A stretch of 62,160 nt of DNA from a virus. Lineage: Duplodnaviria; Caudoviricetes. The stretch lies in the IMG/VR virus record IMGVR_UViG_3300032753_000025, positions 1-62,160 of that record. One strand, written 5' to 3'. Below are positions 1 to 62,160 of this stretch, one piece after another. The notes beneath the pieces were generated by a model. It had not been told where the DNA came from. It saw nothing but the letters and a program-made list of their open reading frames with translations, and made no database searches. Both the position numbers and the translations under genes were made by a program. How positions within the stretch are numbered: the first letter of the stretch is position 1; every line of letters begins with the position of its first letter.

Positions 1-254
1 CTCAATGCGGATGACATTGCCTTTGTCGTCTAGCTGACGGTCTGGCTTGCCTTCTTCAATCTCAACGAGGATGTCTTCTGCGGCACCAAGGCCCGCCTGG
101 GGCTCCTCCTGCGGCATGCGGATATTTGGATTAAGCCCCGGTGTCATAGGCATGATTAATCGCCTTGCTTCTCTACAAGCTTCCCAATCTCTTCAACGAA
201 ACGGTCAAGCCCCTCACGAGCCGCCAGATTATCAGATTTTGCGGCAATCTCATA
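1..254. repeat. Direct terminal overlap, copy 1 (matches 61907..62160); indicates a circular assembly
   Basis: Bases 1..254 equal 61907..62160 except T127 vs C62033. Confidence 0.95.
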
Positions 255-371
255 GACGCGCACATAGTCGTGGGGTTCTTTGCCCCAAACCTCTACGCGA
301 AACCTACTAAGTTCTTTTGATGCTGGCGCTGCCTTATGCAGCACGTCCACAATGGCGTTTGCTAAGATCAT
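156..371 (-). CDS. Small hypothetical protein between terminase and portal (MILANAIVDV..., 71 aa)
   Basis: AGAGA RBS upstream of ATG 371, just after the terL stop; its stop lies just before the portal ATG (153/62059). Confidence 0.7.
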   Translation of the reverse strand: MILANAIVDVLHKAAPASKELSRFRVEVWGKEPHDYVRVYEIAAKSDNLAAREGLDRFVEEIGKLVEKQGD

Positions 372-384
372 GTTTATCTCTTTG

Positions 385-2016
385 CTATACTGGATAGAGC
401 GGCTCCGGCGCAGAGCCAACATGCACTCTACTGTTGTCGACCTCCGCTGTCCATTCAACGCCACGCACGAGGAGCCCGATGTCGCGCAGATGCCGCAACG
501 CCATGCTAGTCGTGTCGACAAGATCGTCATGACGGCCTTTAGGAAACACGGCGACCTGGTCGATCACCATTTGCGCGAACTCTCTGTCTGGCGCGTAGAT
601 CAACCCATCAGAAAACAAATGCTGCACGCTGTAGAGACGCGCTAGTTTGTCCTGCCCCTTAGGATCCATCAGCTGGACACCGAAATCGTCGTAACCATAA
701 ACGCGTCGCAGCTCTTGCGCAACGCTATACCCGCTTGCCTTGTTCTCGACCAGAAGCTTGTCTACGCGCCAGTCATTCATTGTCTCGCGGACTTTCTCGA
801 CAAGCTCGTGGAGCTCTAGGCGTTCAGCCCAGGCGTAGATCAGCATACACTTTGGGTGCTCTTGCTTATACGTGCGCTCCAGTGACGCCATCATGCCGTC
901 AGGCGTGTAGGTCCGCGTGACTTGCGCAGTTTGGTCTCCTCCCGTCCATATGCCCCAAACCGTCATGGCGGACGGGTCGTTCTCTGTCTTGGTGGTGTAT
1001 GCCCCGTCCACTGCGGCGACAATGTAATCAAATGGCGGGTATGTCGGCTTGTCCCACATCTGCCACCACTCAGTCAGGATGACGCCACCGCCACGCGGCT
1101 GTGGTGCCTGGGCAAACTGACCCGCGGTGGCCCACTTTCCCATGATCTCTTCGTCGCGCTCGACGACGTCTATCGGGAAGCGGGCGGGAAATAAAAGCTC
1201 TCCTGGCCGTGACCGCGGGTCTTCCATGCCAAGCATCGTCGGCATGGCGCGCGACGGGTCGTAGCGCATGGGCAGCATGATGTGATCGTATGGCAGGCCA
1301 CGCTCAATGATGGTGGCACTGACGTCGTCCTCTGCCAGGCGCTGCATGATCACTATGATGGCCGATCGCTTTGGCGAAACGAGACGCGTGGGCACCGCCT
1401 CGCAGAACCACGTATTGACCGTGTCCTTGACTTGCTGCGACATGGCGTCAGAGACAGACAGCGGGTCGTCGATGATCACGCGGTCGGCACGAGCGCCAGT
1501 GATTGAGTTCGACGCGGAGCACTGCCTGAAGCCAAGGGCTGTATTTTCGTATTTGGTTTTTTGATTTTGATCACGCGTGAGCTCGACGTGAGGCCAGCGG
1601 TCTTTATACCAAGGATCCTCAATAAGCCGGCGCATACGCAAGCCGTCGCGCACTGCAAGCTCTTGGTTGTGGCTGGCGCAGATATAGCGCAAGTGAGGCA
1701 TGTTGCACGGCCCCCACTCCCACGCGGGCCAGAACACGTTAACGAGTAAGCTCTTCATCGTGCCTGGCGGAATGTTAATCAGCAGGCGATTGTAAAGCGA
1801 TCCGTCGTCCAGCTCTTCTTCGTTTGTGATTGCCTCTAAGTGAGCAGCCAAGAAGTCTATGTGCCAAGAGTGAACGTATTCAGCTCCAGGCTCGACCAGG
1901 TGCCACGACAGACGGATAAAGTTAACGAGATCCTTGCAGTCTTCGCGATCAAGCTCAATCAGCTGCCTGTCAATGTCGAGCGGGTTTGTGTAACCGACGT
2001 CAAGGATCGCGGCCAT
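385..2016 (-). CDS. terL: Terminase large subunit
   Basis: Walker A-like INIPPGTMKS, Walker B IIDDP, motif III MQRL, RNase H-like nuclease (VDGAY, ENDPSA, HDDLVD). Confidence 0.95.
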   Translation of the reverse strand: MAAILDVGYTNPLDIDRQLIELDREDCKDLVNFIRLSWHLVEPGAEYVHSWHIDFLAAHLEAITNEEELDDGSLYNRLLINIPPGTMKSLLVNVFWPAWEWGPCNMPHLRYICASHNQELAVRDGLRMRRLIEDPWYKDRWPHVELTRDQNQKTKYENTALGFRQCSASNSITGARADRVIIDDPLSVSDAMSQQVKDTVNTWFCEAVPTRLVSPKRSAIIVIMQRLAEDDVSATIIERGLPYDHIMLPMRYDPSRAMPTMLGMEDPRSRPGELLFPARFPIDVVERDEEIMGKWATAGQFAQAPQPRGGGVILTEWWQMWDKPTYPPFDYIVAAVDGAYTTKTENDPSAMTVWGIWTGGDQTAQVTRTYTPDGMMASLERTYKQEHPKCMLIYAWAERLELHELVEKVRETMNDWRVDKLLVENKASGYSVAQELRRVYGYDDFGVQLMDPKGQDKLARLYSVQHLFSDGLIYAPDREFAQMVIDQVAVFPKGRHDDLVDTTSMALRHLRDIGLLVRGVEWTAEVDNSRVHVGSAPEPLYPV

Positions 2017-2612
2017 TATTCCTCCAGGAAATAACTATCCGCGTCGCCTTCGTCGCCAAGCCATCCGTTAGGGAATGTATTAAACGCAATGTAAAGGCTT
2101 CCGTCGCCGGCAAGCGATCGATACGCCATGCGTGACGGGAATAGAAACAAGTAGCCGCTTTCTAATCCAATGTCGCACGTATTGACGTTTAGATCGCTTG
2201 GCGCATACGTCGGAATGTAAAGACCATCGCGCTGACGATCAGAGTTGAATTGCAAGACAGCATCTGCGTCAGCATGCAAATAAAATATGCCAGAAATAAA
2301 ACTATTAACTCTGAACATTGTGTGATCGTCATTACCGTGACGCGCCCACGACGTCGAAAGCTTTAAGCTTACGTCATTGCGCGGCTTCAGAACATTCTTG
2401 ACGTATAACGCAATCTGCTCTTCGACGAACGATCTGATGCCGCTTAGCTGATCGCTATCAAGGATATTGCACTCCCGATATTTTGCTGTATCAACCGCTG
2501 ATATTTCTTGCGGTTCGACATCACGCTGCATGCATGACGCGACGACGTGTTGCGGAAATAGCTTATACAAGCGTGCCCCCTCAAATATATCCATTTCAAT
2601 GTCCCGGACCAC
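2016..2612 (-). CDS. 2OG-Fe(II) oxygenase-like protein (TIGR02466-like), apparently degenerate
   Basis: LFP N-terminus, SW...NSFISGIFYL, G.LFLFPS and IAFN motifs; metal-binding His residues absent. Confidence 0.6.
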   Translation of the reverse strand: MVRDIEMDIFEGARLYKLFPQHVVASCMQRDVEPQEISAVDTAKYRECNILDSDQLSGIRSFVEEQIALYVKNVLKPRNDVSLKLSTSWARHGNDDHTMFRVNSFISGIFYLHADADAVLQFNSDRQRDGLYIPTYAPSDLNVNTCDIGLESGYLFLFPSRMAYRSLAGDGSLYIAFNTFPNGWLGDEGDADSYFLEE

Positions 2613-2856
2613 TAACCCAAAATGTATTACCAGTTCTGTCTGCAGACTGCATTATCTGATTTACGTTATAACTAATAGCATTAAACGCGTTTTGCGCGTG
2701 TTCTTCATTGGATAAGTGATTGCACAAGATGTAAGAGATCACGCTGCTCAAGACCGCGAGCTCATCGTCGCTTGGGCCAATGCGCTCTTCGAGCATAGCA
2801 ATGATATCGACCGTTGTTTCTGCCAACATCATTGTGCGCTCGTTTTCAGTCATCAC
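2596..2856 (-). CDS. Hypothetical protein
   Basis: ORF coupled to the terS stop. Confidence 0.6.
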   Translation of the reverse strand: MMTENERTMMLAETTVDIIAMLEERIGPSDDELAVLSSVISYILCNHLSNEEHAQNAFNAISYNVNQIMQSADRTGNTFWVSGPGH

Positions 2857-3308
2857 TTCGCCTCTTTAGCGGCAATCAAAATTTCTCTTAATGCATTGCG
2901 CTGCTCAGGCGTCAGCGTCTTTGCGTCAAGGACATGAGACTGCACTTGCACTGGTCCGCCATTAGCGCCAGTGACCGCTGTCTCTTTGCGTTCAGTGTAA
3001 TCTTCGCGGAAGCGCGCTTGTGCGGATTTGATCCAAAGATTTGCGTTAAACTCGCGAGACCTTAAATTTTCGCGCGCCTGATCTTCCCACCATTGCTGTT
3101 CTAAAACCTTTGCGCGTGTTAAAGCTGTGGAAAATTCTTCGTGGGCGGCGGCCCAATCATACAGCGTCGCTCTATCAATTTCAAAAGTAGCCGCATAGCT
3201 TGCCCAGCCCTTTCCTTGCTTGGCCATTTCAATAACAGCCTCGCAATACTCAGGCTTGTATTTGCTTGGCCTCCCGACTGGCCGCTTCTGTTTTACTTCC
3301 TTACCCAT
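2853..3308 (-). CDS. terS: Terminase small subunit (P22 gp3-like)
   Basis: GRPSKYKPEY N-terminus, HTH (ATLYDWAAAHEEF), C-terminal TGANGGPV; upstream of terL. Confidence 0.85.
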   Translation of the reverse strand: MGKEVKQKRPVGRPSKYKPEYCEAVIEMAKQGKGWASYAATFEIDRATLYDWAAAHEEFSTALTRAKVLEQQWWEDQARENLRSREFNANLWIKSAQARFREDYTERKETAVTGANGGPVQVQSHVLDAKTLTPEQRNALREILIAAKEAK

Positions 3309-3362
3309 AACTCAACCCACAATATGATGACCAGGACATGATATCACATACTGGCCTGTTTG

Positions 3363-3671
3363 TCAGAACTGCTCTTCTGCGTAACCATCAGGCTTATTTA
3401 TTTTAGATATAGCCTTTACCGCGGCTTCTCCCAAGGGGGTGCCCGCCAACATCCCCAGAGCATCCATGTAAGCTGCGAGCACGGCCTGCTCTTCAGCCCT
3501 TTTCTTAGCGTCTTGCTTGCGAAGAGATACAAGCTTCTTGATGATCTTAGGATCAAAGCCACTACCTTTTGCTTCACTGTAAACCTCTTTGATGTCCTCA
3601 GCGATTATTGTCTTCTCATCTTCAAGCTTTTCGATACGCTCAACAAGAGCCTTCAGCTGATTGTTTGTCAC
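3363..3671 (-). CDS. gapR: GapR-like nucleoid-associated protein (DUF2312/UPF0335)
   Basis: QLKALVERIEKLEDEK..IAEDIKEVYSEAKGSGFDPKIIKKLVSLRK..YMDALGM signature. Confidence 0.92.
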   Translation of the reverse strand: MTNNQLKALVERIEKLEDEKTIIAEDIKEVYSEAKGSGFDPKIIKKLVSLRKQDAKKRAEEQAVLAAYMDALGMLAGTPLGEAAVKAISKINKPDGYAEEQF

Positions 3672-3777
3672 TTATGCCTCCATTTCGATACGAATACATT
3701 CAGGCGCTTGCACCATCAATACGACTGCCGGCCATGTCAAGCACTAATATTTTTTTGCAATGTCAGAAAAAAGCCTA

Positions 3778-3806
3778 TTGACAGTAGAAGTAACTTCCTG
3801 TAGCTT
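3778..3806 (+). promoter_or_regulatory. Sigma70-like early promoter P1 with operator in the spacer
   Basis: TTGACA-17nt-TAGCTT; spacer contains GAAGTAACTTC. Confidence 0.75.
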
Positions 3807-3838
3807 CTGATTATTGAGATTGATATGGAGATACTGAA

Positions 3839-4030
3839 ATGTGGAAACAAAACCCAGACCTGATGGCCCGCCTGACATCAGCGCAAAACCACGAAGCTAA
3901 CATCAATCAGGACATCATGACATTTGTCGCTTTTTTCAACACTCGCGAAGAGCTTCTCCGTCATGTTGAGCATTACGAAGACCGTGCCGCTAATTATGTT
4001 GCTCCCAAGCGTCGGAGGCGGGCTGCATAA
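3839..4030 (+). CDS. Early hypothetical protein
   Basis: GGAGA RBS; first gene after P1. Confidence 0.75.
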   Translation: MWKQNPDLMARLTSAQNHEANINQDIMTFVAFFNTREELLRHVEHYEDRAANYVAPKRRRRAA

Positions 4031-4070
4031 GCCCGCTACTTTTTACTCGCTTATATTGATATGGAGATGA

Positions 4071-4247
4071 ATGATGAAGCTGTTAGTTGAGACTGAACTA
4101 TTTGACAATGACCCATCAGCGACCTGGGATTACTTAAACAACGAGGGCCGTTTACTGCGCGGCGCTTGGTTTAGCTATCACTTGGATTGCTGGTGCGCTG
4201 AAATTGACGAAAGAGGCGCTGTTACGAAAAGCCCACTTGAATATTGA
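4071..4247 (+). CDS. Early hypothetical protein (58 aa, MMKLLVETEL...), not in the ORF track
   Basis: GGAGA RBS at 4063; open frame to TGA 4247. Confidence 0.65.
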   Translation: MMKLLVETELFDNDPSATWDYLNNEGRLLRGAWFSYHLDCWCAEIDERGAVTKSPLEY

Positions 4248-4260
4248 TATGGAGATGAAA

Positions 4261-4839
4261 ATGGAACTCGATCTTAAGCTCGTTAAAGCTGCCGCTATGT
4301 GTGCCTCAAAGGAGGAGACGCGCTACTACCTTAAAGGAGTAGCCATCCAGGCTTCTGCCAAGGGCGTGTTTATTGTGGCCACCGACGGACACCGTCTCTT
4401 GGCGCTGCGTCAGCTGCAGCCATACGACGGCCAGTCGTTCAATATCATTATACCTCTGGATATCATTGCCAAGATCAAGCTGAACAAGAAAGATCCCTTG
4501 GCGACGCTAAAGCCAGGAGATGAGTTATTCAACCAATGGTCTATAACTCACGACGGCTCTACAATTACATTTAGTGTGATAGACGGCACCTTCCCTGACT
4601 GGCAGCGCATTATCCCGAAAGAAGTCGACGGCAAAACCGCCCAGTTCAATATGACCTACCTGGGTGACTTCGCTAAAGTGGCCAAGGCGCTCACTGGCTC
4701 TGAGACGCATGTATCTATTGCCCACAATGGCGACGGCCCGGCGCTCTTGTCATTTGGTGATGAGGTAGATGGCCTTGGTGTTCTGATGCCATTTAGAAGA
4801 GCAATTCAAGTGAAAACTCCAGACTGGGTGACGGCATGA
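4261..4839 (+). CDS. DNA polymerase III beta-clamp-like protein (two-domain)
   Basis: ASKEETRYYLKGV, VATDGHRL, IDGTFPDWQRIIP and GVLMP motifs of DnaN domains 2-3. Confidence 0.85.
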   Translation: MELDLKLVKAAAMCASKEETRYYLKGVAIQASAKGVFIVATDGHRLLALRQLQPYDGQSFNIIIPLDIIAKIKLNKKDPLATLKPGDELFNQWSITHDGSTITFSVIDGTFPDWQRIIPKEVDGKTAQFNMTYLGDFAKVAKALTGSETHVSIAHNGDGPALLSFGDEVDGLGVLMPFRRAIQVKTPDWVTA

Positions 4840-5102
4840 AGCTTATAACCTTTATGAGAATGCTCGTGGACTATGAAAAGATTGGCTACGAGATCACCAG
4901 CAACAGGGAAGTCATCGTTGTTTACGGAGAGAAGGGGAAACTGGTGATCCCCTTCGCTGACATCTACAGCTGGAAAACAGGAGAGCTCAGGCGCAAAATC
5001 AGAGAACTTAAACCAAAGCAGAAATCAGACGGAGACCATTATGACGCAGGAGGAGAATATACTGACGGATCACCTGAAGGAAGTCAGGTACAAGTCAATT
5101 GA
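4836..5102 (+). CDS. Hypothetical protein
   Basis: ATGA-coupled ORF. Confidence 0.6.
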   Translation: MKLITFMRMLVDYEKIGYEITSNREVIVVYGEKGKLVIPFADIYSWKTGELRRKIRELKPKQKSDGDHYDAGGEYTDGSPEGSQVQVN

Positions 5103-5235
5103 TTTGATACGCAAGGCGGCTAACGATCTGTGGTCTGACCCAGACAACCCAACGCACTGCCGGCAGATACATGACTGCCTGCAGTCTTATATGGAAGCTC
5201 AATTACTGCTGAACCCTAACTTTTTTGGAGATTGA
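5041..5235 (+). CDS. Hypothetical protein
   Basis: GGAGA RBS; stop lies inside the next GGAGATTGA element. Confidence 0.65.
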   Translation: MTQEENILTDHLKEVRYKSIDLIRKAANDLWSDPDNPTHCRQIHDCLQSYMEAQLLLNPNFFGD

Positions 5236-5236
5236 T

Positions 5237-5461
5237 ATGGCTATTCTAGATAACGGCACACTGACCTCCGTCGAGTATCAAAACAAGCTTGACAGCGAGG
5301 GATACCGCAACATTGTTGAGAGGGCGGACAGACTGAAGTGGGACACTGAATACCGCGAGGAATACAAGCGCAAGTCCATGTTCGCTCAAGCCAGGCGGCG
5401 GGCGGCTGAAAAGCCAGTCAGTCTGCCAAAATTAAATTGGCTAGATAAAAATAAAGATTGA
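5237..5461 (+). CDS. Hypothetical protein ending VSLPKLNWL
   Basis: GGAGATTGAT-ATG start. Confidence 0.7.
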   Translation: MAILDNGTLTSVEYQNKLDSEGYRNIVERADRLKWDTEYREEYKRKSMFAQARRRAAEKPVSLPKLNWLDKNKD

Positions 5462-5486
5462 CAAGTAGAAGTAACTTCTATACCAA
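5458..5486 (+). promoter_or_regulatory. Sigma70-like promoter P2 with operator
   Basis: TTGACA-17nt-TACCAA; spacer contains TAGAAGTAACTTCTA. Confidence 0.7.
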
Positions 5487-5529
5487 TCAAAGGGCGCTAC
5501 GGCGTCCTTTAGATTTTATGGAGATTGAT

Positions 5530-7050
5530 ATGGCCTTTATCCCTTCACCACAACAAGCTGCCTTCCTAGACTGGGTTGAGACCGGCAAAGGCTCTTGCGT
5601 TCTTGAGGCTGTCGCTGGCGCTGGCAAGACCACCACACTGATCGAGGCTGTCGAGCGCACTGACAAGCCAGTCGCTATCCTTGCCTACAACCGCAAAATT
5701 GCTGATGAGATCAAAGGCAAGCTCAAGGCGCGCAAGATTGACTGGCAGAAAGCCAATGCCAATACGGTTCACGGCTTTGGCCTTGGCGCATACAAAAAAT
5801 CATTCCCAGGCGTCCGCGTCGACGGCAACAAGGTCACAGACATCCTGGTGTCTATGGGCAAGTCAGCTCACCCAGAGCATGCCGTCCGCTTGTTTTCTTC
5901 AATCGTGGCTAACCTTGTGTCTCTGGCTAAGCAGCGCGCCCTGGGTGTCTTTGGCTCTATTGACGACACCTCCCAGTGGTATGAGATTGCCGAGCACTTT
6001 GACATCCTGGCCAATGAAAAGACCGACAAGGCTGAGAAGCGCTTAGGCGATATTGTTGCCACGGCCATTGAGGTCCTCAAGAATTCTAACAGCACCACGT
6101 CGATCGTTGACTTCGACGACATGGTCTACCTGCCTGTTTTCCTGAAGCTGCGTTTCTGGACGTATCCCTGGGTGTTTGTTGACGAAGCCCAGGACACGAA
6201 CCCAGCGCGTCGCGCTTTGGTTAAGGCTTTGCTTGCGCCAGGCGGTCGGGTTGTGGCCGTTGGCGATCGTCGTCAGGCGATCTACGGCTTCACTGGCGCT
6301 GACGCTGACGCTCTTGACCTGATCAAGGCAGACTTCAATGCGGTCGACATGCCGCTCACAGTGACCTACCGCTGCCCTAAGCAAGTGGTCAGGGTGGCTC
6401 ACCAGTGGGTTAATCACATTGAGGCCCACGACAGCGCCCCTGAAGGATCTTACAGCGTTATTGACCGCGCTGACGTATTTGGCCGCAATGACCTGGATGG
6501 CTCCGCGGCTATTTTGTGCCGCAACACCAAGCCTCTTGTCTCCTTAGCCTTCGAGCTCATCCGCGCCCGTGTCGCCTGCAAGGTAGAGGGCAGAGACATT
6601 GGCAAGGGCCTGATCAACCTGGCCACCAAGTGGAAGACAGCCAAGACGCTGCACGGCCTTGAGACACGCGTCACCAATTGGTCGGAGGCTCAGATCGTCC
6701 GCGCTAAGGCCAAGGGCAATGGCGCACTGGCTCAGCAGATCAAGGACCAGGCTGACACGATCATGGTTATCACTGGCGAATGCCGCAGGGCTGGCAACGA
6801 CAGCATTGAGGCAGTGGTGGACAGCATCCAGTCTTTGTTCGAGGACAATGTCAGCAACATGCTGACGCTCAGCACCATCCACAAGGCAAAGGGCCGCGAG
6901 TGGGAGACGGTTTACTGGCTTGACCGTGAAGGCACACTGCCTAGCCCCTACGCTACGCAGAAGTGGCAGCAGGACCAGGAAGACAATCTTTGCTACGTGG
7001 CGGCAACAAGAGCCAAGTCTTCACTGATCGAAGTCATGGTCCCCCAATAA
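5530..7050 (+). CDS. Superfamily 1 (UvrD/Rep-like) helicase
   Basis: AVAGAGKTTT, VDEAQD, VGD..QAIYGFTGA, TYRCP, STIHKAKGRE and YVAATRA motifs. Confidence 0.95.
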   Translation: MAFIPSPQQAAFLDWVETGKGSCVLEAVAGAGKTTTLIEAVERTDKPVAILAYNRKIADEIKGKLKARKIDWQKANANTVHGFGLGAYKKSFPGVRVDGNKVTDILVSMGKSAHPEHAVRLFSSIVANLVSLAKQRALGVFGSIDDTSQWYEIAEHFDILANEKTDKAEKRLGDIVATAIEVLKNSNSTTSIVDFDDMVYLPVFLKLRFWTYPWVFVDEAQDTNPARRALVKALLAPGGRVVAVGDRRQAIYGFTGADADALDLIKADFNAVDMPLTVTYRCPKQVVRVAHQWVNHIEAHDSAPEGSYSVIDRADVFGRNDLDGSAAILCRNTKPLVSLAFELIRARVACKVEGRDIGKGLINLATKWKTAKTLHGLETRVTNWSEAQIVRAKAKGNGALAQQIKDQADTIMVITGECRRAGNDSIEAVVDSIQSLFEDNVSNMLTLSTIHKAKGREWETVYWLDREGTLPSPYATQKWQQDQEDNLCYVAATRAKSSLIEVMVPQ

Positions 7051-7070
7051 GGGGGGCCAAAATATTTTTT
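7038..7070 (+). terminator. Putative intrinsic terminator after the helicase
   Basis: GGTCCCCC-AATAA-GGGGGGCC hairpin followed by an A/T tract. Confidence 0.45.
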
Positions 7071-7090
7071 AAAAAAACGCACTAAGTGTA

Positions 7091-7119
7091 TTGACATAGG
7101 AAGTTACTTCCTATACCTT
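7091..7119 (+). promoter_or_regulatory. Sigma70-like promoter P3 with perfect palindromic operator
   Basis: TTGACA-17nt-TACCTT; ATAGGAAGT-T-ACTTCCTAT at 7096..7114. Confidence 0.8.
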
Positions 7120-7154
7120 CAAATCATCGAAACACACATTGTATGGAGATTGAT

Positions 7155-7451
7155 ATGACAAACCTCAACATCCTCGCTGACCGTTACGCTCAAGCCAAGG
7201 TTATCGCTGACAAGGCAGCCAAAGACCTGGAGAAGATCAAGGAAGAGATCTACGCGCTCGTTAACCAGGACCCATCCCTCGACGCTATTGTTGGCCTGCA
7301 CTTCACGGTCAACATCACCAAGGCTCCACGCTCTAGCGTCAGCGCTACGCTGGTCAAGGAGCTGCTCAGCCCTGAGGATGTCGCGCTGGTCACGGAGACC
7401 AAAGTCATCACCACCCTGCGCGTCAAGGCGTCTTTAGCCGACGCGGCATAA
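7155..7451 (+). CDS. Early hypothetical protein
   Basis: GGAGATTGAT-ATG start after P3. Confidence 0.75.
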   Translation: MTNLNILADRYAQAKVIADKAAKDLEKIKEEIYALVNQDPSLDAIVGLHFTVNITKAPRSSVSATLVKELLSPEDVALVTETKVITTLRVKASLADAA

Positions 7452-7503
7452 GGTCGAAACGGGGTCCGCCCCGTCTGTCCGTCACGCGGGCACTGATGAG
7501 ACC
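7452..7503 (+). ncRNA. Hammerhead ribozyme, type II
   Basis: GGTC-GAAA-CGGGG(TCCG)CCCCG-TC|TGTCCG(TCACG)CGGGCA-CTGATGA-GACC: full catalytic core and three paired stems, intergenic. Confidence 0.92.
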
Positions 7504-7516
7504 AATGGAGATTGAC

Positions 7517-7681
7517 ATGCGCGTATATCCAGAATTTCGTCTGCAGCTCATGTATAACAACAAATGGCTTGTCATCACCCACGCCTGGGACGTCAAGTCC
7601 ATTGCGTTTCAGGTGGAAGTATACAGAAAAAATAACCAGATCTTTAGAGTTCAGCGTTTAGTCAATGGTCAGTATAAATAA
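7517..7681 (+). CDS. Hypothetical protein
   Basis: GGAGATTGAC-ATG start directly after the ribozyme. Confidence 0.7.
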   Translation: MRVYPEFRLQLMYNNKWLVITHAWDVKSIAFQVEVYRKNNQIFRVQRLVNGQYK

Positions 7682-7692
7682 TGGAGATTGAT

Positions 7693-7986
7693 ATGTCAGA
7701 CAATAAATACAACGGCTGGACAAACTACGCGACGTGGCGCGTTAACCTTGAGCTGTTCGACAGCTTTGATCCTTACGAAATACTTGGGCGTTCATTAGAT
7801 GATGACGCTTACAATATTGGGTTGTGCCTAAAAGAATACGCGGAAGAAATTATCTTATCTGGATGCGGAGACGGAGGACTGAACCAACAAAATTTAGCAG
7901 CTGAATACGCCTTGGCTTTTATTAGCCAAGTTAATTGGACAGAAATAGCTGAGCACAAAATTGACGAATATTCTGACAGAGACTGA
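7693..7986 (+). CDS. Phage hypothetical protein (YNGWTNYATW family)
   Basis: YNGWTNYATWRVNL...VNWTEIA motif, which I recall from phage early regions. Confidence 0.8.
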   Translation: MSDNKYNGWTNYATWRVNLELFDSFDPYEILGRSLDDDAYNIGLCLKEYAEEIILSGCGDGGLNQQNLAAEYALAFISQVNWTEIAEHKIDEYSDRD

Positions 7987-7997
7987 TGGAGATTGAC

Positions 7998-8252
7998 ATG
8001 ACAAATATAGATACAAGTGACGTAGACGTATTGGTTCACGCTGAGGGCTTTGCAACCATTTGGATGTTCGAACCAGTGTCAGACGCAGCCAAAGAGTTCT
8101 TTGAGAATGAGATAGAAGTAGATGAGTGGGCGCATATGAGAAACGGAATTGCAGTCGACCACCGTCCGGCTCAGCAATTGGCTACGTATCTCTACCACAA
8201 TGGCTTCAAGATCCTTAACCCACGCTACGGATTTTTTGTCGGAGACAACTGA
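7998..8252 (+). CDS. Hypothetical protein
   Basis: GGAGATTGAC-ATG start. Confidence 0.7.
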   Translation: MTNIDTSDVDVLVHAEGFATIWMFEPVSDAAKEFFENEIEVDEWAHMRNGIAVDHRPAQQLATYLYHNGFKILNPRYGFFVGDN

Positions 8253-8356
8253 TGTGCGAGACGCTTGCCACAATTGTAGTAGCGTTATCGTTCTTAGTGG
8301 GCGGTGTATTAAGCGCCGCCCTGGTTGTCTGGTTCATGACTAAATACGGAGACTGA
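8252..8356 (+). CDS. Single-TM micropeptide (MCETLATIVVALSFLVGGVLSAALVVWFMTKYGD)
   Basis: TGATG coupling, GGAGA RBS, hydrophobic core. Confidence 0.6.
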   Translation: MCETLATIVVALSFLVGGVLSAALVVWFMTKYGD

Positions 8357-8357
8357 T

Positions 8358-8552
8358 ATGTGCAGCGTGTCGCTAGAACCTTGCTGGGAGGTTAACCCAA
8401 ATCTTTGGAAAGAGTTTTGCAAGCTTACGCGTCGTGATCCAACTTACACCTCCCCCAATTGGACAGAGCTTGACGTCCACAACTATCTACAGGCAAAGCG
8501 GGAGGGACACGAACAAGCAAAACCAGAAGTGAGAAGGCTATGTCCCCTCTAG
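8358..8552 (+). CDS. Hypothetical protein
   Basis: GGAGACTGAT-ATG start. Confidence 0.6.
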   Translation: MCSVSLEPCWEVNPNLWKEFCKLTRRDPTYTSPNWTELDVHNYLQAKREGHEQAKPEVRRLCPL

Positions 8553-8776
8553 AGCTCAAACAAGCAATGGCGGCCCAAGGTCTGTCAAATAATGACTTGG
8601 CTACCATTACAGGCAAGACACCGCGTCAGGTTACTTCCTGGCTTTCCGCGACGCACCCAGTGCCACGCCTTGTGGCCATTGTCATGCACGGCTTGAGGGA
8701 AGGCGCAATTGACAGAGGCTGGCTGCTTGAGGTGGTGTGCCACGAATTGAGACAAGAGGCTGACGCAACTATTTAG
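8540..8776 (+). CDS. XRE/Cro-like HTH DNA-binding protein
   Basis: LKQAMAAQGLSNNDLATITGKTPRQVTSWLSATHPVP HTH pattern. Confidence 0.75.
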   Translation: MSPLELKQAMAAQGLSNNDLATITGKTPRQVTSWLSATHPVPRLVAIVMHGLREGAIDRGWLLEVVCHELRQEADATI

Positions 8777-8785
8777 GAGATTGAT

Positions 8786-9145
8786 ATGTCGCTAGAGAAA
8801 CTACACAAAGAGAAAATGTATGTGCTTGGTCCGCTGGAAATAAGCCCCGGAAATTTTGCGGTAGGAGAAAGATCGTATATCGCGATCAAAGACAAGATGC
8901 CGTATTACAATGACATGAGGCAGAAATTTTATTTAAATGGCGATAAAGAGTTTGGAGACGCCATTGGCGAACTTGAGACGCGAGCACTAACGGCAGAAGA
9001 CGCGCTAAAGCGTATGACGTCAGCAAAAAAATCAGCAGAAGCAAAAATAGAAACGCTTAACGATGAAATTAAAGAGCTCAAAGAAGAAATAGTGTTTTTA
9101 AAAAAGGAAAGAGAAAAGAAAAAGAAACAAGAAAAGCAGTTATAA
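8786..9145 (+). CDS. Coiled-coil hypothetical protein
   Basis: GGAGATTGAT-ATG start; heptad-rich C-terminus. Confidence 0.7.
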   Translation: MSLEKLHKEKMYVLGPLEISPGNFAVGERSYIAIKDKMPYYNDMRQKFYLNGDKEFGDAIGELETRALTAEDALKRMTSAKKSAEAKIETLNDEIKELKEEIVFLKKEREKKKKQEKQL

Positions 9146-9177
9146 AAAAGGGCGGGGAAATCCCCGCCTTTTATTTT
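9144..9177. terminator. Bidirectional intrinsic terminator between convergent operons
   Basis: A-tract, GGCGGGGA-AA-TCCCCGCC, T-tract. Confidence 0.85.
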
Positions 9178-9318
9178 GGATCAGGTCCCTCCAGGAATTT
9201 AACCCTGGGTAATGACATTGGGATCTTTCGTCTGCTTGACGACGTTGTCGGCAGCATGTCCTCATCTACTCGCGCGTGTCCAACAAAGTGATTGATCGAT
9301 TTTCTGATATTTTTTCAC
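9171..9318 (-). pseudogene. Frameshifted small ORF (KNIRKSINHF...KIPMSLPRVKFLEGPDPK)
   Basis: The GTG start is one base out of frame across an A6 run; the C-terminus resembles that of gene 5237. Confidence 0.35.
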
Positions 9319-9447
9319 ATCAAGCCCCGTTGATAAGGACTACAAAACAAAACACCCGCAGCGGTTAAGCTACGGGCGCAACAATCCAATTCTTGGTATT
9401 TTTCGTAGCATGATTTGGTAAATTTGTCAATTACAATGTGTTAATAA

Positions 9448-10020
9448 CTATGCAGTCGAAGCTAATTGGTTAGACCATTGCGCAACCATTGCAGCAGCTA
9501 TGCCTTCATATGTCCTGCTTCGTTCTTTCCACCTGTCTGGGCTTGGCGGCATTTTATGAATACGTTGTTCACGCCCATCAACAATATTTGTGGGTTGTAG
9601 TTTTGGTAGCCCTTTTAGCCACAAACAGGTAGCTTTTGTTTCACCATGTCCAAATTGCCACGGTTGTATAATTTGATCTGGTTTGCGGTAAATAGACGAC
9701 ATTATTGAAATGGGATTTTCAATAGCAATCATCGGTATGTCGGCTTTAGCCAACATCATGAAAAACGATACGCTAAAATATTGACGGCCATTTATTTTCT
9801 TAGCGTCAAAATGACGGGCGCCACTGACAGATAAATCAGTGCATGGCGGGTGCGCAATCATTAAATCCCAAGGATAATGCAATAAATCTCTGACATCGCC
9901 TTGATAATGCGGCCCTAGACTTTCGCTAGGCAATAAATCGCAGCTAAGAGCTTCATGCCCCCCCCAGATAAATGCGTCCCTAACAACGCCAGAATATTCG
10001 CAGGCGACTAATACACGCAC
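9448..10020 (-). CDS. Short phage DNA cytosine methyltransferase-like protein
   Basis: VLVACEYSG, SCDL, HYQGDV, IAHPPC (catalytic PC), IENP, QPWQFGH and RSRTYEGIA motifs. Confidence 0.85.
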   Translation of the reverse strand: MRVLVACEYSGVVRDAFIWGGHEALSCDLLPSESLGPHYQGDVRDLLHYPWDLMIAHPPCTDLSVSGARHFDAKKINGRQYFSVSFFMMLAKADIPMIAIENPISIMSSIYRKPDQIIQPWQFGHGETKATCLWLKGLPKLQPTNIVDGREQRIHKMPPSPDRWKERSRTYEGIAAAMVAQWSNQLASTA

Positions 10021-10105
10021 AGATCAAACTTCCCCCGTCGCTTTACCTCAGGCCAAAACTATTTTTGTCACCTTCTCAATTTTAAATGGCATCTTTTCTT
10101 CTTCG

Positions 10106-10810
10106 TCAGAAGGGCACTTCATCCCCATACTCCCAGTCTGAAAAGCCTTGTATGCCGTCAATCGGCACACTGACGTCTATTACTCCATCCTCAGTTTTAC
10201 GCAAAGATGGCTGCAGGGGATCTATTATCCGTGACCTGGCCTCAACTGCCGCCCCCGGAAACGACTGGCGTATCTGCAGCAAGTCGTGGTCCATGCTGAT
10301 GTGATGCGCAATGTCTTTGAGCGTCATGACGACAACATTCCTGCCGTCAACAGTCTTCGTGACTTTAGGAATAGCCTCCTCATTCTTCACAATGACCAAT
10401 ACAGTGCCTTCCATTACTCCGTGGGGGATAGTAGCCTCCCACGTCTCATCGTCTACTGGTGACGCTCCTACGGCCTTTGCAGCACTATCCAGCGCGCGGT
10501 ATGCCTTCACCATGCGTCCAGCTTCTCGCTTGACGTCTTCCAACTGACCCTCCCAGCGGGCCTGAGCCGTCAGGTATCTCTGACGGTCAAACCTTTCCGC
10601 GAGCTCCTTATTGACCAGGAGCCTCAGACGCCCGCGGCCCCAATACCTCTCCATCTCCTCGCCAAGATGATCTGCCTCGTCGAGCGCCTCCTTGCCGGCA
10701 AGGTAGCAGCCCTCAGTGCATTGCCACGGCGGTGGCGTGTAGGCAGAGACGGGGACGCCTCTGTCTGCCTTAGTGGGGGGTGTTTTGCTCTTCCGTGGAC
10801 GCGAAGCCAT
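10106..10810 (-). CDS. Hypothetical protein with an acidic ...GDEVPF C-terminus
   Basis: GGAG RBS; long ORF in the operon. Confidence 0.75.
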   Translation of the reverse strand: MASRPRKSKTPPTKADRGVPVSAYTPPPWQCTEGCYLAGKEALDEADHLGEEMERYWGRGRLRLLVNKELAERFDRQRYLTAQARWEGQLEDVKREAGRMVKAYRALDSAAKAVGASPVDDETWEATIPHGVMEGTVLVIVKNEEAIPKVTKTVDGRNVVVMTLKDIAHHISMDHDLLQIRQSFPGAAVEARSRIIDPLQPSLRKTEDGVIDVSVPIDGIQGFSDWEYGDEVPF

Positions 10811-10994
10811 TTCTTATCTCCTCATATATCAAATCAGACATCAATTTGTGCTGCTCAAACCAAAACTCTTTTGTGTCATACAATGCCGCAATAAGATCTG
10901 CGGCTTCATCCATCAATTCTCTTGTAGGCTCTTCGTATACCATACGGCTAAGAAACGCCTTTATTGCAATTCCTCTGTGATCTATCTCAGACAT
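10770..10994 (-). CDS. Hypothetical protein
   Basis: Overlapping ORF in the operon. Confidence 0.55.
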   Translation of the reverse strand: MSEIDHRGIAIKAFLSRMVYEEPTRELMDEAADLIAALYDTKEFWFEQHKLMSDLIYEEIRNGFASTEEQNTPH

Positions 10995-11589
10995 TGTATC
11001 TTGTTACCTTTGCGTCCCAACGTGATGTTGTAATGAGCTTTGTTCTGTCTGTCGCGTCTTGCGTGATGAATTGCGTGGCGATTGGGCCAATGCCTAACGC
11101 CATCCAGTATCTCGCGCCTGTTGCTGGCTTGCCGTTCCACGATTGCAGATAAGAGAAGACAATAACGTCGTCGTAATGGACGTTTTGCACGATCATTGAC
11201 GTCTGCTCTTCAAACGCAACAATCTGTTCTCCTGACCCAAACGCGGGCGGCCAACACATCAATGGATTAAACTGCGGCTTACTCTCGTATAGCGAGGGTA
11301 TCCCCTGAAACTCTCCCCAGCCAATTGGCGGCAGCATGACAACCTTCTTGTCTCCCGGATAGTCGTCACGCCACTCATTTATCCCTGACCCAACATTATA
11401 CCGGTAATACCACTTGTTAAGCCAAACGCCGTCTCTGTCGTAATTATTGTAAAGCATACTGTCGCTGCCAGTGTCATACGAAAACACTGACGTAAATGAC
11501 GGTTCGTCTGAAGACGTATAATCAAACCGTCTTAGCTCATGCGTCTTAAACAACGGCCAGTATGCCGGGACAAATATTGGATTGCTCAT
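10987..11589 (-). CDS. Hypothetical protein (aromatic-rich, beta-type)
   Basis: 200-aa ORF in the operon. Confidence 0.75.
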   Translation of the reverse strand: MSNPIFVPAYWPLFKTHELRRFDYTSSDEPSFTSVFSYDTGSDSMLYNNYDRDGVWLNKWYYRYNVGSGINEWRDDYPGDKKVVMLPPIGWGEFQGIPSLYESKPQFNPLMCWPPAFGSGEQIVAFEEQTSMIVQNVHYDDVIVFSYLQSWNGKPATGARYWMALGIGPIATQFITQDATDRTKLITTSRWDAKVTRYNV

Positions 11590-11638
11590 TTGATTGCCTT
11601 TTGTAAGCTTCGTGCGTCATATTATGGAAATGTGTAGC

Positions 11639-11839
11639 CTATGGGCTACGTTTATGGTTATCTAGTTCATAAAAAAACTTATAGTCTTCAGCCTCTTTTT
11701 TAAAATGTTCAATTTTCCCATCTTTTGTCTGCAAGCAGTATAAAGCGTTGACACATACTTTTGCATCTTCTGGCCTTCCTTCTTTTTGAAGGCGTATAAT
11801 TAATTCAATTAGTTCTGAATATTTCTTTTCTCTCGTCAT
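11639..11839 (-). CDS. Hypothetical protein
   Basis: GAGGGG RBS. Confidence 0.6.
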   Translation of the reverse strand: MTREKKYSELIELIIRLQKEGRPEDAKVCVNALYCLQTKDGKIEHFKKEAEDYKFFYELDNHKRSP

Positions 11840-11949
11840 TTCTTTATTCCCCTCACGGCATGCTTCAATTTCTTAATCTTCTTGCGTAACTTCTTAATCT
11901 CCTGCGCCAGTAAGGCGATAGGGTCTTCCTTCGTTTCTGACATCGACAT
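11836..11949 (-). CDS. Small basic peptide (MSMSETKEDPIALLAQEIKKLRKK...)
   Basis: Coupled to neighbours at both ends. Confidence 0.5.
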   Translation of the reverse strand: MSMSETKEDPIALLAQEIKKLRKKIKKLKHAVRGIKK

Positions 11950-12380
11950 CAACCCTCAATTTCTTCTAACCACTCGTCATATTCTTCAGGCGACATAAAA
12001 TAATTAAGGATTACACCTGCCGCTTCCAATACTTTTTTGTCTCCTGTTTCTGTGTCTAACTTGCAAAGCAAATACGTGCCTTTCATTTCTTGAATGATAA
12101 TTGCATCAATCTGTTCTAGCGTCATCTCAATCAAATAGGATTTTGTTGCCGGCGGCCTCTCGACAAGAAGCTCAAAGTCCTCTTCCTTCTCGCCTTCGTC
12201 AGTAACTTCGTCTACGTCGAACTCTTCGCAGTTTGCCTCTTGCGCCTCTATGGCGGCGTTGAGGATCTTCCTAAAGTCTTCGCGGCATTTCAGGCGATTG
12301 CCCCAAGACAGGCGGGGATACGATCCCTCACCCATTGCCATTACCGCCGCGTCAAGTGCCTTGTCTGTCCAGTCAATCAT
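11949..12380 (-). CDS. Acidic hypothetical protein (MIDWTD...)
   Basis: AGGGG RBS, ATGA coupling. Confidence 0.7.
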   Translation of the reverse strand: MIDWTDKALDAAVMAMGEGSYPRLSWGNRLKCREDFRKILNAAIEAQEANCEEFDVDEVTDEGEKEEDFELLVERPPATKSYLIEMTLEQIDAIIIQEMKGTYLLCKLDTETGDKKVLEAAGVILNYFMSPEEYDEWLEEIEG

Positions 12381-12493
12381 AGTTTTTTCCCCTTCCAATG
12401 CATTTGAAAGATTAGCCCGACAACCAATACCCAAATCACCACTAATGCTATCGCAAAGCCGACGGCGTCAAACAGCCTTTTCAATATCGCCAT
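12377..12493 (-). CDS. Single-TM micropeptide (38 aa)
   Basis: MAILKRLFDAVGFAIALVVIWVLVVGLIFQMHWKGKKL; coupled at both ends. Confidence 0.65.
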   Translation of the reverse strand: MAILKRLFDAVGFAIALVVIWVLVVGLIFQMHWKGKKL

Positions 12494-12588
12494 CAGTCCC
12501 ACCCATTAAGCAAACCGTCCGCAAGGTAGGCGACGAATGCTGCGATAATAATACAAATCGCGTATCCCATAACATCTTCGCCGGTCAT
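12493..12588 (-). CDS. Single-TM micropeptide (31 aa)
   Basis: MTGEDVMGYAICIIIAAFVAYLADGLLNGWD; GGAGG RBS, TAATG/TGATG coupling. Confidence 0.65.
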   Translation of the reverse strand: MTGEDVMGYAICIIIAAFVAYLADGLLNGWD

Positions 12589-12683
12589 TACCACCTCCCC
12601 TTGACTAAGAACCCCCAGGTGATGCCGGCGATAAGCCAAGACACAAAAAAGAATGATACAAGTCCACACTCAGCTGAGCTCAT
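12588..12683 (-). CDS. Single-TM micropeptide (31 aa)
   Basis: MSSAECGLVSFFFVSWLIAGITWGFLVKGRW; GGAGG RBS, ATGA coupling. Confidence 0.65.
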   Translation of the reverse strand: MSSAECGLVSFFFVSWLIAGITWGFLVKGRW

Positions 12684-13072
12684 TGCGTATCCTCCTTGAT
12701 CTTGTCAAGCACCCACGCCGACACCTCAGGCCAGTGCTCTGACAGCTTCCACCAATACAAGTTCCTGGCCACGCGCCCTTGCGCCGTGTTGTATCCAATC
12801 TGATACACCCGCATGCGGGGCGTCCCATTACCCCTCGGTCTGTCCGTCCTCGCGTCCAACACGCGTAAGCTTAACCAACCGTCCCTCGACCACGCCGTCA
12901 GCTCACTCAACTCCCAACCGTCACGTTCGCCGATGAGCCTCTCGTCCGACCTAATCTTATACGACCGATTGCCAATCATCCGGCTTCCCACCGTCTGAAC
13001 TCCCGCCGGCCCATTGTCCGTTTTGCCCATCACCCAATGATCCTTCCTACTAAGTCCATTTTTGTCAACCAC
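12680..13072 (-). CDS. Hypothetical protein
   Basis: ORF immediately downstream of the origin. Confidence 0.6.
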   Translation of the reverse strand: MVDKNGLSRKDHWVMGKTDNGPAGVQTVGSRMIGNRSYKIRSDERLIGERDGWELSELTAWSRDGWLSLRVLDARTDRPRGNGTPRMRVYQIGYNTAQGRVARNLYWWKLSEHWPEVSAWVLDKIKEDTQ

Positions 13073-13119
13073 CCTGTGTGTCGGCGAGCGGGCGCGCGAC
13101 CCTGAGGGAGCGCCCCGCG

Positions 13120-13335
13120 AAGCCCTTATACACTAATGTGTATAAGGCCCCACTTCCGCAAATTACTTCCGCAAGTTAAGTCTTTGATTTTAAATGTTTT
13201 GAGAAAGTGACCGGAAGTATTTGCGGAAGTAATTTGCGGAAGTGAGTATTTCATTTGTTTTCAGTGCCTTATTTGCGGAAGTAATTTTTTTCTGGTTAAT
13301 TTGCGGAAGTGTCTTTTGGTTACTTCCGCAATTAC
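13120..13335. repeat. Putative replication origin: 10-bp iterons, palindrome and IHF-like site
   Basis: TTGCGGAAGT at 13221, 13234, 13273 and 13301; its reverse complement at 13152, 13165 and 13322; palindrome CCTTATACAC-TAAT-GTGTATAAGG; AATCAAAGACTTA (- strand) fits WATCAANNNNTTR; AT-rich; just downstream of the primase. Confidence 0.8.
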
Positions 13336-15584
13336 CGGTCGTATTTTTTACGCTTAAAGTCGGGCAGCCAATTGTCACCAAGCTTGTAGCTCGTGACCTT
13401 TGTGTTCTTGTTATACTCTTCGGAAATGATACGGCGCACATACCAGTCGTCTATGATTTCTTCCGCTTCCTTGTGTTCAATTTTAAAGAGTGTGTGCATG
13501 TTCTTCCTGAAGTCCCTGGACGTGTTCTTTGCCATAGACCAACCACGACCGTCCTCAAAGTCATCTTGAAGGGCGTTCAAGATGTTGAAGCACAGGACGG
13601 CGTCCCTCTTCTTTCCGCCGACGTGGATGCGTCCAGTCTCCTGGGCATTGCCAAAGTCAGCATGAGAACGAACCGGTTCATTATCTTTTTTTGTCGTTGC
13701 GTCGAACATTCGCGTAACAGTCAGTGACGTGTTTCCTGATATCAGTGGCGTCAAGTGAATGCCAAAGTCCCACGTCCACCCGTCAGGCGCAGATTTGATC
13801 TTCTTGGCCATGATCTGGCCTTCCATTGCACCCTCCTCACGAGCGATCAGGAAAGACCCGTCGGCGGCACCGTCAAATACCGTTGAGCCTCTCATATTTG
13901 CCCCCTGACGGCCCGTGTGATGCACGCCAAGAGTGCAGCAGCCGAACTTGGATTTGATGCGGTCGCACGCCCGGATAAAGAGCGTCATGTCCTTTTGCAG
14001 GTTTTCGTCTGCGCCAGGCAGGACACGAGAGACAGTGTCGATGACGATAAGGACCGGCACCTCGCCTTCCATGCCTTGGATAGCCTTGTCGATTGTGCGT
14101 ATGAGCTTGTCGATGTCCTCCTCATTCATAAAGTTCATGCTCTCATCAAGCAGGCGAAAAGGAAGAGGGGGAGCGCCAAGACCGTTGTTTTCCGACCACG
14201 CCTTGATGCGGAATTTCATGTCAGTGACGCCTTCAGAGCTGATGTATAGGACCGGCCCAGACCGCTCTATAGGCTTCTCCCACCAGTCAGGAAGGCCAGC
14301 AGCAATGGAAAGCGCCATATCCAGCACGATAAAGGTTTTGCAGCATCCGGGAGCTCCGTAGACGAAGCAAAGGCCATTCTCGATTAAGAGATCCTTGATC
14401 AAGTAACGTGGATCAGGGAGATCATATATCTCCTGGATGGTCAGCGTCCTGAAGACGCTGGGGTCCCTCATCAGGGTGGATATTTGCTCAGGCTTGAGAT
14501 TAAACTCTTCCTCGTCGGGATTAACGCTGTCTGTTGCGTCTTGTCTGTGCTCAAGCCTCTCATGCTTTGGGGGAGGGCCGGCCTCCGCGTATTGCTTGAT
14601 CTTCGTGTCCCACTTGCGCAGGGCGTCGTGTATCTTCTCCGTGAAGAGCGTAAGGCCGCGGCCCTCGCGCTCAAGCAAGTCATGCTTTTTCGCAATGGGA
14701 TCATCAATGCGCGTCTTAACCAGCGACACGTATTGCTTGAACAAATCAATCGCTATGCGCTGTATGCGGTTAGGGTCGGGGTATGTTGGGTCCTTGCGCC
14801 GCTCGTCTAGCATACGGCCAAAGATCATCTTGGCCATCTGGCTTTCGCGCCCGTCGGTTATCATACCGAACTCGTTCTTTTGGACACCCGTCATGCCGTG
14901 ACCAGAAACCGGCGGCAATATTTCATAGGTTCTTGGATTGACGGCCTCGTGAGGCATGTTGCCGCCGTTTTCTAATACAAGACGCTCGACCTCCTCGCAC
15001 AGCCACGTCGTGGCGACCGCGACCTCTATGTTCCAGGGCTCGAAGCCTTCGTCCCATATGTAATTATTGCCGGTCTCGTGCAGTGACGGCGCAGACACCA
15101 CAAATCCGCCGCGGCCTCTAATGTCGATGCCTTGAGGCGTCTTTATTGTGGGCGGAACCCATCCCGGAGGAGCTCTGAAAAAATAATGCTTACCACCCCC
15201 GCCAGTCGTCGCCCTTGGCGTGTCAGGGAGTATGCCGCCCGCGTGATCGTCGTGAATGCCTTGCCACCACACCGCAGGGAATGTGTTCTTGTGTAGGTCT
15301 AGATCGATGACGAATAAAGACTGCGAGCACTCGCCAGTGACGATGCCCATATTAATGCGCTTACAGTAAAGACCGTCAGCGCCATACCACTTGTTGAATA
15401 ATTCGTCTGACGTAAGTTCGCGCTCGTGCTCCGCCCACTTTACAATAGGCTGCTTGCAGCTCTTGCCTGGCTTTGCCTCTGACGGCAGCATGACAGGAAC
15501 AACCTGCCACCCAAGTGATCGATACATACGCGCCCACTGTGATGGTGACGCGTATTCTTGCTCAAAAGCTTCCATATGTTCCAT
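13332..15584 (-). CDS. Bifunctional primase-polymerase / RepA-like (AAA_25) helicase
   Basis: Prim-Pol motifs NMGIVTG, VIDLD, TGGGGKHYFF, DIRGRGGFVV.APS; helicase GAPGCCKT, VIDT, VHHTG, RGS. Confidence 0.92.
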   Translation of the reverse strand: MEHMEAFEQEYASPSQWARMYRSLGWQVVPVMLPSEAKPGKSCKQPIVKWAEHERELTSDELFNKWYGADGLYCKRINMGIVTGECSQSLFVIDLDLHKNTFPAVWWQGIHDDHAGGILPDTPRATTGGGGKHYFFRAPPGWVPPTIKTPQGIDIRGRGGFVVSAPSLHETGNNYIWDEGFEPWNIEVAVATTWLCEEVERLVLENGGNMPHEAVNPRTYEILPPVSGHGMTGVQKNEFGMITDGRESQMAKMIFGRMLDERRKDPTYPDPNRIQRIAIDLFKQYVSLVKTRIDDPIAKKHDLLEREGRGLTLFTEKIHDALRKWDTKIKQYAEAGPPPKHERLEHRQDATDSVNPDEEEFNLKPEQISTLMRDPSVFRTLTIQEIYDLPDPRYLIKDLLIENGLCFVYGAPGCCKTFIVLDMALSIAAGLPDWWEKPIERSGPVLYISSEGVTDMKFRIKAWSENNGLGAPPLPFRLLDESMNFMNEEDIDKLIRTIDKAIQGMEGEVPVLIVIDTVSRVLPGADENLQKDMTLFIRACDRIKSKFGCCTLGVHHTGRQGANMRGSTVFDGAADGSFLIAREEGAMEGQIMAKKIKSAPDGWTWDFGIHLTPLISGNTSLTVTRMFDATTKKDNEPVRSHADFGNAQETGRIHVGGKKRDAVLCFNILNALQDDFEDGRGWSMAKNTSRDFRKNMHTLFKIEHKEAEEIIDDWYVRRIISEEYNKNTKVTSYKLGDNWLPDFKRKKYDR

Positions 15585-15599
15585 TTTATCACCTCAATA

Positions 15600-16160
15600 T
15601 CAAACAATACGTAAGAAAACGCCGTGTAATTCCATAGACGCTTTTTTATATGCCTCAGAAGCTTCTTCAGGAGATGAAAAATAACCAAGAAGTCTTGTTT
15701 TCCCATTAACGTGAATTGCAGCACGCCATTTATTTTTTTCGGTGTTAAAAGAAACTCCTTTATAACCACTATTATTTCTGGAGCTCTTTTTCGCATTCCA
15801 CCCATTTTGATGAATGGTGGCTTCCCTTAAGTTTTCTATTTTATTATTTGTGCCATCTCCATCTACGTGATCAATAATCAAAGGTGGCTCGGTGCCGTAA
15901 TGTAGTTTCCAAACAATTCTATGGGCAAGTGTGCTTTTACCAAGTAAACTAATTTCAATATAACAATTTTCAGATTGTTTTCTTTTAATACTCCCTGCCC
16001 TTTCACCTGCAAACTGAGTATTAAAAATATTAAAAGATCTTTTATCAACAAACATAGATAAAGGTCTGCTTTTCCAAAAAAGCCAACCGCTTTCTTTGTC
16101 ATAGTCAAATAGTTGACTAAGTAAACAAGTGTCTGGTAATATCCTAACTGACATAGCCAT
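15600..16160 (-). CDS. HNH homing endonuclease with C-terminal AP2 domain
   Basis: AHRIVW..DHVDGDGTNNKIENLR; SGYKGVS..KWRAAI..LGYF..PEEA. Confidence 0.92.
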   Translation of the reverse strand: MAMSVRILPDTCLLSQLFDYDKESGWLFWKSRPLSMFVDKRSFNIFNTQFAGERAGSIKRKQSENCYIEISLLGKSTLAHRIVWKLHYGTEPPLIIDHVDGDGTNNKIENLREATIHQNGWNAKKSSRNNSGYKGVSFNTEKNKWRAAIHVNGKTRLLGYFSSPEEASEAYKKASMELHGVFLRIV

Positions 16161-16225
16161 TTCCTTTTTGGTGATGTCTCTTCCAATGGTTAACTTTTTA
16201 GGCCCGGTTGCAGCCGGGTCTTTTT

Positions 16226-16411
16226 TTATTCTTTTTGATCTGTTCGTTTTGGCATTAATGGCTCCCCCTCGCCAATCCATCTGTATAAGCATGCATAGAA
16301 GCAATGCGGCGGCGGCAATTCACTTTCGAACTCCCAACCAATTTCAACATACGCATCAACACGAGAGTGCGGCACGTAAGCATAATATTGCTCAGGAAGC
16401 TTGGTGTTCAT
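16226..16411 (-). CDS. Hypothetical protein
   Basis: GGAG RBS. Confidence 0.6.
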   Translation of the reverse strand: MNTKLPEQYYAYVPHSRVDAYVEIGWEFESELPPPHCFYACLYRWIGEGEPLMPKRTDQKE

Positions 16412-16548
16412 TGGTTGTCTCCCAATATTTTACGGGCTTATCGTGTGAACTTCGTGCGTCATATTTGGTTCGTATGTAGGCTTCGTGATCCATATTTAGA
16501 CGTATGTGAAATTCGACATAATTCTCAATTATGAGGGATTTGTAATAT

Positions 16549-16767
16549 TTACTGCTCAGTAAAATTTTTATCTTTTTTCATTTGGGAACTATTGTATTTA
16601 CCGTTCGGTAAAATCTGCCAAAAATGTTCACACGGGCCTTTGTAATCATCAGGCCAGATGAAATATGATTGCCAGTATTCACAAGGCTTTGTGCCGCTAT
16701 CTTTGTGTCGGTAACATTCGTTCGACTTTGGACAATCAGTTACAGCGCACATGCTGATGTCAGGCAT
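16549..16767 (-). CDS. Small Cys-rich protein (MPDISMC...CP...CYR)
   Basis: DISMC/CPxxxxCYR/CEHFW pattern typical of a small phage family. Confidence 0.75.
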   Translation of the reverse strand: MPDISMCAVTDCPKSNECYRHKDSGTKPCEYWQSYFIWPDDYKGPCEHFWQILPNGKYNSSQMKKDKNFTEQ

Positions 16768-17086
16768 TTTCTAATACCTTACGGGCTTGGCGTGGGTCTT
16801 TAATAGTTATGCCAAACGCTATCGACATATCGTCGTTGCCAAGGTGAACATCGCTGGCATCAGCAAATGGTTTAAGCGCCGCCTTTAATTCAGCGACACG
16901 GTCTGTCAGGGCAACCATTGCGTCCGTAACCAAAACGGCGTCCCGTTCTAATACCTCGATAACGTCGGCGGCTTTAAGCGCATCTTCTGGGTCAACCGTA
17001 GGCGCCATTTCCACACATTTCAATGTGTCTCGGGCAGCAATACCGTCACGACGCAATCGCTTCACGAGGTCTGAATAGTCACTCAT
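16760..17086 (-). CDS. DLVKRLR-family paralogue
   Basis: MSDYSDLVKRLR...ELKAALKPFA...ARKVLE. Confidence 0.75.
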   Translation of the reverse strand: MSDYSDLVKRLRRDGIAARDTLKCVEMAPTVDPEDALKAADVIEVLERDAVLVTDAMVALTDRVAELKAALKPFADASDVHLGNDDMSIAFGITIKDPRQARKVLENA

Positions 17087-17340
17087 TCCTTCTCTCCCAA
17101 TACCTTACGGGCTTGGCGTACTACGCCAAGCGTAAAAGCAAACGTGCGGTCATCCTCTGGGACGAAGTCAGAGTATCTTTGTTCGCAAGCTGTTGCCTTA
17201 TCAGCAAACGGTCGTAGTGCTGCCTCTAACTCAGCAATCCGCTTTGCTTGCGCCTCAATAGCGTTTGCTGCATCGTGGCAGTCACCAGTCCATACTGGAT
17301 AGTCACGCAACCGCTTCACAAGGTCGGTGTAATCTGTCAT
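17083..17340 (-). CDS. DLVKRLR-family paralogue
   Basis: MTDYTDLVKRLR...AIEAQAKRIAELEAALRPFA...ARKVLGEKE. Confidence 0.75.
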   Translation of the reverse strand: MTDYTDLVKRLRDYPVWTGDCHDAANAIEAQAKRIAELEAALRPFADKATACEQRYSDFVPEDDRTFAFTLGVVRQARKVLGEKE

Positions 17341-17648
17341 TCCTCCTCTCCCAATGCCTTACGAGCGGCCTCAAACTCATGTAGCCGTTCTTTTATGCAA
17401 TTGTAATTAGTATTACCTATGTCCATACGTAAATCATGCTCAAAAGCATCAAGAGAACCATTGACACTGTTATATAACTTATGAGCCAATTCTAGCGCCG
17501 ACTCTAGTTCAGAAATGCGCATATTCAACATTGCAATTTCAGCTTCCAGATACCATTCTCTCGTTCGTGCATCTGTCATCGCTACTAGTTCTCTCTGTGC
17601 GTCGGTTACTGGCGGCCCGTCAAATAATCCCATTACTTCTCTCCCCAC
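17337..17648 (-). CDS. Related paralogue (shared RISELESAL and ARKALGEEE)
   Basis: C-terminal similarity to its neighbours; likely start at MGLFD (17633). Confidence 0.65.
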   Translation of the reverse strand: MGREVMGLFDGPPVTDAQRELVAMTDARTREWYLEAEIAMLNMRISELESALELAHKLYNSVNGSLDAFEHDLRMDIGNTNYNCIKERLHEFEAARKALGEEE

Positions 17649-17869
17649 TCTTCTCCCAATACCTCACGGGCGTAGCGTAGGTCGCCAACAGTTCCCGAGG
17701 CAGATGCCGTATCGCTAACATCAGCAGGTATCTGTTCCGCGTAGTAGGCAAATGGCTTGAGTGCCGCTTCAAGTTTCTTAATTCTCCTTGCCTGCGCTTC
17801 AATTGCGCAAGCCGCCTCTATATTCCAACTTCCGTAAAGAATTTTTACGATGTCGCTATAGTCAGTCAT
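17633..17869 (-). CDS. DLVKRLR-family paralogue
   Basis: MTDYSDIVKIL...AIEAQARRIKKLEAALKPFA...AREVLGEE. Confidence 0.75.
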   Translation of the reverse strand: MTDYSDIVKILYGSWNIEAACAIEAQARRIKKLEAALKPFAYYAEQIPADVSDTASASGTVGDLRYAREVLGEEWGEK

Positions 17870-18267
17870 TCCCCCTTCTCCAAATCTGATCTTTCCTCAA
17901 GATGCTGCAGAATATCCTCGCCCTCTCTAATAAAACTGTCAGGTATCTCTGTCGTCATTGTCAGTTCATTGCGTCTTGCCTCCGGCGAACTGCCGTATTT
18001 AAACAACTTTTCCATCCAATATTCTAACATCGCAATACGTCTCGACATTCGTTTACGGCTCCAAAGATAGGTATCACACTCGAATTTCATTTGATGTTCT
18101 AGTTCCTCAATCCGTTTTGCTTGCGCCTCAATAGCGTCTGCGGCTTCATCACAAGAACTTTCAGGCCAATATGTATCGCAACAACATTCACTGGCTGACT
18201 TAGCGGCACAAGTGCAGTTTAACTTTATGCCACGCAATCGCTTCACGAGGTCTGAATATTCACTCAC
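17866..18267 (-). CDS. DLVKRLR-family paralogue with Cys-rich insert
   Basis: GGAGATTGAC-GTG start; SEYSDLVKRLR...CTC...CCC...AIEAQAKRIEELE. Confidence 0.75.
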   Translation of the reverse strand: MSEYSDLVKRLRGIKLNCTCAAKSASECCCDTYWPESSCDEAADAIEAQAKRIEELEHQMKFECDTYLWSRKRMSRRIAMLEYWMEKLFKYGSSPEARRNELTMTTEIPDSFIREGEDILQHLEERSDLEKGE

Positions 18268-18278
18268 GTCAATCTCCA

Positions 18279-18737
18279 TTACATTTGTGTTTGAGCACCA
18301 TACAAAGCTAGTAACGCCGCCTCTGCCCTGCCGTGATCTTTCTTGCGGCGAAAATGTTCGCTCTTAGGCCACTGGCTAATTGCTAATGCGCGAGCCGCTT
18401 CTTTATCCGCCGAAAGGCCAAAGTGCCTTTTCCATTTACCGGGAGAGACATCAACGCGCCTAATGCCTGCAGAGCCAATAACGCCTTTCGCGACGCCATA
18501 TGCCATACCAAAATTGAAGACCGAACTAACGCCTTGCTTGGGCATGGCGTGAACAGCCTCAACAACAGCCATATCTGGCGCGTGATGCTTAATGAGCTCA
18601 AACAATGCCGTCGCATTTATTTCTTTTCCTATAATCGGCACGTCATACGCCGCAATGAGGTGGATGTCGTTTGTGTAGTAAAACGCCACGGCTCCTGACG
18701 CGCCAGGATCAACGCCCATTATGCATTTGTATGTCAT
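18279..18737 (-). CDS. RuvC-like Holliday junction resolvase
   Basis: MGVDPGASGA, AVVE, FNFG..YG, P.KWK and DHGRAEAALLA motifs. Confidence 0.88.
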   Translation of the reverse strand: MTYKCIMGVDPGASGAVAFYYTNDIHLIAAYDVPIIGKEINATALFELIKHHAPDMAVVEAVHAMPKQGVSSVFNFGMAYGVAKGVIGSAGIRRVDVSPGKWKRHFGLSADKEAARALAISQWPKSEHFRRKKDHGRAEAALLALYGAQTQM

Positions 18738-19225
18738 TCTTTTTCCTTTGGCCTGATGGCGGTTTTTAACTCATTTGAAATATCATCAAGCATAGAAGCA
18801 AATTTAATTATATGCTCTTCATATTCGTCGCTGACGTATCCATCTGTGTCTTGGCGACAAGCGTCTATAAGAAGTTCATGAATAGCTTTTTTTATGTCTA
18901 CGTGGACGTGATAGCCGTCTTCTGCAAACTCAGATAAATAGATCGTTAATTTCTCAGGATGTTCTGATATTTCCCAAAACCCTACAGTAAGATCTTCCTC
19001 TAACGCTATCTGAAGAACGTCGCTTGATATTTCTCTGACGCGGTCTTCCGTTTTTCCAATTGCCTTTTCTATATTATCCCTGGCTTTTTGGATTGTTCGT
19101 TCCATCATTGTTTCAAAATCATCAAAAGCATCTTCAATTTTTTTATCTATAGAAAAAAGATCCCAATGAGATAAATCGACCTTTCCTTCAAATGTAAGAC
19201 CCTTATTTCCATCGCGCTTATTCAT
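18734..19225 (-). CDS. Acidic hypothetical protein
   Basis: GGAAATTGAT-ATG start; first gene of the leftward operon. Confidence 0.7.
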   Translation of the reverse strand: MNKRDGNKGLTFEGKVDLSHWDLFSIDKKIEDAFDDFETMMERTIQKARDNIEKAIGKTEDRVREISSDVLQIALEEDLTVGFWEISEHPEKLTIYLSEFAEDGYHVHVDIKKAIHELLIDACRQDTDGYVSDEYEEHIIKFASMLDDISNELKTAIRPKEKE

Positions 19226-19254
19226 ATCAATTTCCCCTTAGTGCATATTTTGAC

Positions 19255-19325
19255 GCTCAAGCTGCCCTCCCGGATTTTTTTTGTCAAGTGGGTTGACGGG
19301 GCGGTTTTGTGTAGTCAGGGTGACA
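19255..19325. promoter_or_regulatory. Divergent promoter region
   Basis: Back-to-back TTGACA (- strand) and TTGACG (+ strand) between divergent operons. Confidence 0.5.
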
Positions 19326-19350
19326 CAAATCAAAATTGAGATTGGATATT

Positions 19351-20103
19351 ATGAAAAACCCGTTTGAAATCCACGGCATACCACACCTATCACCGTCAAC
19401 CTGCAACACATACGTCGGAAGCCCCGCCTCCTTTGTCCTTGAGAAATGCTTGAAGCAACGAGGCCAGGTAGGCTGCGCCGCATTCAGGGGGACCGCGGTA
19501 GAGGCCGGCATTGCTCACGGCCTAGAGACAGGAGCCTTAGACGATGAATGCATCCGCGTCGCAAATGAAAAGTTTTATGAGCTTTCTGCGATCTCCCAAG
19601 ACCCGCAAAAAGAAAAAGAGCGTGCAGCTGTTGCAGATATGGTCCGCGTCGGCCTCAAAGAGCTTAGACCTTATGGGCCTCCGACTGGCGCGCAAGGAAA
19701 GATCGAGTATCGGTTTGAGGGTCTCCTCGTCCCATTCATTGGTTACTTTGATTTTGAATGGCAAAATCACAAAATTATCGTAGACCTTAAAACGACACAC
19801 GCCATTCCGTCTAAGATAAAGACGAACCACGCGCGACAAGTGGCGTTATACACTGCCGCAAAGGGTAACGACCTTGATCCGCGTTTGGCTTACGTAAGCA
19901 CTAAAAAAAGCGCAGTTTATCGCTTGGAGAATGTTGAGGAGCACGTCGCGACGTTAGGCAGAATAGGACTTGCAATTCAAAAATTTCTATCTATCAGTGA
20001 CGATCCGATGGAACTTGCCGCGCTTGTTGTTCCTGATGTTGACAGCTTTTATTTTAATGATCCCTTTGCGCGACAGGCAGTCTTTGACATCTGGAAAATG
20101 TGA
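19351..20103 (+). CDS. PD-(D/E)XK exonuclease (RecB/Cas4-like)
   Basis: HLSPS, RGTAVE, IGYFD..IVDLKTT and QVALY motifs. Confidence 0.85.
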   Translation: MKNPFEIHGIPHLSPSTCNTYVGSPASFVLEKCLKQRGQVGCAAFRGTAVEAGIAHGLETGALDDECIRVANEKFYELSAISQDPQKEKERAAVADMVRVGLKELRPYGPPTGAQGKIEYRFEGLLVPFIGYFDFEWQNHKIIVDLKTTHAIPSKIKTNHARQVALYTAAKGNDLDPRLAYVSTKKSAVYRLENVEEHVATLGRIGLAIQKFLSISDDPMELAALVVPDVDSFYFNDPFARQAVFDIWKM

Positions 20104-20167
20104 GAGCTTCGTCCATTAAGGACAAGAGCAAGCGGCGGGCTAGATCGTCGCACAATGGAGAATAGTT

Positions 20168-20803
20168 ATGGCATTAGGCATTAATTACGAGAGCGCAGGC
20201 GGTGGTGATTTTTTACCTATCGTTAAATATGATGCCCGCGCCGGAAAGATGTTTCGCGTCGATCGCGTAAATGGCGAGAGCCAAAATACAGACATCTCAA
20301 GAACATTTAAGGCTGTCTTTGACCTGGAGAACCTTGAGACTGGTTGGATTGATTTTGAGAGCGGGGCTCCGCAGTTTGCAATGGCAGTCCTTGGGTCTGG
20401 CCCAAAGCCAGAGCAGCCAGGCGACACTTTCCGCGAAGGCGTCCGCTTCATTGTTAAGCTTGGCAAGGATTGCGGCGGCGACATTAGAGAGTTTGTGTCA
20501 ACCGCTAAGGCGTTCATGCGTGGCCTTGACCAGCTGCACGACGAATACAAGTCTCAGTCTTCTGCCAATGCAGGCAAATTGCCAATTGTATCACTTGAGG
20601 ATACAGTAGCAATCACTTCGGGTGAAGGGGCCCGTAAGTCGACGAACTACGCGCCAAAGTTCAAGATCACGGGTTGGGTTTCTCGTCCTGATGATCTTGT
20701 CCACAAGGAGCGTAGCTCGTCGGCTAAAGTATCAACAACGCCGCCGTCAACTGGCTCTACTAAAGTTTCGGCTCCCGCGGGTGGGGATGATGACTTTGGT
20801 TGA
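20168..20803 (+). CDS. Putative single-stranded DNA-binding protein
   Basis: Follows the exonuclease; NYAPKFKITGWV.RP motif; flexible S/T/P tail ending DDDFG. Confidence 0.65.
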   Translation: MALGINYESAGGGDFLPIVKYDARAGKMFRVDRVNGESQNTDISRTFKAVFDLENLETGWIDFESGAPQFAMAVLGSGPKPEQPGDTFREGVRFIVKLGKDCGGDIREFVSTAKAFMRGLDQLHDEYKSQSSANAGKLPIVSLEDTVAITSGEGARKSTNYAPKFKITGWVSRPDDLVHKERSSSAKVSTTPPSTGSTKVSAPAGGDDDFG

Positions 20804-20811
20804 TAAGAAAG

Positions 20812-20880
20812 ATTAGGTGGATTGTTTCCATCTAATAAAGGGGTGTGGTGTTACAACGCAAAGCCGCATCACACCCCGGC
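20812..20880 (+). terminator. Two hairpins downstream of ssb
   Basis: ATTAGGTGGA/TCCATCTAAT and GGGGTGTGGTG/CATCACACCCC stems. Confidence 0.45.
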
Positions 20881-20896
20881 TTAATAGGGAATTGAT

Positions 20897-21142
20897 ATGC
20901 GATTTTTAATAACGATGAACATGCCGTCTTACACAGATAACCTTGTTCACCAAATGCATGTCGAGCACAAATCATCAAACAGTCTTGAGGATTTTGTTCG
21001 CGCTCTTAACGAGAATGACTACGTAGTCGTTGAAGAGTTTTATAAAGATCGCTATTCGGCAAACTATATTAGTCGTGGCAATGTCGCGATTAATCATCGC
21101 TATGTGGGCAAGGTTAAAGTTTTTACCAATCAATATGTGTGA
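20897..21142 (+). CDS. Hypothetical protein
   Basis: GGGAATTGAT-ATG start. Confidence 0.7.
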   Translation: MRFLITMNMPSYTDNLVHQMHVEHKSSNSLEDFVRALNENDYVVVEEFYKDRYSANYISRGNVAINHRYVGKVKVFTNQYV

Positions 21143-21158
21143 GAAATAGGAGATAGAT

Positions 21159-21548
21159 ATGCATCACAAGGAAGCATTACTCACTGCCGCAAAAATCGTT
21201 GACGACAGATCAAAGCAATACGGATCACCTGACGCATGCTTTGAAATCATTGCGCGCATTGCAACGGCGACAATGGGTGAGGAATACACGCCTTACGATA
21301 TTGCAATGATCTTGCATTGCGTGAAGCTTGGCCGCATGCAGGAGAAGCGTGCGTATGAAGATAATTACGTTGACGCTATGAACTATTTGGCGTTTGCCGG
21401 TCAGTTTGCTGCCGGTCACGTCGCGTCAGAGATAGGCATGAAGGGCGTTGGGCTTCCGGGCAATACGCTTTCTTTTACGAAGAAAACAAAAAACGTCCCG
21501 GTAGACTTGGATGCTTTGTCCGATGAAATACTTGGCCCCGCCGAGTAA
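21159..21548 (+). CDS. DUF6378-like protein
   Basis: L..A..IV..R...YG.P...F..IA...VKLGR...DNYVD..NYLA pattern. Confidence 0.75.
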   Translation: MHHKEALLTAAKIVDDRSKQYGSPDACFEIIARIATATMGEEYTPYDIAMILHCVKLGRMQEKRAYEDNYVDAMNYLAFAGQFAAGHVASEIGMKGVGLPGNTLSFTKKTKNVPVDLDALSDEILGPAE

Positions 21549-21595
21549 TAACAATGGCCGCACACGTTGCGGCCTTTTTCACTGCAGGAGATAAT

Positions 21596-21793
21596 ATGTC
21601 TGACGATCCATACGCCGACGGCTACGCTGCCGGCACAAAAGCAGAATGGTCTAAGTGCGTTCAGGTTTGTGAAGCTTGGCAATCACAGACCTATATTCAG
21701 TCGAATTACGGTAATTATGGCGACTATGACCTGAAGGTCATTTTAAAGGTGGTTGGTCTTATCAAGCAGGACATTGAGAAGACAATACTTTAA
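21596..21793 (+). CDS. Hypothetical protein (MSDDPY...)
   Basis: AGGAGA RBS. Confidence 0.6.
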   Translation: MSDDPYADGYAAGTKAEWSKCVQVCEAWQSQTYIQSNYGNYGDYDLKVILKVVGLIKQDIEKTIL

Positions 21794-21803
21794 TGGAGGC
21801 TGC

Positions 21804-21989
21804 ATGCGCTCAATACTTTTGAGAGCTGACAAAATAGCATTCACTCTGGTAATATCGACCCTAATTATATTGCCAGTAATTGGATGCAGTGTAGACACAA
21901 ATGGGTATGAGTATAAGTCAAATGGTGTATACCGACCAGTGAAGTGCGAACCTACTTCGCCAATTGTAATAAAGTGTTACTCCAAATAG
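21804..21989 (+). CDS. Putative lipoprotein/membrane protein
   Basis: GGAGG RBS; hydrophobic stretch ending VIGC (lipobox-like). Confidence 0.55.
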   Translation: MRSILLRADKIAFTLVISTLIILPVIGCSVDTNGYEYKSNGVYRPVKCEPTSPIVIKCYSK

Positions 21990-21998
21990 GAACGGAAA

Positions 21999-22301
21999 AT
22001 GAGCTGGCCAGGTAGAGACATTGTTAAGCGTCTTAACGAATTGGCCAAGAGAGAGAGTAAGCTTTACCGCGTTATGTGCGGGCCTGTAATGATTGAGGCC
22101 GCGGAAGAAATTGTGCGGCTTCGCGAAGAAGTAAAAATATTAAGTGAAAGAATAACGCACGACGCAATTGGCTACGAGGCTGAGTGCGACAGACTGCAGA
22201 ATGAAATTGCGCGCGTAAATAACACGATATTTAAAATTAGCCATTACGCCGCTGACTTTGAGGAAGTTTTAGATATTATTAGAGCAGAGGCAAAGAGGTA
22301 A
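21999..22301 (+). CDS. DIVKRL/EAAEEI coiled-coil protein
   Basis: Motif related to the 16760-18267 family. Confidence 0.65.
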   Translation: MSWPGRDIVKRLNELAKRESKLYRVMCGPVMIEAAEEIVRLREEVKILSERITHDAIGYEAECDRLQNEIARVNNTIFKISHYAADFEEVLDIIRAEAKR

Positions 22302-22547
22302 TTACTTATCTATCTTGCCGCCTGGTATTGACGTTATCTCGTCTGCCGTTGGTATTGTCTTGAACGAGCGACGAACGGCCTTCAGCATCATGACTGCTTC
22401 CTTCTGCGCTTCGTCGTGCTTGATGTGATCCACCAAGGCAATAAGCTTTGTGAAGGAAATTACTCTTGCCGCGACTGCGTCTAGCGGAAATTCATCCACG
22501 TCTGACGTGTCGATCTCTGGGATATCGTCGTCGTCATATTCGCTCAT
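22302..22547 (-). CDS. Acidic hypothetical protein
   Basis: AGGGG RBS, downstream of the phosphoesterase. Confidence 0.65.
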   Translation of the reverse strand: MSEYDDDDIPEIDTSDVDEFPLDAVAARVISFTKLIALVDHIKHDEAQKEAVMMLKAVRRSFKTIPTADEITSIPGGKIDK

Positions 22548-22573
22548 GACTTGCCCCTTAAAACGGACGCTTC

Positions 22574-23890
22574 TTACGCCCTTCCCTTATATATACTTCC
22601 CTCATCCGGGGTCCCGACGACAAGTTTCCAGCGGCGAGCAACGCCGTGATCAGGATGAACGGAAATAAGCCACTGACAAGCAGGATGACTACGCATACGG
22701 CCAGAGCGAGAGTATTCAGAAGGGCCTGATAAACACCCATTGGCAAACCCCTGTTCTAGTTCCACAGGAGTGTGGAAGTGACCAACCATCACCCAGTCTA
22801 CCACAACTTGCTCAGATGCATAATCTTGTATGATACGCTGCATGCCCCTGGCGATCGTGGCGGAGGGGCCAATCATGCCCATGCCGCCCCGGCTGCCTAT
22901 TCTGTCGCCATGCGTGAAGAGAAAATTCCAGCCTGCTATATTGATTAATGCGTCGCCAGATATGGGAGCGGAGAAAGATATCCGCTTTGTTTGTCTTCCA
23001 GTAAACCAGCTCTCGACAAGCCAAGCGACCAAAGTATCATATGAGTTGACAACAAATCCTTTGGCTTCCGGTTTCTTAGTCGTTCGACCGTGATTTCCTG
23101 GGACGGAGACGACACGGATTTCACAGTCAAAGGAAGAGAGTAGAAGCTCCAGACCGGATATGAGATGCTGAGAAAGCTCACGCACAGCAGGAATAGCCAA
23201 AAGATCATTGGTTTTTGCCAGCTCTTCATGTATTTCCCCGGAGATTAAATCTCCGCAAAGTATAACGTATATGATGGCAGGAGGAGGGCCGGACCAATGA
23301 ACCGTGCCCATTTTGACGACGCTTTGAAATAGCCTCTGCAAGCGCTTTCCGCATATTTCTTTGCTGTAGGAGTTCCTGCCGCCCATTTGGTCTTTGTCGA
23401 TATACTCGCCCATGTGGACGTCGGATATCTGAAGAATAAGCGCCTCTTTTCTGACGCGTCCCGCCGTGTCCTTGGATGGCTTCCAGGGCTGAGGGTATAG
23501 TGGAGTAGCGGTAAGATTAAATACGCCCTCCCTGAGGGCCTCTGCGCTAATTGTAGTGCGCTCTGCGGCGGCTGCCCTGGCTTCAGCGCTGGCAAGCTTA
23601 TCCTTTAAGCGGCGGACCGTTAAGTGCTCCGCAGACTTCTCCTCTCCAGAAGAAGCAGGATCCTTGTAAAGAGACCAGTCTGGCTCAAGGCCGTATTCTG
23701 TTTCGGCGATTGCCAGTCTTCGGTGAACCGTTTGCGCGTGGACGCCCATCTTCTTCGCGGCAGTCGATATCGCCGTCCGCTCGTGGCTATTTGTTGGAAT
23801 GCCTTGTGGCTTGCAGCCTTCCTGCAGAAGGCTTTCTATTAATTTAATTAATTTTTTTAGGTCATCTTTTGAGGGGATTTCTCGCGCCAC
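22574..23890 (-). CDS. Calcineurin-like metallophosphoesterase with N-terminal HTH
   Basis: SDVH, GDL, GNHG, THGD and GHFH motifs. Confidence 0.9.
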   Translation of the reverse strand: MAREIPSKDDLKKLIKLIESLLQEGCKPQGIPTNSHERTAISTAAKKMGVHAQTVHRRLAIAETEYGLEPDWSLYKDPASSGEEKSAEHLTVRRLKDKLASAEARAAAAERTTISAEALREGVFNLTATPLYPQPWKPSKDTAGRVRKEALILQISDVHMGEYIDKDQMGGRNSYSKEICGKRLQRLFQSVVKMGTVHWSGPPPAIIYVILCGDLISGEIHEELAKTNDLLAIPAVRELSQHLISGLELLLSSFDCEIRVVSVPGNHGRTTKKPEAKGFVVNSYDTLVAWLVESWFTGRQTKRISFSAPISGDALINIAGWNFLFTHGDRIGSRGGMGMIGPSATIARGMQRIIQDYASEQVVVDWVMVGHFHTPVELEQGFANGCLSGPSEYSRSGRMRSHPACQWLISVHPDHGVARRWKLVVGTPDEGSIYKGRA

Positions 23891-24016
23891 TGTATTGACC
23901 TTTGGTTAAGTCTTACTAATGTTTGATTTGCGCATGAGGGGACGTCACAGAATTGTCAATAACGTCAATATGTTGCGCATCATACGTTAGAAATAGATAT
24001 ATAGCAAGGTGATGAA

Positions 24017-24505
24017 ATGATCGACGACGCAGCTAAAAATAAAATTATAGAAATGTGGAACGCCGGCAGTAGCGGCAGTGAAATAGCCACCGCCCTTAAC
24101 TTAACCAGGAACGCAATTCTTGGATTTATTCACAGACAAAGACGGAGCGGCGTTTTTGTGGAGGAAAGAACGTCTGGAAGAAATAACGAAAAAGAAAAGG
24201 CAGAGAAGAAAAAGGTTAAGATTGAAAAGAAAATAGAAGTAAAGCCAAAGATAAGAATGGAGATGCCAAGAGTAGATATAACAAGTGCCTTTGACATAAA
24301 CGAATACTTTAGCAAACCAATTACAGGCGTGTCACTGCTTGATCTGAGTTATTACTCATGCCGATTTATTGTAACAACAGAAAACGACAAGCCGCCAGTG
24401 TATTGTGGGGAGCGTGTTGACCGCGGTTCTTACTGCAAGCCTCACGCCGATCGTTGCTACATACCTGCCAGGGTTAAATTGGAGAAACTACTCGATCGCA
24501 GATAA
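24017..24505 (+). CDS. gcrA: GcrA-like cell-cycle transcription regulator
   Basis: W.AGSSGSEIA..L..TRNAILGFIHR HTH; LLDL....CRF...YCG....GSYC..H C-terminal domain. Confidence 0.9.
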   Translation: MIDDAAKNKIIEMWNAGSSGSEIATALNLTRNAILGFIHRQRRSGVFVEERTSGRNNEKEKAEKKKVKIEKKIEVKPKIRMEMPRVDITSAFDINEYFSKPITGVSLLDLSYYSCRFIVTTENDKPPVYCGERVDRGSYCKPHADRCYIPARVKLEKLLDRR

Positions 24506-24598
24506 TACGCCGTGAAACACGGCGCTTAAGCATCTGACAGTAAAAATCACAATGAGCAACGCGACAAAGGCCCGGAGAAGCATGTAGATCTTATTCAT
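24488..24598 (-). CDS. Single-TM micropeptide (36 aa) at the end of the late operon
   Basis: GGAGG RBS; MNKIYMLLRAFVALLIVIFTVRCLSAVFHGVLSAIE. Confidence 0.55.
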   Translation of the reverse strand: MNKIYMLLRAFVALLIVIFTVRCLSAVFHGVLSAIE

Positions 24599-24614
24599 GT
24601 CCTCCGGGTGCATA

Positions 24615-25415
24615 TTAGTTCCAGGATATTGTTATTGACCCGTCGCCGCCCTTGTCGCCACCGCCTCCATAATAACTACCGTCGTTATAGCATTGAAATA
24701 AATAATTTATATTCCTACCAACTCCTTGCCCCCCAGTTGAGCCGCCGCCGCCAACTGAATAGTTAATAACAGTTCCTACTGCTAAGCCACTGCCCCCAAG
24801 CAAAGGATTTGATAATGTTGCCGTAATTAATTGCCCAGCGCCACCGCTACCGCCATGAGATCCGCCACCAGTGCCTCCACCGCCATAAGAACCTCCATTT
24901 TTACCGTTATAGTTAGGGCTCCCTGTTGATCCAGCAGAGGAACATTTGACGGCTCCGCACCCACCACCACCACCACCACCGGCATTTGCTACATAACCAG
25001 ACCACCCAGAAGCAGTAAGGCTTGATTTCGTTCCATCTCCGCCGGAACCGCCGTTATCTCCTTGACAATAATTAGTATTAGCGGTTCCGCCACCACCTCC
25101 TCCGCCACCACCACCACCAGCCAATACGCTGAATGTGATTGTGTTGTAGGGAGGAATAGTAAATGTGCCAGAACCTGGCGTATACATTATTGATCCTGAC
25201 GGTATTTTTCTTGAGTTATAAAAAGAATAACCAGTTCCGCTAGGTATAGAAATACTGTTTGGCGCAAATGGAAATGCACTTGTCGTCGTGCCTGCGTCAT
25301 TTGTGTAAAGCTTGTTGCGATAGTCCCCAAGATTTGCGCCATACCCAAATTCATTGTTGATAGAATTGGATGCAGAGCCACCTAATGATAATGGGCCGCT
25401 CGCGGGCAGTGTCAT
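24615..25415 (-). CDS. Glycine-rich receptor-binding adhesin (gp38-like tip protein)
   Basis: TLPASGPLSL..INNEFG N-terminus, polyglycine tracts, GSITISW end; follows the fibre gene. Confidence 0.65.
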   Translation of the reverse strand: MTLPASGPLSLGGSASNSINNEFGYGANLGDYRNKLYTNDAGTTTSAFPFAPNSISIPSGTGYSFYNSRKIPSGSIMYTPGSGTFTIPPYNTITFSVLAGGGGGGGGGGGTANTNYCQGDNGGSGGDGTKSSLTASGWSGYVANAGGGGGGGCGAVKCSSAGSTGSPNYNGKNGGSYGGGGTGGGSHGGSGGAGQLITATLSNPLLGGSGLAVGTVINYSVGGGGSTGGQGVGRNINYLFQCYNDGSYYGGGGDKGGDGSITISWN

Positions 25416-26254
25416 TGATTATCCTCCAGCTCCATAACGCGTTCTTCAAGATTTGCTACTTCGTCAGTTAACTCCTGTATTGCATTCACAAGAAGACCGA
25501 CGATGTTTCCGTATGCAATGTGAAGCATTCCCTTATCGTCGTGATGAACAACAGACGGAAGAACGCCCATCACTTCTTGCGCAATAAGACCAATGTTTGG
25601 CCTGCCTGTTTCCTTGCTTGTATATTTAACGCCGCGCATTTGATTAACGATCATCAAGGCGTCGTCTAATGTTTCAATATTGTCCTTTAGTCTCTCGTCA
25701 GAGTAGGCAGTCACATTTCCTGTGGCAGTAATATTTCCACTTGTCGTGACGTTGCCGCCTGTTACTTGCAGCTGACCTGAGCCAACATTTAATCCATTTG
25801 ACGGCAAGTTAAGATTGCCAATCATTGTGCCGCCCGCAATCGATAAACGATCGCTAAGCGCGTAAAATATATTTCCAGTGACGCTAACATTGCCAGTGCT
25901 GTAAACAAGTGTCGCGTAGCCGCGTGTTAATAGAACGCCAGTTCCGCTTACAGTTTTCACTGTTACAGTGTATCCAGCGCCAGTGTCTGTCGTGTTGTTT
26001 GTGAATATCCAAAATCCGCCAGTGTTGTTTGGAATATTAACATTAAGATTTGTAGTAATTGCTCCGCTAAGATCAACGCGTGCATTTTGCACATCAGAGG
26101 CGGACATCGTGTAATCTGAGCTAGTAAGAGATATCGGCAAGCCAGAACCAAGACATGCGTCTAGATATCCAAAATTAAGATTAAGAGGAATATCCCACGT
26201 TGGCGACGTCTGATTGTATGTAGGTTGATACAAGCCCTTATTCTGCGTAGTCAT
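25412..26254 (-). CDS. Tail fibre with intramolecular chaperone (peptidase S74)
   Basis: AYSDERLKDNI...GLIAQEV..VLP..V...Y..IVGLLVNAIQEL. Confidence 0.9.
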   Translation of the reverse strand: MTTQNKGLYQPTYNQTSPTWDIPLNLNFGYLDACLGSGLPISLTSSDYTMSASDVQNARVDLSGAITTNLNVNIPNNTGGFWIFTNNTTDTGAGYTVTVKTVSGTGVLLTRGYATLVYSTGNVSVTGNIFYALSDRLSIAGGTMIGNLNLPSNGLNVGSGQLQVTGGNVTTSGNITATGNVTAYSDERLKDNIETLDDALMIVNQMRGVKYTSKETGRPNIGLIAQEVMGVLPSVVHHDDKGMLHIAYGNIVGLLVNAIQELTDEVANLEERVMELEDNQ

Positions 26255-26263
26255 TGTCTATCC

Positions 26264-28981
26264 TCAAATGTGTCTGTTTGCGACTTCAAGCGCCTTAACG
26301 ACGTGTTCGTCAGGCGCGTTTAATATCTGCTTTGTGCCGTCATTTATACGCTTTCTGGATCGATCAACAGCCTTCATGAGCATGTCGGCAGTCATCTCTC
26401 CCGGAATACGTCCGCCAGCTTTTCTCTGTAAGCGAGGGGGCTGCCCGGCTTGCTCAATAGCGGCGGGATAACCAACTTGCGGAATTGTCTTGCCTGTTTC
26501 TTCTGCCACCTTAGCAATTGCGCCAGACAAAGAAGAGAAAGCCTCAGGTGACGGCTTGCGCATTAGCTGAGCCATTAGCTTAGGGTCATGCATCGCCTCT
26601 TGCAGAAGCTTCATTGCGGCGTCTTTTGTCGTCCCATATAAAAATGAGTTCATGCCAGAAACAATTGGCGCAGTAAGACCTTTGCCGACGCCCAGGAAGC
26701 GGGCAGCGGCAGCGCCAAAGGGCGCACCGCTTGCCGCCGTAGAAACGCCCTCAGCTATGTGTCCAAGAAGAGCCGCGGCGGCCACGTCAGGTATTGCGCC
26801 AGTCGCCCTGCCGTAAAGGATCGACATAATGTTGTTGTTGGCAAGCTTGTCTAACGTCTTCGTGCTTGTCAGGTTGCCGTGAGGAAGCTGAGACACGACC
26901 TTTGACGAACGATGCAAGGCGTCAATATAATTTTGTAGGTCATGATCGCCCGCGGCAATGTCCTTTATCTTGTCTTTGTTTCTATCGAGAAAGTTAGACA
27001 AGCGCTTTGGATTATTGCTGTCGGCTTCGCGCTGGAATGCTTCAGTCAATTGGCGCTTCTGCGCTGCCTCGACGCTTTCACCCGCACGTTGCGCAATATT
27101 CTCTACCCTTCCCCGCAACCCAGGAATTTCGTCAATCACTGACGCCATTTTAGGATCAGAGATAAATTTCTGGACGTCTTTTGGCGTCACATTAAAGTTC
27201 GTGCCGTTCTTCGTTAACTTGCCAATAACCCAATTGGTTGTTGGCTCGTCAATGTTAACGCCAGGGAGCTCGCGGACCATGCGCAAGTTTTGCGCGGCAT
27301 TTGGCCCTGAAAACATTTTGTCAAAAACAGCTTCACCCGCGATACGTTCGCCACCGCCTTGCATATCAGCCACAAGTTCCGACAGGAATTTTGGACCAAA
27401 TGTATCGTGGTAATCTTTTGTCGCGGCGCGAGCCGTGTTCCACGCATTACGCTGAGCACCTGTCTTGTCACCAAAGAGAATATTCTTCTCGTTGTTGAGC
27501 ATTTCAGCAAGCTTTGCTGCCACTTCGTTATTCGCGTGCTGCGTAAAATAATCACCCTTCTCGCCAGCACTGCGCGCCGCAGAAAGGATTTGCGAGCGAA
27601 GATCCTGAAAGTGCAAGAGAGGAATGTTTTTACCTTCAGTCTGGCTAAGAGCCTCAACGACAGACATGGCGTCAGCGTCGAGAGCCTTGCGCTTTGATGG
27701 AGACATTGAATTGATGAAGTCGGCGAGCTCATTCATCGTTTTTGTTTTGTAGATCGCGGCAGACTGAAGTCCGGGATGCGCCCACGCGGTCTTCTCTGCT
27801 TCTGCTTTTTGCTTCTCCAGGGCGGACACAACATTTTTAACTTGTATTGCCGCGTCGCCTTGTGGGTTTAAGGACGGAGGAAGGCCGGCAGCAGTCTCCA
27901 TGTCGACTGGCTTAATGTGCGTTCCGACTTCACCAGGAACGCGAGGAGCCGCGGCAGTCGTTGCCTCAAGCGATCTGGCCTCTTGCGCCTTGCGTCGCGC
28001 AATATCTTCCTCACCTTCCTTGCGGCCCATGCCTTCCAGCCTGGTCTCAAGCGCCTTTGCCTCGCCACCGCCAAGGACTTGCGCAGTTGTTGGCTGCACT
28101 TCTTCGACGTAACGACCTGGCTGTCCTTGTAGCGTTAACTCAGTCTCTAAGCGCGACGCCGCTTTTTCAGGCTCAGCAAAAGCTTCCCGTGCGACTTGTC
28201 CCGCAATTTTACTAGCGCGCTCCGCAACAGCGGGGGCCGCCCGTGCCTCAAGAAGTTTAGAAATTCCTGCCGCGCCTGCGGCGCCAGGAAGCGCGCCAAG
28301 AAGGCGGGCAGGCATCTCATACTTTGTGCCATGCGTTAGTTCGCCTGCAATCCCTGAACCAAGGCCGCCCAGTGCGCCTGCGGCTAGTCTGGTGCCAATA
28401 CCTCCAGGTCCAGCCAAAGAGCCGCCAGTAAGCTCGCCTGTTGCTTCTGCGACACGTCCCGGAAGTGTTTGTGGGTGATATTCAGGCATGCCGGCGCGAA
28501 TTGCTGCTTGCTGCATGCCGTGAGCTGTCGGGACTGGAAGGCCACCGATCGTTGTTACTTCACCGGCGAGCTCGCGCTCAGACGGCTTGTAGAACTCCTG
28601 GCCAAGTTTCTTGCCGGCTTCCATAAACTGCTCGGCAGTTTGCGGCTGGCCTGCTTTTGTTGGCGGTATAAGGCCAAGAGCCTCAGCGCCCTCAGCTAGT
28701 TTGCGCGTGCCATACTCGCCGGCAATATCATACAGCTGAGCCAAAGACCCAGGCATTCCGGGGATGCCGACTGCGCCCTTGGCGGCCCCAGATACAAACC
28801 CTTTGCCAATGTCTTCACCAAATCCTGGTGGCGTTGGCTTACGCGCCGATGGCGGGTTGAACTTAAATTCAGGCGTAGAGGTCGCGCTTCTTTCTGCCTC
28901 AACAAATGCAGGGGTTGGGGCTTCCTTTCTCCGCAAGCTTGGCGGAGAAAAGACAAAATCCTTCTTCTCTTCCTCTGCCAT
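26264..28981 (-). CDS. Putative internal virion/DNA ejection protein
   Basis: Large Ala/Gly-rich helical protein in the podovirus ejectosome position; C-terminal RKAGGRI. Confidence 0.65.
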   Translation of the reverse strand: MAEEEKKDFVFSPPSLRRKEAPTPAFVEAERSATSTPEFKFNPPSARKPTPPGFGEDIGKGFVSGAAKGAVGIPGMPGSLAQLYDIAGEYGTRKLAEGAEALGLIPPTKAGQPQTAEQFMEAGKKLGQEFYKPSERELAGEVTTIGGLPVPTAHGMQQAAIRAGMPEYHPQTLPGRVAEATGELTGGSLAGPGGIGTRLAAGALGGLGSGIAGELTHGTKYEMPARLLGALPGAAGAAGISKLLEARAAPAVAERASKIAGQVAREAFAEPEKAASRLETELTLQGQPGRYVEEVQPTTAQVLGGGEAKALETRLEGMGRKEGEEDIARRKAQEARSLEATTAAAPRVPGEVGTHIKPVDMETAAGLPPSLNPQGDAAIQVKNVVSALEKQKAEAEKTAWAHPGLQSAAIYKTKTMNELADFINSMSPSKRKALDADAMSVVEALSQTEGKNIPLLHFQDLRSQILSAARSAGEKGDYFTQHANNEVAAKLAEMLNNEKNILFGDKTGAQRNAWNTARAATKDYHDTFGPKFLSELVADMQGGGERIAGEAVFDKMFSGPNAAQNLRMVRELPGVNIDEPTTNWVIGKLTKNGTNFNVTPKDVQKFISDPKMASVIDEIPGLRGRVENIAQRAGESVEAAQKRQLTEAFQREADSNNPKRLSNFLDRNKDKIKDIAAGDHDLQNYIDALHRSSKVVSQLPHGNLTSTKTLDKLANNNIMSILYGRATGAIPDVAAAALLGHIAEGVSTAASGAPFGAAAARFLGVGKGLTAPIVSGMNSFLYGTTKDAAMKLLQEAMHDPKLMAQLMRKPSPEAFSSLSGAIAKVAEETGKTIPQVGYPAAIEQAGQPPRLQRKAGGRIPGEMTADMLMKAVDRSRKRINDGTKQILNAPDEHVVKALEVANRHI

Positions 28982-31900
28982 TACTTTTCTCCAAGGAGGA
29001 TCGCCGCGACGCCTTTACCATACATTTTATCAATTTCGCCTTTACTGGATTTTACTTGGTCTTTTGTTAAAGACTTCAAGTAACCCATGTCGTCCTTGTC
29101 GATTGCTTCAAGGATGGCGCGATTAACGTATCTCTCTGGAGGATTAAATTTTCTGAATGTTGCGTCAGCGCCGGTAAGCGTTCCAAAGCGCGCCGCATAG
29201 TCTTCCATAAACGCAAGTCGGTCTTGCTGATACTTTGCAGCCTCGCGTAAGCCTGAGCTAATACGCTTATATGCAATTGGACTATTTTCCATGCCAGGAT
29301 TTGCTTTTACCGCGCTCTGCACAATGAAGCCTGGCTCGTGGCCAAGAGATCTGGCGACATCAAAGCCAAGACGCGTGGTGTCTTTTGACAAGGCTTCTGC
29401 CGCCGCAACATTGTTTGGATCAAACAAAGGCTGGCCGCCAAGCATTGTCGTTATTTCATTTGCAGTCTTGGCAAGGTCTGTTCTTGCTTGAGATGCAGGG
29501 CCTGGCTCTAAGAAGTTTGCCTCTTTAGGCAATTGATCAAATTGATGCTCCATTTCGTCGAGACGGTAGAGCTGATCAAATGCTGCCTTCGATGTTGTGC
29601 GAAGCCCTTCTACTTCTTTCTTAGCCGCTTCTTGCTGCTTAGGAAGATCGCCGCTCATTGCAATGTTAAGAGCGCCAGGGATCTTTGTGTCTTTTGGTGC
29701 GGCAAGCGTCGGCTGCCAGTCAATGGCGTCACCAACTTTACGCTCTTTTCCTTGAACCTTTTCTTGAAGAGACTTCTTGCCAATATCTTCAATTCTTTCA
29801 CCACCGCCGCGTGTTGGTATTTTATTAACGTCGACGTTTTTAGTTGGATTACCATCAGCGTCAGAAATCTGAACAGGCGTCTTGTATGGCTGCGTCTTGT
29901 CGTAGACCATCCAGCCAACATTCGGCACCCACTGCTTCTCGTAGAGAGTAGAAAGTTTTTCTTTTGTCTCTGCCGCAGCGCGTGCCGCGAGGTTCTCGCG
30001 CTCTTTAGTTTCAGCGGCAAGTTTTGGAACTTCAGCCTTGAGTTTCTCAATCTCTGGGATCTGTTTTCCGACATCCATGTAAGACTTAGCGCCAGCGCCA
30101 AGACCCGCACCCGCGCCTCTCAGCATTGCGCCGCCAAGGCTTGTGGTCGGAGACGAAACCATCCCCTCAAGTGCAGCGCCAAGACCTGAAAGCAACGGCA
30201 CCACTGTTTGACGGTTAAGGCCAAATCCTTCTTCAGATGGCTTAACACCTCCTGAAAGATTTACTGTCGACCCTTCTTCAGGAAGATTTGCCTGAGCGTA
30301 ATAGCTTCTTGCATTTGGCGGCAAGTTAGAAAGAGCGTCTCCGACACCGCCGCGTAGTGCTTCATTTCTATTTGCCCAAGCTTTTTCGTATTTTCCGTAT
30401 TTTTCAGGATCGCGAGCAACTAAATTATTAAGAAACGCCTCGCGTGCCGCCATGAACTTTTCAGGATCGTTGCCTGATTGCTTTAGGAACTGACGCGCAC
30501 GTCCCGGACCAGCCATGACTGCAGTGTCGTAGGCCATGCCGCGAACGCCTTCAGGAAGCTGATCGGCATTAATGCCTTGCCAGTATTCTTTGCGGTAGAT
30601 GTCTTTTGCTTGATCGCGGGTGAGGTTTCTAACATCAATACCCGGATGCGCGGCTTGATTGATGCCATACATAGACGGAGTTTTGTTCGTGTCGCTTGGG
30701 TTCAGTCCGCCTTCAAACTTAAATGTCTGCTCTACATTTCGCTCGAAATCGTCGTCTGATGGCTTAACAAAACCTTCGCCTTCATACCCACGGCGGCCAA
30801 CTAATCCGCCATCGTAATAGCCGACACGACCGCCGTCCTTTAGAGCAAAAGGAAGTAACGATGAAAGAAAACTTAATATCCCACCAGAACCTGCGGCGTC
30901 TGCCGCTGTTCCAATAGTTGGGACAGCCATATTTCCAGCCGCCCCCACAACACCATATGCAGGAGCGGTTGTCGGTGCAGACGCAGAGCCTAATCCACTA
31001 AACAAACTACCAATGCCAAGGTCTTTACCAAGCTTGGTGGCCTGATCTGCTAATCCTAATAAACCAGAAAGAGACGTTCCTTGTTTAGCGCCGCTCCCGC
31101 CTCCAAGGCCGCCTGGCGTTAAACCATGAGACCCTTGGATCTGGCCGGTAGGCATCGCTTGAGCCTTCTCAGCCTTGTCCATGTCCTCATACATTTTGGC
31201 TTGTTCTTGGGCTAACGCGGCAGGATCCGTGTCTACGGCACCAGTGAGATTGTATCCCTTACGACCGACAACTCCGCCGCGGTAATAATCTTTACCTGGC
31301 GTTAGATCGATTACAGCGCCGCCCATACGCTCCTTGCCTTTGGCGCGACCGCCACGAGCCAGGAACATGCCAAATGGATTTTGAGCTTGAGCTTGATACG
31401 TCTGTTGACCAGTAAGCGGGCCAAGGCCGCCGGCAAGTCCGCCAAGAAACTGCGCCTGCATGTATGGCCACATTTGCTGCTGCTGGAACTGATTGTAGAG
31501 GGCGTTGATGCCAGCTTGCTGCGTTTGCTGGCCAAGAGTGCCTGCCCCCAATTGTGCTTGAGCTTGACCAAGCGCCGCCTGCTGCGCGGCAGTCCCGATG
31601 TTGCCAAGCTGCTGCGCGCCTTGAAGGCCATATTGCTGTTGGTTCTGAGCAGCCTGAAGGGCCTGGCCGTATCCTGTCTGATACAGTGGGCTCAATGCTT
31701 GGCCTAATCCAAGGTTTTGCTGACCCATAAGCGTCGCACGTGTAAGGGCGTCACGCTGTCCGCCAAAAGCGCCGCCTTGTATTGCTTGTTGTTGCTGTTG
31801 AGCTAATTGCTGACCTTGCTGCTGTTGAACTGCCTGCTGAACCGGGCTGACAACCTGGTTCATGTAAGGGTTCATGTAGTTCCCAACCGTATTGTAGGCA

Positions 31901-32205
31901 GGGTTCAAGGCATTCATTGTCGCGCCAGTGGCCATATTGTAATACGGCTGCGCCATGCCTTGCGTATTCGTAATATTTTGAATAGCGCCGGTTTGGGTAG
32001 GATTTAACTGCGCGACAAATTGTTCTGGCGTAGTGCCAAACTGCTGGTATGGCTGGGCAACGGCATTCTGCGCCATGCCCATTGCCTGATTATACCAGCC
32101 AAGCGCCTGCGGAGATGCCGTTGTAGTGGCCTGCTGCGCGGGGGCTAATCCGCCCCATCCAAGAGCCCCTTGGCCTCCACCACTTTGGCTACCCTTGCCG
32201 CACAT
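28981..32205 (-). CDS. Putative ejection protein with GH108 lysozyme-like domain
   Basis: MCGKG start, Gln-rich N-terminus; EGG...D....YGI...A..IYRKEYW..INADQLP....YDTAVMAGPGRA. Confidence 0.75.
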   Translation of the reverse strand: MCGKGSQSGGGQGALGWGGLAPAQQATTTASPQALGWYNQAMGMAQNAVAQPYQQFGTTPEQFVAQLNPTQTGAIQNITNTQGMAQPYYNMATGATMNALNPAYNTVGNYMNPYMNQVVSPVQQAVQQQQGQQLAQQQQQAIQGGAFGGQRDALTRATLMGQQNLGLGQALSPLYQTGYGQALQAAQNQQQYGLQGAQQLGNIGTAAQQAALGQAQAQLGAGTLGQQTQQAGINALYNQFQQQQMWPYMQAQFLGGLAGGLGPLTGQQTYQAQAQNPFGMFLARGGRAKGKERMGGAVIDLTPGKDYYRGGVVGRKGYNLTGAVDTDPAALAQEQAKMYEDMDKAEKAQAMPTGQIQGSHGLTPGGLGGGSGAKQGTSLSGLLGLADQATKLGKDLGIGSLFSGLGSASAPTTAPAYGVVGAAGNMAVPTIGTAADAAGSGGILSFLSSLLPFALKDGGRVGYYDGGLVGRRGYEGEGFVKPSDDDFERNVEQTFKFEGGLNPSDTNKTPSMYGINQAAHPGIDVRNLTRDQAKDIYRKEYWQGINADQLPEGVRGMAYDTAVMAGPGRARQFLKQSGNDPEKFMAAREAFLNNLVARDPEKYGKYEKAWANRNEALRGGVGDALSNLPPNARSYYAQANLPEEGSTVNLSGGVKPSEEGFGLNRQTVVPLLSGLGAALEGMVSSPTTSLGGAMLRGAGAGLGAGAKSYMDVGKQIPEIEKLKAEVPKLAAETKERENLAARAAAETKEKLSTLYEKQWVPNVGWMVYDKTQPYKTPVQISDADGNPTKNVDVNKIPTRGGGERIEDIGKKSLQEKVQGKERKVGDAIDWQPTLAAPKDTKIPGALNIAMSGDLPKQQEAAKKEVEGLRTTSKAAFDQLYRLDEMEHQFDQLPKEANFLEPGPASQARTDLAKTANEITTMLGGQPLFDPNNVAAAEALSKDTTRLGFDVARSLGHEPGFIVQSAVKANPGMENSPIAYKRISSGLREAAKYQQDRLAFMEDYAARFGTLTGADATFRKFNPPERYVNRAILEAIDKDDMGYLKSLTKDQVKSSKGEIDKMYGKGVAAILLGEK

Positions 32206-32218
32206 GCATTTTCTCCGC

Positions 32219-32734
32219 TTATTGCTGGGCTTCTATAACTGGTGTCTGCCAGTCCCCAGTTTTTACGCCGTATAAGAAGAAAGCACCAGCAGGAGCGCCA
32301 AATACTCTCTCATAAAGCTTAACCTTGCTCTCAGTCCGGTGTGTTGATAGCACGCCAATAATGAGAGGCATTCCAAGCTCATCCGCCACTTGCTTGCTAA
32401 ATTCGCAAAGCTTTCTTGCCCTGCCGCCGCTTGCACCCCTGTGCTTTGGATGAACAAAAACTGTCTTTTCTTCTATTATCGGAGCGTCAGAATACCACAT
32501 ATTGCCCACGCGTAGCAAAACGAAGCCCTCAACCATCTCCCCAGGATTTCCAATGACGCCAACTAGGCCGTGGTCTTGGTGCAGCGACATCCAAATATCC
32601 CACAAAATCTTATCGACATTTGGCTTAAAAATTCCGTTTTCCTTGCACACCATAAGCGCCAATTCCATGACGCCGTCGACATCTTGCGGCACGCCAACTC
32701 TTATCTTTACCTCTTCTATAGGTTTTCGCGGCAT
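32219..32734 (-). CDS. GNAT-fold protein (T7 gp13-like position)
   Basis: FVHPKHRGASGG..KL and KLYER GNAT motifs. Confidence 0.65.
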   Translation of the reverse strand: MPRKPIEEVKIRVGVPQDVDGVMELALMVCKENGIFKPNVDKILWDIWMSLHQDHGLVGVIGNPGEMVEGFVLLRVGNMWYSDAPIIEEKTVFVHPKHRGASGGRARKLCEFSKQVADELGMPLIIGVLSTHRTESKVKLYERVFGAPAGAFFLYGVKTGDWQTPVIEAQQ

Positions 32735-32743
32735 CGTTCCCCC

Positions 32744-33250
32744 TTAGTCGCGTTTTGGCCCTGGAAGTTTTTTCAGTGTCTGAACAGTTTTTGCGCGGTA
32801 ATCTGTAACGAAGTCATCAAGTGTGTGATGGCCTCTATCAATATCCCCACCGCCAATACGAGAGACATTAAAAGGCGTAATAACATACTCGCCCCCTGCC
32901 ACGATAACTTCTACTGGCGGCTCTTCGCCAACATGCTGCGTCCCAAACACGTCATTGGCGATACGAAACCCCGCCATTGTGTTGCCTTCACCCATTGCGG
33001 AGATAATGTCCGCGGGGATGACGTAAGACCCAGAGTGAACATTTACTGGCAAATGGTCCGTGCGACCGGCTACCGGACTGTGTATGGGGCCGACGTGGAT
33101 CTTATTTGATATTTCTCCGCCCATAGCACGTCTTTGGCGAGACTGATTAAGCGCGGCGGCTACTGCTTGTTTCTGGGGATGGCCTGCCTTGACCATCTCA
33201 GAAATATTTTTGCTGATTGTTTTCTGGCTTGATCCTTTAAGTAACGGCAT
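32744..33250 (-). CDS. Conserved virion-module protein: basic N-domain, RAMGG, then a 'GP..GRTD..GxYV' domain
   Basis: MPLLKGSSQKTISKNI..QKQAVAAAL; GPIHSPVAGRTDHLPVNVHSGSYVIPADII; second GGEYVI. Confidence 0.8.
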   Translation of the reverse strand: MPLLKGSSQKTISKNISEMVKAGHPQKQAVAAALNQSRQRRAMGGEISNKIHVGPIHSPVAGRTDHLPVNVHSGSYVIPADIISAMGEGNTMAGFRIANDVFGTQHVGEEPPVEVIVAGGEYVITPFNVSRIGGGDIDRGHHTLDDFVTDYRAKTVQTLKKLPGPKRD

Positions 33251-33258
33251 GTGTCACC

Positions 33259-33873
33259 TCAACCAAGCGAGTAAGTGATGGAGATTGTCTGTCCAGTCCC
33301 GATAACGACGTAAAGACCGTATGAGAATTGAGCGCCAATTTGATACGTGCCAATTGTTGTAGGGGCCGCCGCTATTTTATTTGCCGTATTCAAATTAAAC
33401 ACAGTGCCGGCAACAGTCTGAGTGCCAGACGTGCTATTTGTGAAAGAAAAGGCAGTTGTCGTTGGCGCGGGAGAAGCGGAGACAGACGTAGTAGATCCGG
33501 GAGTAGTGTTAAATCCTGTAGGGACAACGCCTGATATAATCACCGTGTCTGTTGCTGCAAATGTAGGAGTAGTTGTGGAACCGCCGCTGTATCCAATTGT
33601 CGCTGTTCCTGAACTGCTTGCGGCGGATATCGTCGGATAAGTGCGGTAATCATAAAACACGCTCGCCCCAGTGCCGGCAACAATTGTGTTAATACTTACA
33701 AGTCTTCCAGCTGATAAAGATATGATTGCCCCAGTCGCTGATATGCCATCAGAAGTATATTGCCCGACTGCATAGGCGTAGTTTTTCTGAAACGTGGTCA
33801 GCGTTTGATTAAGGTTGTTGATGGCAATGACGCCATTCTTTTGTGTTGTGAGGGTGTCGTCGAGCGTTGCCAC
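33259..33873 (-). CDS. Virion structural protein (Thr/Ser-rich)
   Basis: Position after the nozzle; beta-rich composition. Confidence 0.6.
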   Translation of the reverse strand: MATLDDTLTTQKNGVIAINNLNQTLTTFQKNYAYAVGQYTSDGISATGAIISLSAGRLVSINTIVAGTGASVFYDYRTYPTISAASSSGTATIGYSGGSTTTPTFAATDTVIISGVVPTGFNTTPGSTTSVSASPAPTTTAFSFTNSTSGTQTVAGTVFNLNTANKIAAAPTTIGTYQIGAQFSYGLYVVIGTGQTISITYSLG

Positions 33874-36182
33874 TAGAATTTCCCATCTTGTTCATAGCGG
33901 TAACGTATAGCACCAAGACGCCAGAAAGTCCCGATTTCAGTAGGAGAGCTGTCTATTCTTAATGCCATTAGACGTGCACGAAAACGCGGAGTTATGTATG
34001 TCGTCGCAGTGCTTAAGTCATAAGGACCATAAACCTTTGGCGTATCTGTTGGGTAATCGGCAGTATAAAAGGATAACTCTACGTGAGCAGTCTGCGACTG
34101 ACCATAGTATCCCCACTTCATGTCAGGCCAAACCTGATCAACAAAGACCTTAACTTCAGCGTCAGACATTGCAAAATATCCAGTCTGGAAGAACGACTGC
34201 ATTACTGCCCCGTCAGCGTCTGGGGATGTTTCGTGCTGATAAACGTAATAGTTTTGAGACGATATTCCTGCACCAATTGGCGGACCAAGAACGGATTGAT
34301 TAATCCACGCCGTTCTCGTTAGAGTTCCAAAGTCCCACTGATCAAGCGTGACATTATATTTGACGTATTTAGATACTTCGCCACCGTCTGTTGTTGTTGG
34401 GTAATACCAGGATATTTCACCAAACTGTGAATTGGCGGCAATTCTAATTTTATCGACATTATTTAGATCAAGGTCCTGGAAAATAACGTCCCATATCGGG
34501 CATCTAATTATCTCTACGCCATTATTGCCGAGTTTGAAGAACTGGCTTTGCCCCATCCAATAAACGACGCCATTCATTGATGTGGCGGCTTTGCGCGAGA
34601 TAAGTCCGCAGCCAGTGCCAATTTCGTTAAACTGGTAGACGTATGGCGGACCAGAGTATTGCATTGCCCAAATTGCAAGGTCTGTCCAAACAAGTCCCTG
34701 TTGCGGACCCTGAATGCACCCAACAATTTTTGACCCACGCGGGAGACGATAAGAGCCGGCCTGATTTGTTATCTGTGGTATCCAGGAAGTAAAATCATTA
34801 ACGTCAGACCAATTAATTAGTAGCGGATCTTGTATGCCGGTAAATGTTGACCCCCACGCAATAACTTGGCGTTGAGGCATTGCGACAAACATGCCGTCAT
34901 TTACTATTGGTGCATTTGCAATGACAGACGCGACAACGGCACCAGTATTTGGTTGCCATGTATAAATTCCGCCACCTACTGGACACGAAACAAATATTTG
35001 TCCCCAATTGTCGAGCGTCCAATCATTCACAGTAATTGGCGACCCTTGAATAATCGCCGGAGGAAGAACGCCAGTGCCGTAGCCGCCAGCTCCGTATCCG
35101 CCGACGCCGTATCCTATGCCTGTTGGAAGAGGTGCCGGAGTTCTATAAAATTGATATTGAGCCTTGCCTGCATTTAAAGATGCAGAGCTATTTAACACGG
35201 TCCCTACAGCGCCAATTGATGCCGCCGCGCCGTGCGCAAACGATACGCTGCTAGATGTCGCCGCAGTTACCGTATACGTTCCGTCATATGTCGTCGTGCC
35301 CGATACTGTTACTATATCCCCGACGTGAAAAGTATAAGTTCCACTGAATATTACGGTAGCAGTTCCAGACGTAACACTGGCGCTTACAATAGAGGCGGTT
35401 GTCGCGGTAGATCCGGCGATAAACGTAAAAGTATTTGCGTCACTAACTGAATTTACTGTGTAGTTTCCGTATAATGTTACTGACCCGTAAGTCCCGCTTA
35501 TAACAATTGGAAATGTGCTTCCAACTGAATAGCCGTGATTATTTAATACAACACTTACTTGAGCTTGATTGCTTGTAAAAGAAAAGAAAGAAAAGACGGG
35601 GACAGCGCCGCTTGGAGACGTTATTGTTGACGTCGCCGCTAATGGGTTCCCCAGCGCATCTTTTGCAACAATTTGAAACTGATCAACACCTAAAAACAAA
35701 CACTGGTATGTGCCAAACAACACCAGTCCGTCTACTGCTATTTGAGTTTTTATGTATACGGTGTCATACGCACTGACATTAGAGCCAACTGCGTAAATAG
35801 TTATTGTGCTTGATCCTGCAGGTGTCGTTATTCCATTACTTGCGTCAAATGCATAATTTAATGTATCCGTCCTGGGCGTAATTACTTGCCTATTCCCGCT
35901 AAATATAACAGAAAGCCCATTACCATTTACTGACGTGCTTTGCTGCCCAAGACCTAGATAAGTATTGGCGTTCGTGTCTTCCCATGCCCACAATGCGCGG
36001 ACAATGTCTCCGACGGAGTTCGCGAAGAACTTTGTCCATCCGCCAAGCTTTTGGACAAGCGCGACGCCCTGGCGATCGGGGACGAACCGTATGAGGTTTG
36101 TTTGAGATATCGCCGCCTCGTTGAACGTCGTTGTGCGGTTTTGATCGACGCCAGGGATAAGCTTGAGTGTTTGATGCGGCAT
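33873..36182 (-). CDS. Tail nozzle / stabilization protein (P22 gp10 / T7 gp12-like)
   Basis: Beta-propeller-like repeats: DNWG, WSD, GCGLI, VYWMG, EISWYYP, WDFGTL.RTAW, WRLG. Confidence 0.8.
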   Translation of the reverse strand: MPHQTLKLIPGVDQNRTTTFNEAAISQTNLIRFVPDRQGVALVQKLGGWTKFFANSVGDIVRALWAWEDTNANTYLGLGQQSTSVNGNGLSVIFSGNRQVITPRTDTLNYAFDASNGITTPAGSSTITIYAVGSNVSAYDTVYIKTQIAVDGLVLFGTYQCLFLGVDQFQIVAKDALGNPLAATSTITSPSGAVPVFSFFSFTSNQAQVSVVLNNHGYSVGSTFPIVISGTYGSVTLYGNYTVNSVSDANTFTFIAGSTATTASIVSASVTSGTATVIFSGTYTFHVGDIVTVSGTTTYDGTYTVTAATSSSVSFAHGAAASIGAVGTVLNSSASLNAGKAQYQFYRTPAPLPTGIGYGVGGYGAGGYGTGVLPPAIIQGSPITVNDWTLDNWGQIFVSCPVGGGIYTWQPNTGAVVASVIANAPIVNDGMFVAMPQRQVIAWGSTFTGIQDPLLINWSDVNDFTSWIPQITNQAGSYRLPRGSKIVGCIQGPQQGLVWTDLAIWAMQYSGPPYVYQFNEIGTGCGLISRKAATSMNGVVYWMGQSQFFKLGNNGVEIIRCPIWDVIFQDLDLNNVDKIRIAANSQFGEISWYYPTTTDGGEVSKYVKYNVTLDQWDFGTLTRTAWINQSVLGPPIGAGISSQNYYVYQHETSPDADGAVMQSFFQTGYFAMSDAEVKVFVDQVWPDMKWGYYGQSQTAHVELSFYTADYPTDTPKVYGPYDLSTATTYITPRFRARLMALRIDSSPTEIGTFWRLGAIRYRYEQDGKF

Positions 36183-36844
36183 TAAGCGGCCTCCCACATT
36201 AAATGCAAAAGTTCCGCTGGTATTTTATTTCCCTTACTAAGATTTTCTTCTGCCTTAATCACTCTTAAATTCCAAGGAACATGAAGACCAGTAAATCCGT
36301 TACCCTGTATGGGGTGGATATGATCAACATGATGAAGAACGCCAGTTGTTTCTGACATCATTTTCGCGGCAGCATAATACCATTGTATTTGAATATGATG
36401 AATTTCGTTAAGCCATTCTGGTGTCGCATTAAGTTTTGCTGCTCTGCGCGTTGCGCTTCTAGCCATATAATCCGTTTTGTTATTTTGATAATGTTTTTTG
36501 CGTGCTTTTCTATTAACCTCCCTATTTTCACGCTGATATTTTCCGACACGCTCTATTATCATCTCTCTATTGTTTTCATAATGTTCTTCTCTTTGTTTCA
36601 AAATATTTTCTTTGTCGTTGTAATATCTATCTCTATCTTTTTGAAGAACATGCTCTCTATTTTCTTCGCGGTATTTTTTTGCCCTAGCCCTTGATTTTTC
36701 TTGATTGTTTGCGTGCCATTTTCTGGCTTTGGCTGCATCGCAATCTTTACAAATACTCATGCGGCCATCCTTTGATGCTTTCTTAATAGAAAACATATCA
36801 ATTGTTTTTGTTTTGCCGCATTTGTTGCATTTTTTAAATTGCAT
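36182..36844 (-). CDS. HNH endonuclease
   Basis: CNKC..CKDC, RRAAKLNATPEW, HVDHIHPIQG..GLHVPWNL...N..KGN. Confidence 0.9.
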   Translation of the reverse strand: MQFKKCNKCGKTKTIDMFSIKKASKDGRMSICKDCDAAKARKWHANNQEKSRARAKKYREENREHVLQKDRDRYYNDKENILKQREEHYENNREMIIERVGKYQRENREVNRKARKKHYQNNKTDYMARSATRRAAKLNATPEWLNEIHHIQIQWYYAAAKMMSETTGVLHHVDHIHPIQGNGFTGLHVPWNLRVIKAEENLSKGNKIPAELLHLMWEAA

Positions 36845-36848
36845 AATA

Positions 36849-37655
36849 TTAACCGCGAGTTGGGGTAGCAAATCTTGAAGCGCCCTGTGAAGACCACGCA
36901 GCAGCTTCCATCTTTTTGCGCGCCTCTTCTTCAAGAGCGCTCTTTAAGAGTGCTTGATACTGTGTCTCATAGGTCACAGGCATTTGTGGATCATTGCCCA
37001 TAGCACTTGAGAAATTACGCTGATAAGCAGAAATGTAGATCATGCTTGCCATGATAAATAGATCAGGCAAATACAGGCTAATGAATGTGTTCGTCGTTGT
37101 GTATGCCGCATTTGGATAGCCTGGATAATTAGGATCCCCGGACGCACTAGGGCCAAGGCTTTGAGGTCGATACGTTCCAACGAACTCTACCGTATAAGAG
37201 TTGTCTGGATAAGGACCAACTAAGAACGTGTAGTCGTCAAAGGGACACCAATATTTTGGCTGTCCCGTTGCTGTCGAGTTACCGTAAACGGCGTCAAGAA
37301 ACTCTTTTGTCGTCGGCAAAAGCGGGACGCGTGTCCCAAGATCTGGGTTCGTTTGTCCGGCAGGCGTGATGAGGTTTATTTGCTCTGGGACGACAAACGG
37401 GCCAGGCGTCATTGTCGGAGAAATGTATATATCTAGCTGTCGACTTCCGGTTGTTAATGAATAAGAAGTAGTGGACAGAGACGTGAAGAGAAAATCTAGA
37501 TCGCGATATATGCGGTTTTCTGCATATGTGATCATTTGAGGCAGGATCGTAACAAAAGCATCGTCCAGGGGGTCGACAACCGCCATCGTCGATATTTGTG
37601 CGACGTAGCTAGACGTCCCCGCGTCACTTCCGTTAAAGCTTAACCCCGTCGTCAT
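36849..37655 (-). CDS. Tail tubular protein A / adaptor
   Basis: AENRIYRDL, G.PKYW, VGPYPD.SY.VE motifs; upstream of the nozzle. Confidence 0.7.
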   Translation of the reverse strand: MTTGLSFNGSDAGTSSYVAQISTMAVVDPLDDAFVTILPQMITYAENRIYRDLDFLFTSLSTTSYSLTTGSRQLDIYISPTMTPGPFVVPEQINLITPAGQTNPDLGTRVPLLPTTKEFLDAVYGNSTATGQPKYWCPFDDYTFLVGPYPDNSYTVEFVGTYRPQSLGPSASGDPNYPGYPNAAYTTTNTFISLYLPDLFIMASMIYISAYQRNFSSAMGNDPQMPVTYETQYQALLKSALEEEARKKMEAAAWSSQGASRFATPTRG

Positions 37656-37882
37656 TTCTTAATCCACCCACACTTTAGAGCCACGCCTACCGCATTGTGC
37701 TCGCGTATCTGGGCCCTAGTGGGGGCCGTGTCGTGCCTCGAATAGTATATAGCACGAGCCGCCTCGCAGAAAGAAACGTGGCTAGTCTCTGAGGAAAGGG
37801 TCGTTGACTGGCACGCTGTCAGGCTTAGAGGCAACATCAGCGCGAACAGCTTCGCGGGCAGCGATAGCAAGTTGAGCTTCAT
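37652..37882 (-). CDS. o-spanin (Rz1-like lipoprotein)
   Basis: LTAC lipobox; overlaps the i-spanin; C..D...I..HN....CG. Confidence 0.75.
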   Translation of the reverse strand: MKLNLLSLPAKLFALMLPLSLTACQSTTLSSETSHVSFCEAARAIYYSRHDTAPTRAQIREHNAVGVALKCGWIKK

Positions 37883-38030
37883 TGGCTTGCGCCTTCATGC
37901 TTTCTAATTGAGCCTGTGCAATACCTGACTGCACAAGCTGTTGCTCGTGCAGCCAGTTAAAAAAGTTAACAACCGCAGACATAAAGCCGCCAAGGAGGCT
38001 TACAATTGCGGCTATTAACGCGGCACTCAT
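37782..38030 (-). CDS. i-spanin (Rz-like)
   Basis: N-terminal TM then Ala-rich helix ending DPFLRD. Confidence 0.7.
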   Translation of the reverse strand: MSAALIAAIVSLLGGFMSAVVNFFNWLHEQQLVQSGIAQAQLESMKAQANEAQLAIAAREAVRADVASKPDSVPVNDPFLRD

Positions 38031-38245
38031 TTACCGGGGACGCCGACCGTTGAGGCGTCTTTAGCCGAGGTAAGGCCAATGGCCGCAAGGACCATAGCAA
38101 TCTGAGAGCCGACGTCTGACGGAATAACAACGCCGGGTATGTTGATGCCAAAGTAGTTCAGAACAACAAGGAGGCCCAACAGAACGCCAGACGCAGTCGT
38201 TTTCCAGTTTGCTACAAAGTATGTTTGAATAAGGCTACCCATCAT
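38027..38245 (-). CDS. Holin
   Basis: NWKTT..G, two TM segments, GL..AKD. Confidence 0.75.
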   Translation of the reverse strand: MMGSLIQTYFVANWKTTASGVLLGLLVVLNYFGINIPGVVIPSDVGSQIAMVLAAIGLTSAKDASTVGVPGK

Positions 38246-38311
38246 TCTCTCCTCTTAGTTATTGATATTCTTAACTACAGATGGTATGCATTGCAGCAAT
38301 AGGAGCTCCGC

Positions 38312-38809
38312 ATGACAATCTGGAAAGAAATATCTGATCATACTTCATATGAAGTATCTACTTCTGGCGAAGTCAGATTTATTGGTGGATGGAGAAAATT
38401 TGGAAAAACCAAAAGATACGCTCCGCCAAGCATGAGATCGCCTCAGCCTCATTCCGGAGGCTATTTGCAACTTAGACTAAACAAAATAAACTTTTATGTC
38501 CACATTCTTGTGGCAACACATTTTATCCCTAATCCTAATAAACTTCCAGAAGTAAATCATAAGGATGGGAATAAGCATAATAATAATGTCGATAATCTAG
38601 AATGGTGCGATAGAAGAACAAATCAAATTCACAATTCAAGAGAATTAGGAAAAAATAAACACTCAAGGGTCGGAAGAAAAATATCTGAGAAAGAATTTAA
38701 TTCTATAAAAAAAGAAGAAGGATCACTGAAACAAGTTGCAGAAAAATACAACGTAAGCATCACAAGAGTTTTAAGGATACGCAACGGGCTTACTGCCCGT
38801 TGGTATTGA
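38312..38809 (+). CDS. NUMOD4-HNH homing endonuclease, antisense within the lysis cassette
   Basis: WKEI....YEVS..G.V (NUMOD4); VHILVA..F..N....EVNHKDGNK.NN.VDNLEW. Confidence 0.92.
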   Translation: MTIWKEISDHTSYEVSTSGEVRFIGGWRKFGKTKRYAPPSMRSPQPHSGGYLQLRLNKINFYVHILVATHFIPNPNKLPEVNHKDGNKHNNNVDNLEWCDRRTNQIHNSRELGKNKHSRVGRKISEKEFNSIKKEEGSLKQVAEKYNVSITRVLRIRNGLTARWY

Positions 38810-38846
38810 TTTTCCTACCTTTGGCCCGTGTAGCTGTAGGACTAAC

Positions 38847-39335
38847 CTACACGGGCTGCTTGAAATGCATCCCGTCCTTACTTCGCCCCGACCAATCTCC
38901 ACCCCAAACCCAACCCTCATCCTTGAAGGCTTTTACGACTTGTGGGACGTGGGCAAAGTGGGGATCTTGGTCGTGAAAGAAATTTCTGGGAGCATCTAGA
39001 TCAATTGCACAGCCATAGGCGTGCATACTCAAAACAGCGCCCCCACGCATAACACGATAGTTGTATGACCCAGAAAAGACAGAAACGCCCCAGTTGTCGA
39101 TTGTCTTTTGGTCTTTTCCTGCTGCTTCCCAGATAGCCGCGAATACGCGAGACAGGCTGTCGGCGCATTTCTTATTGATAGAAATTGACGTTACAGGCTT
39201 GCCAGCAAAATACATTTTGAAAGGAGGGGAAATCCTTGTCAGGTTCGCCTTTTCCCATTGTGCCGAGGCATTGCCGTTGCGCCCGCGAGGGTTGCCGTAG
39301 TAGCTATCGCACTGTGATTGTAATGGCCAAGTCAT
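38847..39335 (-). CDS. Endolysin, peptidase M15 family
   Basis: YNYR.MRG...LSMHAYGCAIDL, F..EGW.WGGDW...DGMHF. Confidence 0.9.
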   Translation of the reverse strand: MTWPLQSQCDSYYGNPRGRNGNASAQWEKANLTRISPPFKMYFAGKPVTSISINKKCADSLSRVFAAIWEAAGKDQKTIDNWGVSVFSGSYNYRVMRGGAVLSMHAYGCAIDLDAPRNFFHDQDPHFAHVPQVVKAFKDEGWVWGGDWSGRSKDGMHFKQPV

Positions 39336-39580
39336 TTGCCCCCCCAAGGTTTGTCTGCTTTTCCGTCCATTTTATCAAAGATCTGCCGCAGCATCTCTTT
39401 TATCTCTTTCATGCCTTCAGAAAACTCGTCCCGCCTAATGTAATTTGTCGGCATTTCTATCTCTATGCGGTGAAGGTCGGCCCTTAATTCTTTAACTGCA
39501 ACCCATAATTCTCTGGCTAACCAGCCTACAACCATTAAAACTGAGCCCGCGACAAGATTAATGATCGTTTGCGGTTCCAT
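39332..39580 (-). CDS. Membrane-anchored lysis-cassette protein (holin/antiholin-like)
   Basis: N-terminal TM, YIRRDEF, coiled coil ending KADK. Confidence 0.6.
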   Translation of the reverse strand: MEPQTIINLVAGSVLMVVGWLARELWVAVKELRADLHRIEIEMPTNYIRRDEFSEGMKEIKEMLRQIFDKMDGKADKPWGGK

Positions 39581-39581
39581 T

Positions 39582-40694
39582 TTACTCGCCTTTTTCGCCT
39601 AAATACCAAGACAGGTTCTCTTTCAGTCTATCATCTTCAGGGGCTAATTCCAACGCCAAGCGGCCCTGTTCTGCAGCTATTTCCTTTAAACCCATATTCC
39701 ACGCGGCAATAGCGGCAAAGTCGTGCGGCAAATACCCCCAAGAAGCCTCTTCTGTCGTATAAACCAGCTCTCTATGGGTAATACTTAGAGCCCGCATTGC
39801 GGCCCCATAACTTTCAGGCCATTTATTTTGGTCATAATATAATCTGGCTAATGAAACCCACGGTTCTCTTGTATGAGGAGCTTCTGCCGCGGCTCTGTGG
39901 AAACAGGCCTCTGCCGAATAATGGTTATTAAGAGCCTGATAGCACTCTCCCATAATCCGCATCGCATAGCATCTGTCATTGACCCACGTTGCTTCTGGCA
40001 TTTTTAGGTAACGATCAAGAGCATCAATTGCATCCTGATGGCGACCATAAAAATAGAGCTCACGAGCATAATAAAATGCATTTCTTGGGCAGTGAGGATC
40101 TTCTTTTACTGATAGCTCCAAGGTTTCCATATAATGACCCCTACTTTTACTTGGGTCAGGATGATGCGTTATGAGCATAAAGTCTGTGTGCGCCCACACC
40201 TCCTGTATGCGGAGGTCTGCCCTTATGTGCTCGTGGCAGGGATGGTGCCAGTAATAGCCGTGGCGGGCGTGGATTTTTTCTGAGTAAAAAACTATGCCGC
40301 AACTCCAATCAAATTTATAACGAAGATGCGTTGTCCCCGGTGTCCATACGCGCTCAATTTCCTCCCGCCACCCCGGCTCCATAATCTCATCGGCATCTAA
40401 ACAAATACAAATATCTATATCTCTAGGAATAAGAGCAATAGAGGCGTTTCTGGCGTGGTCAAAGCGCCAAGGCGTGATACAGATATTATGGGTCTGAACA
40501 CCACATTCTTTTGCTATTTCTACTGTTCTGTCAGTGCTCCCAGTATCAGCTATCAAGAGTAAGTCAGCATCTTTTGCCGAAGATGCCCATCTTTTTATAA
40601 ACATCTCTTCATTTTTGGTGATCGTATAAACGCAGATTTTTAGAGGCTTTTTCTCTGGCAAAATCTCTGTAGCGGTTAATTCTAATATCTCCAT
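39582..40694 (-). CDS. GT2 glycosyltransferase with TPR repeats
   Basis: KNEE, DTGSTD, FDHARN, LDADE, HE; TPR-like C-terminal half. Confidence 0.9.
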   Translation of the reverse strand: MEILELTATEILPEKKPLKICVYTITKNEEMFIKRWASSAKDADLLLIADTGSTDRTVEIAKECGVQTHNICITPWRFDHARNASIALIPRDIDICICLDADEIMEPGWREEIERVWTPGTTHLRYKFDWSCGIVFYSEKIHARHGYYWHHPCHEHIRADLRIQEVWAHTDFMLITHHPDPSKSRGHYMETLELSVKEDPHCPRNAFYYARELYFYGRHQDAIDALDRYLKMPEATWVNDRCYAMRIMGECYQALNNHYSAEACFHRAAAEAPHTREPWVSLARLYYDQNKWPESYGAAMRALSITHRELVYTTEEASWGYLPHDFAAIAAWNMGLKEIAAEQGRLALELAPEDDRLKENLSWYLGEKGE

Positions 40695-40707
40695 TTTAAT
40701 CCCCTAA

Positions 40708-41232
40708 TTATTCAGGTTTAATCCAATACCAGACGTCATTATCTGTTTGTGAAATAGTTGCACCAACAGACGCGGCAAATTCATTAACGGCGCGATTTAC
40801 GCCTTCAATGACGTTGTAATCGTGGCCAGAAAAAACGCCGCCTTTTTTGATTTTTGGGTAATAGTTCTGGCAATCCTTCAAGACTTGGTCGTAGGTGTGA
40901 AGTCCGTCAATGAAGATAAAATCAAATGCCTCATTTGGAAGCATAGGTGCGGCATCGTCTGACAGCATTCTGTGGTGTATTATTCTATCTCTGTATAAAA
41001 ATGTATTGTTGAGAAAGAATTGATATGTCCAATTTCTTTCGTTTGGAGTTAATATATTTCCGTCCCAATCTTCATAAGCAAAATATGGATCAATTCCGTG
41101 CAGGACAAGTCCGGGCAGGTTTTTAAATAAGTGCTGTGTCGTCTCACCGCGATTAAGTCCTATCTCAATGCCGATAAGGTCGATTTTATAAGACAATACG
41201 GATGGCAAGCCTATTCCAGATATAAAACTCAT
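40708..41232 (-). CDS. Class I SAM methyltransferase (Methyltransf_24-like)
   Basis: EIG...G, IDPY, DFIFIDGLHTY, GG...GHDY. Confidence 0.88.
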   Translation of the reverse strand: MSFISGIGLPSVLSYKIDLIGIEIGLNRGETTQHLFKNLPGLVLHGIDPYFAYEDWDGNILTPNERNWTYQFFLNNTFLYRDRIIHHRMLSDDAAPMLPNEAFDFIFIDGLHTYDQVLKDCQNYYPKIKKGGVFSGHDYNVIEGVNRAVNEFAASVGATISQTDNDVWYWIKPE

Positions 41233-41237
41233 TTTAT

Positions 41238-41861
41238 TTACCTCTTAAAAATGGCCACATATTCTGGCCTATTAATCTCAATCCAATTTATAGCGTCGAG
41301 ATATAATTGATATATATCTGATCCCACGGTTTGAGATCCTGCATGATGCACATACGCCCTAGAGGCGTAGTTCGCAAATCCCCTCCTGTTTAAATCCTCA
41401 CACATTAAATCGTCTGAAAACCAGTTTGTGTTAGGGAACTGAGCGGCTTCAAAAGCATGTTTTGAAACCCAAGCAAATAAGGGAGATACGGCCTGAGATC
41501 TGATGCACTTATCTAAGGGATTATATCTAATATTTTGTATATTTCTGACATTATCAGAGCAAGCGGCAACGAGACCAAGGAGCTTGCCGTGATGGTCTTT
41601 TAGCATTTCAACATCTTCTATCAATGTCTCATAGGTATTTGGATTTAATACCACGTCATCATTAGCAATGATTATTTCATCGTAATCTTTAAAAGCTTGA
41701 GCCATTGCGTGGTTATAACACTCGCCAAAAGTCGAGCGTTCAACGTGATGAGATATAAGTTGAGACTGGGGCGCATACGCCTTAACGCTTGCCTCTAATA
41801 CAGGCAGGCACTTACCGGATACGGTGCAAACAACAATCGGTAGCATAAGTCCCCCCTTCAA
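41238..41861 (-). CDS. GT2-like glycosyltransferase
   Basis: F...YN.A, ANDDVVL, WFSDD, VHHAGSQT. Confidence 0.8.
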   Translation of the reverse strand: MKGGLMLPIVVCTVSGKCLPVLEASVKAYAPQSQLISHHVERSTFGECYNHAMAQAFKDYDEIIIANDDVVLNPNTYETLIEDVEMLKDHHGKLLGLVAACSDNVRNIQNIRYNPLDKCIRSQAVSPLFAWVSKHAFEAAQFPNTNWFSDDLMCEDLNRRGFANYASRAYVHHAGSQTVGSDIYQLYLDAINWIEINRPEYVAIFKR

Positions 41862-41871
41862 AGACTATGCA

Positions 41872-44613
41872 TTATGTAAAGAACTGACCGCCTCCAGCAG
41901 TATATACCATTGGCACAAAAATCCACCCTAGATTATTGCCGCCGTTAACATTGCCATTGCTTTGATATGCCCGCCAATAGGCATTTTCATAACCAATACA
42001 ATCCGTAATAGACGTGTAGCTTAAGCTAGATGTCGTCGTGGATACTGGATAAGTAAAGGTATATCGCGTTCCGGGCGTTGAGCTTGAAAGTGTTATAAGG
42101 TTTCCAGCCGTTCCGGCAAGCGTTGCAGCTCCCGTGAAGGTCGTGGTAGTCCCTGCCGTAAATGTGATCGTTGCTGGCTGGGTCGTGTTCGACAGCCCAG
42201 AGAAGCCATTGCTGCCTGTTACCGTCAGCGCGCCAGCACCGCCTTGGTTTAATGTTGCAGCATAAGTAAAACCACCGCCTGCAAAGGTCTTTGCTGTCGC
42301 AGCGGTCATCGTGATGATGCCGGTGCCGGTAGTCGTCAGGTTTGACCCAGAAGCGGTAAAGGCAGATGTAGATGAACCAGAGATAGTCAGCTTGCCGGTA
42401 GTGCCGAAAGATATTGCTCTAGTGCCAGTGCCAGTTGAGCCAAATGTGTTTATCGTTGCTGTGTTATTATTAAGGTCTAATGTTCCGCTTAAATGACCAA
42501 ATGTGCGGGTTGAACCCATTGTAAAATTGTCTTGGAGTTGGAGTGTATTTGATGATGTTCCAGTTCCTAATGTTATTGGAAAATCTAATGTTAAAGCTGC
42601 TGTTGTTATTGTTTGAGTTGCCGTAGCTGCTGCAAATGTCAAAACGCTTGCTGAAGCAGATATAGTCATTCCAGATTTAAATAAAACATTGCCATATGTT
42701 GTTGTTGCAGCGTTTAAATAAAATCCAGTAAATGCCCCCGCGCCAGCATAATAAAAATCAATATTTTTAACATTAGAGCCACCAGCAAAAGTAACAGTGT
42801 CAGAACCCTGTGTAACTATAAATGATACTGCTAAACTTTCACTACCTCCAGATGTTCCGTGGCTAATCGTTCGCGTATTTGCGGTTGAATTGCCCGTAAT
42901 ATAGACATTCGGAGTTCCGGTATAAGTAAAAGCAGCTGTCTGACCAAACGCCCATACAGTAGCATTACCCGCTGTTGATGTGCCTGTAATCGTAATATTG
43001 CCAGCACCAAACGTAATTGAACGAGTGTTTGCGTTTGATGAAGAAAATATCCCCGTCGATAACGTATAGTTACCAGCGCCGTTGTTGGTGAGGTCTAGGG
43101 TACCAGCGGTGAGCGTTGTTGTGAGCGTTGAGCCAACCGTTGTATTTGAAGCAATTGCTACTGTGCCAGTTGGGGCGTTAATTATTAATCCTTGCGTAAA
43201 CACAACACCAGAAGAGTTAATTAATACTGTTTTACCTTGTCCAGAAAAAAACCAAGCCCCTGTTCCAGATAATGTTAGGTTTGAATTAAACGTCAAGTTT
43301 CCATACATAACTGGGCTTGTTGTGCCAGTTGCAAGCGTAATGGCGTTTGTTCTGTAGGTATTAAAATCGAGCGTTCCAATCCACCAAGCGTAAGTAATAG
43401 TAAGCGTATTGCTAGCACTCATACTGTTATTATCGACATAAACAGTATCTTGAGGTAATGGAAAATTAGCCGTTAATCCTCCTGCGGTAGTGGAAGATAA
43501 CGCCCAAATATTAGCCGCTTCCCAAGTCGTAGATGCGCCGCCGGAAACACTTAGATAAACTGTTTTAGCTGTAGCAAAACTAATGTTGCTATTGTTCGTT
43601 CCGTTACCGATATTTGTCCCAGACCAAGGCGCAGATGCTCCCGCAGCAACAATATCTTTGAAATTAACCTGACCAAACGCAGCCATCGTAGCTACAGTTA
43701 AAGTTATCTGTGTGCCTACATTAGATGAATATACGCTTGTTCTAAATCTTGCGTCAGACGGGTTGCCTAATGTTAGAGTTCCGCTAACAGTCTGATTAAC
43801 TGTAAATACTAAATTTCTAGGTGCAGCACCTGAAGCAGCAGTAAATGTTAAATTTGTAAACGTATTAGCACCACTTATTATTGTAGTGCCCAATGCGCCG
43901 GAACTAAACGTCACATTATAAAACGTCTTGCCGTTGCCAGCTAATGTCGGGCTGCCGTTGGAACAGGTAATTGTGGAGGTTCCGGCGTTGAGGGTAAAGC
44001 CGCCTGTAGAACTGTCTGTGTATGGACTAGCACCAGATAACGTAACTGAAGATGCGTTTAGAGCTAATGTTCTGGTATTAGAATTTGCGGCGACTGTTAT
44101 AGAACCAGCAGTTAAAGCATAATTTCCTGTCGAACTTGTATCAAAAGTGCCATTTGTTAATGTTACAGGAAAACCGCTTGTGAATGTCCCTGCTAATGTA
44201 ACTGTTATACCAGCACCAGCTATATTAATAGCGGCGGAAAATGAAACAGAATTTGTGGTAATAGTTCCTGACGCAGAAAAATTTACCTGCGCACTTGTCC
44301 AGTTAGTAATTGCATAATATGTGGATGCTGGGTTTATCCAATTACCGTTTACCGTCAACTGACCAACAGAAGCAGTTCCCGTCAGCGTCATCTTACGCGC
44401 TGCGTTGGTTATCCCACTCGCATCAAACGCGCCGCAAACAGCCGAGGTCGTATCAATCGTAACCGTAAACGTGCCAGCCGCAGAGTTGTTATCAAAAAAC
44501 ACATTGTCTGCGCTAGTAGGAACAGACGCGCCAGAAGACCCGCCAGAGGCCGTTGACCAGCTTGCAGTCGTGTTCCAGTTACCAGTGCCGCCGACCCAAT
44601 AACGATTAGCCAT
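41872..44613 (-). CDS. Large Thr/Ser/Ala/Gly-rich beta-solenoid fibre/spike protein
   Basis: RYWVGGTGNW..W...SGG..GASVP...D.V.FD start; repeated LT.GT.D motifs; GNN.GWIF end. Confidence 0.75.
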   Translation of the reverse strand: MANRYWVGGTGNWNTTASWSTASGGSSGASVPTSADNVFFDNNSAAGTFTVTIDTTSAVCGAFDASGITNAARKMTLTGTASVGQLTVNGNWINPASTYYAITNWTSAQVNFSASGTITTNSVSFSAAINIAGAGITVTLAGTFTSGFPVTLTNGTFDTSSTGNYALTAGSITVAANSNTRTLALNASSVTLSGASPYTDSSTGGFTLNAGTSTITCSNGSPTLAGNGKTFYNVTFSSGALGTTIISGANTFTNLTFTAASGAAPRNLVFTVNQTVSGTLTLGNPSDARFRTSVYSSNVGTQITLTVATMAAFGQVNFKDIVAAGASAPWSGTNIGNGTNNSNISFATAKTVYLSVSGGASTTWEAANIWALSSTTAGGLTANFPLPQDTVYVDNNSMSASNTLTITYAWWIGTLDFNTYRTNAITLATGTTSPVMYGNLTFNSNLTLSGTGAWFFSGQGKTVLINSSGVVFTQGLIINAPTGTVAIASNTTVGSTLTTTLTAGTLDLTNNGAGNYTLSTGIFSSSNANTRSITFGAGNITITGTSTAGNATVWAFGQTAAFTYTGTPNVYITGNSTANTRTISHGTSGGSESLAVSFIVTQGSDTVTFAGGSNVKNIDFYYAGAGAFTGFYLNAATTTYGNVLFKSGMTISASASVLTFAAATATQTITTAALTLDFPITLGTGTSSNTLQLQDNFTMGSTRTFGHLSGTLDLNNNTATINTFGSTGTGTRAISFGTTGKLTISGSSTSAFTASGSNLTTTGTGIITMTAATAKTFAGGGFTYAATLNQGGAGALTVTGSNGFSGLSNTTQPATITFTAGTTTTFTGAATLAGTAGNLITLSSSTPGTRYTFTYPVSTTTSSLSYTSITDCIGYENAYWRAYQSNGNVNGGNNLGWIFVPMVYTAGGGQFFT

Positions 44614-44850
44614 CGACTATAACCTCCGATGGAGGATTAACGATAGCAATCCATTCATCCCAACGACGTTGTTCTTCAGCCTGTATATCGGTAGGCGTCA
44701 TCGCCGCATATTGCTCGGCCAACACAACAATGGCATCGTTTAACGTGTATGTGCCGTCCGTCGCTGAATATGTTATCGACACCAAATTGTTTATCTCCGA
44801 AATAGTTCCGGCTGGATAATCAATCGGATCGTGCGTTGTGAAGTCAACCA

Positions 44851-44851
<1 letters not shown>
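44606..44851 (-). CDS. Small fibre-associated protein
   Basis: R.DEW.A.VN.P motif; coupled to neighbours. Confidence 0.6.
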
Positions 44852-47609
<2,758 letters not shown>

Positions 47610-47804
47610 TTATGCCCCCCAATATTGCATGGACAATAATTTATTTATTTTACGTTTTTTGTGACCATTCTTTACAATTAAACTTCTTTCTTTATGCCAA
47701 GAAGAGCGGCCCCTCATATCAAAAGCGCGTTTTTTTGTTCGGCCAATTCCAACATAGAATGGCTCCATATCATCTTCCTTAAAATGGCAATAAACATAAG
47801 CCAT
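47610..47804 (-). pseudogene. Truncated GIY-YIG-like homing endonuclease
   Basis: YVYCH.......PFYVGIG...RA N-terminus only; 64 aa, lacking the later catalytic motifs. Confidence 0.65.
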
Positions 47805-48490
47805 TACCTGAAATACCCACTAATTTGTGGCGAAATATACTGTTGCGCCGTTTCTATGTTCTGAGCTGCAGCTATTGAATAAGCCTCATCAGCGACTGCC
47901 TTTAATGGGAGAGCCTTGTCTGGTGCCCATATCATAGCCAGGCGATACGCTAATCCGTAAGCAAACGCCTCTAGCCATATCGGCGGGATATCTACTTGCT
48001 CCGTGCCATTCATGTTAGCGTCCTGAATGCGCAGAACGCTGTAATACGTTAGTGACGCCTCGTTCCCGTCAGGAACCGGCCAAAGCGTAATGGTTGGAGA
48101 TAAAAGGCGGTCAAACCAAAATACAGTAGGAAATCCTTGCTGCGTTTTATTTGGGTATGACGCGTATTCAGTGCGGCTAATGGGTAAAATAATACGGTCA
48201 GTTGATACGCCGCCTGATGACACTGTGACATAGGCATCCAAAACAACAACTGTATTAGCGGCGACACTATATTGAGACGTTCCTTGCGTTAACGTCTGCG
48301 TCGTTGATGTAACTTGCCAAAGATTAACGCCGCGGTTGCTCCAATTGGCAAACATCATGTTTGTCGCAGTGCGCGACGCGTCGATGTGCTCCTGAAGCAA
48401 TGCCGTAGGGCGAACGCCAATCAGTTGGTAGGCGTAAATGGTGAGTTCGCCGAGCGAAGGATTGAACGTGTATGCGTTCGAGGTCGACAT
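47804..48490 (-). CDS. Head-tail adaptor (P22 gp4-like)
   Basis: W.NRGVNLW, ISR.EY...PNK..QG.P, LWPVPD, GLAYRLA. Confidence 0.75.
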   Translation of the reverse strand: MSTSNAYTFNPSLGELTIYAYQLIGVRPTALLQEHIDASRTATNMMFANWSNRGVNLWQVTSTTQTLTQGTSQYSVAANTVVVLDAYVTVSSGGVSTDRIILPISRTEYASYPNKTQQGFPTVFWFDRLLSPTITLWPVPDGNEASLTYYSVLRIQDANMNGTEQVDIPPIWLEAFAYGLAYRLAMIWAPDKALPLKAVADEAYSIAAAQNIETAQQYISPQISGYFR

Positions 48491-48499
48491 TACTCATCC

Positions 48500-49450
48500 T
48501 TAGTTAGACGCCATTATTACCCAGTTTGTTCCGTCAGACTGTAGCATTGCCCACTTGCCGGCACTAGCAGACAATATTGCTGTTCCGGCTGATGCAGATG
48601 CAATAGGAACGATATTTGATGACGCGCTATCTACAGTAATAGCAGAAATATTCTTAACATAAAGGATTCTGCCCGGATATGCAGAAGCCGAAGGCATTGT
48701 TACTGTGCAATTGTTAGTAGAGAAAATTAAAGAAGAATCGTTTGATACTACCGTATATGTTGTAGACGTTACTGTGCTTGGCTTATTGACAGAAATAGGA
48801 CCAGCAACTGTTAAGAGCGTTGCCGGCGCTGTTGTCCCAACGCCTAAATTGCCCGCGCTTGATAGGCGCATTTTTTCATAAGGTGTCGTTGTTGTTGAGC
48901 CACCTACAGGAAGACCTTGTGTCATAAATACAATGGCAGAAGGCGTCAGTGCAGAGCTCGTTCCTGTTCCAGTAGGTGTTGCATCAACAATAGCAGCTAT
49001 TGCCGTGCTGTAATCAAATCCATTAAATGCATTAGGGCTGGTTGAATTGCTATATGCGCCCCAGCCAAAGTATCCAAGAGTATCCAATACTTGCGTAACT
49101 GCAGGAGATGAATAAGAACCTCTTCCGTAAGAGCTATAAAAGCCCTCACCATATCCCTGAGTATTTATATTCCGTAATTCTGAATAATAGTGGTAGACGC
49201 TACTGTCTTGGTATGAATCAGAATAAAAACCAGACAGGCCAGTTTCTAAAGTTACTTGAAATTGTGCTTGCGGGCTTGATGTTCCGACGCCAACATTGCC
49301 TGTAAAATAAGGCGACGCGCTCATAAATGTCTTGAGCTGAGCCGCCGTTGTCTGGACCGGGCCGACACCTGTAGTCTGAACATTAGGGACGACATCTGTG
49401 GCAGATACAGCTGCACCCGCCGCTAATCCTGATATCGGAAGGTTAGACAT
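48500..49450 (-). CDS. Virion fibre/decoration protein
   Basis: ISGL.A anchor N-terminus, GNVGVGT..P repeats, SDGTNW C-terminus. Confidence 0.7.
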   Translation of the reverse strand: MSNLPISGLAAGAAVSATDVVPNVQTTGVGPVQTTAAQLKTFMSASPYFTGNVGVGTSSPQAQFQVTLETGLSGFYSDSYQDSSVYHYYSELRNINTQGYGEGFYSSYGRGSYSSPAVTQVLDTLGYFGWGAYSNSTSPNAFNGFDYSTAIAAIVDATPTGTGTSSALTPSAIVFMTQGLPVGGSTTTTPYEKMRLSSAGNLGVGTTAPATLLTVAGPISVNKPSTVTSTTYTVVSNDSSLIFSTNNCTVTMPSASAYPGRILYVKNISAITVDSASSNIVPIASASAGTAILSASAGKWAMLQSDGTNWVIMASN

Positions 49451-49462
49451 CTGTTCCCCTTA

Positions 49463-49561
49463 TTAATTTGTTAACCCGCCGCCGACAGATGTCCCAGTCG
49501 TTTGAGTAAGACCCGAACCGTTAGGAAGGCCGGTTGTCGTAGATAGTCCGCCCGTGGCCAT
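49463..49561 (-). CDS. 32-aa Gly/Thr peptide (MATGGLSTTTGLPNGSGLTQTTGTSVGGGLTN)
   Basis: TAATG coupling; fills the gap between structural genes. Confidence 0.55.
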   Translation of the reverse strand: MATGGLSTTTGLPNGSGLTQTTGTSVGGGLTN

Positions 49562-50202
49562 TAGTATGGTCCATTACTATCTTGAACAAACGTCGTCGTC
49601 ACTGAACCAGTGCCACTGTTTATAACAACACGGGCATAAACTGGCGCGAACAAGAAGTTTGATTGCTTTGTAGCACTTGCACTAACAACAGCGGTGTCAG
49701 ATGAGTTAACCCAGGTCACTGAACCAATTGCTACAGGATTTGTCGCGCTATTTGGATCATCAAGGGTAGACTGCAGCGTGTAGTTAACAGTGCCGCTTAC
49801 GGTGCATTGAATTGAAATGTTAGACGGAGACCACTCGTCAAAGCGCACCCAACTGCTTCCTGCCACGCCATTTGTGCCGGCAGACGCGCCGCTTGCACTC
49901 GTTGAGCCGCTTGTCTTGATGCTTGTGACGGTAGCAAAGTCGTTATTTGTTGCGACAGAGCTGCCGCTTGTGCCTGTCACTGTCTCAGAAATAACAACAC
50001 CCCAAAACGTCGTGCCCGTAATCGTAAAGGTTATGTACGTATCATTGCCGACGTTGGTAATTAACACACGGCGAGGAACGTCAAGGGTGACAGTAGAGGA
50101 AGTAAGCGTCATATTTGCCGCGCCAGTCACCACCTGGTTGGCGGCAATGCCTACTGCAGAGGCGGCGGCAAGAGGGCCGGCAGTGATAACGATAGGACGC
50201 AT
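49561..50202 (-). CDS. Virion structural protein
   Basis: Thr/Ser-rich beta protein, coupled. Confidence 0.7.
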   Translation of the reverse strand: MRPIVITAGPLAAASAVGIAANQVVTGAANMTLTSSTVTLDVPRRVLITNVGNDTYITFTITGTTFWGVVISETVTGTSGSSVATNNDFATVTSIKTSGSTSASGASAGTNGVAGSSWVRFDEWSPSNISIQCTVSGTVNYTLQSTLDDPNSATNPVAIGSVTWVNSSDTAVVSASATKQSNFLFAPVYARVVINSGTGSVTTTFVQDSNGPY

Positions 50203-50375
50203 TAGTGCTTTTCCTTTTTATTCTGGGCCCGCGCAGCCGCAATATTATCAACAGCATTCGGGTAAGGACGACCCGCCGCCCGTGCCCTAGCTTTTGCCAT
50301 TCTAACACCTTTTGCGCTTAAAGCCTTATGCTTTGCGTCTTTAGGTGCATCTTTTTCCCAAAATGGCTTGCTCAT
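50202..50375 (-). CDS. Small basic protein (57 aa; ...AKARARAAGRPYPNAVDN...), not in the ORF track
   Basis: Open frame 50375..50202, TAATG coupling. Confidence 0.75.
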   Translation of the reverse strand: MSKPFWEKDAPKDAKHKALSAKGVRMAKARARAAGRPYPNAVDNIAAARAQNKKEKH

Positions 50376-50376
50376 T

Positions 50377-50646
50377 TTAGCAATCCCATTTTTTTAACGA
50401 TAGATTTACACGGCTATTTGGGTCGGCGGCAGCAGCTGCCCCAGTAAGTTTTTTCTTTAATCCTGTCATTCTAGCACAGAATGACTTACGTCGAGAGGCC
50501 GACTTATCGCTTTTAGCGGCCTGCTCTTTCGAGACCGGCGGCTTCAGGTTGTGACCCTCAGCCTTGGCGGAGGCCCTTCCCTTAGCATTAAGTCCACCAG
50601 ATTTGCTTTTGCCTTCTGATCTCTGCCAAGTGGGCGTTTTCGCCAT
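50377..50646 (-). CDS. Small basic protein (DUF6321-like)
   Basis: GGLNAKGRAS..RRKSFCARM..DPNSR..SL..W.C. Confidence 0.75.
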   Translation of the reverse strand: MAKTPTWQRSEGKSKSGGLNAKGRASAKAEGHNLKPPVSKEQAAKSDKSASRRKSFCARMTGLKKKLTGAAAAADPNSRVNLSLKKWDC

Positions 50647-50659
50647 ATCTAATCTCCAA

Positions 50660-50691
50660 GAATAAGACGAGGGTTCCAAAAAACCCTCGTC
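50660..50691 (-). terminator. Putative terminator after the capsid operon
   Basis: GACGAGGGTT/AACCCTCGTC 10-bp stem followed by TTATTCTT. Confidence 0.6.
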
Positions 50692-50711
50692 GACTTTAGC
50701 ACCGACAAATC

Positions 50712-50969
50712 TCAGTAATGAGAAGCTTTGCCGCGTGGTTCGCCTTGAGCCGCTGAAGAAAACACGCCACCGCCGCCTGCGCGAGCTGGACGCTTACCTT
50801 TAGCGGCTGAGGACATTACGCCACAGCCACCAGCAGCTTTTTTAGCACGACCGCCTTTTTTGAAGCCGTCTGTGCCTTGCTCTGCTTCAGCCGCAACGTG
50901 GCTGTTTTGAGCATTGTAAAGGCTCTTGCGGGAGCCCTTAGCATCTGGATCTTTAGTCTGAGATACCAT
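50712..50969 (-). CDS. Small basic protein with xxGG motifs
   Basis: FKKGGRA, KAAGGCG, RAGGGGV. Confidence 0.7.
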   Translation of the reverse strand: MVSQTKDPDAKGSRKSLYNAQNSHVAAEAEQGTDGFKKGGRAKKAAGGCGVMSSAAKGKRPARAGGGGVFSSAAQGEPRGKASHY

Positions 50970-50983
50970 TTTAGAGCCCTTTC

Positions 50984-52171
50984 TTAAGCCTGAGTAAGGC
51001 CGAACAAGCCAGTTGCGTAAGGCACCATATAAGCTTGTGGTGACTGACGAACGATTAGCTTGTTTGCCCCGCTGCTTGAAGTAGCAGCAAAGGTTCCACG
51101 AACATCGTTTGTTGTCGAGCTAGGCGTTGTTCTATCTGCAGGCAGATAGTTTGTGGCGGCAGTGATCAATGTCGTGCCAACCAGTGACGCTGCATAGTTA
51201 ATGATAACGTCACCAAACGTATCAGACCGCAGTGGGAACCCAAACACATCAGCCGTTCCTACAGAGTAGTTATGGCCAGAGTCAGCAGCATTAAGAACAA
51301 CTGACTTGATGTATTTGAACGCCTTTGTGCTGGTAACAACACCACCCGCAGAGATCGTAAGAGCCTGCGTCATTGGGTATCCGTAGATGTCATAGCCAGA
51401 GACAGTTGCTGTCGTAGCTGTAGCACCTGAAGCAGCCGTAACAGAGACCGCACGACCAAGAAGAGCCTGTGGGCTCCAATTGTAGATACCCGGTGTCTGA
51501 GCATTATTAGGAACTGCACACTGGCCGGGCGTCTGATAGGCAAGTGTTACCGTGCCAGAAGTCGCCGTCAAAATGCCGTTCGTCTGATAAGTGCCCGTCG
51601 TGCCCTGAGAAACCGTCGAGTATGTGCCGGTTGTCGTCAGCTGCGATACGATCTGCGTTCCAGCAACAGTTCCCTGAGAAACCGTTCCCGAAGTCGTCAG
51701 AACAACCATACCGGGACCAATTGGCATCTGGTTGGTGGAAGTGGTGATCGTGAGAACACCATTGCTGAATGAGCCCGTTACTGATGCATAAGCATCAAGA
51801 GCGAGAACAGAGTCAGTCGCACCAGTATCTGCACGAACAAACACCGTCGAAGGATATACGCCGGTAGTTGAAGATGCAGCAGAGACCAAAGTAAGCGTTG
51901 CACTTGTAGCAGCAGCTGACGCGACAATTGCCGTAGCAGATGCAGTGTAAGGAACAGCACTCAAGGTCGTGATGTTGTCAACACCAAGCCACCCAAAGTC
52001 CGGTGCAGACTGAGCTTCACCGGGGATGTAGGTGTATACTTGACGTGGATCTAAGATACCCGTCCCTGCATTAAACAGGGACGAGCCACCGATGTCTGGG
52101 TTGTAGTCACCCGGCTGTGTTGGGTTTTGCCCAAACACAATTAATGGACCGGAGAAAGCAGCATTAGCCAT
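50984..52171 (-). CDS. Capsid decoration/minor capsid protein
   Basis: AFSGP start; G.DIYG..M...KAFK; directly after the major capsid gene. Confidence 0.65.
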   Translation of the reverse strand: MANAAFSGPLIVFGQNPTQPGDYNPDIGGSSLFNAGTGILDPRQVYTYIPGEAQSAPDFGWLGVDNITTLSAVPYTASATAIVASAAATSATLTLVSAASSTTGVYPSTVFVRADTGATDSVLALDAYASVTGSFSNGVLTITTSTNQMPIGPGMVVLTTSGTVSQGTVAGTQIVSQLTTTGTYSTVSQGTTGTYQTNGILTATSGTVTLAYQTPGQCAVPNNAQTPGIYNWSPQALLGRAVSVTAASGATATTATVSGYDIYGYPMTQALTISAGGVVTSTKAFKYIKSVVLNAADSGHNYSVGTADVFGFPLRSDTFGDVIINYAASLVGTTLITAATNYLPADRTTPSSTTNDVRGTFAATSSSGANKLIVRQSPQAYMVPYATGLFGLTQA

Positions 52172-52183
52172 ATTACTTCCTCC

Positions 52184-53098
52184 TTACGACGTTGGGAAGT
52201 TGCCGTAAATTGAGCGCCAGTTGTAATAGCCGAAACTGTAGCGTTCATAACCCTTTACGAGTAAGTTGTCAGTCACGAAATCTACCTGCATGTCGGTTTC
52301 GAACTTAACTCTTTCCATGTAAGACAGACCGTCAATGTTGGTTAACAAGAACCAAGCATACGATGACGTCAAGAAGTCGCTGGTCATGAAACCTTCCGGC
52401 AATCCGCCGGCTGTCATCATGATTGCGTTGACGTCATTGTCTGACGTTCCTGGGCGGAGCTCCGTCTTTGTGAGACGGATTGCTACAGGCTCAAGCTGAG
52501 CAGGAACAACCAAACGGCGACCGCGGGCGAAGATCTTCAGGCCAGCCTGGTCTTTGAAGTTTGTTCTGATAGCAATCATGCTGTTCAGAAGCGTGGCTTC
52601 GTTAAGATCAACCTGAACCGTAGGCGTATTCGCTACAGTAGCGCCATCGATTGGATGCGCCGTGGAGCAAAGAGCGACACCGTCACCGCCGACAGACGCG
52701 TTATACGTCGTCGCCGTGTTAAGCACGTTCGCGCCGTAGATCTCTTTGGTCTGGTGGAAGCTTTCCATCAAGCCAAGGTTCGAAGGCATGAACTGTGATT
52801 TGTAGAGGTTGTCGTCGATAGCTTTGCGTGTAATCGCGTAACCCAGAGCAATTTCAGTGTGCTCCTGGTTATAGATGTAACGCTCACCGGCGCTGTTGTC
52901 GAATGCGGTCTGACCACCTTCTGTTTTCAGCTGAGCAAGACCCAGGAAGCGCATTTCAGCAGTGCGCTCAAGCGCCATCTTACTGTCGTGCTTCGTGAAG
53001 ATCTTATCATACTGAGATGGGATCATCTCGTATTTACCCTCAATCCCCCGGAGGCCCGGAAGGAGGAGGTCTTTAATGGCAGAGAGATTAACAGCCAT
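52184..53098 (-). CDS. Major capsid protein (HK97 fold, Mu gpT-like family)
   Basis: LLPGL, K.EG, GYAITR.AIDDNLY, DGVAL.ST.HP, LVVP.QL, ERYSFG..NWR. Confidence 0.92.
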   Translation of the reverse strand: MAVNLSAIKDLLLPGLRGIEGKYEMIPSQYDKIFTKHDSKMALERTAEMRFLGLAQLKTEGGQTAFDNSAGERYIYNQEHTEIALGYAITRKAIDDNLYKSQFMPSNLGLMESFHQTKEIYGANVLNTATTYNASVGGDGVALCSTAHPIDGATVANTPTVQVDLNEATLLNSMIAIRTNFKDQAGLKIFARGRRLVVPAQLEPVAIRLTKTELRPGTSDNDVNAIMMTAGGLPEGFMTSDFLTSSYAWFLLTNIDGLSYMERVKFETDMQVDFVTDNLLVKGYERYSFGYYNWRSIYGNFPTS

Positions 53099-53114
53099 TG
53101 GTCCTTACTCCTTG

Positions 53115-53720
53115 TTAGACGCCTTGGAAGTTGCGGGTGTAGACGTTGTTGAACATGACGATAGCATTGTCATATGCCTGTCCGTTCGACAGCGTGCCTT
53201 GAGCTCCCGGCGGATCGTTGATGACACCAACAATCTTAAATGGGTAGTTCGCGAGCGTGCCAGTCTGCAACGTGGAGGTATCGAGATAAGCGCCAGAAAT
53301 ACCCGTTGAGGTATTGCCTGTGCCAATCAAGAAGCCGATTGTTGCGTTTACGTCAGCAAGAGCAATGCCCGTGCTGTCGGACTGAACAACGAACTTAGCG
53401 TTAGGGTCGTTTACGATGTAGGCATAGATCGAACCAGAAACTGGATCGGTGCCGCCCGGATAGTAGTTTGACCAAACAGTTCTTTTCTGAACCGTGGACA
53501 AATACTGACAGCCAACAAATACGCCAGCGATGCCGAGAGCAGCTGGTGTGCTGGTGCTGGCAGACTGAGTAACTGTGCCGTCGCTGACAGCCGTTACTGG
53601 GTCGCCAAAAAAGATATTTGTAGAGTTATATGCGATAGGAAAGCGAACTTGCTCATACGTCGGAGCAGATCCGTTTCCTGCATATTGTCTAAAACCGAAA
53701 GGCGCACTTGTATTCGCCAT
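53115..53720 (-). CDS. Capsid cement/minor capsid protein
   Basis: MAN..APFGFR, IFFGDPV, GVFVGCQY, DP...F.VQ; precedes the major capsid gene. Confidence 0.7.
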   Translation of the reverse strand: MANTSAPFGFRQYAGNGSAPTYEQVRFPIAYNSTNIFFGDPVTAVSDGTVTQSASTSTPAALGIAGVFVGCQYLSTVQKRTVWSNYYPGGTDPVSGSIYAYIVNDPNAKFVVQSDSTGIALADVNATIGFLIGTGNTSTGISGAYLDTSTLQTGTLANYPFKIVGVINDPPGAQGTLSNGQAYDNAIVMFNNVYTRNFQGV

Positions 53721-53742
53721 GACGGGTTCTCCTTATTCAGGA

Positions 53743-53830
53743 GTTCCTTCATCGCGCGCCGGGGCGATTATACGGAACAGAAAAAGTTAACGCCTCGCGC
53801 CGGGGAGGCCCAGGCCATCAGTGTGGCTTG
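53743..53830 (-). ncRNA. Structured 5' leader of the capsid operon (twin hairpins with CCCGGCGC loops)
   Basis: GCCUC-CCCGGCGC-GAGGC and AUCGC-CCCGGCGC-GCGAU. Confidence 0.6.
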
Positions 53831-53856
53831 CCTTCATTATCGCATATTTGCAAACT

Positions 53857-53888
53857 AAAAGTAAAGGGGCCGCACGAGGCGACCCCTT
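53857..53888 (-). terminator. Intrinsic terminator overlapping a putative late promoter
   Basis: AAGGGGTCGC..GCGGCCCCTT-TACTTTT; TTTACT..GATAAT follows. Confidence 0.55.
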
Positions 53889-53911
53889 GGACTAGCTTAC
53901 TGCCAGAGAAC

Positions 53912-54472
53912 TTACTTCTCAGGGACCGGCATAGCCTCGTATGACTTCTTGATTTGAGGACGCGCTTGCGCGTGATCTCTCGTCATTGTGCCGTCAGGCG
54001 TGCCGGCAAGTTGGTTTTCCTTGTGCATGACCTGCATGCGCGCCTTTCTTTTATCTGCGTCGATACGCTCAAGGACAATCTCAGACGGGCATTCCATGAG
54101 GACCATGCCTTTTCTGGTAATTACTTTGTCTGCTGTGTTTTGAGGCATCATAGACGGATGGCGAGACACCGGGACAGCCGTCCACCCAGAACGCGCTAAG
54201 TGAACCTGATAAGACGGGTCCTCAGCGCCGTATGTCGTGAAGCGTTTCCACTCATACGTCCAGCCATCTGGAATAATGTCCTGAGGAACATAGAAGTCAT
54301 CAGTGCCGTCGACGACTTCCTCTAAGTGGTTACGCAGTTCAGCTGCACGCTGCCTTGCTCTTTCTCTTGGGTCGTCTTCACGCATTGCGGGCCTCATTGG
54401 CGGCGCTTCATCAATAGGGGCTCCGGCTGCCGCTTTCGCAAACATGCCCTTCTTTACCGTAGGCGTATTCAT
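53912..54472 (-). CDS. Conserved head-module protein
   Basis: PDGW.YEWKR, GW.AV, GMVLME.P. Confidence 0.75.
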   Translation of the reverse strand: MNTPTVKKGMFAKAAAGAPIDEAPPMRPAMREDDPRERARQRAAELRNHLEEVVDGTDDFYVPQDIIPDGWTYEWKRFTTYGAEDPSYQVHLARSGWTAVPVSRHPSMMPQNTADKVITRKGMVLMECPSEIVLERIDADKRKARMQVMHKENQLAGTPDGTMTRDHAQARPQIKKSYEAMPVPEK

Positions 54473-54483
54473 AACAATCTCCA

Positions 54484-55407
54484 TCAGTTTGCAATTTTGC
54501 CTTCTTTGCGAAGGTCAAGCATGTGTTTCGCGTATTCCTTGTCAGTCATGCCAAGCATTGACGCCATCTCCGCCTGGTCCTTAGTTAGACGGACGACATT
54601 TGACCGTTGAGGGCTACGTGATACGGGCGCAGGCGGTGGCTGCGGTGCGCGTCTAGGCGCAGGAGCCGCGGCTTCTGACATAACATCTTCTTCAACCTGC
54701 TTATTGAGCCCCAGGCGGCTTTCAATGAAGCTAAAATACTCGTCGCTGTCTGTCTTAAGCCCATCATCCACTGCGTCTTCGTGAGCGCGAAACATTTTGC
54801 GTATTTCACGCTCGCCAGACAGATGTTCTTTGTTTTTGAGCAGCCAAGACGCTGATTTTGGCGATACCGTTTGAGCCATTTGCTCAATAATGTCGCCAGG
54901 GAGCTCTGTTTGACGTGGAGGCTGGCGCTTAGCTGCCTCTTCTTCCGCCTGCATCTGCTCTTTTAATGCTCTCTCGCCGCGTTTCAGCTCATTCATCTGA
55001 TACGCATTGATTGACATGGCTTCTTGAAGCTCAGCGACCTTGTCGTAGTCGCCAACACTCATTGCTTCCTTATGCGCAGCCTTCAAAGCATCTGAACGCT
55101 CCTTAACAGTCTCAAGCGCATTCACGACGAGCTGATAATTTGCGTCTTTTGCATTATCGCGGGCGCGATCAGCGTGAAAGTTAGCCTCTCGTGCGCGTTT
55201 TTCTGCGTCTATGCGTGCCGCTTTCTCAGCTTCCAGGCGTTTTTTAAGCTCTTGGATGCCTTCTTGCGGCTCAATAATCGGCGCTTTTTCTATTTCAGGT
55301 TCTTTTTCAGCCTTTTCGTCGATTATTTCTATTTCAGGCTCGTCTTTTTTCGTCTCTTCAGGCTTATCAAGCTCTACTTCGACGTGATCTTGTTCGTCAG
55401 ACATCAA
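54484..55407 (-). CDS. Capsid scaffolding protein
   Basis: Acidic coiled coil; C-terminal VRLT..Q..MA..LGM...EYAK. Confidence 0.8.
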   Translation of the reverse strand: MMSDEQDHVEVELDKPEETKKDEPEIEIIDEKAEKEPEIEKAPIIEPQEGIQELKKRLEAEKAARIDAEKRAREANFHADRARDNAKDANYQLVVNALETVKERSDALKAAHKEAMSVGDYDKVAELQEAMSINAYQMNELKRGERALKEQMQAEEEAAKRQPPRQTELPGDIIEQMAQTVSPKSASWLLKNKEHLSGEREIRKMFRAHEDAVDDGLKTDSDEYFSFIESRLGLNKQVEEDVMSEAAAPAPRRAPQPPPAPVSRSPQRSNVVRLTKDQAEMASMLGMTDKEYAKHMLDLRKEGKIAN

Positions 55408-55416
55408 TTTTCTCCA

Positions 55417-55809
55417 TTACCATGCTGTATCAGGTGACGGGATGCGCATTTTTACCTGCGTGTCAGATAAAACTCTGCACAGAACGCCATTTATTGTAAT
55501 GCTCCAGCCGTCAGATGGGCGATAAACAAGCCAGTCATGCAGATTAAAGCTTGTATCATTAAACCACTGACCACTTTCATCATTAAACGCAGCCGGGCCC
55601 ATGCCAATGAGTAGGCCAACCTTACCCTGGAACCTATCTTCGTCTGCATATTTATCAGTCAAATACAGTCCGCTTTTTGTTTTTGTCGGACGCACGTAGA
55701 CGGCGCACAGTATCTGATTGTTAAACAGTTCAATTTTAGATAAATCGCCAATTTCATTTATTATTTTCTGTTTTGGATCCTCTGCGTGATCCATTACCAA
55801 GTTAGTCAT
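55417..55809 (-). CDS. GroES-like co-chaperonin
   Basis: KTKSGLYL, G..IGMGP.A, DW.VY, I.ING..CR.L.D. Confidence 0.8.
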   Translation of the reverse strand: MTNLVMDHAEDPKQKIINEIGDLSKIELFNNQILCAVYVRPTKTKSGLYLTDKYADEDRFQGKVGLLIGMGPAAFNDESGQWFNDTSFNLHDWLVYRPSDGWSITINGVLCRVLSDTQVKMRIPSPDTAW

Positions 55810-55819
55810 TAACGTCCCC

Positions 55820-56035
55820 TTAGTGTTCGCGCGGTTTACCATCACATATGGCTGATGCCTCAGCCATTAAGTCGATCGCCGTGCGCAACCCGGCGACCTT
55901 TCCTGCAACGAACCTGTATTCGTTGAAGTCTTCTAGAAATCCAAGTGCAAGATTGTCCTTCATTCTCTCGACTTCAATTTCAATCAAACGCTCAAGCTCG
56001 TGAGCAAACATATGGCTACGCGTTAGTGTTCCCAC
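55820..56035 (-). CDS. Small conserved head-module protein
   Basis: L..G...DF.EYR...G...GL..A pattern. Confidence 0.7.
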   Translation of the reverse strand: MGTLTRSHMFAHELERLIEIEVERMKDNLALGFLEDFNEYRFVAGKVAGLRTAIDLMAEASAICDGKPREH

Positions 56036-56104
56036 AACCCACCCCCTTGGGCTCCCCTTATGATGTAAGAGGACTGGACGCCATAAGGGGGTGACGCCCA
56101 GTCC
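56036..56104 (-). ncRNA. Putative RBS-sequestering hairpin/pseudoknot
   Basis: 13-bp stem whose CCCCCUUA loop is complementary to downstream UAAGGGG and the AAGGGGG RBS. Confidence 0.55.
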
Positions 56105-56115
56105 ATGCGCAGTAA

Positions 56116-57474
56116 TTACTTACCGCGACCCTTTTTCGCTTTAGCGATATCTTCTTTCTGCAATCTGCCTTCGCCTGATCCAGCTCCGGCCTCCATGTCC
56201 TTGTAAGACTTGGCTACTTTGCTGATGCGTCCGCCTGCCTTGCGACCTGGAGCTCCAGGCATTGGCATGCCACCAGGGCCGCCAGGGATAGGCATTGTTG
56301 GAGGTGCGGGAGGAGGAGCGCCAGCGCCGGGAGGCGCAACAGGAGGCATTGGCGGCACCATTGGCGGCTTCATAATGTCAGCGGGAGAAACGGGTGGTTT
56401 GTTCCCGGTTTCTTTTCCAATGTTGACTGAAATCAGCGTGACCTTCTTTGGCTCTTTTGTTTTAGATGCTGATTTTTTTTCGCCGCCAGCGGCGTCAAGG
56501 CTAAGAGATCCGCCGCCGTATTTATTGATGCGCTTTAACGTTTCAGCTAAATGGGCGCGCTTGCCAAGCTTGCCGCCTTTTTTCTCTGCAGCCTCAAGCT
56601 TTTTTTCAGGTATCTTTTCGCCCTTTGGCACGCCAAGCTGCTTGTGAAGAGCTCCTGGCTTTTTAATAGCCTTCTGGATCCACTTACCGCCAGCTTCACC
56701 GCCATCTTTCTTGCCGGTCAGTGCGGTCTTCTTAACCATTTTCTTTACGAGTGAACGATCCTCACGCTCGTCGGGATGCATTTCCGTCTTGCCGCCCTTA
56801 GCGTGAGCTTTACGCTTCACCATGCCGCCGCGCTTGTCGCCCGTGCGTGCAGCGCTTTCTGCCGCTTCTGCTGGAGCCGGAAGGGCGTCGTTCTCTCGAA
56901 GAGCGCGGTCAAGAGCTCCTTTGTCTTCTTGGCTGTAGCGTGCAGTGCCCATTTTTCCGACTTGGCTCATGTCGCTGCCGGTCTTTGGCTTGCCAACCAT
57001 TTTCTCAAGCCAGCTGCCACCACCGCCTGCTTTTTTGACCATCCCACCTTTTTTATAGTGCTCAGCTTTTGAACGAACTGGCGTTGGGTCGATTGCGCCA
57101 AGCGCTTTCTTGTCCTTGATGCCACCGCCCGTGGCATATTTAGCTTTGCCGCCATGCTTAAGAGCGCCGACGTGCTTTACGCCATCGCGCTTCTCGTTGG
57201 CTTCCTTTAAATTCTTGTTCATCATTGCGGTTGCAATTTCACCGCCCGTTGCGCGAGATGGCTTGTCAGCGCGCTTGCGTGCCTCTTGGCCAACAACTTT
57301 GCCGCCTTTCTTATAGGTGCGGCGAGATACTGGGCGCATGCCAGTCTTTGCTTCCGCATTTAGCGGAGGCGCGGGCGACCAGTCAGAGCTGTCGACCTTT
57401 TGGTCTTTCTCGCCTGCCAATCGGCGGGCTTTAGACTTCATGGCCTCACGGCCCTTTTTTGCCATCTCATACAT
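56116..57474 (-). CDS. Lys-rich putative internal (core) protein with about 11 xxGG motifs
   Basis: Very basic; YKKGG, RATGG, LKHGG, YATGG, DKRGG, HAKGG, KKDGG, RKAGG; Pro-rich tail. Confidence 0.8.
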   Translation of the reverse strand: MYEMAKKGREAMKSKARRLAGEKDQKVDSSDWSPAPPLNAEAKTGMRPVSRRTYKKGGKVVGQEARKRADKPSRATGGEIATAMMNKNLKEANEKRDGVKHVGALKHGGKAKYATGGGIKDKKALGAIDPTPVRSKAEHYKKGGMVKKAGGGGSWLEKMVGKPKTGSDMSQVGKMGTARYSQEDKGALDRALRENDALPAPAEAAESAARTGDKRGGMVKRKAHAKGGKTEMHPDEREDRSLVKKMVKKTALTGKKDGGEAGGKWIQKAIKKPGALHKQLGVPKGEKIPEKKLEAAEKKGGKLGKRAHLAETLKRINKYGGGSLSLDAAGGEKKSASKTKEPKKVTLISVNIGKETGNKPPVSPADIMKPPMVPPMPPVAPPGAGAPPPAPPTMPIPGGPGGMPMPGAPGRKAGGRISKVAKSYKDMEAGAGSGEGRLQKEDIAKAKKGRGK

Positions 57475-57494
57475 TCAATTTCTCCGGCCAGATA

Positions 57495-59675
57495 TTAAGC
57501 GGCGTCCCGCTTTCCGCTATGCGGAATGTTGGATACTACATCAAGTGCGTGATCAATAACAGAGCCGCCGTCTTTACGAAGAGACGTTTTTTCCTGAATG
57601 AAACTATTTAATACGTCTTGCGGGTCCATATTTGTTTTACGCGCCGTGTCGTAGATTTTATCTTGGAAGAACCCAAGAAATGGTTTTGTCTCGTCTGACT
57701 TAAGGCCAGTGATATCATGGCCGCCTACCCATGCAGACGCCTGGGCTTGTGCAGGCGTTAGTCCGCTTTCTAACCCAAGTCTTTTATACAGCCCTTCAAG
57801 GGCCCCGTATTCATTGTCTCTAGGGAATGCCGACCATGCCACTGGGTCAGATACAAGGTCTTCCATAGACCTTTCACCGCTTTTAAAAAGATCTTGATAG
57901 TTAATCGGCGTAATTGCTTTGGCTATAGCTCCGCCTTTGTCATACCCGCGGCGTCTTTCTGCTAACGCCTGGCGTCCTGAAAACAATGGCGCGACTGAGT
58001 AGGTCCAAAGCGCCAGGCGGCGGAAGAAAGCTTCGTCGTCAGCGCGTGGGATAGCACCACCCGCGGCGTAGCCAGAGCCTGGCGGCATAAGTTTGCCAAG
58101 TAGTTTAGCGACTGCGCCGCCTTTGTCTTTGTGTGGGATCGGATTTTTTTGCAACTCTCTGGCTAACTCAACAGCACGGTCTCGCTCTGCTTCCCACTTT
58201 GGATTTGCAACTTGATGCATTAAGTCACGCGCTGGGGCCCTAACAATAACTGGATAGTCCGGATCAAATGGATAGGCGTTTCTTCTTTCTGCCGCGGACA
58301 TGCCCAGACGCTCTCCAGGCAGCCTGGCTGTGTATTCTCCTAATGACCTAAGATATTCTTGAAATGGATCTGGGGCAGTCTGTCTTGCAGTAACAATTTT
58401 ATTTTGAGTGTCCCTCATGTCGTCGAAAAGACTTTCTATATCTTTCTTTACATAAGGCAACGGCTGAGGGCCAATGTCTATATTATGCTGCTTGGCAAAC
58501 ATAATTGCTGATATTGGATCGCTTAATTCTGGGTTTTGTTTCATTAGCGATCGGAGCGTAATAGCGCCTTGCATGGACCGCAATTTTTCCTCAAGCGGGA
58601 TCATTATTGATTGATGAGCACGCTGAAAGTCTTCTGAGTTTTGACCGGGAGACATGCCTTCAACGCGCTGTATTCGATGCTGATGCTCGTGAAGTAAATT
58701 TTCCAGCAAGTCTCTTTCACTCAGTCGTATGTTAGAGCCAATCTGATCCCCTGTGGCATTGAAATATCCACGCTCTTTCTCCGGGTTTGTCCGTGGAAGA
58801 TACGGAGTGAGCTTTGTAGAATAGGAAGACGGATAAAGGTCAAACAAATCAGGGTGAGACAATACGTCTCCCAGAGATAGATTTGTATTCCCAGCCCTGA
58901 ACTTCTCAAGTCCTTCTGGAATTATTCTTGCGCCCTCATCCGACAGTTCGCTAACCATGTGACCAGATGGATCTGGCGTCCATCCGTGTTCCTTGAAAAC
59001 CTCGTGAGGATTTCTGCCGTGTATGAGAGTAGCCGCCTCCGCCTCTCTCATTGCCTTTTGAATAGCGGGAGACATAAATGCTCTTTTACTAAAGAAGCTT
59101 GCCTCTGCGTCTTCTGGCGTCATGCCTGCGGCTGCGGCTGCACCTGCCGCTGCTGCCTTGCCCGGTGCGCCAAGGATAGCCTTGCCAACGCTCTGAGCTG
59201 CGCCTTTAGCAGCCTTCCACGGCACGCCAAGGGCTGACAACGCAAGGTTAGCCACGTCCAGCCCTGACGTTAGATAATCGCCTTTATTTACTGCCTCACG
59301 AAACTCCGGCGACGCAATGTCATGAACCGCATTCGCCATGTCGTATAGCGCTAATCCTTCACCTACGACTGGGATGTTATACGCGGCGAGATGGCCAAGA
59401 CCTTTTGCGCCCTCCTGCCACGCCTTCACTGCCTCACGGTCGTATTGCGGCAGCTGCGGCTCGTCTTTGTTTAGCTGATGCTGAACGAACTCATGCGCGC
59501 TAGAAAATGGTCTGTCTCTATTTCTCTCCAGCGCGGCGCTGGCGGTCTTGTAAAGATTTTGATCGATTATCGGAGACACGTCGTAGGCCGACCGTGCCTG
59601 AACCTGCGGGTCGTCAGGGCCAAACGATACTTCGCCCGTCAATCCGTCTTGTGGCTTCTCCGATAGATCGTCCAT
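57495..59675 (-). CDS. Polyvalent protein with LPD23-like region and zincin (HExxH) domain
   Basis: GW.......ELSD, L.DVL.HPDLF.LYP, LLHEHQHRIQRVEG, Y....GE..AR; xxGG-delimited segments. Confidence 0.7.
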   Translation of the reverse strand: MDDLSEKPQDGLTGEVSFGPDDPQVQARSAYDVSPIIDQNLYKTASAALERNRDRPFSSAHEFVQHQLNKDEPQLPQYDREAVKAWQEGAKGLGHLAAYNIPVVGEGLALYDMANAVHDIASPEFREAVNKGDYLTSGLDVANLALSALGVPWKAAKGAAQSVGKAILGAPGKAAAAGAAAAAGMTPEDAEASFFSKRAFMSPAIQKAMREAEAATLIHGRNPHEVFKEHGWTPDPSGHMVSELSDEGARIIPEGLEKFRAGNTNLSLGDVLSHPDLFDLYPSSYSTKLTPYLPRTNPEKERGYFNATGDQIGSNIRLSERDLLENLLHEHQHRIQRVEGMSPGQNSEDFQRAHQSIMIPLEEKLRSMQGAITLRSLMKQNPELSDPISAIMFAKQHNIDIGPQPLPYVKKDIESLFDDMRDTQNKIVTARQTAPDPFQEYLRSLGEYTARLPGERLGMSAAERRNAYPFDPDYPVIVRAPARDLMHQVANPKWEAERDRAVELARELQKNPIPHKDKGGAVAKLLGKLMPPGSGYAAGGAIPRADDEAFFRRLALWTYSVAPLFSGRQALAERRRGYDKGGAIAKAITPINYQDLFKSGERSMEDLVSDPVAWSAFPRDNEYGALEGLYKRLGLESGLTPAQAQASAWVGGHDITGLKSDETKPFLGFFQDKIYDTARKTNMDPQDVLNSFIQEKTSLRKDGGSVIDHALDVVSNIPHSGKRDAA

Positions 59676-59677
59676 GA

Positions 59678-62059
59678 TTATTGACCCTCAAACGGCGGTT
59701 CGTCTTCTTTACTCTCAAGGACCTTCATCATGTTCGGGTCAATAACCTTCTTCATGATCTGAAGACCATTAGGCGTCTTCATCACGTCTTGCGCAAGTTT
59801 AACTGCCGCAATGCGTTCAGCGCTTTCGCGGTCTTTGCGACGGTTCCAATTGTCCAGCGCGTTTTCTTTGTCGTTCATCATTTCGGTGCGCATGTCCGAC
59901 ATGATGTCCATTTTCTTCATCTGCAGGTCAGCGTCTTTTTGCTTCAGCTCTGCCTGCTTCAGTTGCGCGTCAATCAGTTTGTTCGGGTCAAGCGGCACGC
60001 CTTGCTGTCCTTGACCGTCTTTTGCAATGTTGGCTTGCGTCTCTGCAATCTTGGCTTGCGCAAGCATTTGCTTGGTGTTCGCGTCTTGCTGCTTAACCTT
60101 GATCTCTTCCATTGCAACCATAAGCTCAGGCGGTGGCGGTGGAGGCGGTTGAGGCGCGGCCATAAATTGCTCTGGATTACTCCAGCCAATTGCCTTCATT
60201 GCGGCGCGGTCAATTGCAATAGCGTCAAACATCCCAGGGTTTGATTGCTGCAATTGTTTGAGCGCCATGACCTTCATCACGCGCTGCGTGTGTGACGCTG
60301 TATTCGGATCTGCCTGCGGCACTAGCTCGTAATTGTTGATCGCTTGAGAAAAGATCTGCTCGTTCCACTGAAGCGACGGTCCCTTTAACTTCTTCCAGAA
60401 ACTGTCTGGATGCTCCCGAAAGCATCGAACCAAAAGCTGGAACTCGTCTGCCTGCGCCGAATGCATTCTCTTGTGAACGGCGTTTAATACTTTTGTCGCT
60501 TGATCGATGAGCGCCAGTGTTGTGCCTACAGGCGCATCCTGCCTGCCCTCGCCAACATTCAGTTCGCTTGTGCCGCCAACCCTCTGGCCAGTCTCGACAA
60601 CATTTTGAACTAAGTTCATCAGCGCTTGGCCCGGCTCCTTGTAAGGAAGCGGCATGATCGCTTGACTGATTGGCAGTCCGCCCGTCTTCACTAATGCTCC
60701 GCCGCCCGGAGGCACGCGGAATATGTTGGTGTTTTGTCTCGCGCCCGTGTCGGCCATGAGAAAGCCGGGGAAATTCGCATACATTCCCGCGTCGAGCATC
60801 TCTCGCCATGCGGCGGTTACGGCGTTAGTCGTATTGCCAAGAATGTGCAAGAGACCAATGTCATAAAAACCCAAGCCTGGAACAAATGTGAACTTGACGA
60901 AGTTGCTGCGCGCTTCAGGCAGCTCGTTGCCTTCTTCACCGTTTGGCTCATCGTAGTTCCTTACAATCGAAAGGATCTGTCTGGTCGACACATCGATTGT
61001 AACACGATAAGGGATCTCAAGTCCTGTAATCTTTCCTTTATATTTATGCTCAAAGCCAGGAATATCTAACTCGCAATAGATCTCGTAGATCTCTCTGTCG
61101 CGATCGTCTGGATTTGCTGCCTCAACAGATATGCCTTGCTGGTCTGCTTTCTCACGCTGCACGGCGTCTTTCTGCTCCATGCGCGGCGTGGACAAGTCAA
61201 TGTCGCGATAAACGCCAAGGATCTGCAAACGCTTTACTGTTGATGATCGCATGTAGACGCGGTGTGTGATGCGCTTTGCGTCTTCCAATGTTGTCGCGGC
61301 GTTATTGACGATCAGGTCGTCAGCGTCGACCGTCTCGCTGACTGGACGTCCGCGCAACGGACAGAAGTAAACCTTCTTAAATGCCGTGCCGCCAAAGCCT
61401 AGCATGAACAACATGCGGTCAGTATCTGGGTAATACTCTTTGGCAACCGCGGTCAGGTAATGATTAAGATCCTTCTCTAATGCGTCTGCCAAGCTGTCTT
61501 CTTGAATTGACGTATTGACGCTGTCAACGCGGACCTTGACCGGCCCGTCTGTCGGCAGCATCTCGCTGCGGCTGTTGGCCTGGAAGCGCAGCACTGCCTC
61601 AAGCAGTAGCGGGTGACGCACGCGGCTCATGCCGTCGACTGGAGCTCCGTCTGCCGCGCCTTGCAATTGCGGGACCTCTATCTTGAGGCCAAGAAGCTTG
61701 ATGCCTTGCGCGCGGTCTTCAATCCAGTCCTGCCGGCTATCCATGTCGTCCTGGACGCCACGGAGCAGTTCGTCGGCGATTGTGCCAAGAGCCCCGTCGT
61801 CGATGTCGTCGACCAGGTTCTCAAACCATTCGCGGGCACGCTCTGCCTCTGACGTCTCTTCGACCGCCCGCCCATCCAGCGATATGCTGACAGAGCCGTC
61901 TTCGTGCTCAATGCGGATGACATTGCCTTTGTCGTCTAGCTGACGGTCTGGCTTGCCTTCTTCAATCTCAACGAGGATGTCTTCTGCGGCACCAAGGCCC
62001 GCCTGGGGCTCCTCCTGCGGCATGCGGATATTCGGATTAAGCCCCGGTGTCATAGGCAT
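59678..62059 (-). CDS. Portal protein
   Basis: SR.DW, HPLL.EA..RFQA, G.AFKKVY, PG.GFY.IGL.H..G, PVGTT.AL..Q; adjacent to terL across the junction. Confidence 0.9.
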   Translation of the reverse strand: MPMTPGLNPNIRMPQEEPQAGLGAAEDILVEIEEGKPDRQLDDKGNVIRIEHEDGSVSISLDGRAVEETSEAERAREWFENLVDDIDDGALGTIADELLRGVQDDMDSRQDWIEDRAQGIKLLGLKIEVPQLQGAADGAPVDGMSRVRHPLLLEAVLRFQANSRSEMLPTDGPVKVRVDSVNTSIQEDSLADALEKDLNHYLTAVAKEYYPDTDRMLFMLGFGGTAFKKVYFCPLRGRPVSETVDADDLIVNNAATTLEDAKRITHRVYMRSSTVKRLQILGVYRDIDLSTPRMEQKDAVQREKADQQGISVEAANPDDRDREIYEIYCELDIPGFEHKYKGKITGLEIPYRVTIDVSTRQILSIVRNYDEPNGEEGNELPEARSNFVKFTFVPGLGFYDIGLLHILGNTTNAVTAAWREMLDAGMYANFPGFLMADTGARQNTNIFRVPPGGGALVKTGGLPISQAIMPLPYKEPGQALMNLVQNVVETGQRVGGTSELNVGEGRQDAPVGTTLALIDQATKVLNAVHKRMHSAQADEFQLLVRCFREHPDSFWKKLKGPSLQWNEQIFSQAINNYELVPQADPNTASHTQRVMKVMALKQLQQSNPGMFDAIAIDRAAMKAIGWSNPEQFMAAPQPPPPPPPELMVAMEEIKVKQQDANTKQMLAQAKIAETQANIAKDGQGQQGVPLDPNKLIDAQLKQAELKQKDADLQMKKMDIMSDMRTEMMNDKENALDNWNRRKDRESAERIAAVKLAQDVMKTPNGLQIMKKVIDPNMMKVLESKEDEPPFEGQ

Positions 62060-62160
62060 GATTAATCGCCTTGCTTCTCTACAAGCTTCCCAATCTCTTC
62101 AACGAAACGGTCAAGCCCCTCACGAGCCGCCAGATTATCAGATTTTGCGGCAATCTCATA
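61907..62160. repeat. Direct terminal overlap, copy 2
   Basis: Matches 1..254 with one mismatch. Confidence 0.95.

Follow-up and report, generated by a model that had tools for sequence, protein, structure and literature searches.

Genome and Gene Neighborhood

The stretch of DNA analyzed here (the window) comprises the whole virus record of 62,160 bases, the completeness of which was estimated at 99%. Besides terminase, portal, and head genes the record encodes tail fibers and a block of ejection genes, and nearly all of these listed structural genes are located on the minus strand. The gene under study, referred to as P0001, and the genes used to describe its surroundings are the following:

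385-2016: large terminase
26264-28981, minus strand: 905-aa protein of the ejection-gene block, without a family match in Pfam and the PHROGs
28981-32205, minus strand: 1074-aa internal/ejection protein with a GH108 lysozyme domain (Pfam PF05838, E 8.9e-13)
32219-32734, minus strand: GNAT acetyltransferase of 171 aa, directly downstream of P0001 (Pfam Acetyltransf_7, PHROG 1249)
32744-33250, minus strand: P0001 (whole gene, 168 aa), a putative cargo-less chassis with 2824 near-length homologs
33259-33873, minus strand: small Ser/Thr/Gly-rich protein of 204 aa, directly upstream of P0001
33873-36197, minus strand: virion structural protein of 774 aa (PHROG 3287, E 1.4e-51), annotated as "phage stabilization protein" in relatives
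52184-53098: major head protein
59678-62059: SU10-type portal (Pfam PF23899, E 1.2e-15)

Read along the minus strand, the gene for the 774-aa protein is followed by those for the 204-aa protein, P0001, the GNAT, the 1074-aa protein, and the 905-aa protein, and the gaps flanking P0001 measure 8 and 9 nt. The original prediction had placed the gene just upstream of the GNAT and ejection genes, and this is indeed its position: 9 nt separate P0001 from the GNAT gene, after which the GH108-containing and the 905-aa proteins follow. The 1074-aa protein additionally gave a weak match to PHROG 4287 ("DNA ejection protein"). The neighboring GNAT is divergent, its match to Acetyltransf_7 (E 1.2e-4) lying below the curated cut-off, and the solved structures closest to it gave marginal matches only.

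Further open reading frames of the structural and late regions were recorded in passing. Two of them inside the tail gene block (36182-36934, minus strand, and 38312-38809, plus strand) carry HNH-type endonuclease motifs recognizable by eye and are probably homing endonucleases. A 370-aa open reading frame (39582-40694, minus strand), located in the late region between lysis-type and tail genes, has by eye the appearance of a glycosyltransferase with TPR-like repeats behind it. A protein of 266 aa (24615-25415, minus strand) is encoded where the structural block ends, next after a tail-fiber-like protein of 280 aa; it consists of 29% glycine with long poly-Gly runs and 36 GG pairs, and no PHROG family was found for it.

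Anatomy of P0001

P0001 is built of three parts, namely a basic N-terminal helical hairpin, a disordered linker with the motif RAMGG, and a C-terminal domain of 120 aa (C-domain), the last of which is made up of two repeats:

33128-33250, minus strand: N-terminal basic helical hairpin, residues 1-41, with helices 9-21 and 26-39 (PHROG 2423)
33116-33130, minus strand: A-x-G-G motif RAMGG of the disordered linker, residues 41-45
32939-33100, minus strand: C-domain repeat 1, residues 51-104, with a GRTD loop, a beta-hairpin (67-72/76-78), and helices 80-86 and 91-102
32747-32923, minus strand: C-domain repeat 2, residues 110-168, with a beta-hairpin (112-117/122-124) and helices 126-132 and 137-161

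All motifs quoted in the original prediction were found in the 168-aa reading frame, including the stretch GPIHSPVAGRTDHLPVNVHSGSYVIPADII (residues 54-83) and its second copy VEVIVAGGEYVI (residues 113-124), and the number of homologs recovered (see below) shows that the frame is more than a chance occurrence. The N-terminal part had been called basic, and residues 1-41 indeed have a pI of 11.75 with 8 Lys and Arg vs. 1 Asp or Glu residue; the C-domain was near neutral in the same charge computation. Residues 1-46 align with positions 1-44 of the 52-position profile of PHROG 2423 (E 1.3e-13) and thus match this family, whereas residues 53-138 weakly match only positions 15-87 of the 678 positions of PHROG 11341 (E 1.1e-5), which by the extent of the alignment is a shared module and not membership.

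The second partial copy was examined with hidden Markov models of the individual repeats. The repeat-1 HMM matched the repeat-2 region (i-E 2.3e-3) and the repeat-2 HMM matched the repeat-1 region (i-E 3.8e-4), and because each of the two finds the other, the second copy proposed in the original prediction is considered a true duplication. The AlphaFold model of the C-domain likewise contains the order strand-strand-helix-helix twice. Judged by these profile matches and the predicted order, the C-domain consists of one unit, a beta-hairpin with two helices, that has been duplicated internally.

The AlphaFold model of the whole protein, calculated from a 50-sequence alignment, had a mean pLDDT of 90.7 and depicts two independent modules joined by the disordered linker, residues 42-47 being the sole stretch with pLDDT below 50; the C-domain modeled alone reached pLDDT 93.8 and pTM 0.85. 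Among the 50 aligned homologs G62, R63, D65, G94, G135, G140, and D145 are invariant, and the positions conserved in at least 90% include T64, Y76, P79-A80-D81, S84, N90, E121, H141, and R152. The same level of conservation applies to L159, L162, P163, and P165 of the exposed Pro-rich tail LPGPKRD with which repeat 2 ends. Elsewhere in the phage, a six-frame translation of the genome contained no second copy of either the hairpin or the C-module.

Family and Fold Searches

P0001 was compared with sequence, profile, and structure libraries. It matched no Pfam family at E-values up to 1, LPD families included, and no NCBIfam family, so that neither library assigned it an effector domain or a peptidase family. 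Sequence and profile searches of the PDB with P0001 returned nothing meaningful, and the C-domain profile gave no match to PDB sequences at E-values up to 10. Foldseek found 0 matches in the PDB at E ≤ 1e-3, for the whole P0001 model and the C-domain alike. With VIA-align (48,161 representative chains) only the hairpin of the whole model was matched, by generic helical hairpins with a best Z of 5.5, and the best Z of 3.3 for the C-domain lies below the typical background reported by the tool. In BFVD 4 matches at E ≤ 1e-3 were obtained, all of them uncharacterized proteins of uncultured phages, several of which are 533-680 aa long. The predicted fold of the C-domain has no known counterpart in the libraries searched, where a missing match is not proof of a new fold.

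The original prediction had also regarded P0001 as a possible processor that cleaves a peptide tag and had recommended a Foldseek search. None of the fold searches returned a peptidase at a meaningful score, a missing match that does not exclude a peptidase fold. The near-invariant residues R63, S84, and H141 are replaced by Q, A, and S in a distant homolog from the phage genome MW202545.1, only D65 and D145 persisting, which argues against a catalytic residue set conserved throughout the family. These substitutions are more easily reconciled with a role in binding or structure than with enzymatic activity. Complex predictions of P0001 with the GNAT and with residues 270-340 of the 1074-aa protein, which contain three xxGG motifs, received a score of 0.00 (mark 0.32) and say nothing for or against binding.

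Family Architecture, Inserts, and Cargo

An exhaustive search yielded 2956 representatives at 50% identity, of which 215 had E-values below 1e-30, and the large number of near-length homologs of P0001 listed above indicates that empty forms are very common. The architecture was counted in the best 150 of the 2956 representatives, a choice that favors proteins keeping both modules. The hairpin was present in 121 of these and N-terminal in 118 of the 121. All 150 contained repeat 1 and 149 contained repeat 2, which ended no more than 6 residues from the C-terminus in 148 of the 150. Proteins of at least 300 aa accounted for 78 of the best 150 representatives, the maximum being 1083 aa.

Inserts were counted with a cut-off of at least 80 aa in the 149 of the best 150 representatives that contain both repeats. 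Such inserts occurred in 99 proteins, in 80 before repeat 1 (after the hairpin or the protein start), in 18 between the repeats, and in 1 at both sites, and the remaining 50 had an insert of this size at neither site. The longest inserts measured 889 and 326 aa. The original prediction had viewed the C-terminal module as one that was freed as a separate protein while tags are distributed on cargo proteins; the family presents a different picture, in which the module is the constant C-terminal end of a putative chassis and the cargo of the relatives resides in the same polypeptide.

The identity of the cargo was determined with Pfam in the 98 representatives of at least 260 aa among the best 150 of the 2956. 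Domains named by Pfam were ART-PolyVal (7 proteins), InPase (3), GNAT (3), and NUDIX (2), with single occurrences of COXG, DUF6098, and NTase. The inserts of at least 80 of the 98 long representatives received no Pfam name, and the same was true for 6 of 6 long carriers taken from syntenic loci (see below), and therefore predicted effector cargo is established for a minority of the long representatives only. The fused GNATs were assigned to families other than that of the neighboring GNAT, since both phmmer and a GNAT HMM found no relatives of the latter among the carrier proteins. The full two-handle form was not found in any cultured phage: among 79 phage records, 1 covers at least 80% of the query, and this record is an uncultured genome.

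Conservation of the Locus

Scanning of IMG/VR resulted in 577 confirmed relatives, of which the best 80 loci were kept and their neighboring genes searched by tblastn. Homologs of the 774-aa protein were found in 78, of the 204-aa protein in 58, of the GNAT in 76, and of the GH108 ejection protein in 69 of these 80 loci, where misses may reflect contig ends or divergence, and the gene order was identical throughout. The order is also kept in the uncultured genome MW202675.1. In 14 of the 80 loci the syntenic carrier is at least 230 aa long, the hairpin and repeat 1 being separated by inserts of about 60 to 220 aa.

The divergent GNAT (32219-32734, minus strand) thus adjoins the carrier gene in 76 of 80 loci, and elsewhere unrelated GNATs are built into the carrier itself (3 of 98 long representatives). 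The neighboring GNAT may be a separate cargo or a modifier of the Lys-rich or ejection proteins.

The Two Modules in Other Phages

The hairpin occurs alone, as very basic proteins of 44-58 aa in late or head gene clusters, in four cultured phages:

Enterobacter phage phiEap-2: hairpin-only protein, flanked by the genes for head morphogenesis and the major capsid protein
Burkholderia phage BCSR129: hairpin-only protein, preceded by a minor capsid protein and a NUDIX enzyme
Pseudomonas phage O4: hairpin-only protein, after two very large proteins and an endolysin
Vibrio phage BD5: hairpin-only protein

In Acinetobacter phage AP22 and 57 further Acinetobacter phage records the hairpin constitutes the first ~37 residues of a 441-aa "head maturation protease." The first 41-46 residues of P0001 are thus matched by the N-termini of both the PHROG 2423 proteins and the AP22-type prohead protease, but the former stop after the hairpin and the latter continues into a protease-scaffold, and the C-domain is present in none of them.

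The C-module was found in three further settings in other phages. Two units of the GPGTG-x-SD form end a Cys-rich 639-aa protein in the ejection block of MW202545.1, one unit of this form constitutes the C-terminal end of gp065c of Caulobacter phage GB2A, and in gp58 of Pseudomonas phage F116 (PHROG 11341) this form of the module stands at the N-terminus, the gene being located just before those for a 2129-aa and an even larger protein. Like P0001, these proteins are encoded beside large internal virion proteins; unlike P0001, all three are devoid of the N-terminal hairpin, and GB2A has a single unit. A chain of tblastn matches connects P0001 with MW202545.1 (E 7e-7) and the latter with GB2A (5e-8) and F116 (4e-4), and because of these significant intermediate matches the C-modules of podovirus ejection-region proteins are, as judged by sequence similarity, homologous to that of P0001. 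As an observation of its own, two neighboring ejection-region proteins of MW202545.1 (6444-9605) are extremely Cys-rich, the second of them with long Cys-Cys-Cys-Ser-type repeats before a C-terminal xxGG, which is unusual among virion proteins.

AxGG Motifs, GG-Rich Proteins, and Lambda gpH

Among the best representatives, 119 of 150 have a GG pair no more than 26 residues before repeat 1, and 123 of 149 have one at this distance before repeat 2; the complete A-x-G-G motif is present upstream of the two repeats in 91 of 150 and 95 of 149 proteins, respectively. Reading of the sequences by eye further indicated that AxGG recurs at domain borders in the long relatives. The motif is probably recognized by something, or else serves as a hinge. 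In the AlphaFold model the AxGG of P0001 itself is not docked on the C-domain.

According to the original prediction many xxGG strands are distributed over the cargo proteins of this phage. Enrichment was calculated from 500 shuffles keeping the composition of each protein, and the claim applies to one protein only, a Lys-rich protein of 452 aa (56116-57474, minus strand) with 20 GG vs. 9.7 expected and 10 [AKR]xGG vs. 2.4 expected, neither of which was reached in any of the 500 shuffles. The GG counts of the 1074-aa, 905-aa, and 726-aa proteins did not exceed chance. The 452-aa protein is encoded two genes after the portal, has a Pro-rich C-terminal part, and belongs to no Pfam, PHROG, or NCBIfam family. 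The 726-aa protein (57495-59675, minus strand), directly after the portal, contains an HEHQH (HExxH-type) motif and four xxGG in its C-terminal third, and it matched nothing in Pfam or the PHROGs. In a language-model search its residues 190-520 were nearest to clusters carrying LPD23 (score 0.90-0.91, 15 of 30 matches), which we regard as a lead only; LPD23 is a domain of polyvalent proteins. The 726-aa protein may thus represent another protein of the polyvalent type, or else a metallopeptidase with a role in processing.

A related arrangement was noticed in the tape-measure protein gpH of phage lambda, in which residues 729-785 form one strand-GEFV-strand-helix unit between FATGG and YATGG. 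The repeat-2 HMM matched it with an i-E of 0.009 against the single sequence, and hhalign returned a probability of 6.6% (E 0.0055), values that we take as a motif-level resemblance and not as shown homology, a family link to tape-measure proteins being plausible. The statement in the original prediction that such a module follows A-x-G-G in ejection and tape-measure proteins is therefore borne out by significant homology in ejection-region proteins, but in tape-measure proteins only at the level of the motif. According to an article published in 2025 (PMC12617516), gpH is cut in a Gly-rich region near its C-terminus, with neither the site nor the catalyst being known, and the last residues of the C-terminal fragment lie on gpI in the tail tip. 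Residues 729-785 fall just after the Gly-rich region of this unexplained gpH to gpH* cleavage, in a part of the C-terminal fragment (about 690-817) without cryo-EM resolution.

Comparison With Known Systems

Polyvalent proteins, as outlined in the portions of Iyer et al. (2017; PMC5512222) concerned with them, are predicted to be packed into the virion and injected together with the phage DNA, and the list of their domains given there includes ART, InPase, GNAT, and Pol-beta NTase. Domains of these types (ART-PolyVal, InPase, GNAT, and NTase) are found within a single polypeptide in long relatives of P0001, whose genes lie among those for virion proteins. P0001 shares with polyvalent proteins the location among late or virion genes (between tail genes and ejection genes, in the window as well as in the 80 loci), but it has no effector domain itself and thus does not combine at least two disparate activities in one polypeptide. 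A constant bipartite frame with two insertion sites is not described in those portions of the article (PMC5512222), and the full-text literature, as far as its passages on these proteins go, gave no description of a two-handle frame or of AxGG processing; an unnamed domain in the supplementary domain catalog of Iyer et al. may be the counterpart of one of the handles.

The cargo protein C1 (gp45) of crAss001 is a second point of comparison. In the relevant excerpts of PMC10172136, twelve copies of a compact domain (residues 425-552) are attached to the portal within the capsid, an N-terminal segment of the protein being located in the tail, and exit is proposed to proceed from N to C with partial unfolding. 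By analogy, this anchor domain of ~128 residues in the C-terminal part of gp45 may serve as a working model for the C-domain of P0001, with the difference that crAss001 belongs to another phage order. The corresponding Pfam model crAss_CARG1 (PF25725) was not matched by P0001 at E-values up to 1 and no fold match was obtained, and the language-model score of 0.85 for this domain is a lead only.

In the case of lambda gpH, the C-terminal fragment gpHC likewise contains a GEFV unit flanked by AxGG-type motifs, and gpH is ejected and has its C-terminal end anchored in the tail-tip hub; it differs from P0001 with its duplicated C-domain in that the single unit is situated inside a protein of 853 aa. 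The likeness of P0001 to the ejection proteins of podoviruses (T7 gp14-16; P22 gp7, gp16, and gp20) is one of position, i.e., after the tail genes and beside a lysozyme-bearing internal protein. P0001 is better described as an empty, putative two-handle chassis of proteins predicted to be packaged and injected, a variation on what is already known of polyvalent and ejection proteins.

Interpretation and Alternative Explanations

Our preferred explanation, to which we assign an even chance, is that P0001 represents the smallest, unloaded version of a modular carrier with which podoviruses package proteins into the virion and eject them. The carrier would possess two handles, the basic helical hairpin of the first ~40 residues and, at the far end, the C-domain of ~120 residues closing with its exposed Pro-rich tail. 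In related phages effector enzymes would occupy one or the other of two permissive positions, namely the AxGG linker that follows the hairpin and the loop that joins the C-domain repeats, and cargo may have been grafted onto the empty frame many times. The handles are read as end-signals because of their strict terminal placement, the large unrelated inserts tolerated between them, and the slot among ejection genes. The hairpin, which is basic and occurs both in a protease that must enter the procapsid and in small late proteins, may attach to the interior of the head or to the DNA; the C-domain, which ejection proteins also possess, may dock with its conserved free Pro-rich tail on the portal, the core, or the tail lumen. 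The handles would hereby confer incorporation and exit, and P0001 would be a component of the virion, the packaged carrier leaving the particle into the host together with the DNA. Because P0001 has no effector domain and empty forms are common, its own function cannot be cargo delivery, and the abundance of empty forms suggests that the frame has its own role in the particle or in ejection. The observations that run counter to the chassis reading include the N-terminal position of the module in F116 gp58, the missing fold match to the portal-bound domain of crAss001, and the lack of detectable kinship between the fused GNATs and the neighboring GNAT.

An own role of the frame is also expected if P0001 is a purely structural part of the virion, such as an internal core subunit, a tail-lumen plug, or a portal or nozzle gatekeeper for DNA retention or ejection, on which the inserts are decorations. 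The slot in the 80 loci, which is preceded by the genes for the 774-aa tail protein and the 204-aa protein and followed by those for the ejection proteins, the frequency of empty forms, and the related unit in the lambda gpH fragment whose last residues are in the tail-tip hub are all compatible with such a part. A tightly packed subunit is, however, difficult to reconcile with inserts of at least 80 aa at two sites in 99 of 149 proteins, some of which are polyvalent-type enzymes, and we therefore consider a purely structural part rather unlikely, while noting that it overlaps with the carrier explanation in that both expect a structural role for the empty form. The chances are lower still, and clearly poor, for an assembly factor that is absent from the mature particle, i.e., a small scaffold or chaperone by which the large ejection proteins would be brought into the procapsid. 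Small genes at a comparable position in P22 and T7 have been discussed as loaders of ejection proteins, P0001 heads the ejection-gene block, and its basic hairpin is common to the AP22-like prohead protease, which is active inside procapsids; an assembly factor nevertheless leaves ART, InPase, and NUDIX domains in the same polypeptide unexplained, as these are sensible only if the host is reached.

The least probable of the explanations considered here is the one closest to the original prediction, according to which the C-module would recognize the AxGG motifs of other virion proteins through strand complementation, or would cut at them. The motif is conserved yet disordered before each repeat (pLDDT below 50; frequencies as given above), which is the signature of a short recognized motif, it is found at domain borders of long relatives, the 452-aa protein is strongly enriched in it, and in lambda gpH the Gly-rich region that is cut lies upstream of the related unit (PMC12617516). 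These points are outweighed by the missing peptidase family match in Pfam and NCBIfam, by the loss of R63, S84, and H141 in the distant homolog, which leaves Asp65 and Asp145 as too few residues for a catalytic site, by the undocked AxGG in cis in the model, and by the chance-level GG counts of the two large ejection proteins. A broader generalization, which we regard as a long shot, would be that the succession of AxGG, a beta-hairpin ending in GE[YF]V, and a helix is a universal block of proteins that leave tailed phages before the DNA (podovirus internal proteins as well as siphovirus tape-measure proteins), AxGG being the cut site that the adjacent unit recognizes or cuts in cis. If true, it would provide a candidate site and catalyst for the cleavage of lambda gpH to gpH*.

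Implications

Phages are known or predicted to inject enzymes, and to our knowledge the marks that direct packaging and exit are known for a few model phages only. The family, with its thousands of members, offers a testable rule, consisting of a fixed N-terminal hairpin, a fixed C-terminal domain, and two places that tolerate cargo. The C-domain, a confident structural prediction without a known fold, would in addition tie podovirus ejection proteins to a conserved but unexplained tape-measure stretch, in the latter case at the motif level. In a more modest variant of the long-shot generalization above, the two-handle frame could be a natural, swappable cassette for protein injection that accepts chosen cargo. 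Should the handles turn out to suffice for packaging and delivery, proteins of choice could be carried into bacteria in such a frame, and the exchange of early-acting effectors at one locus among freshwater podoviruses would be explained.
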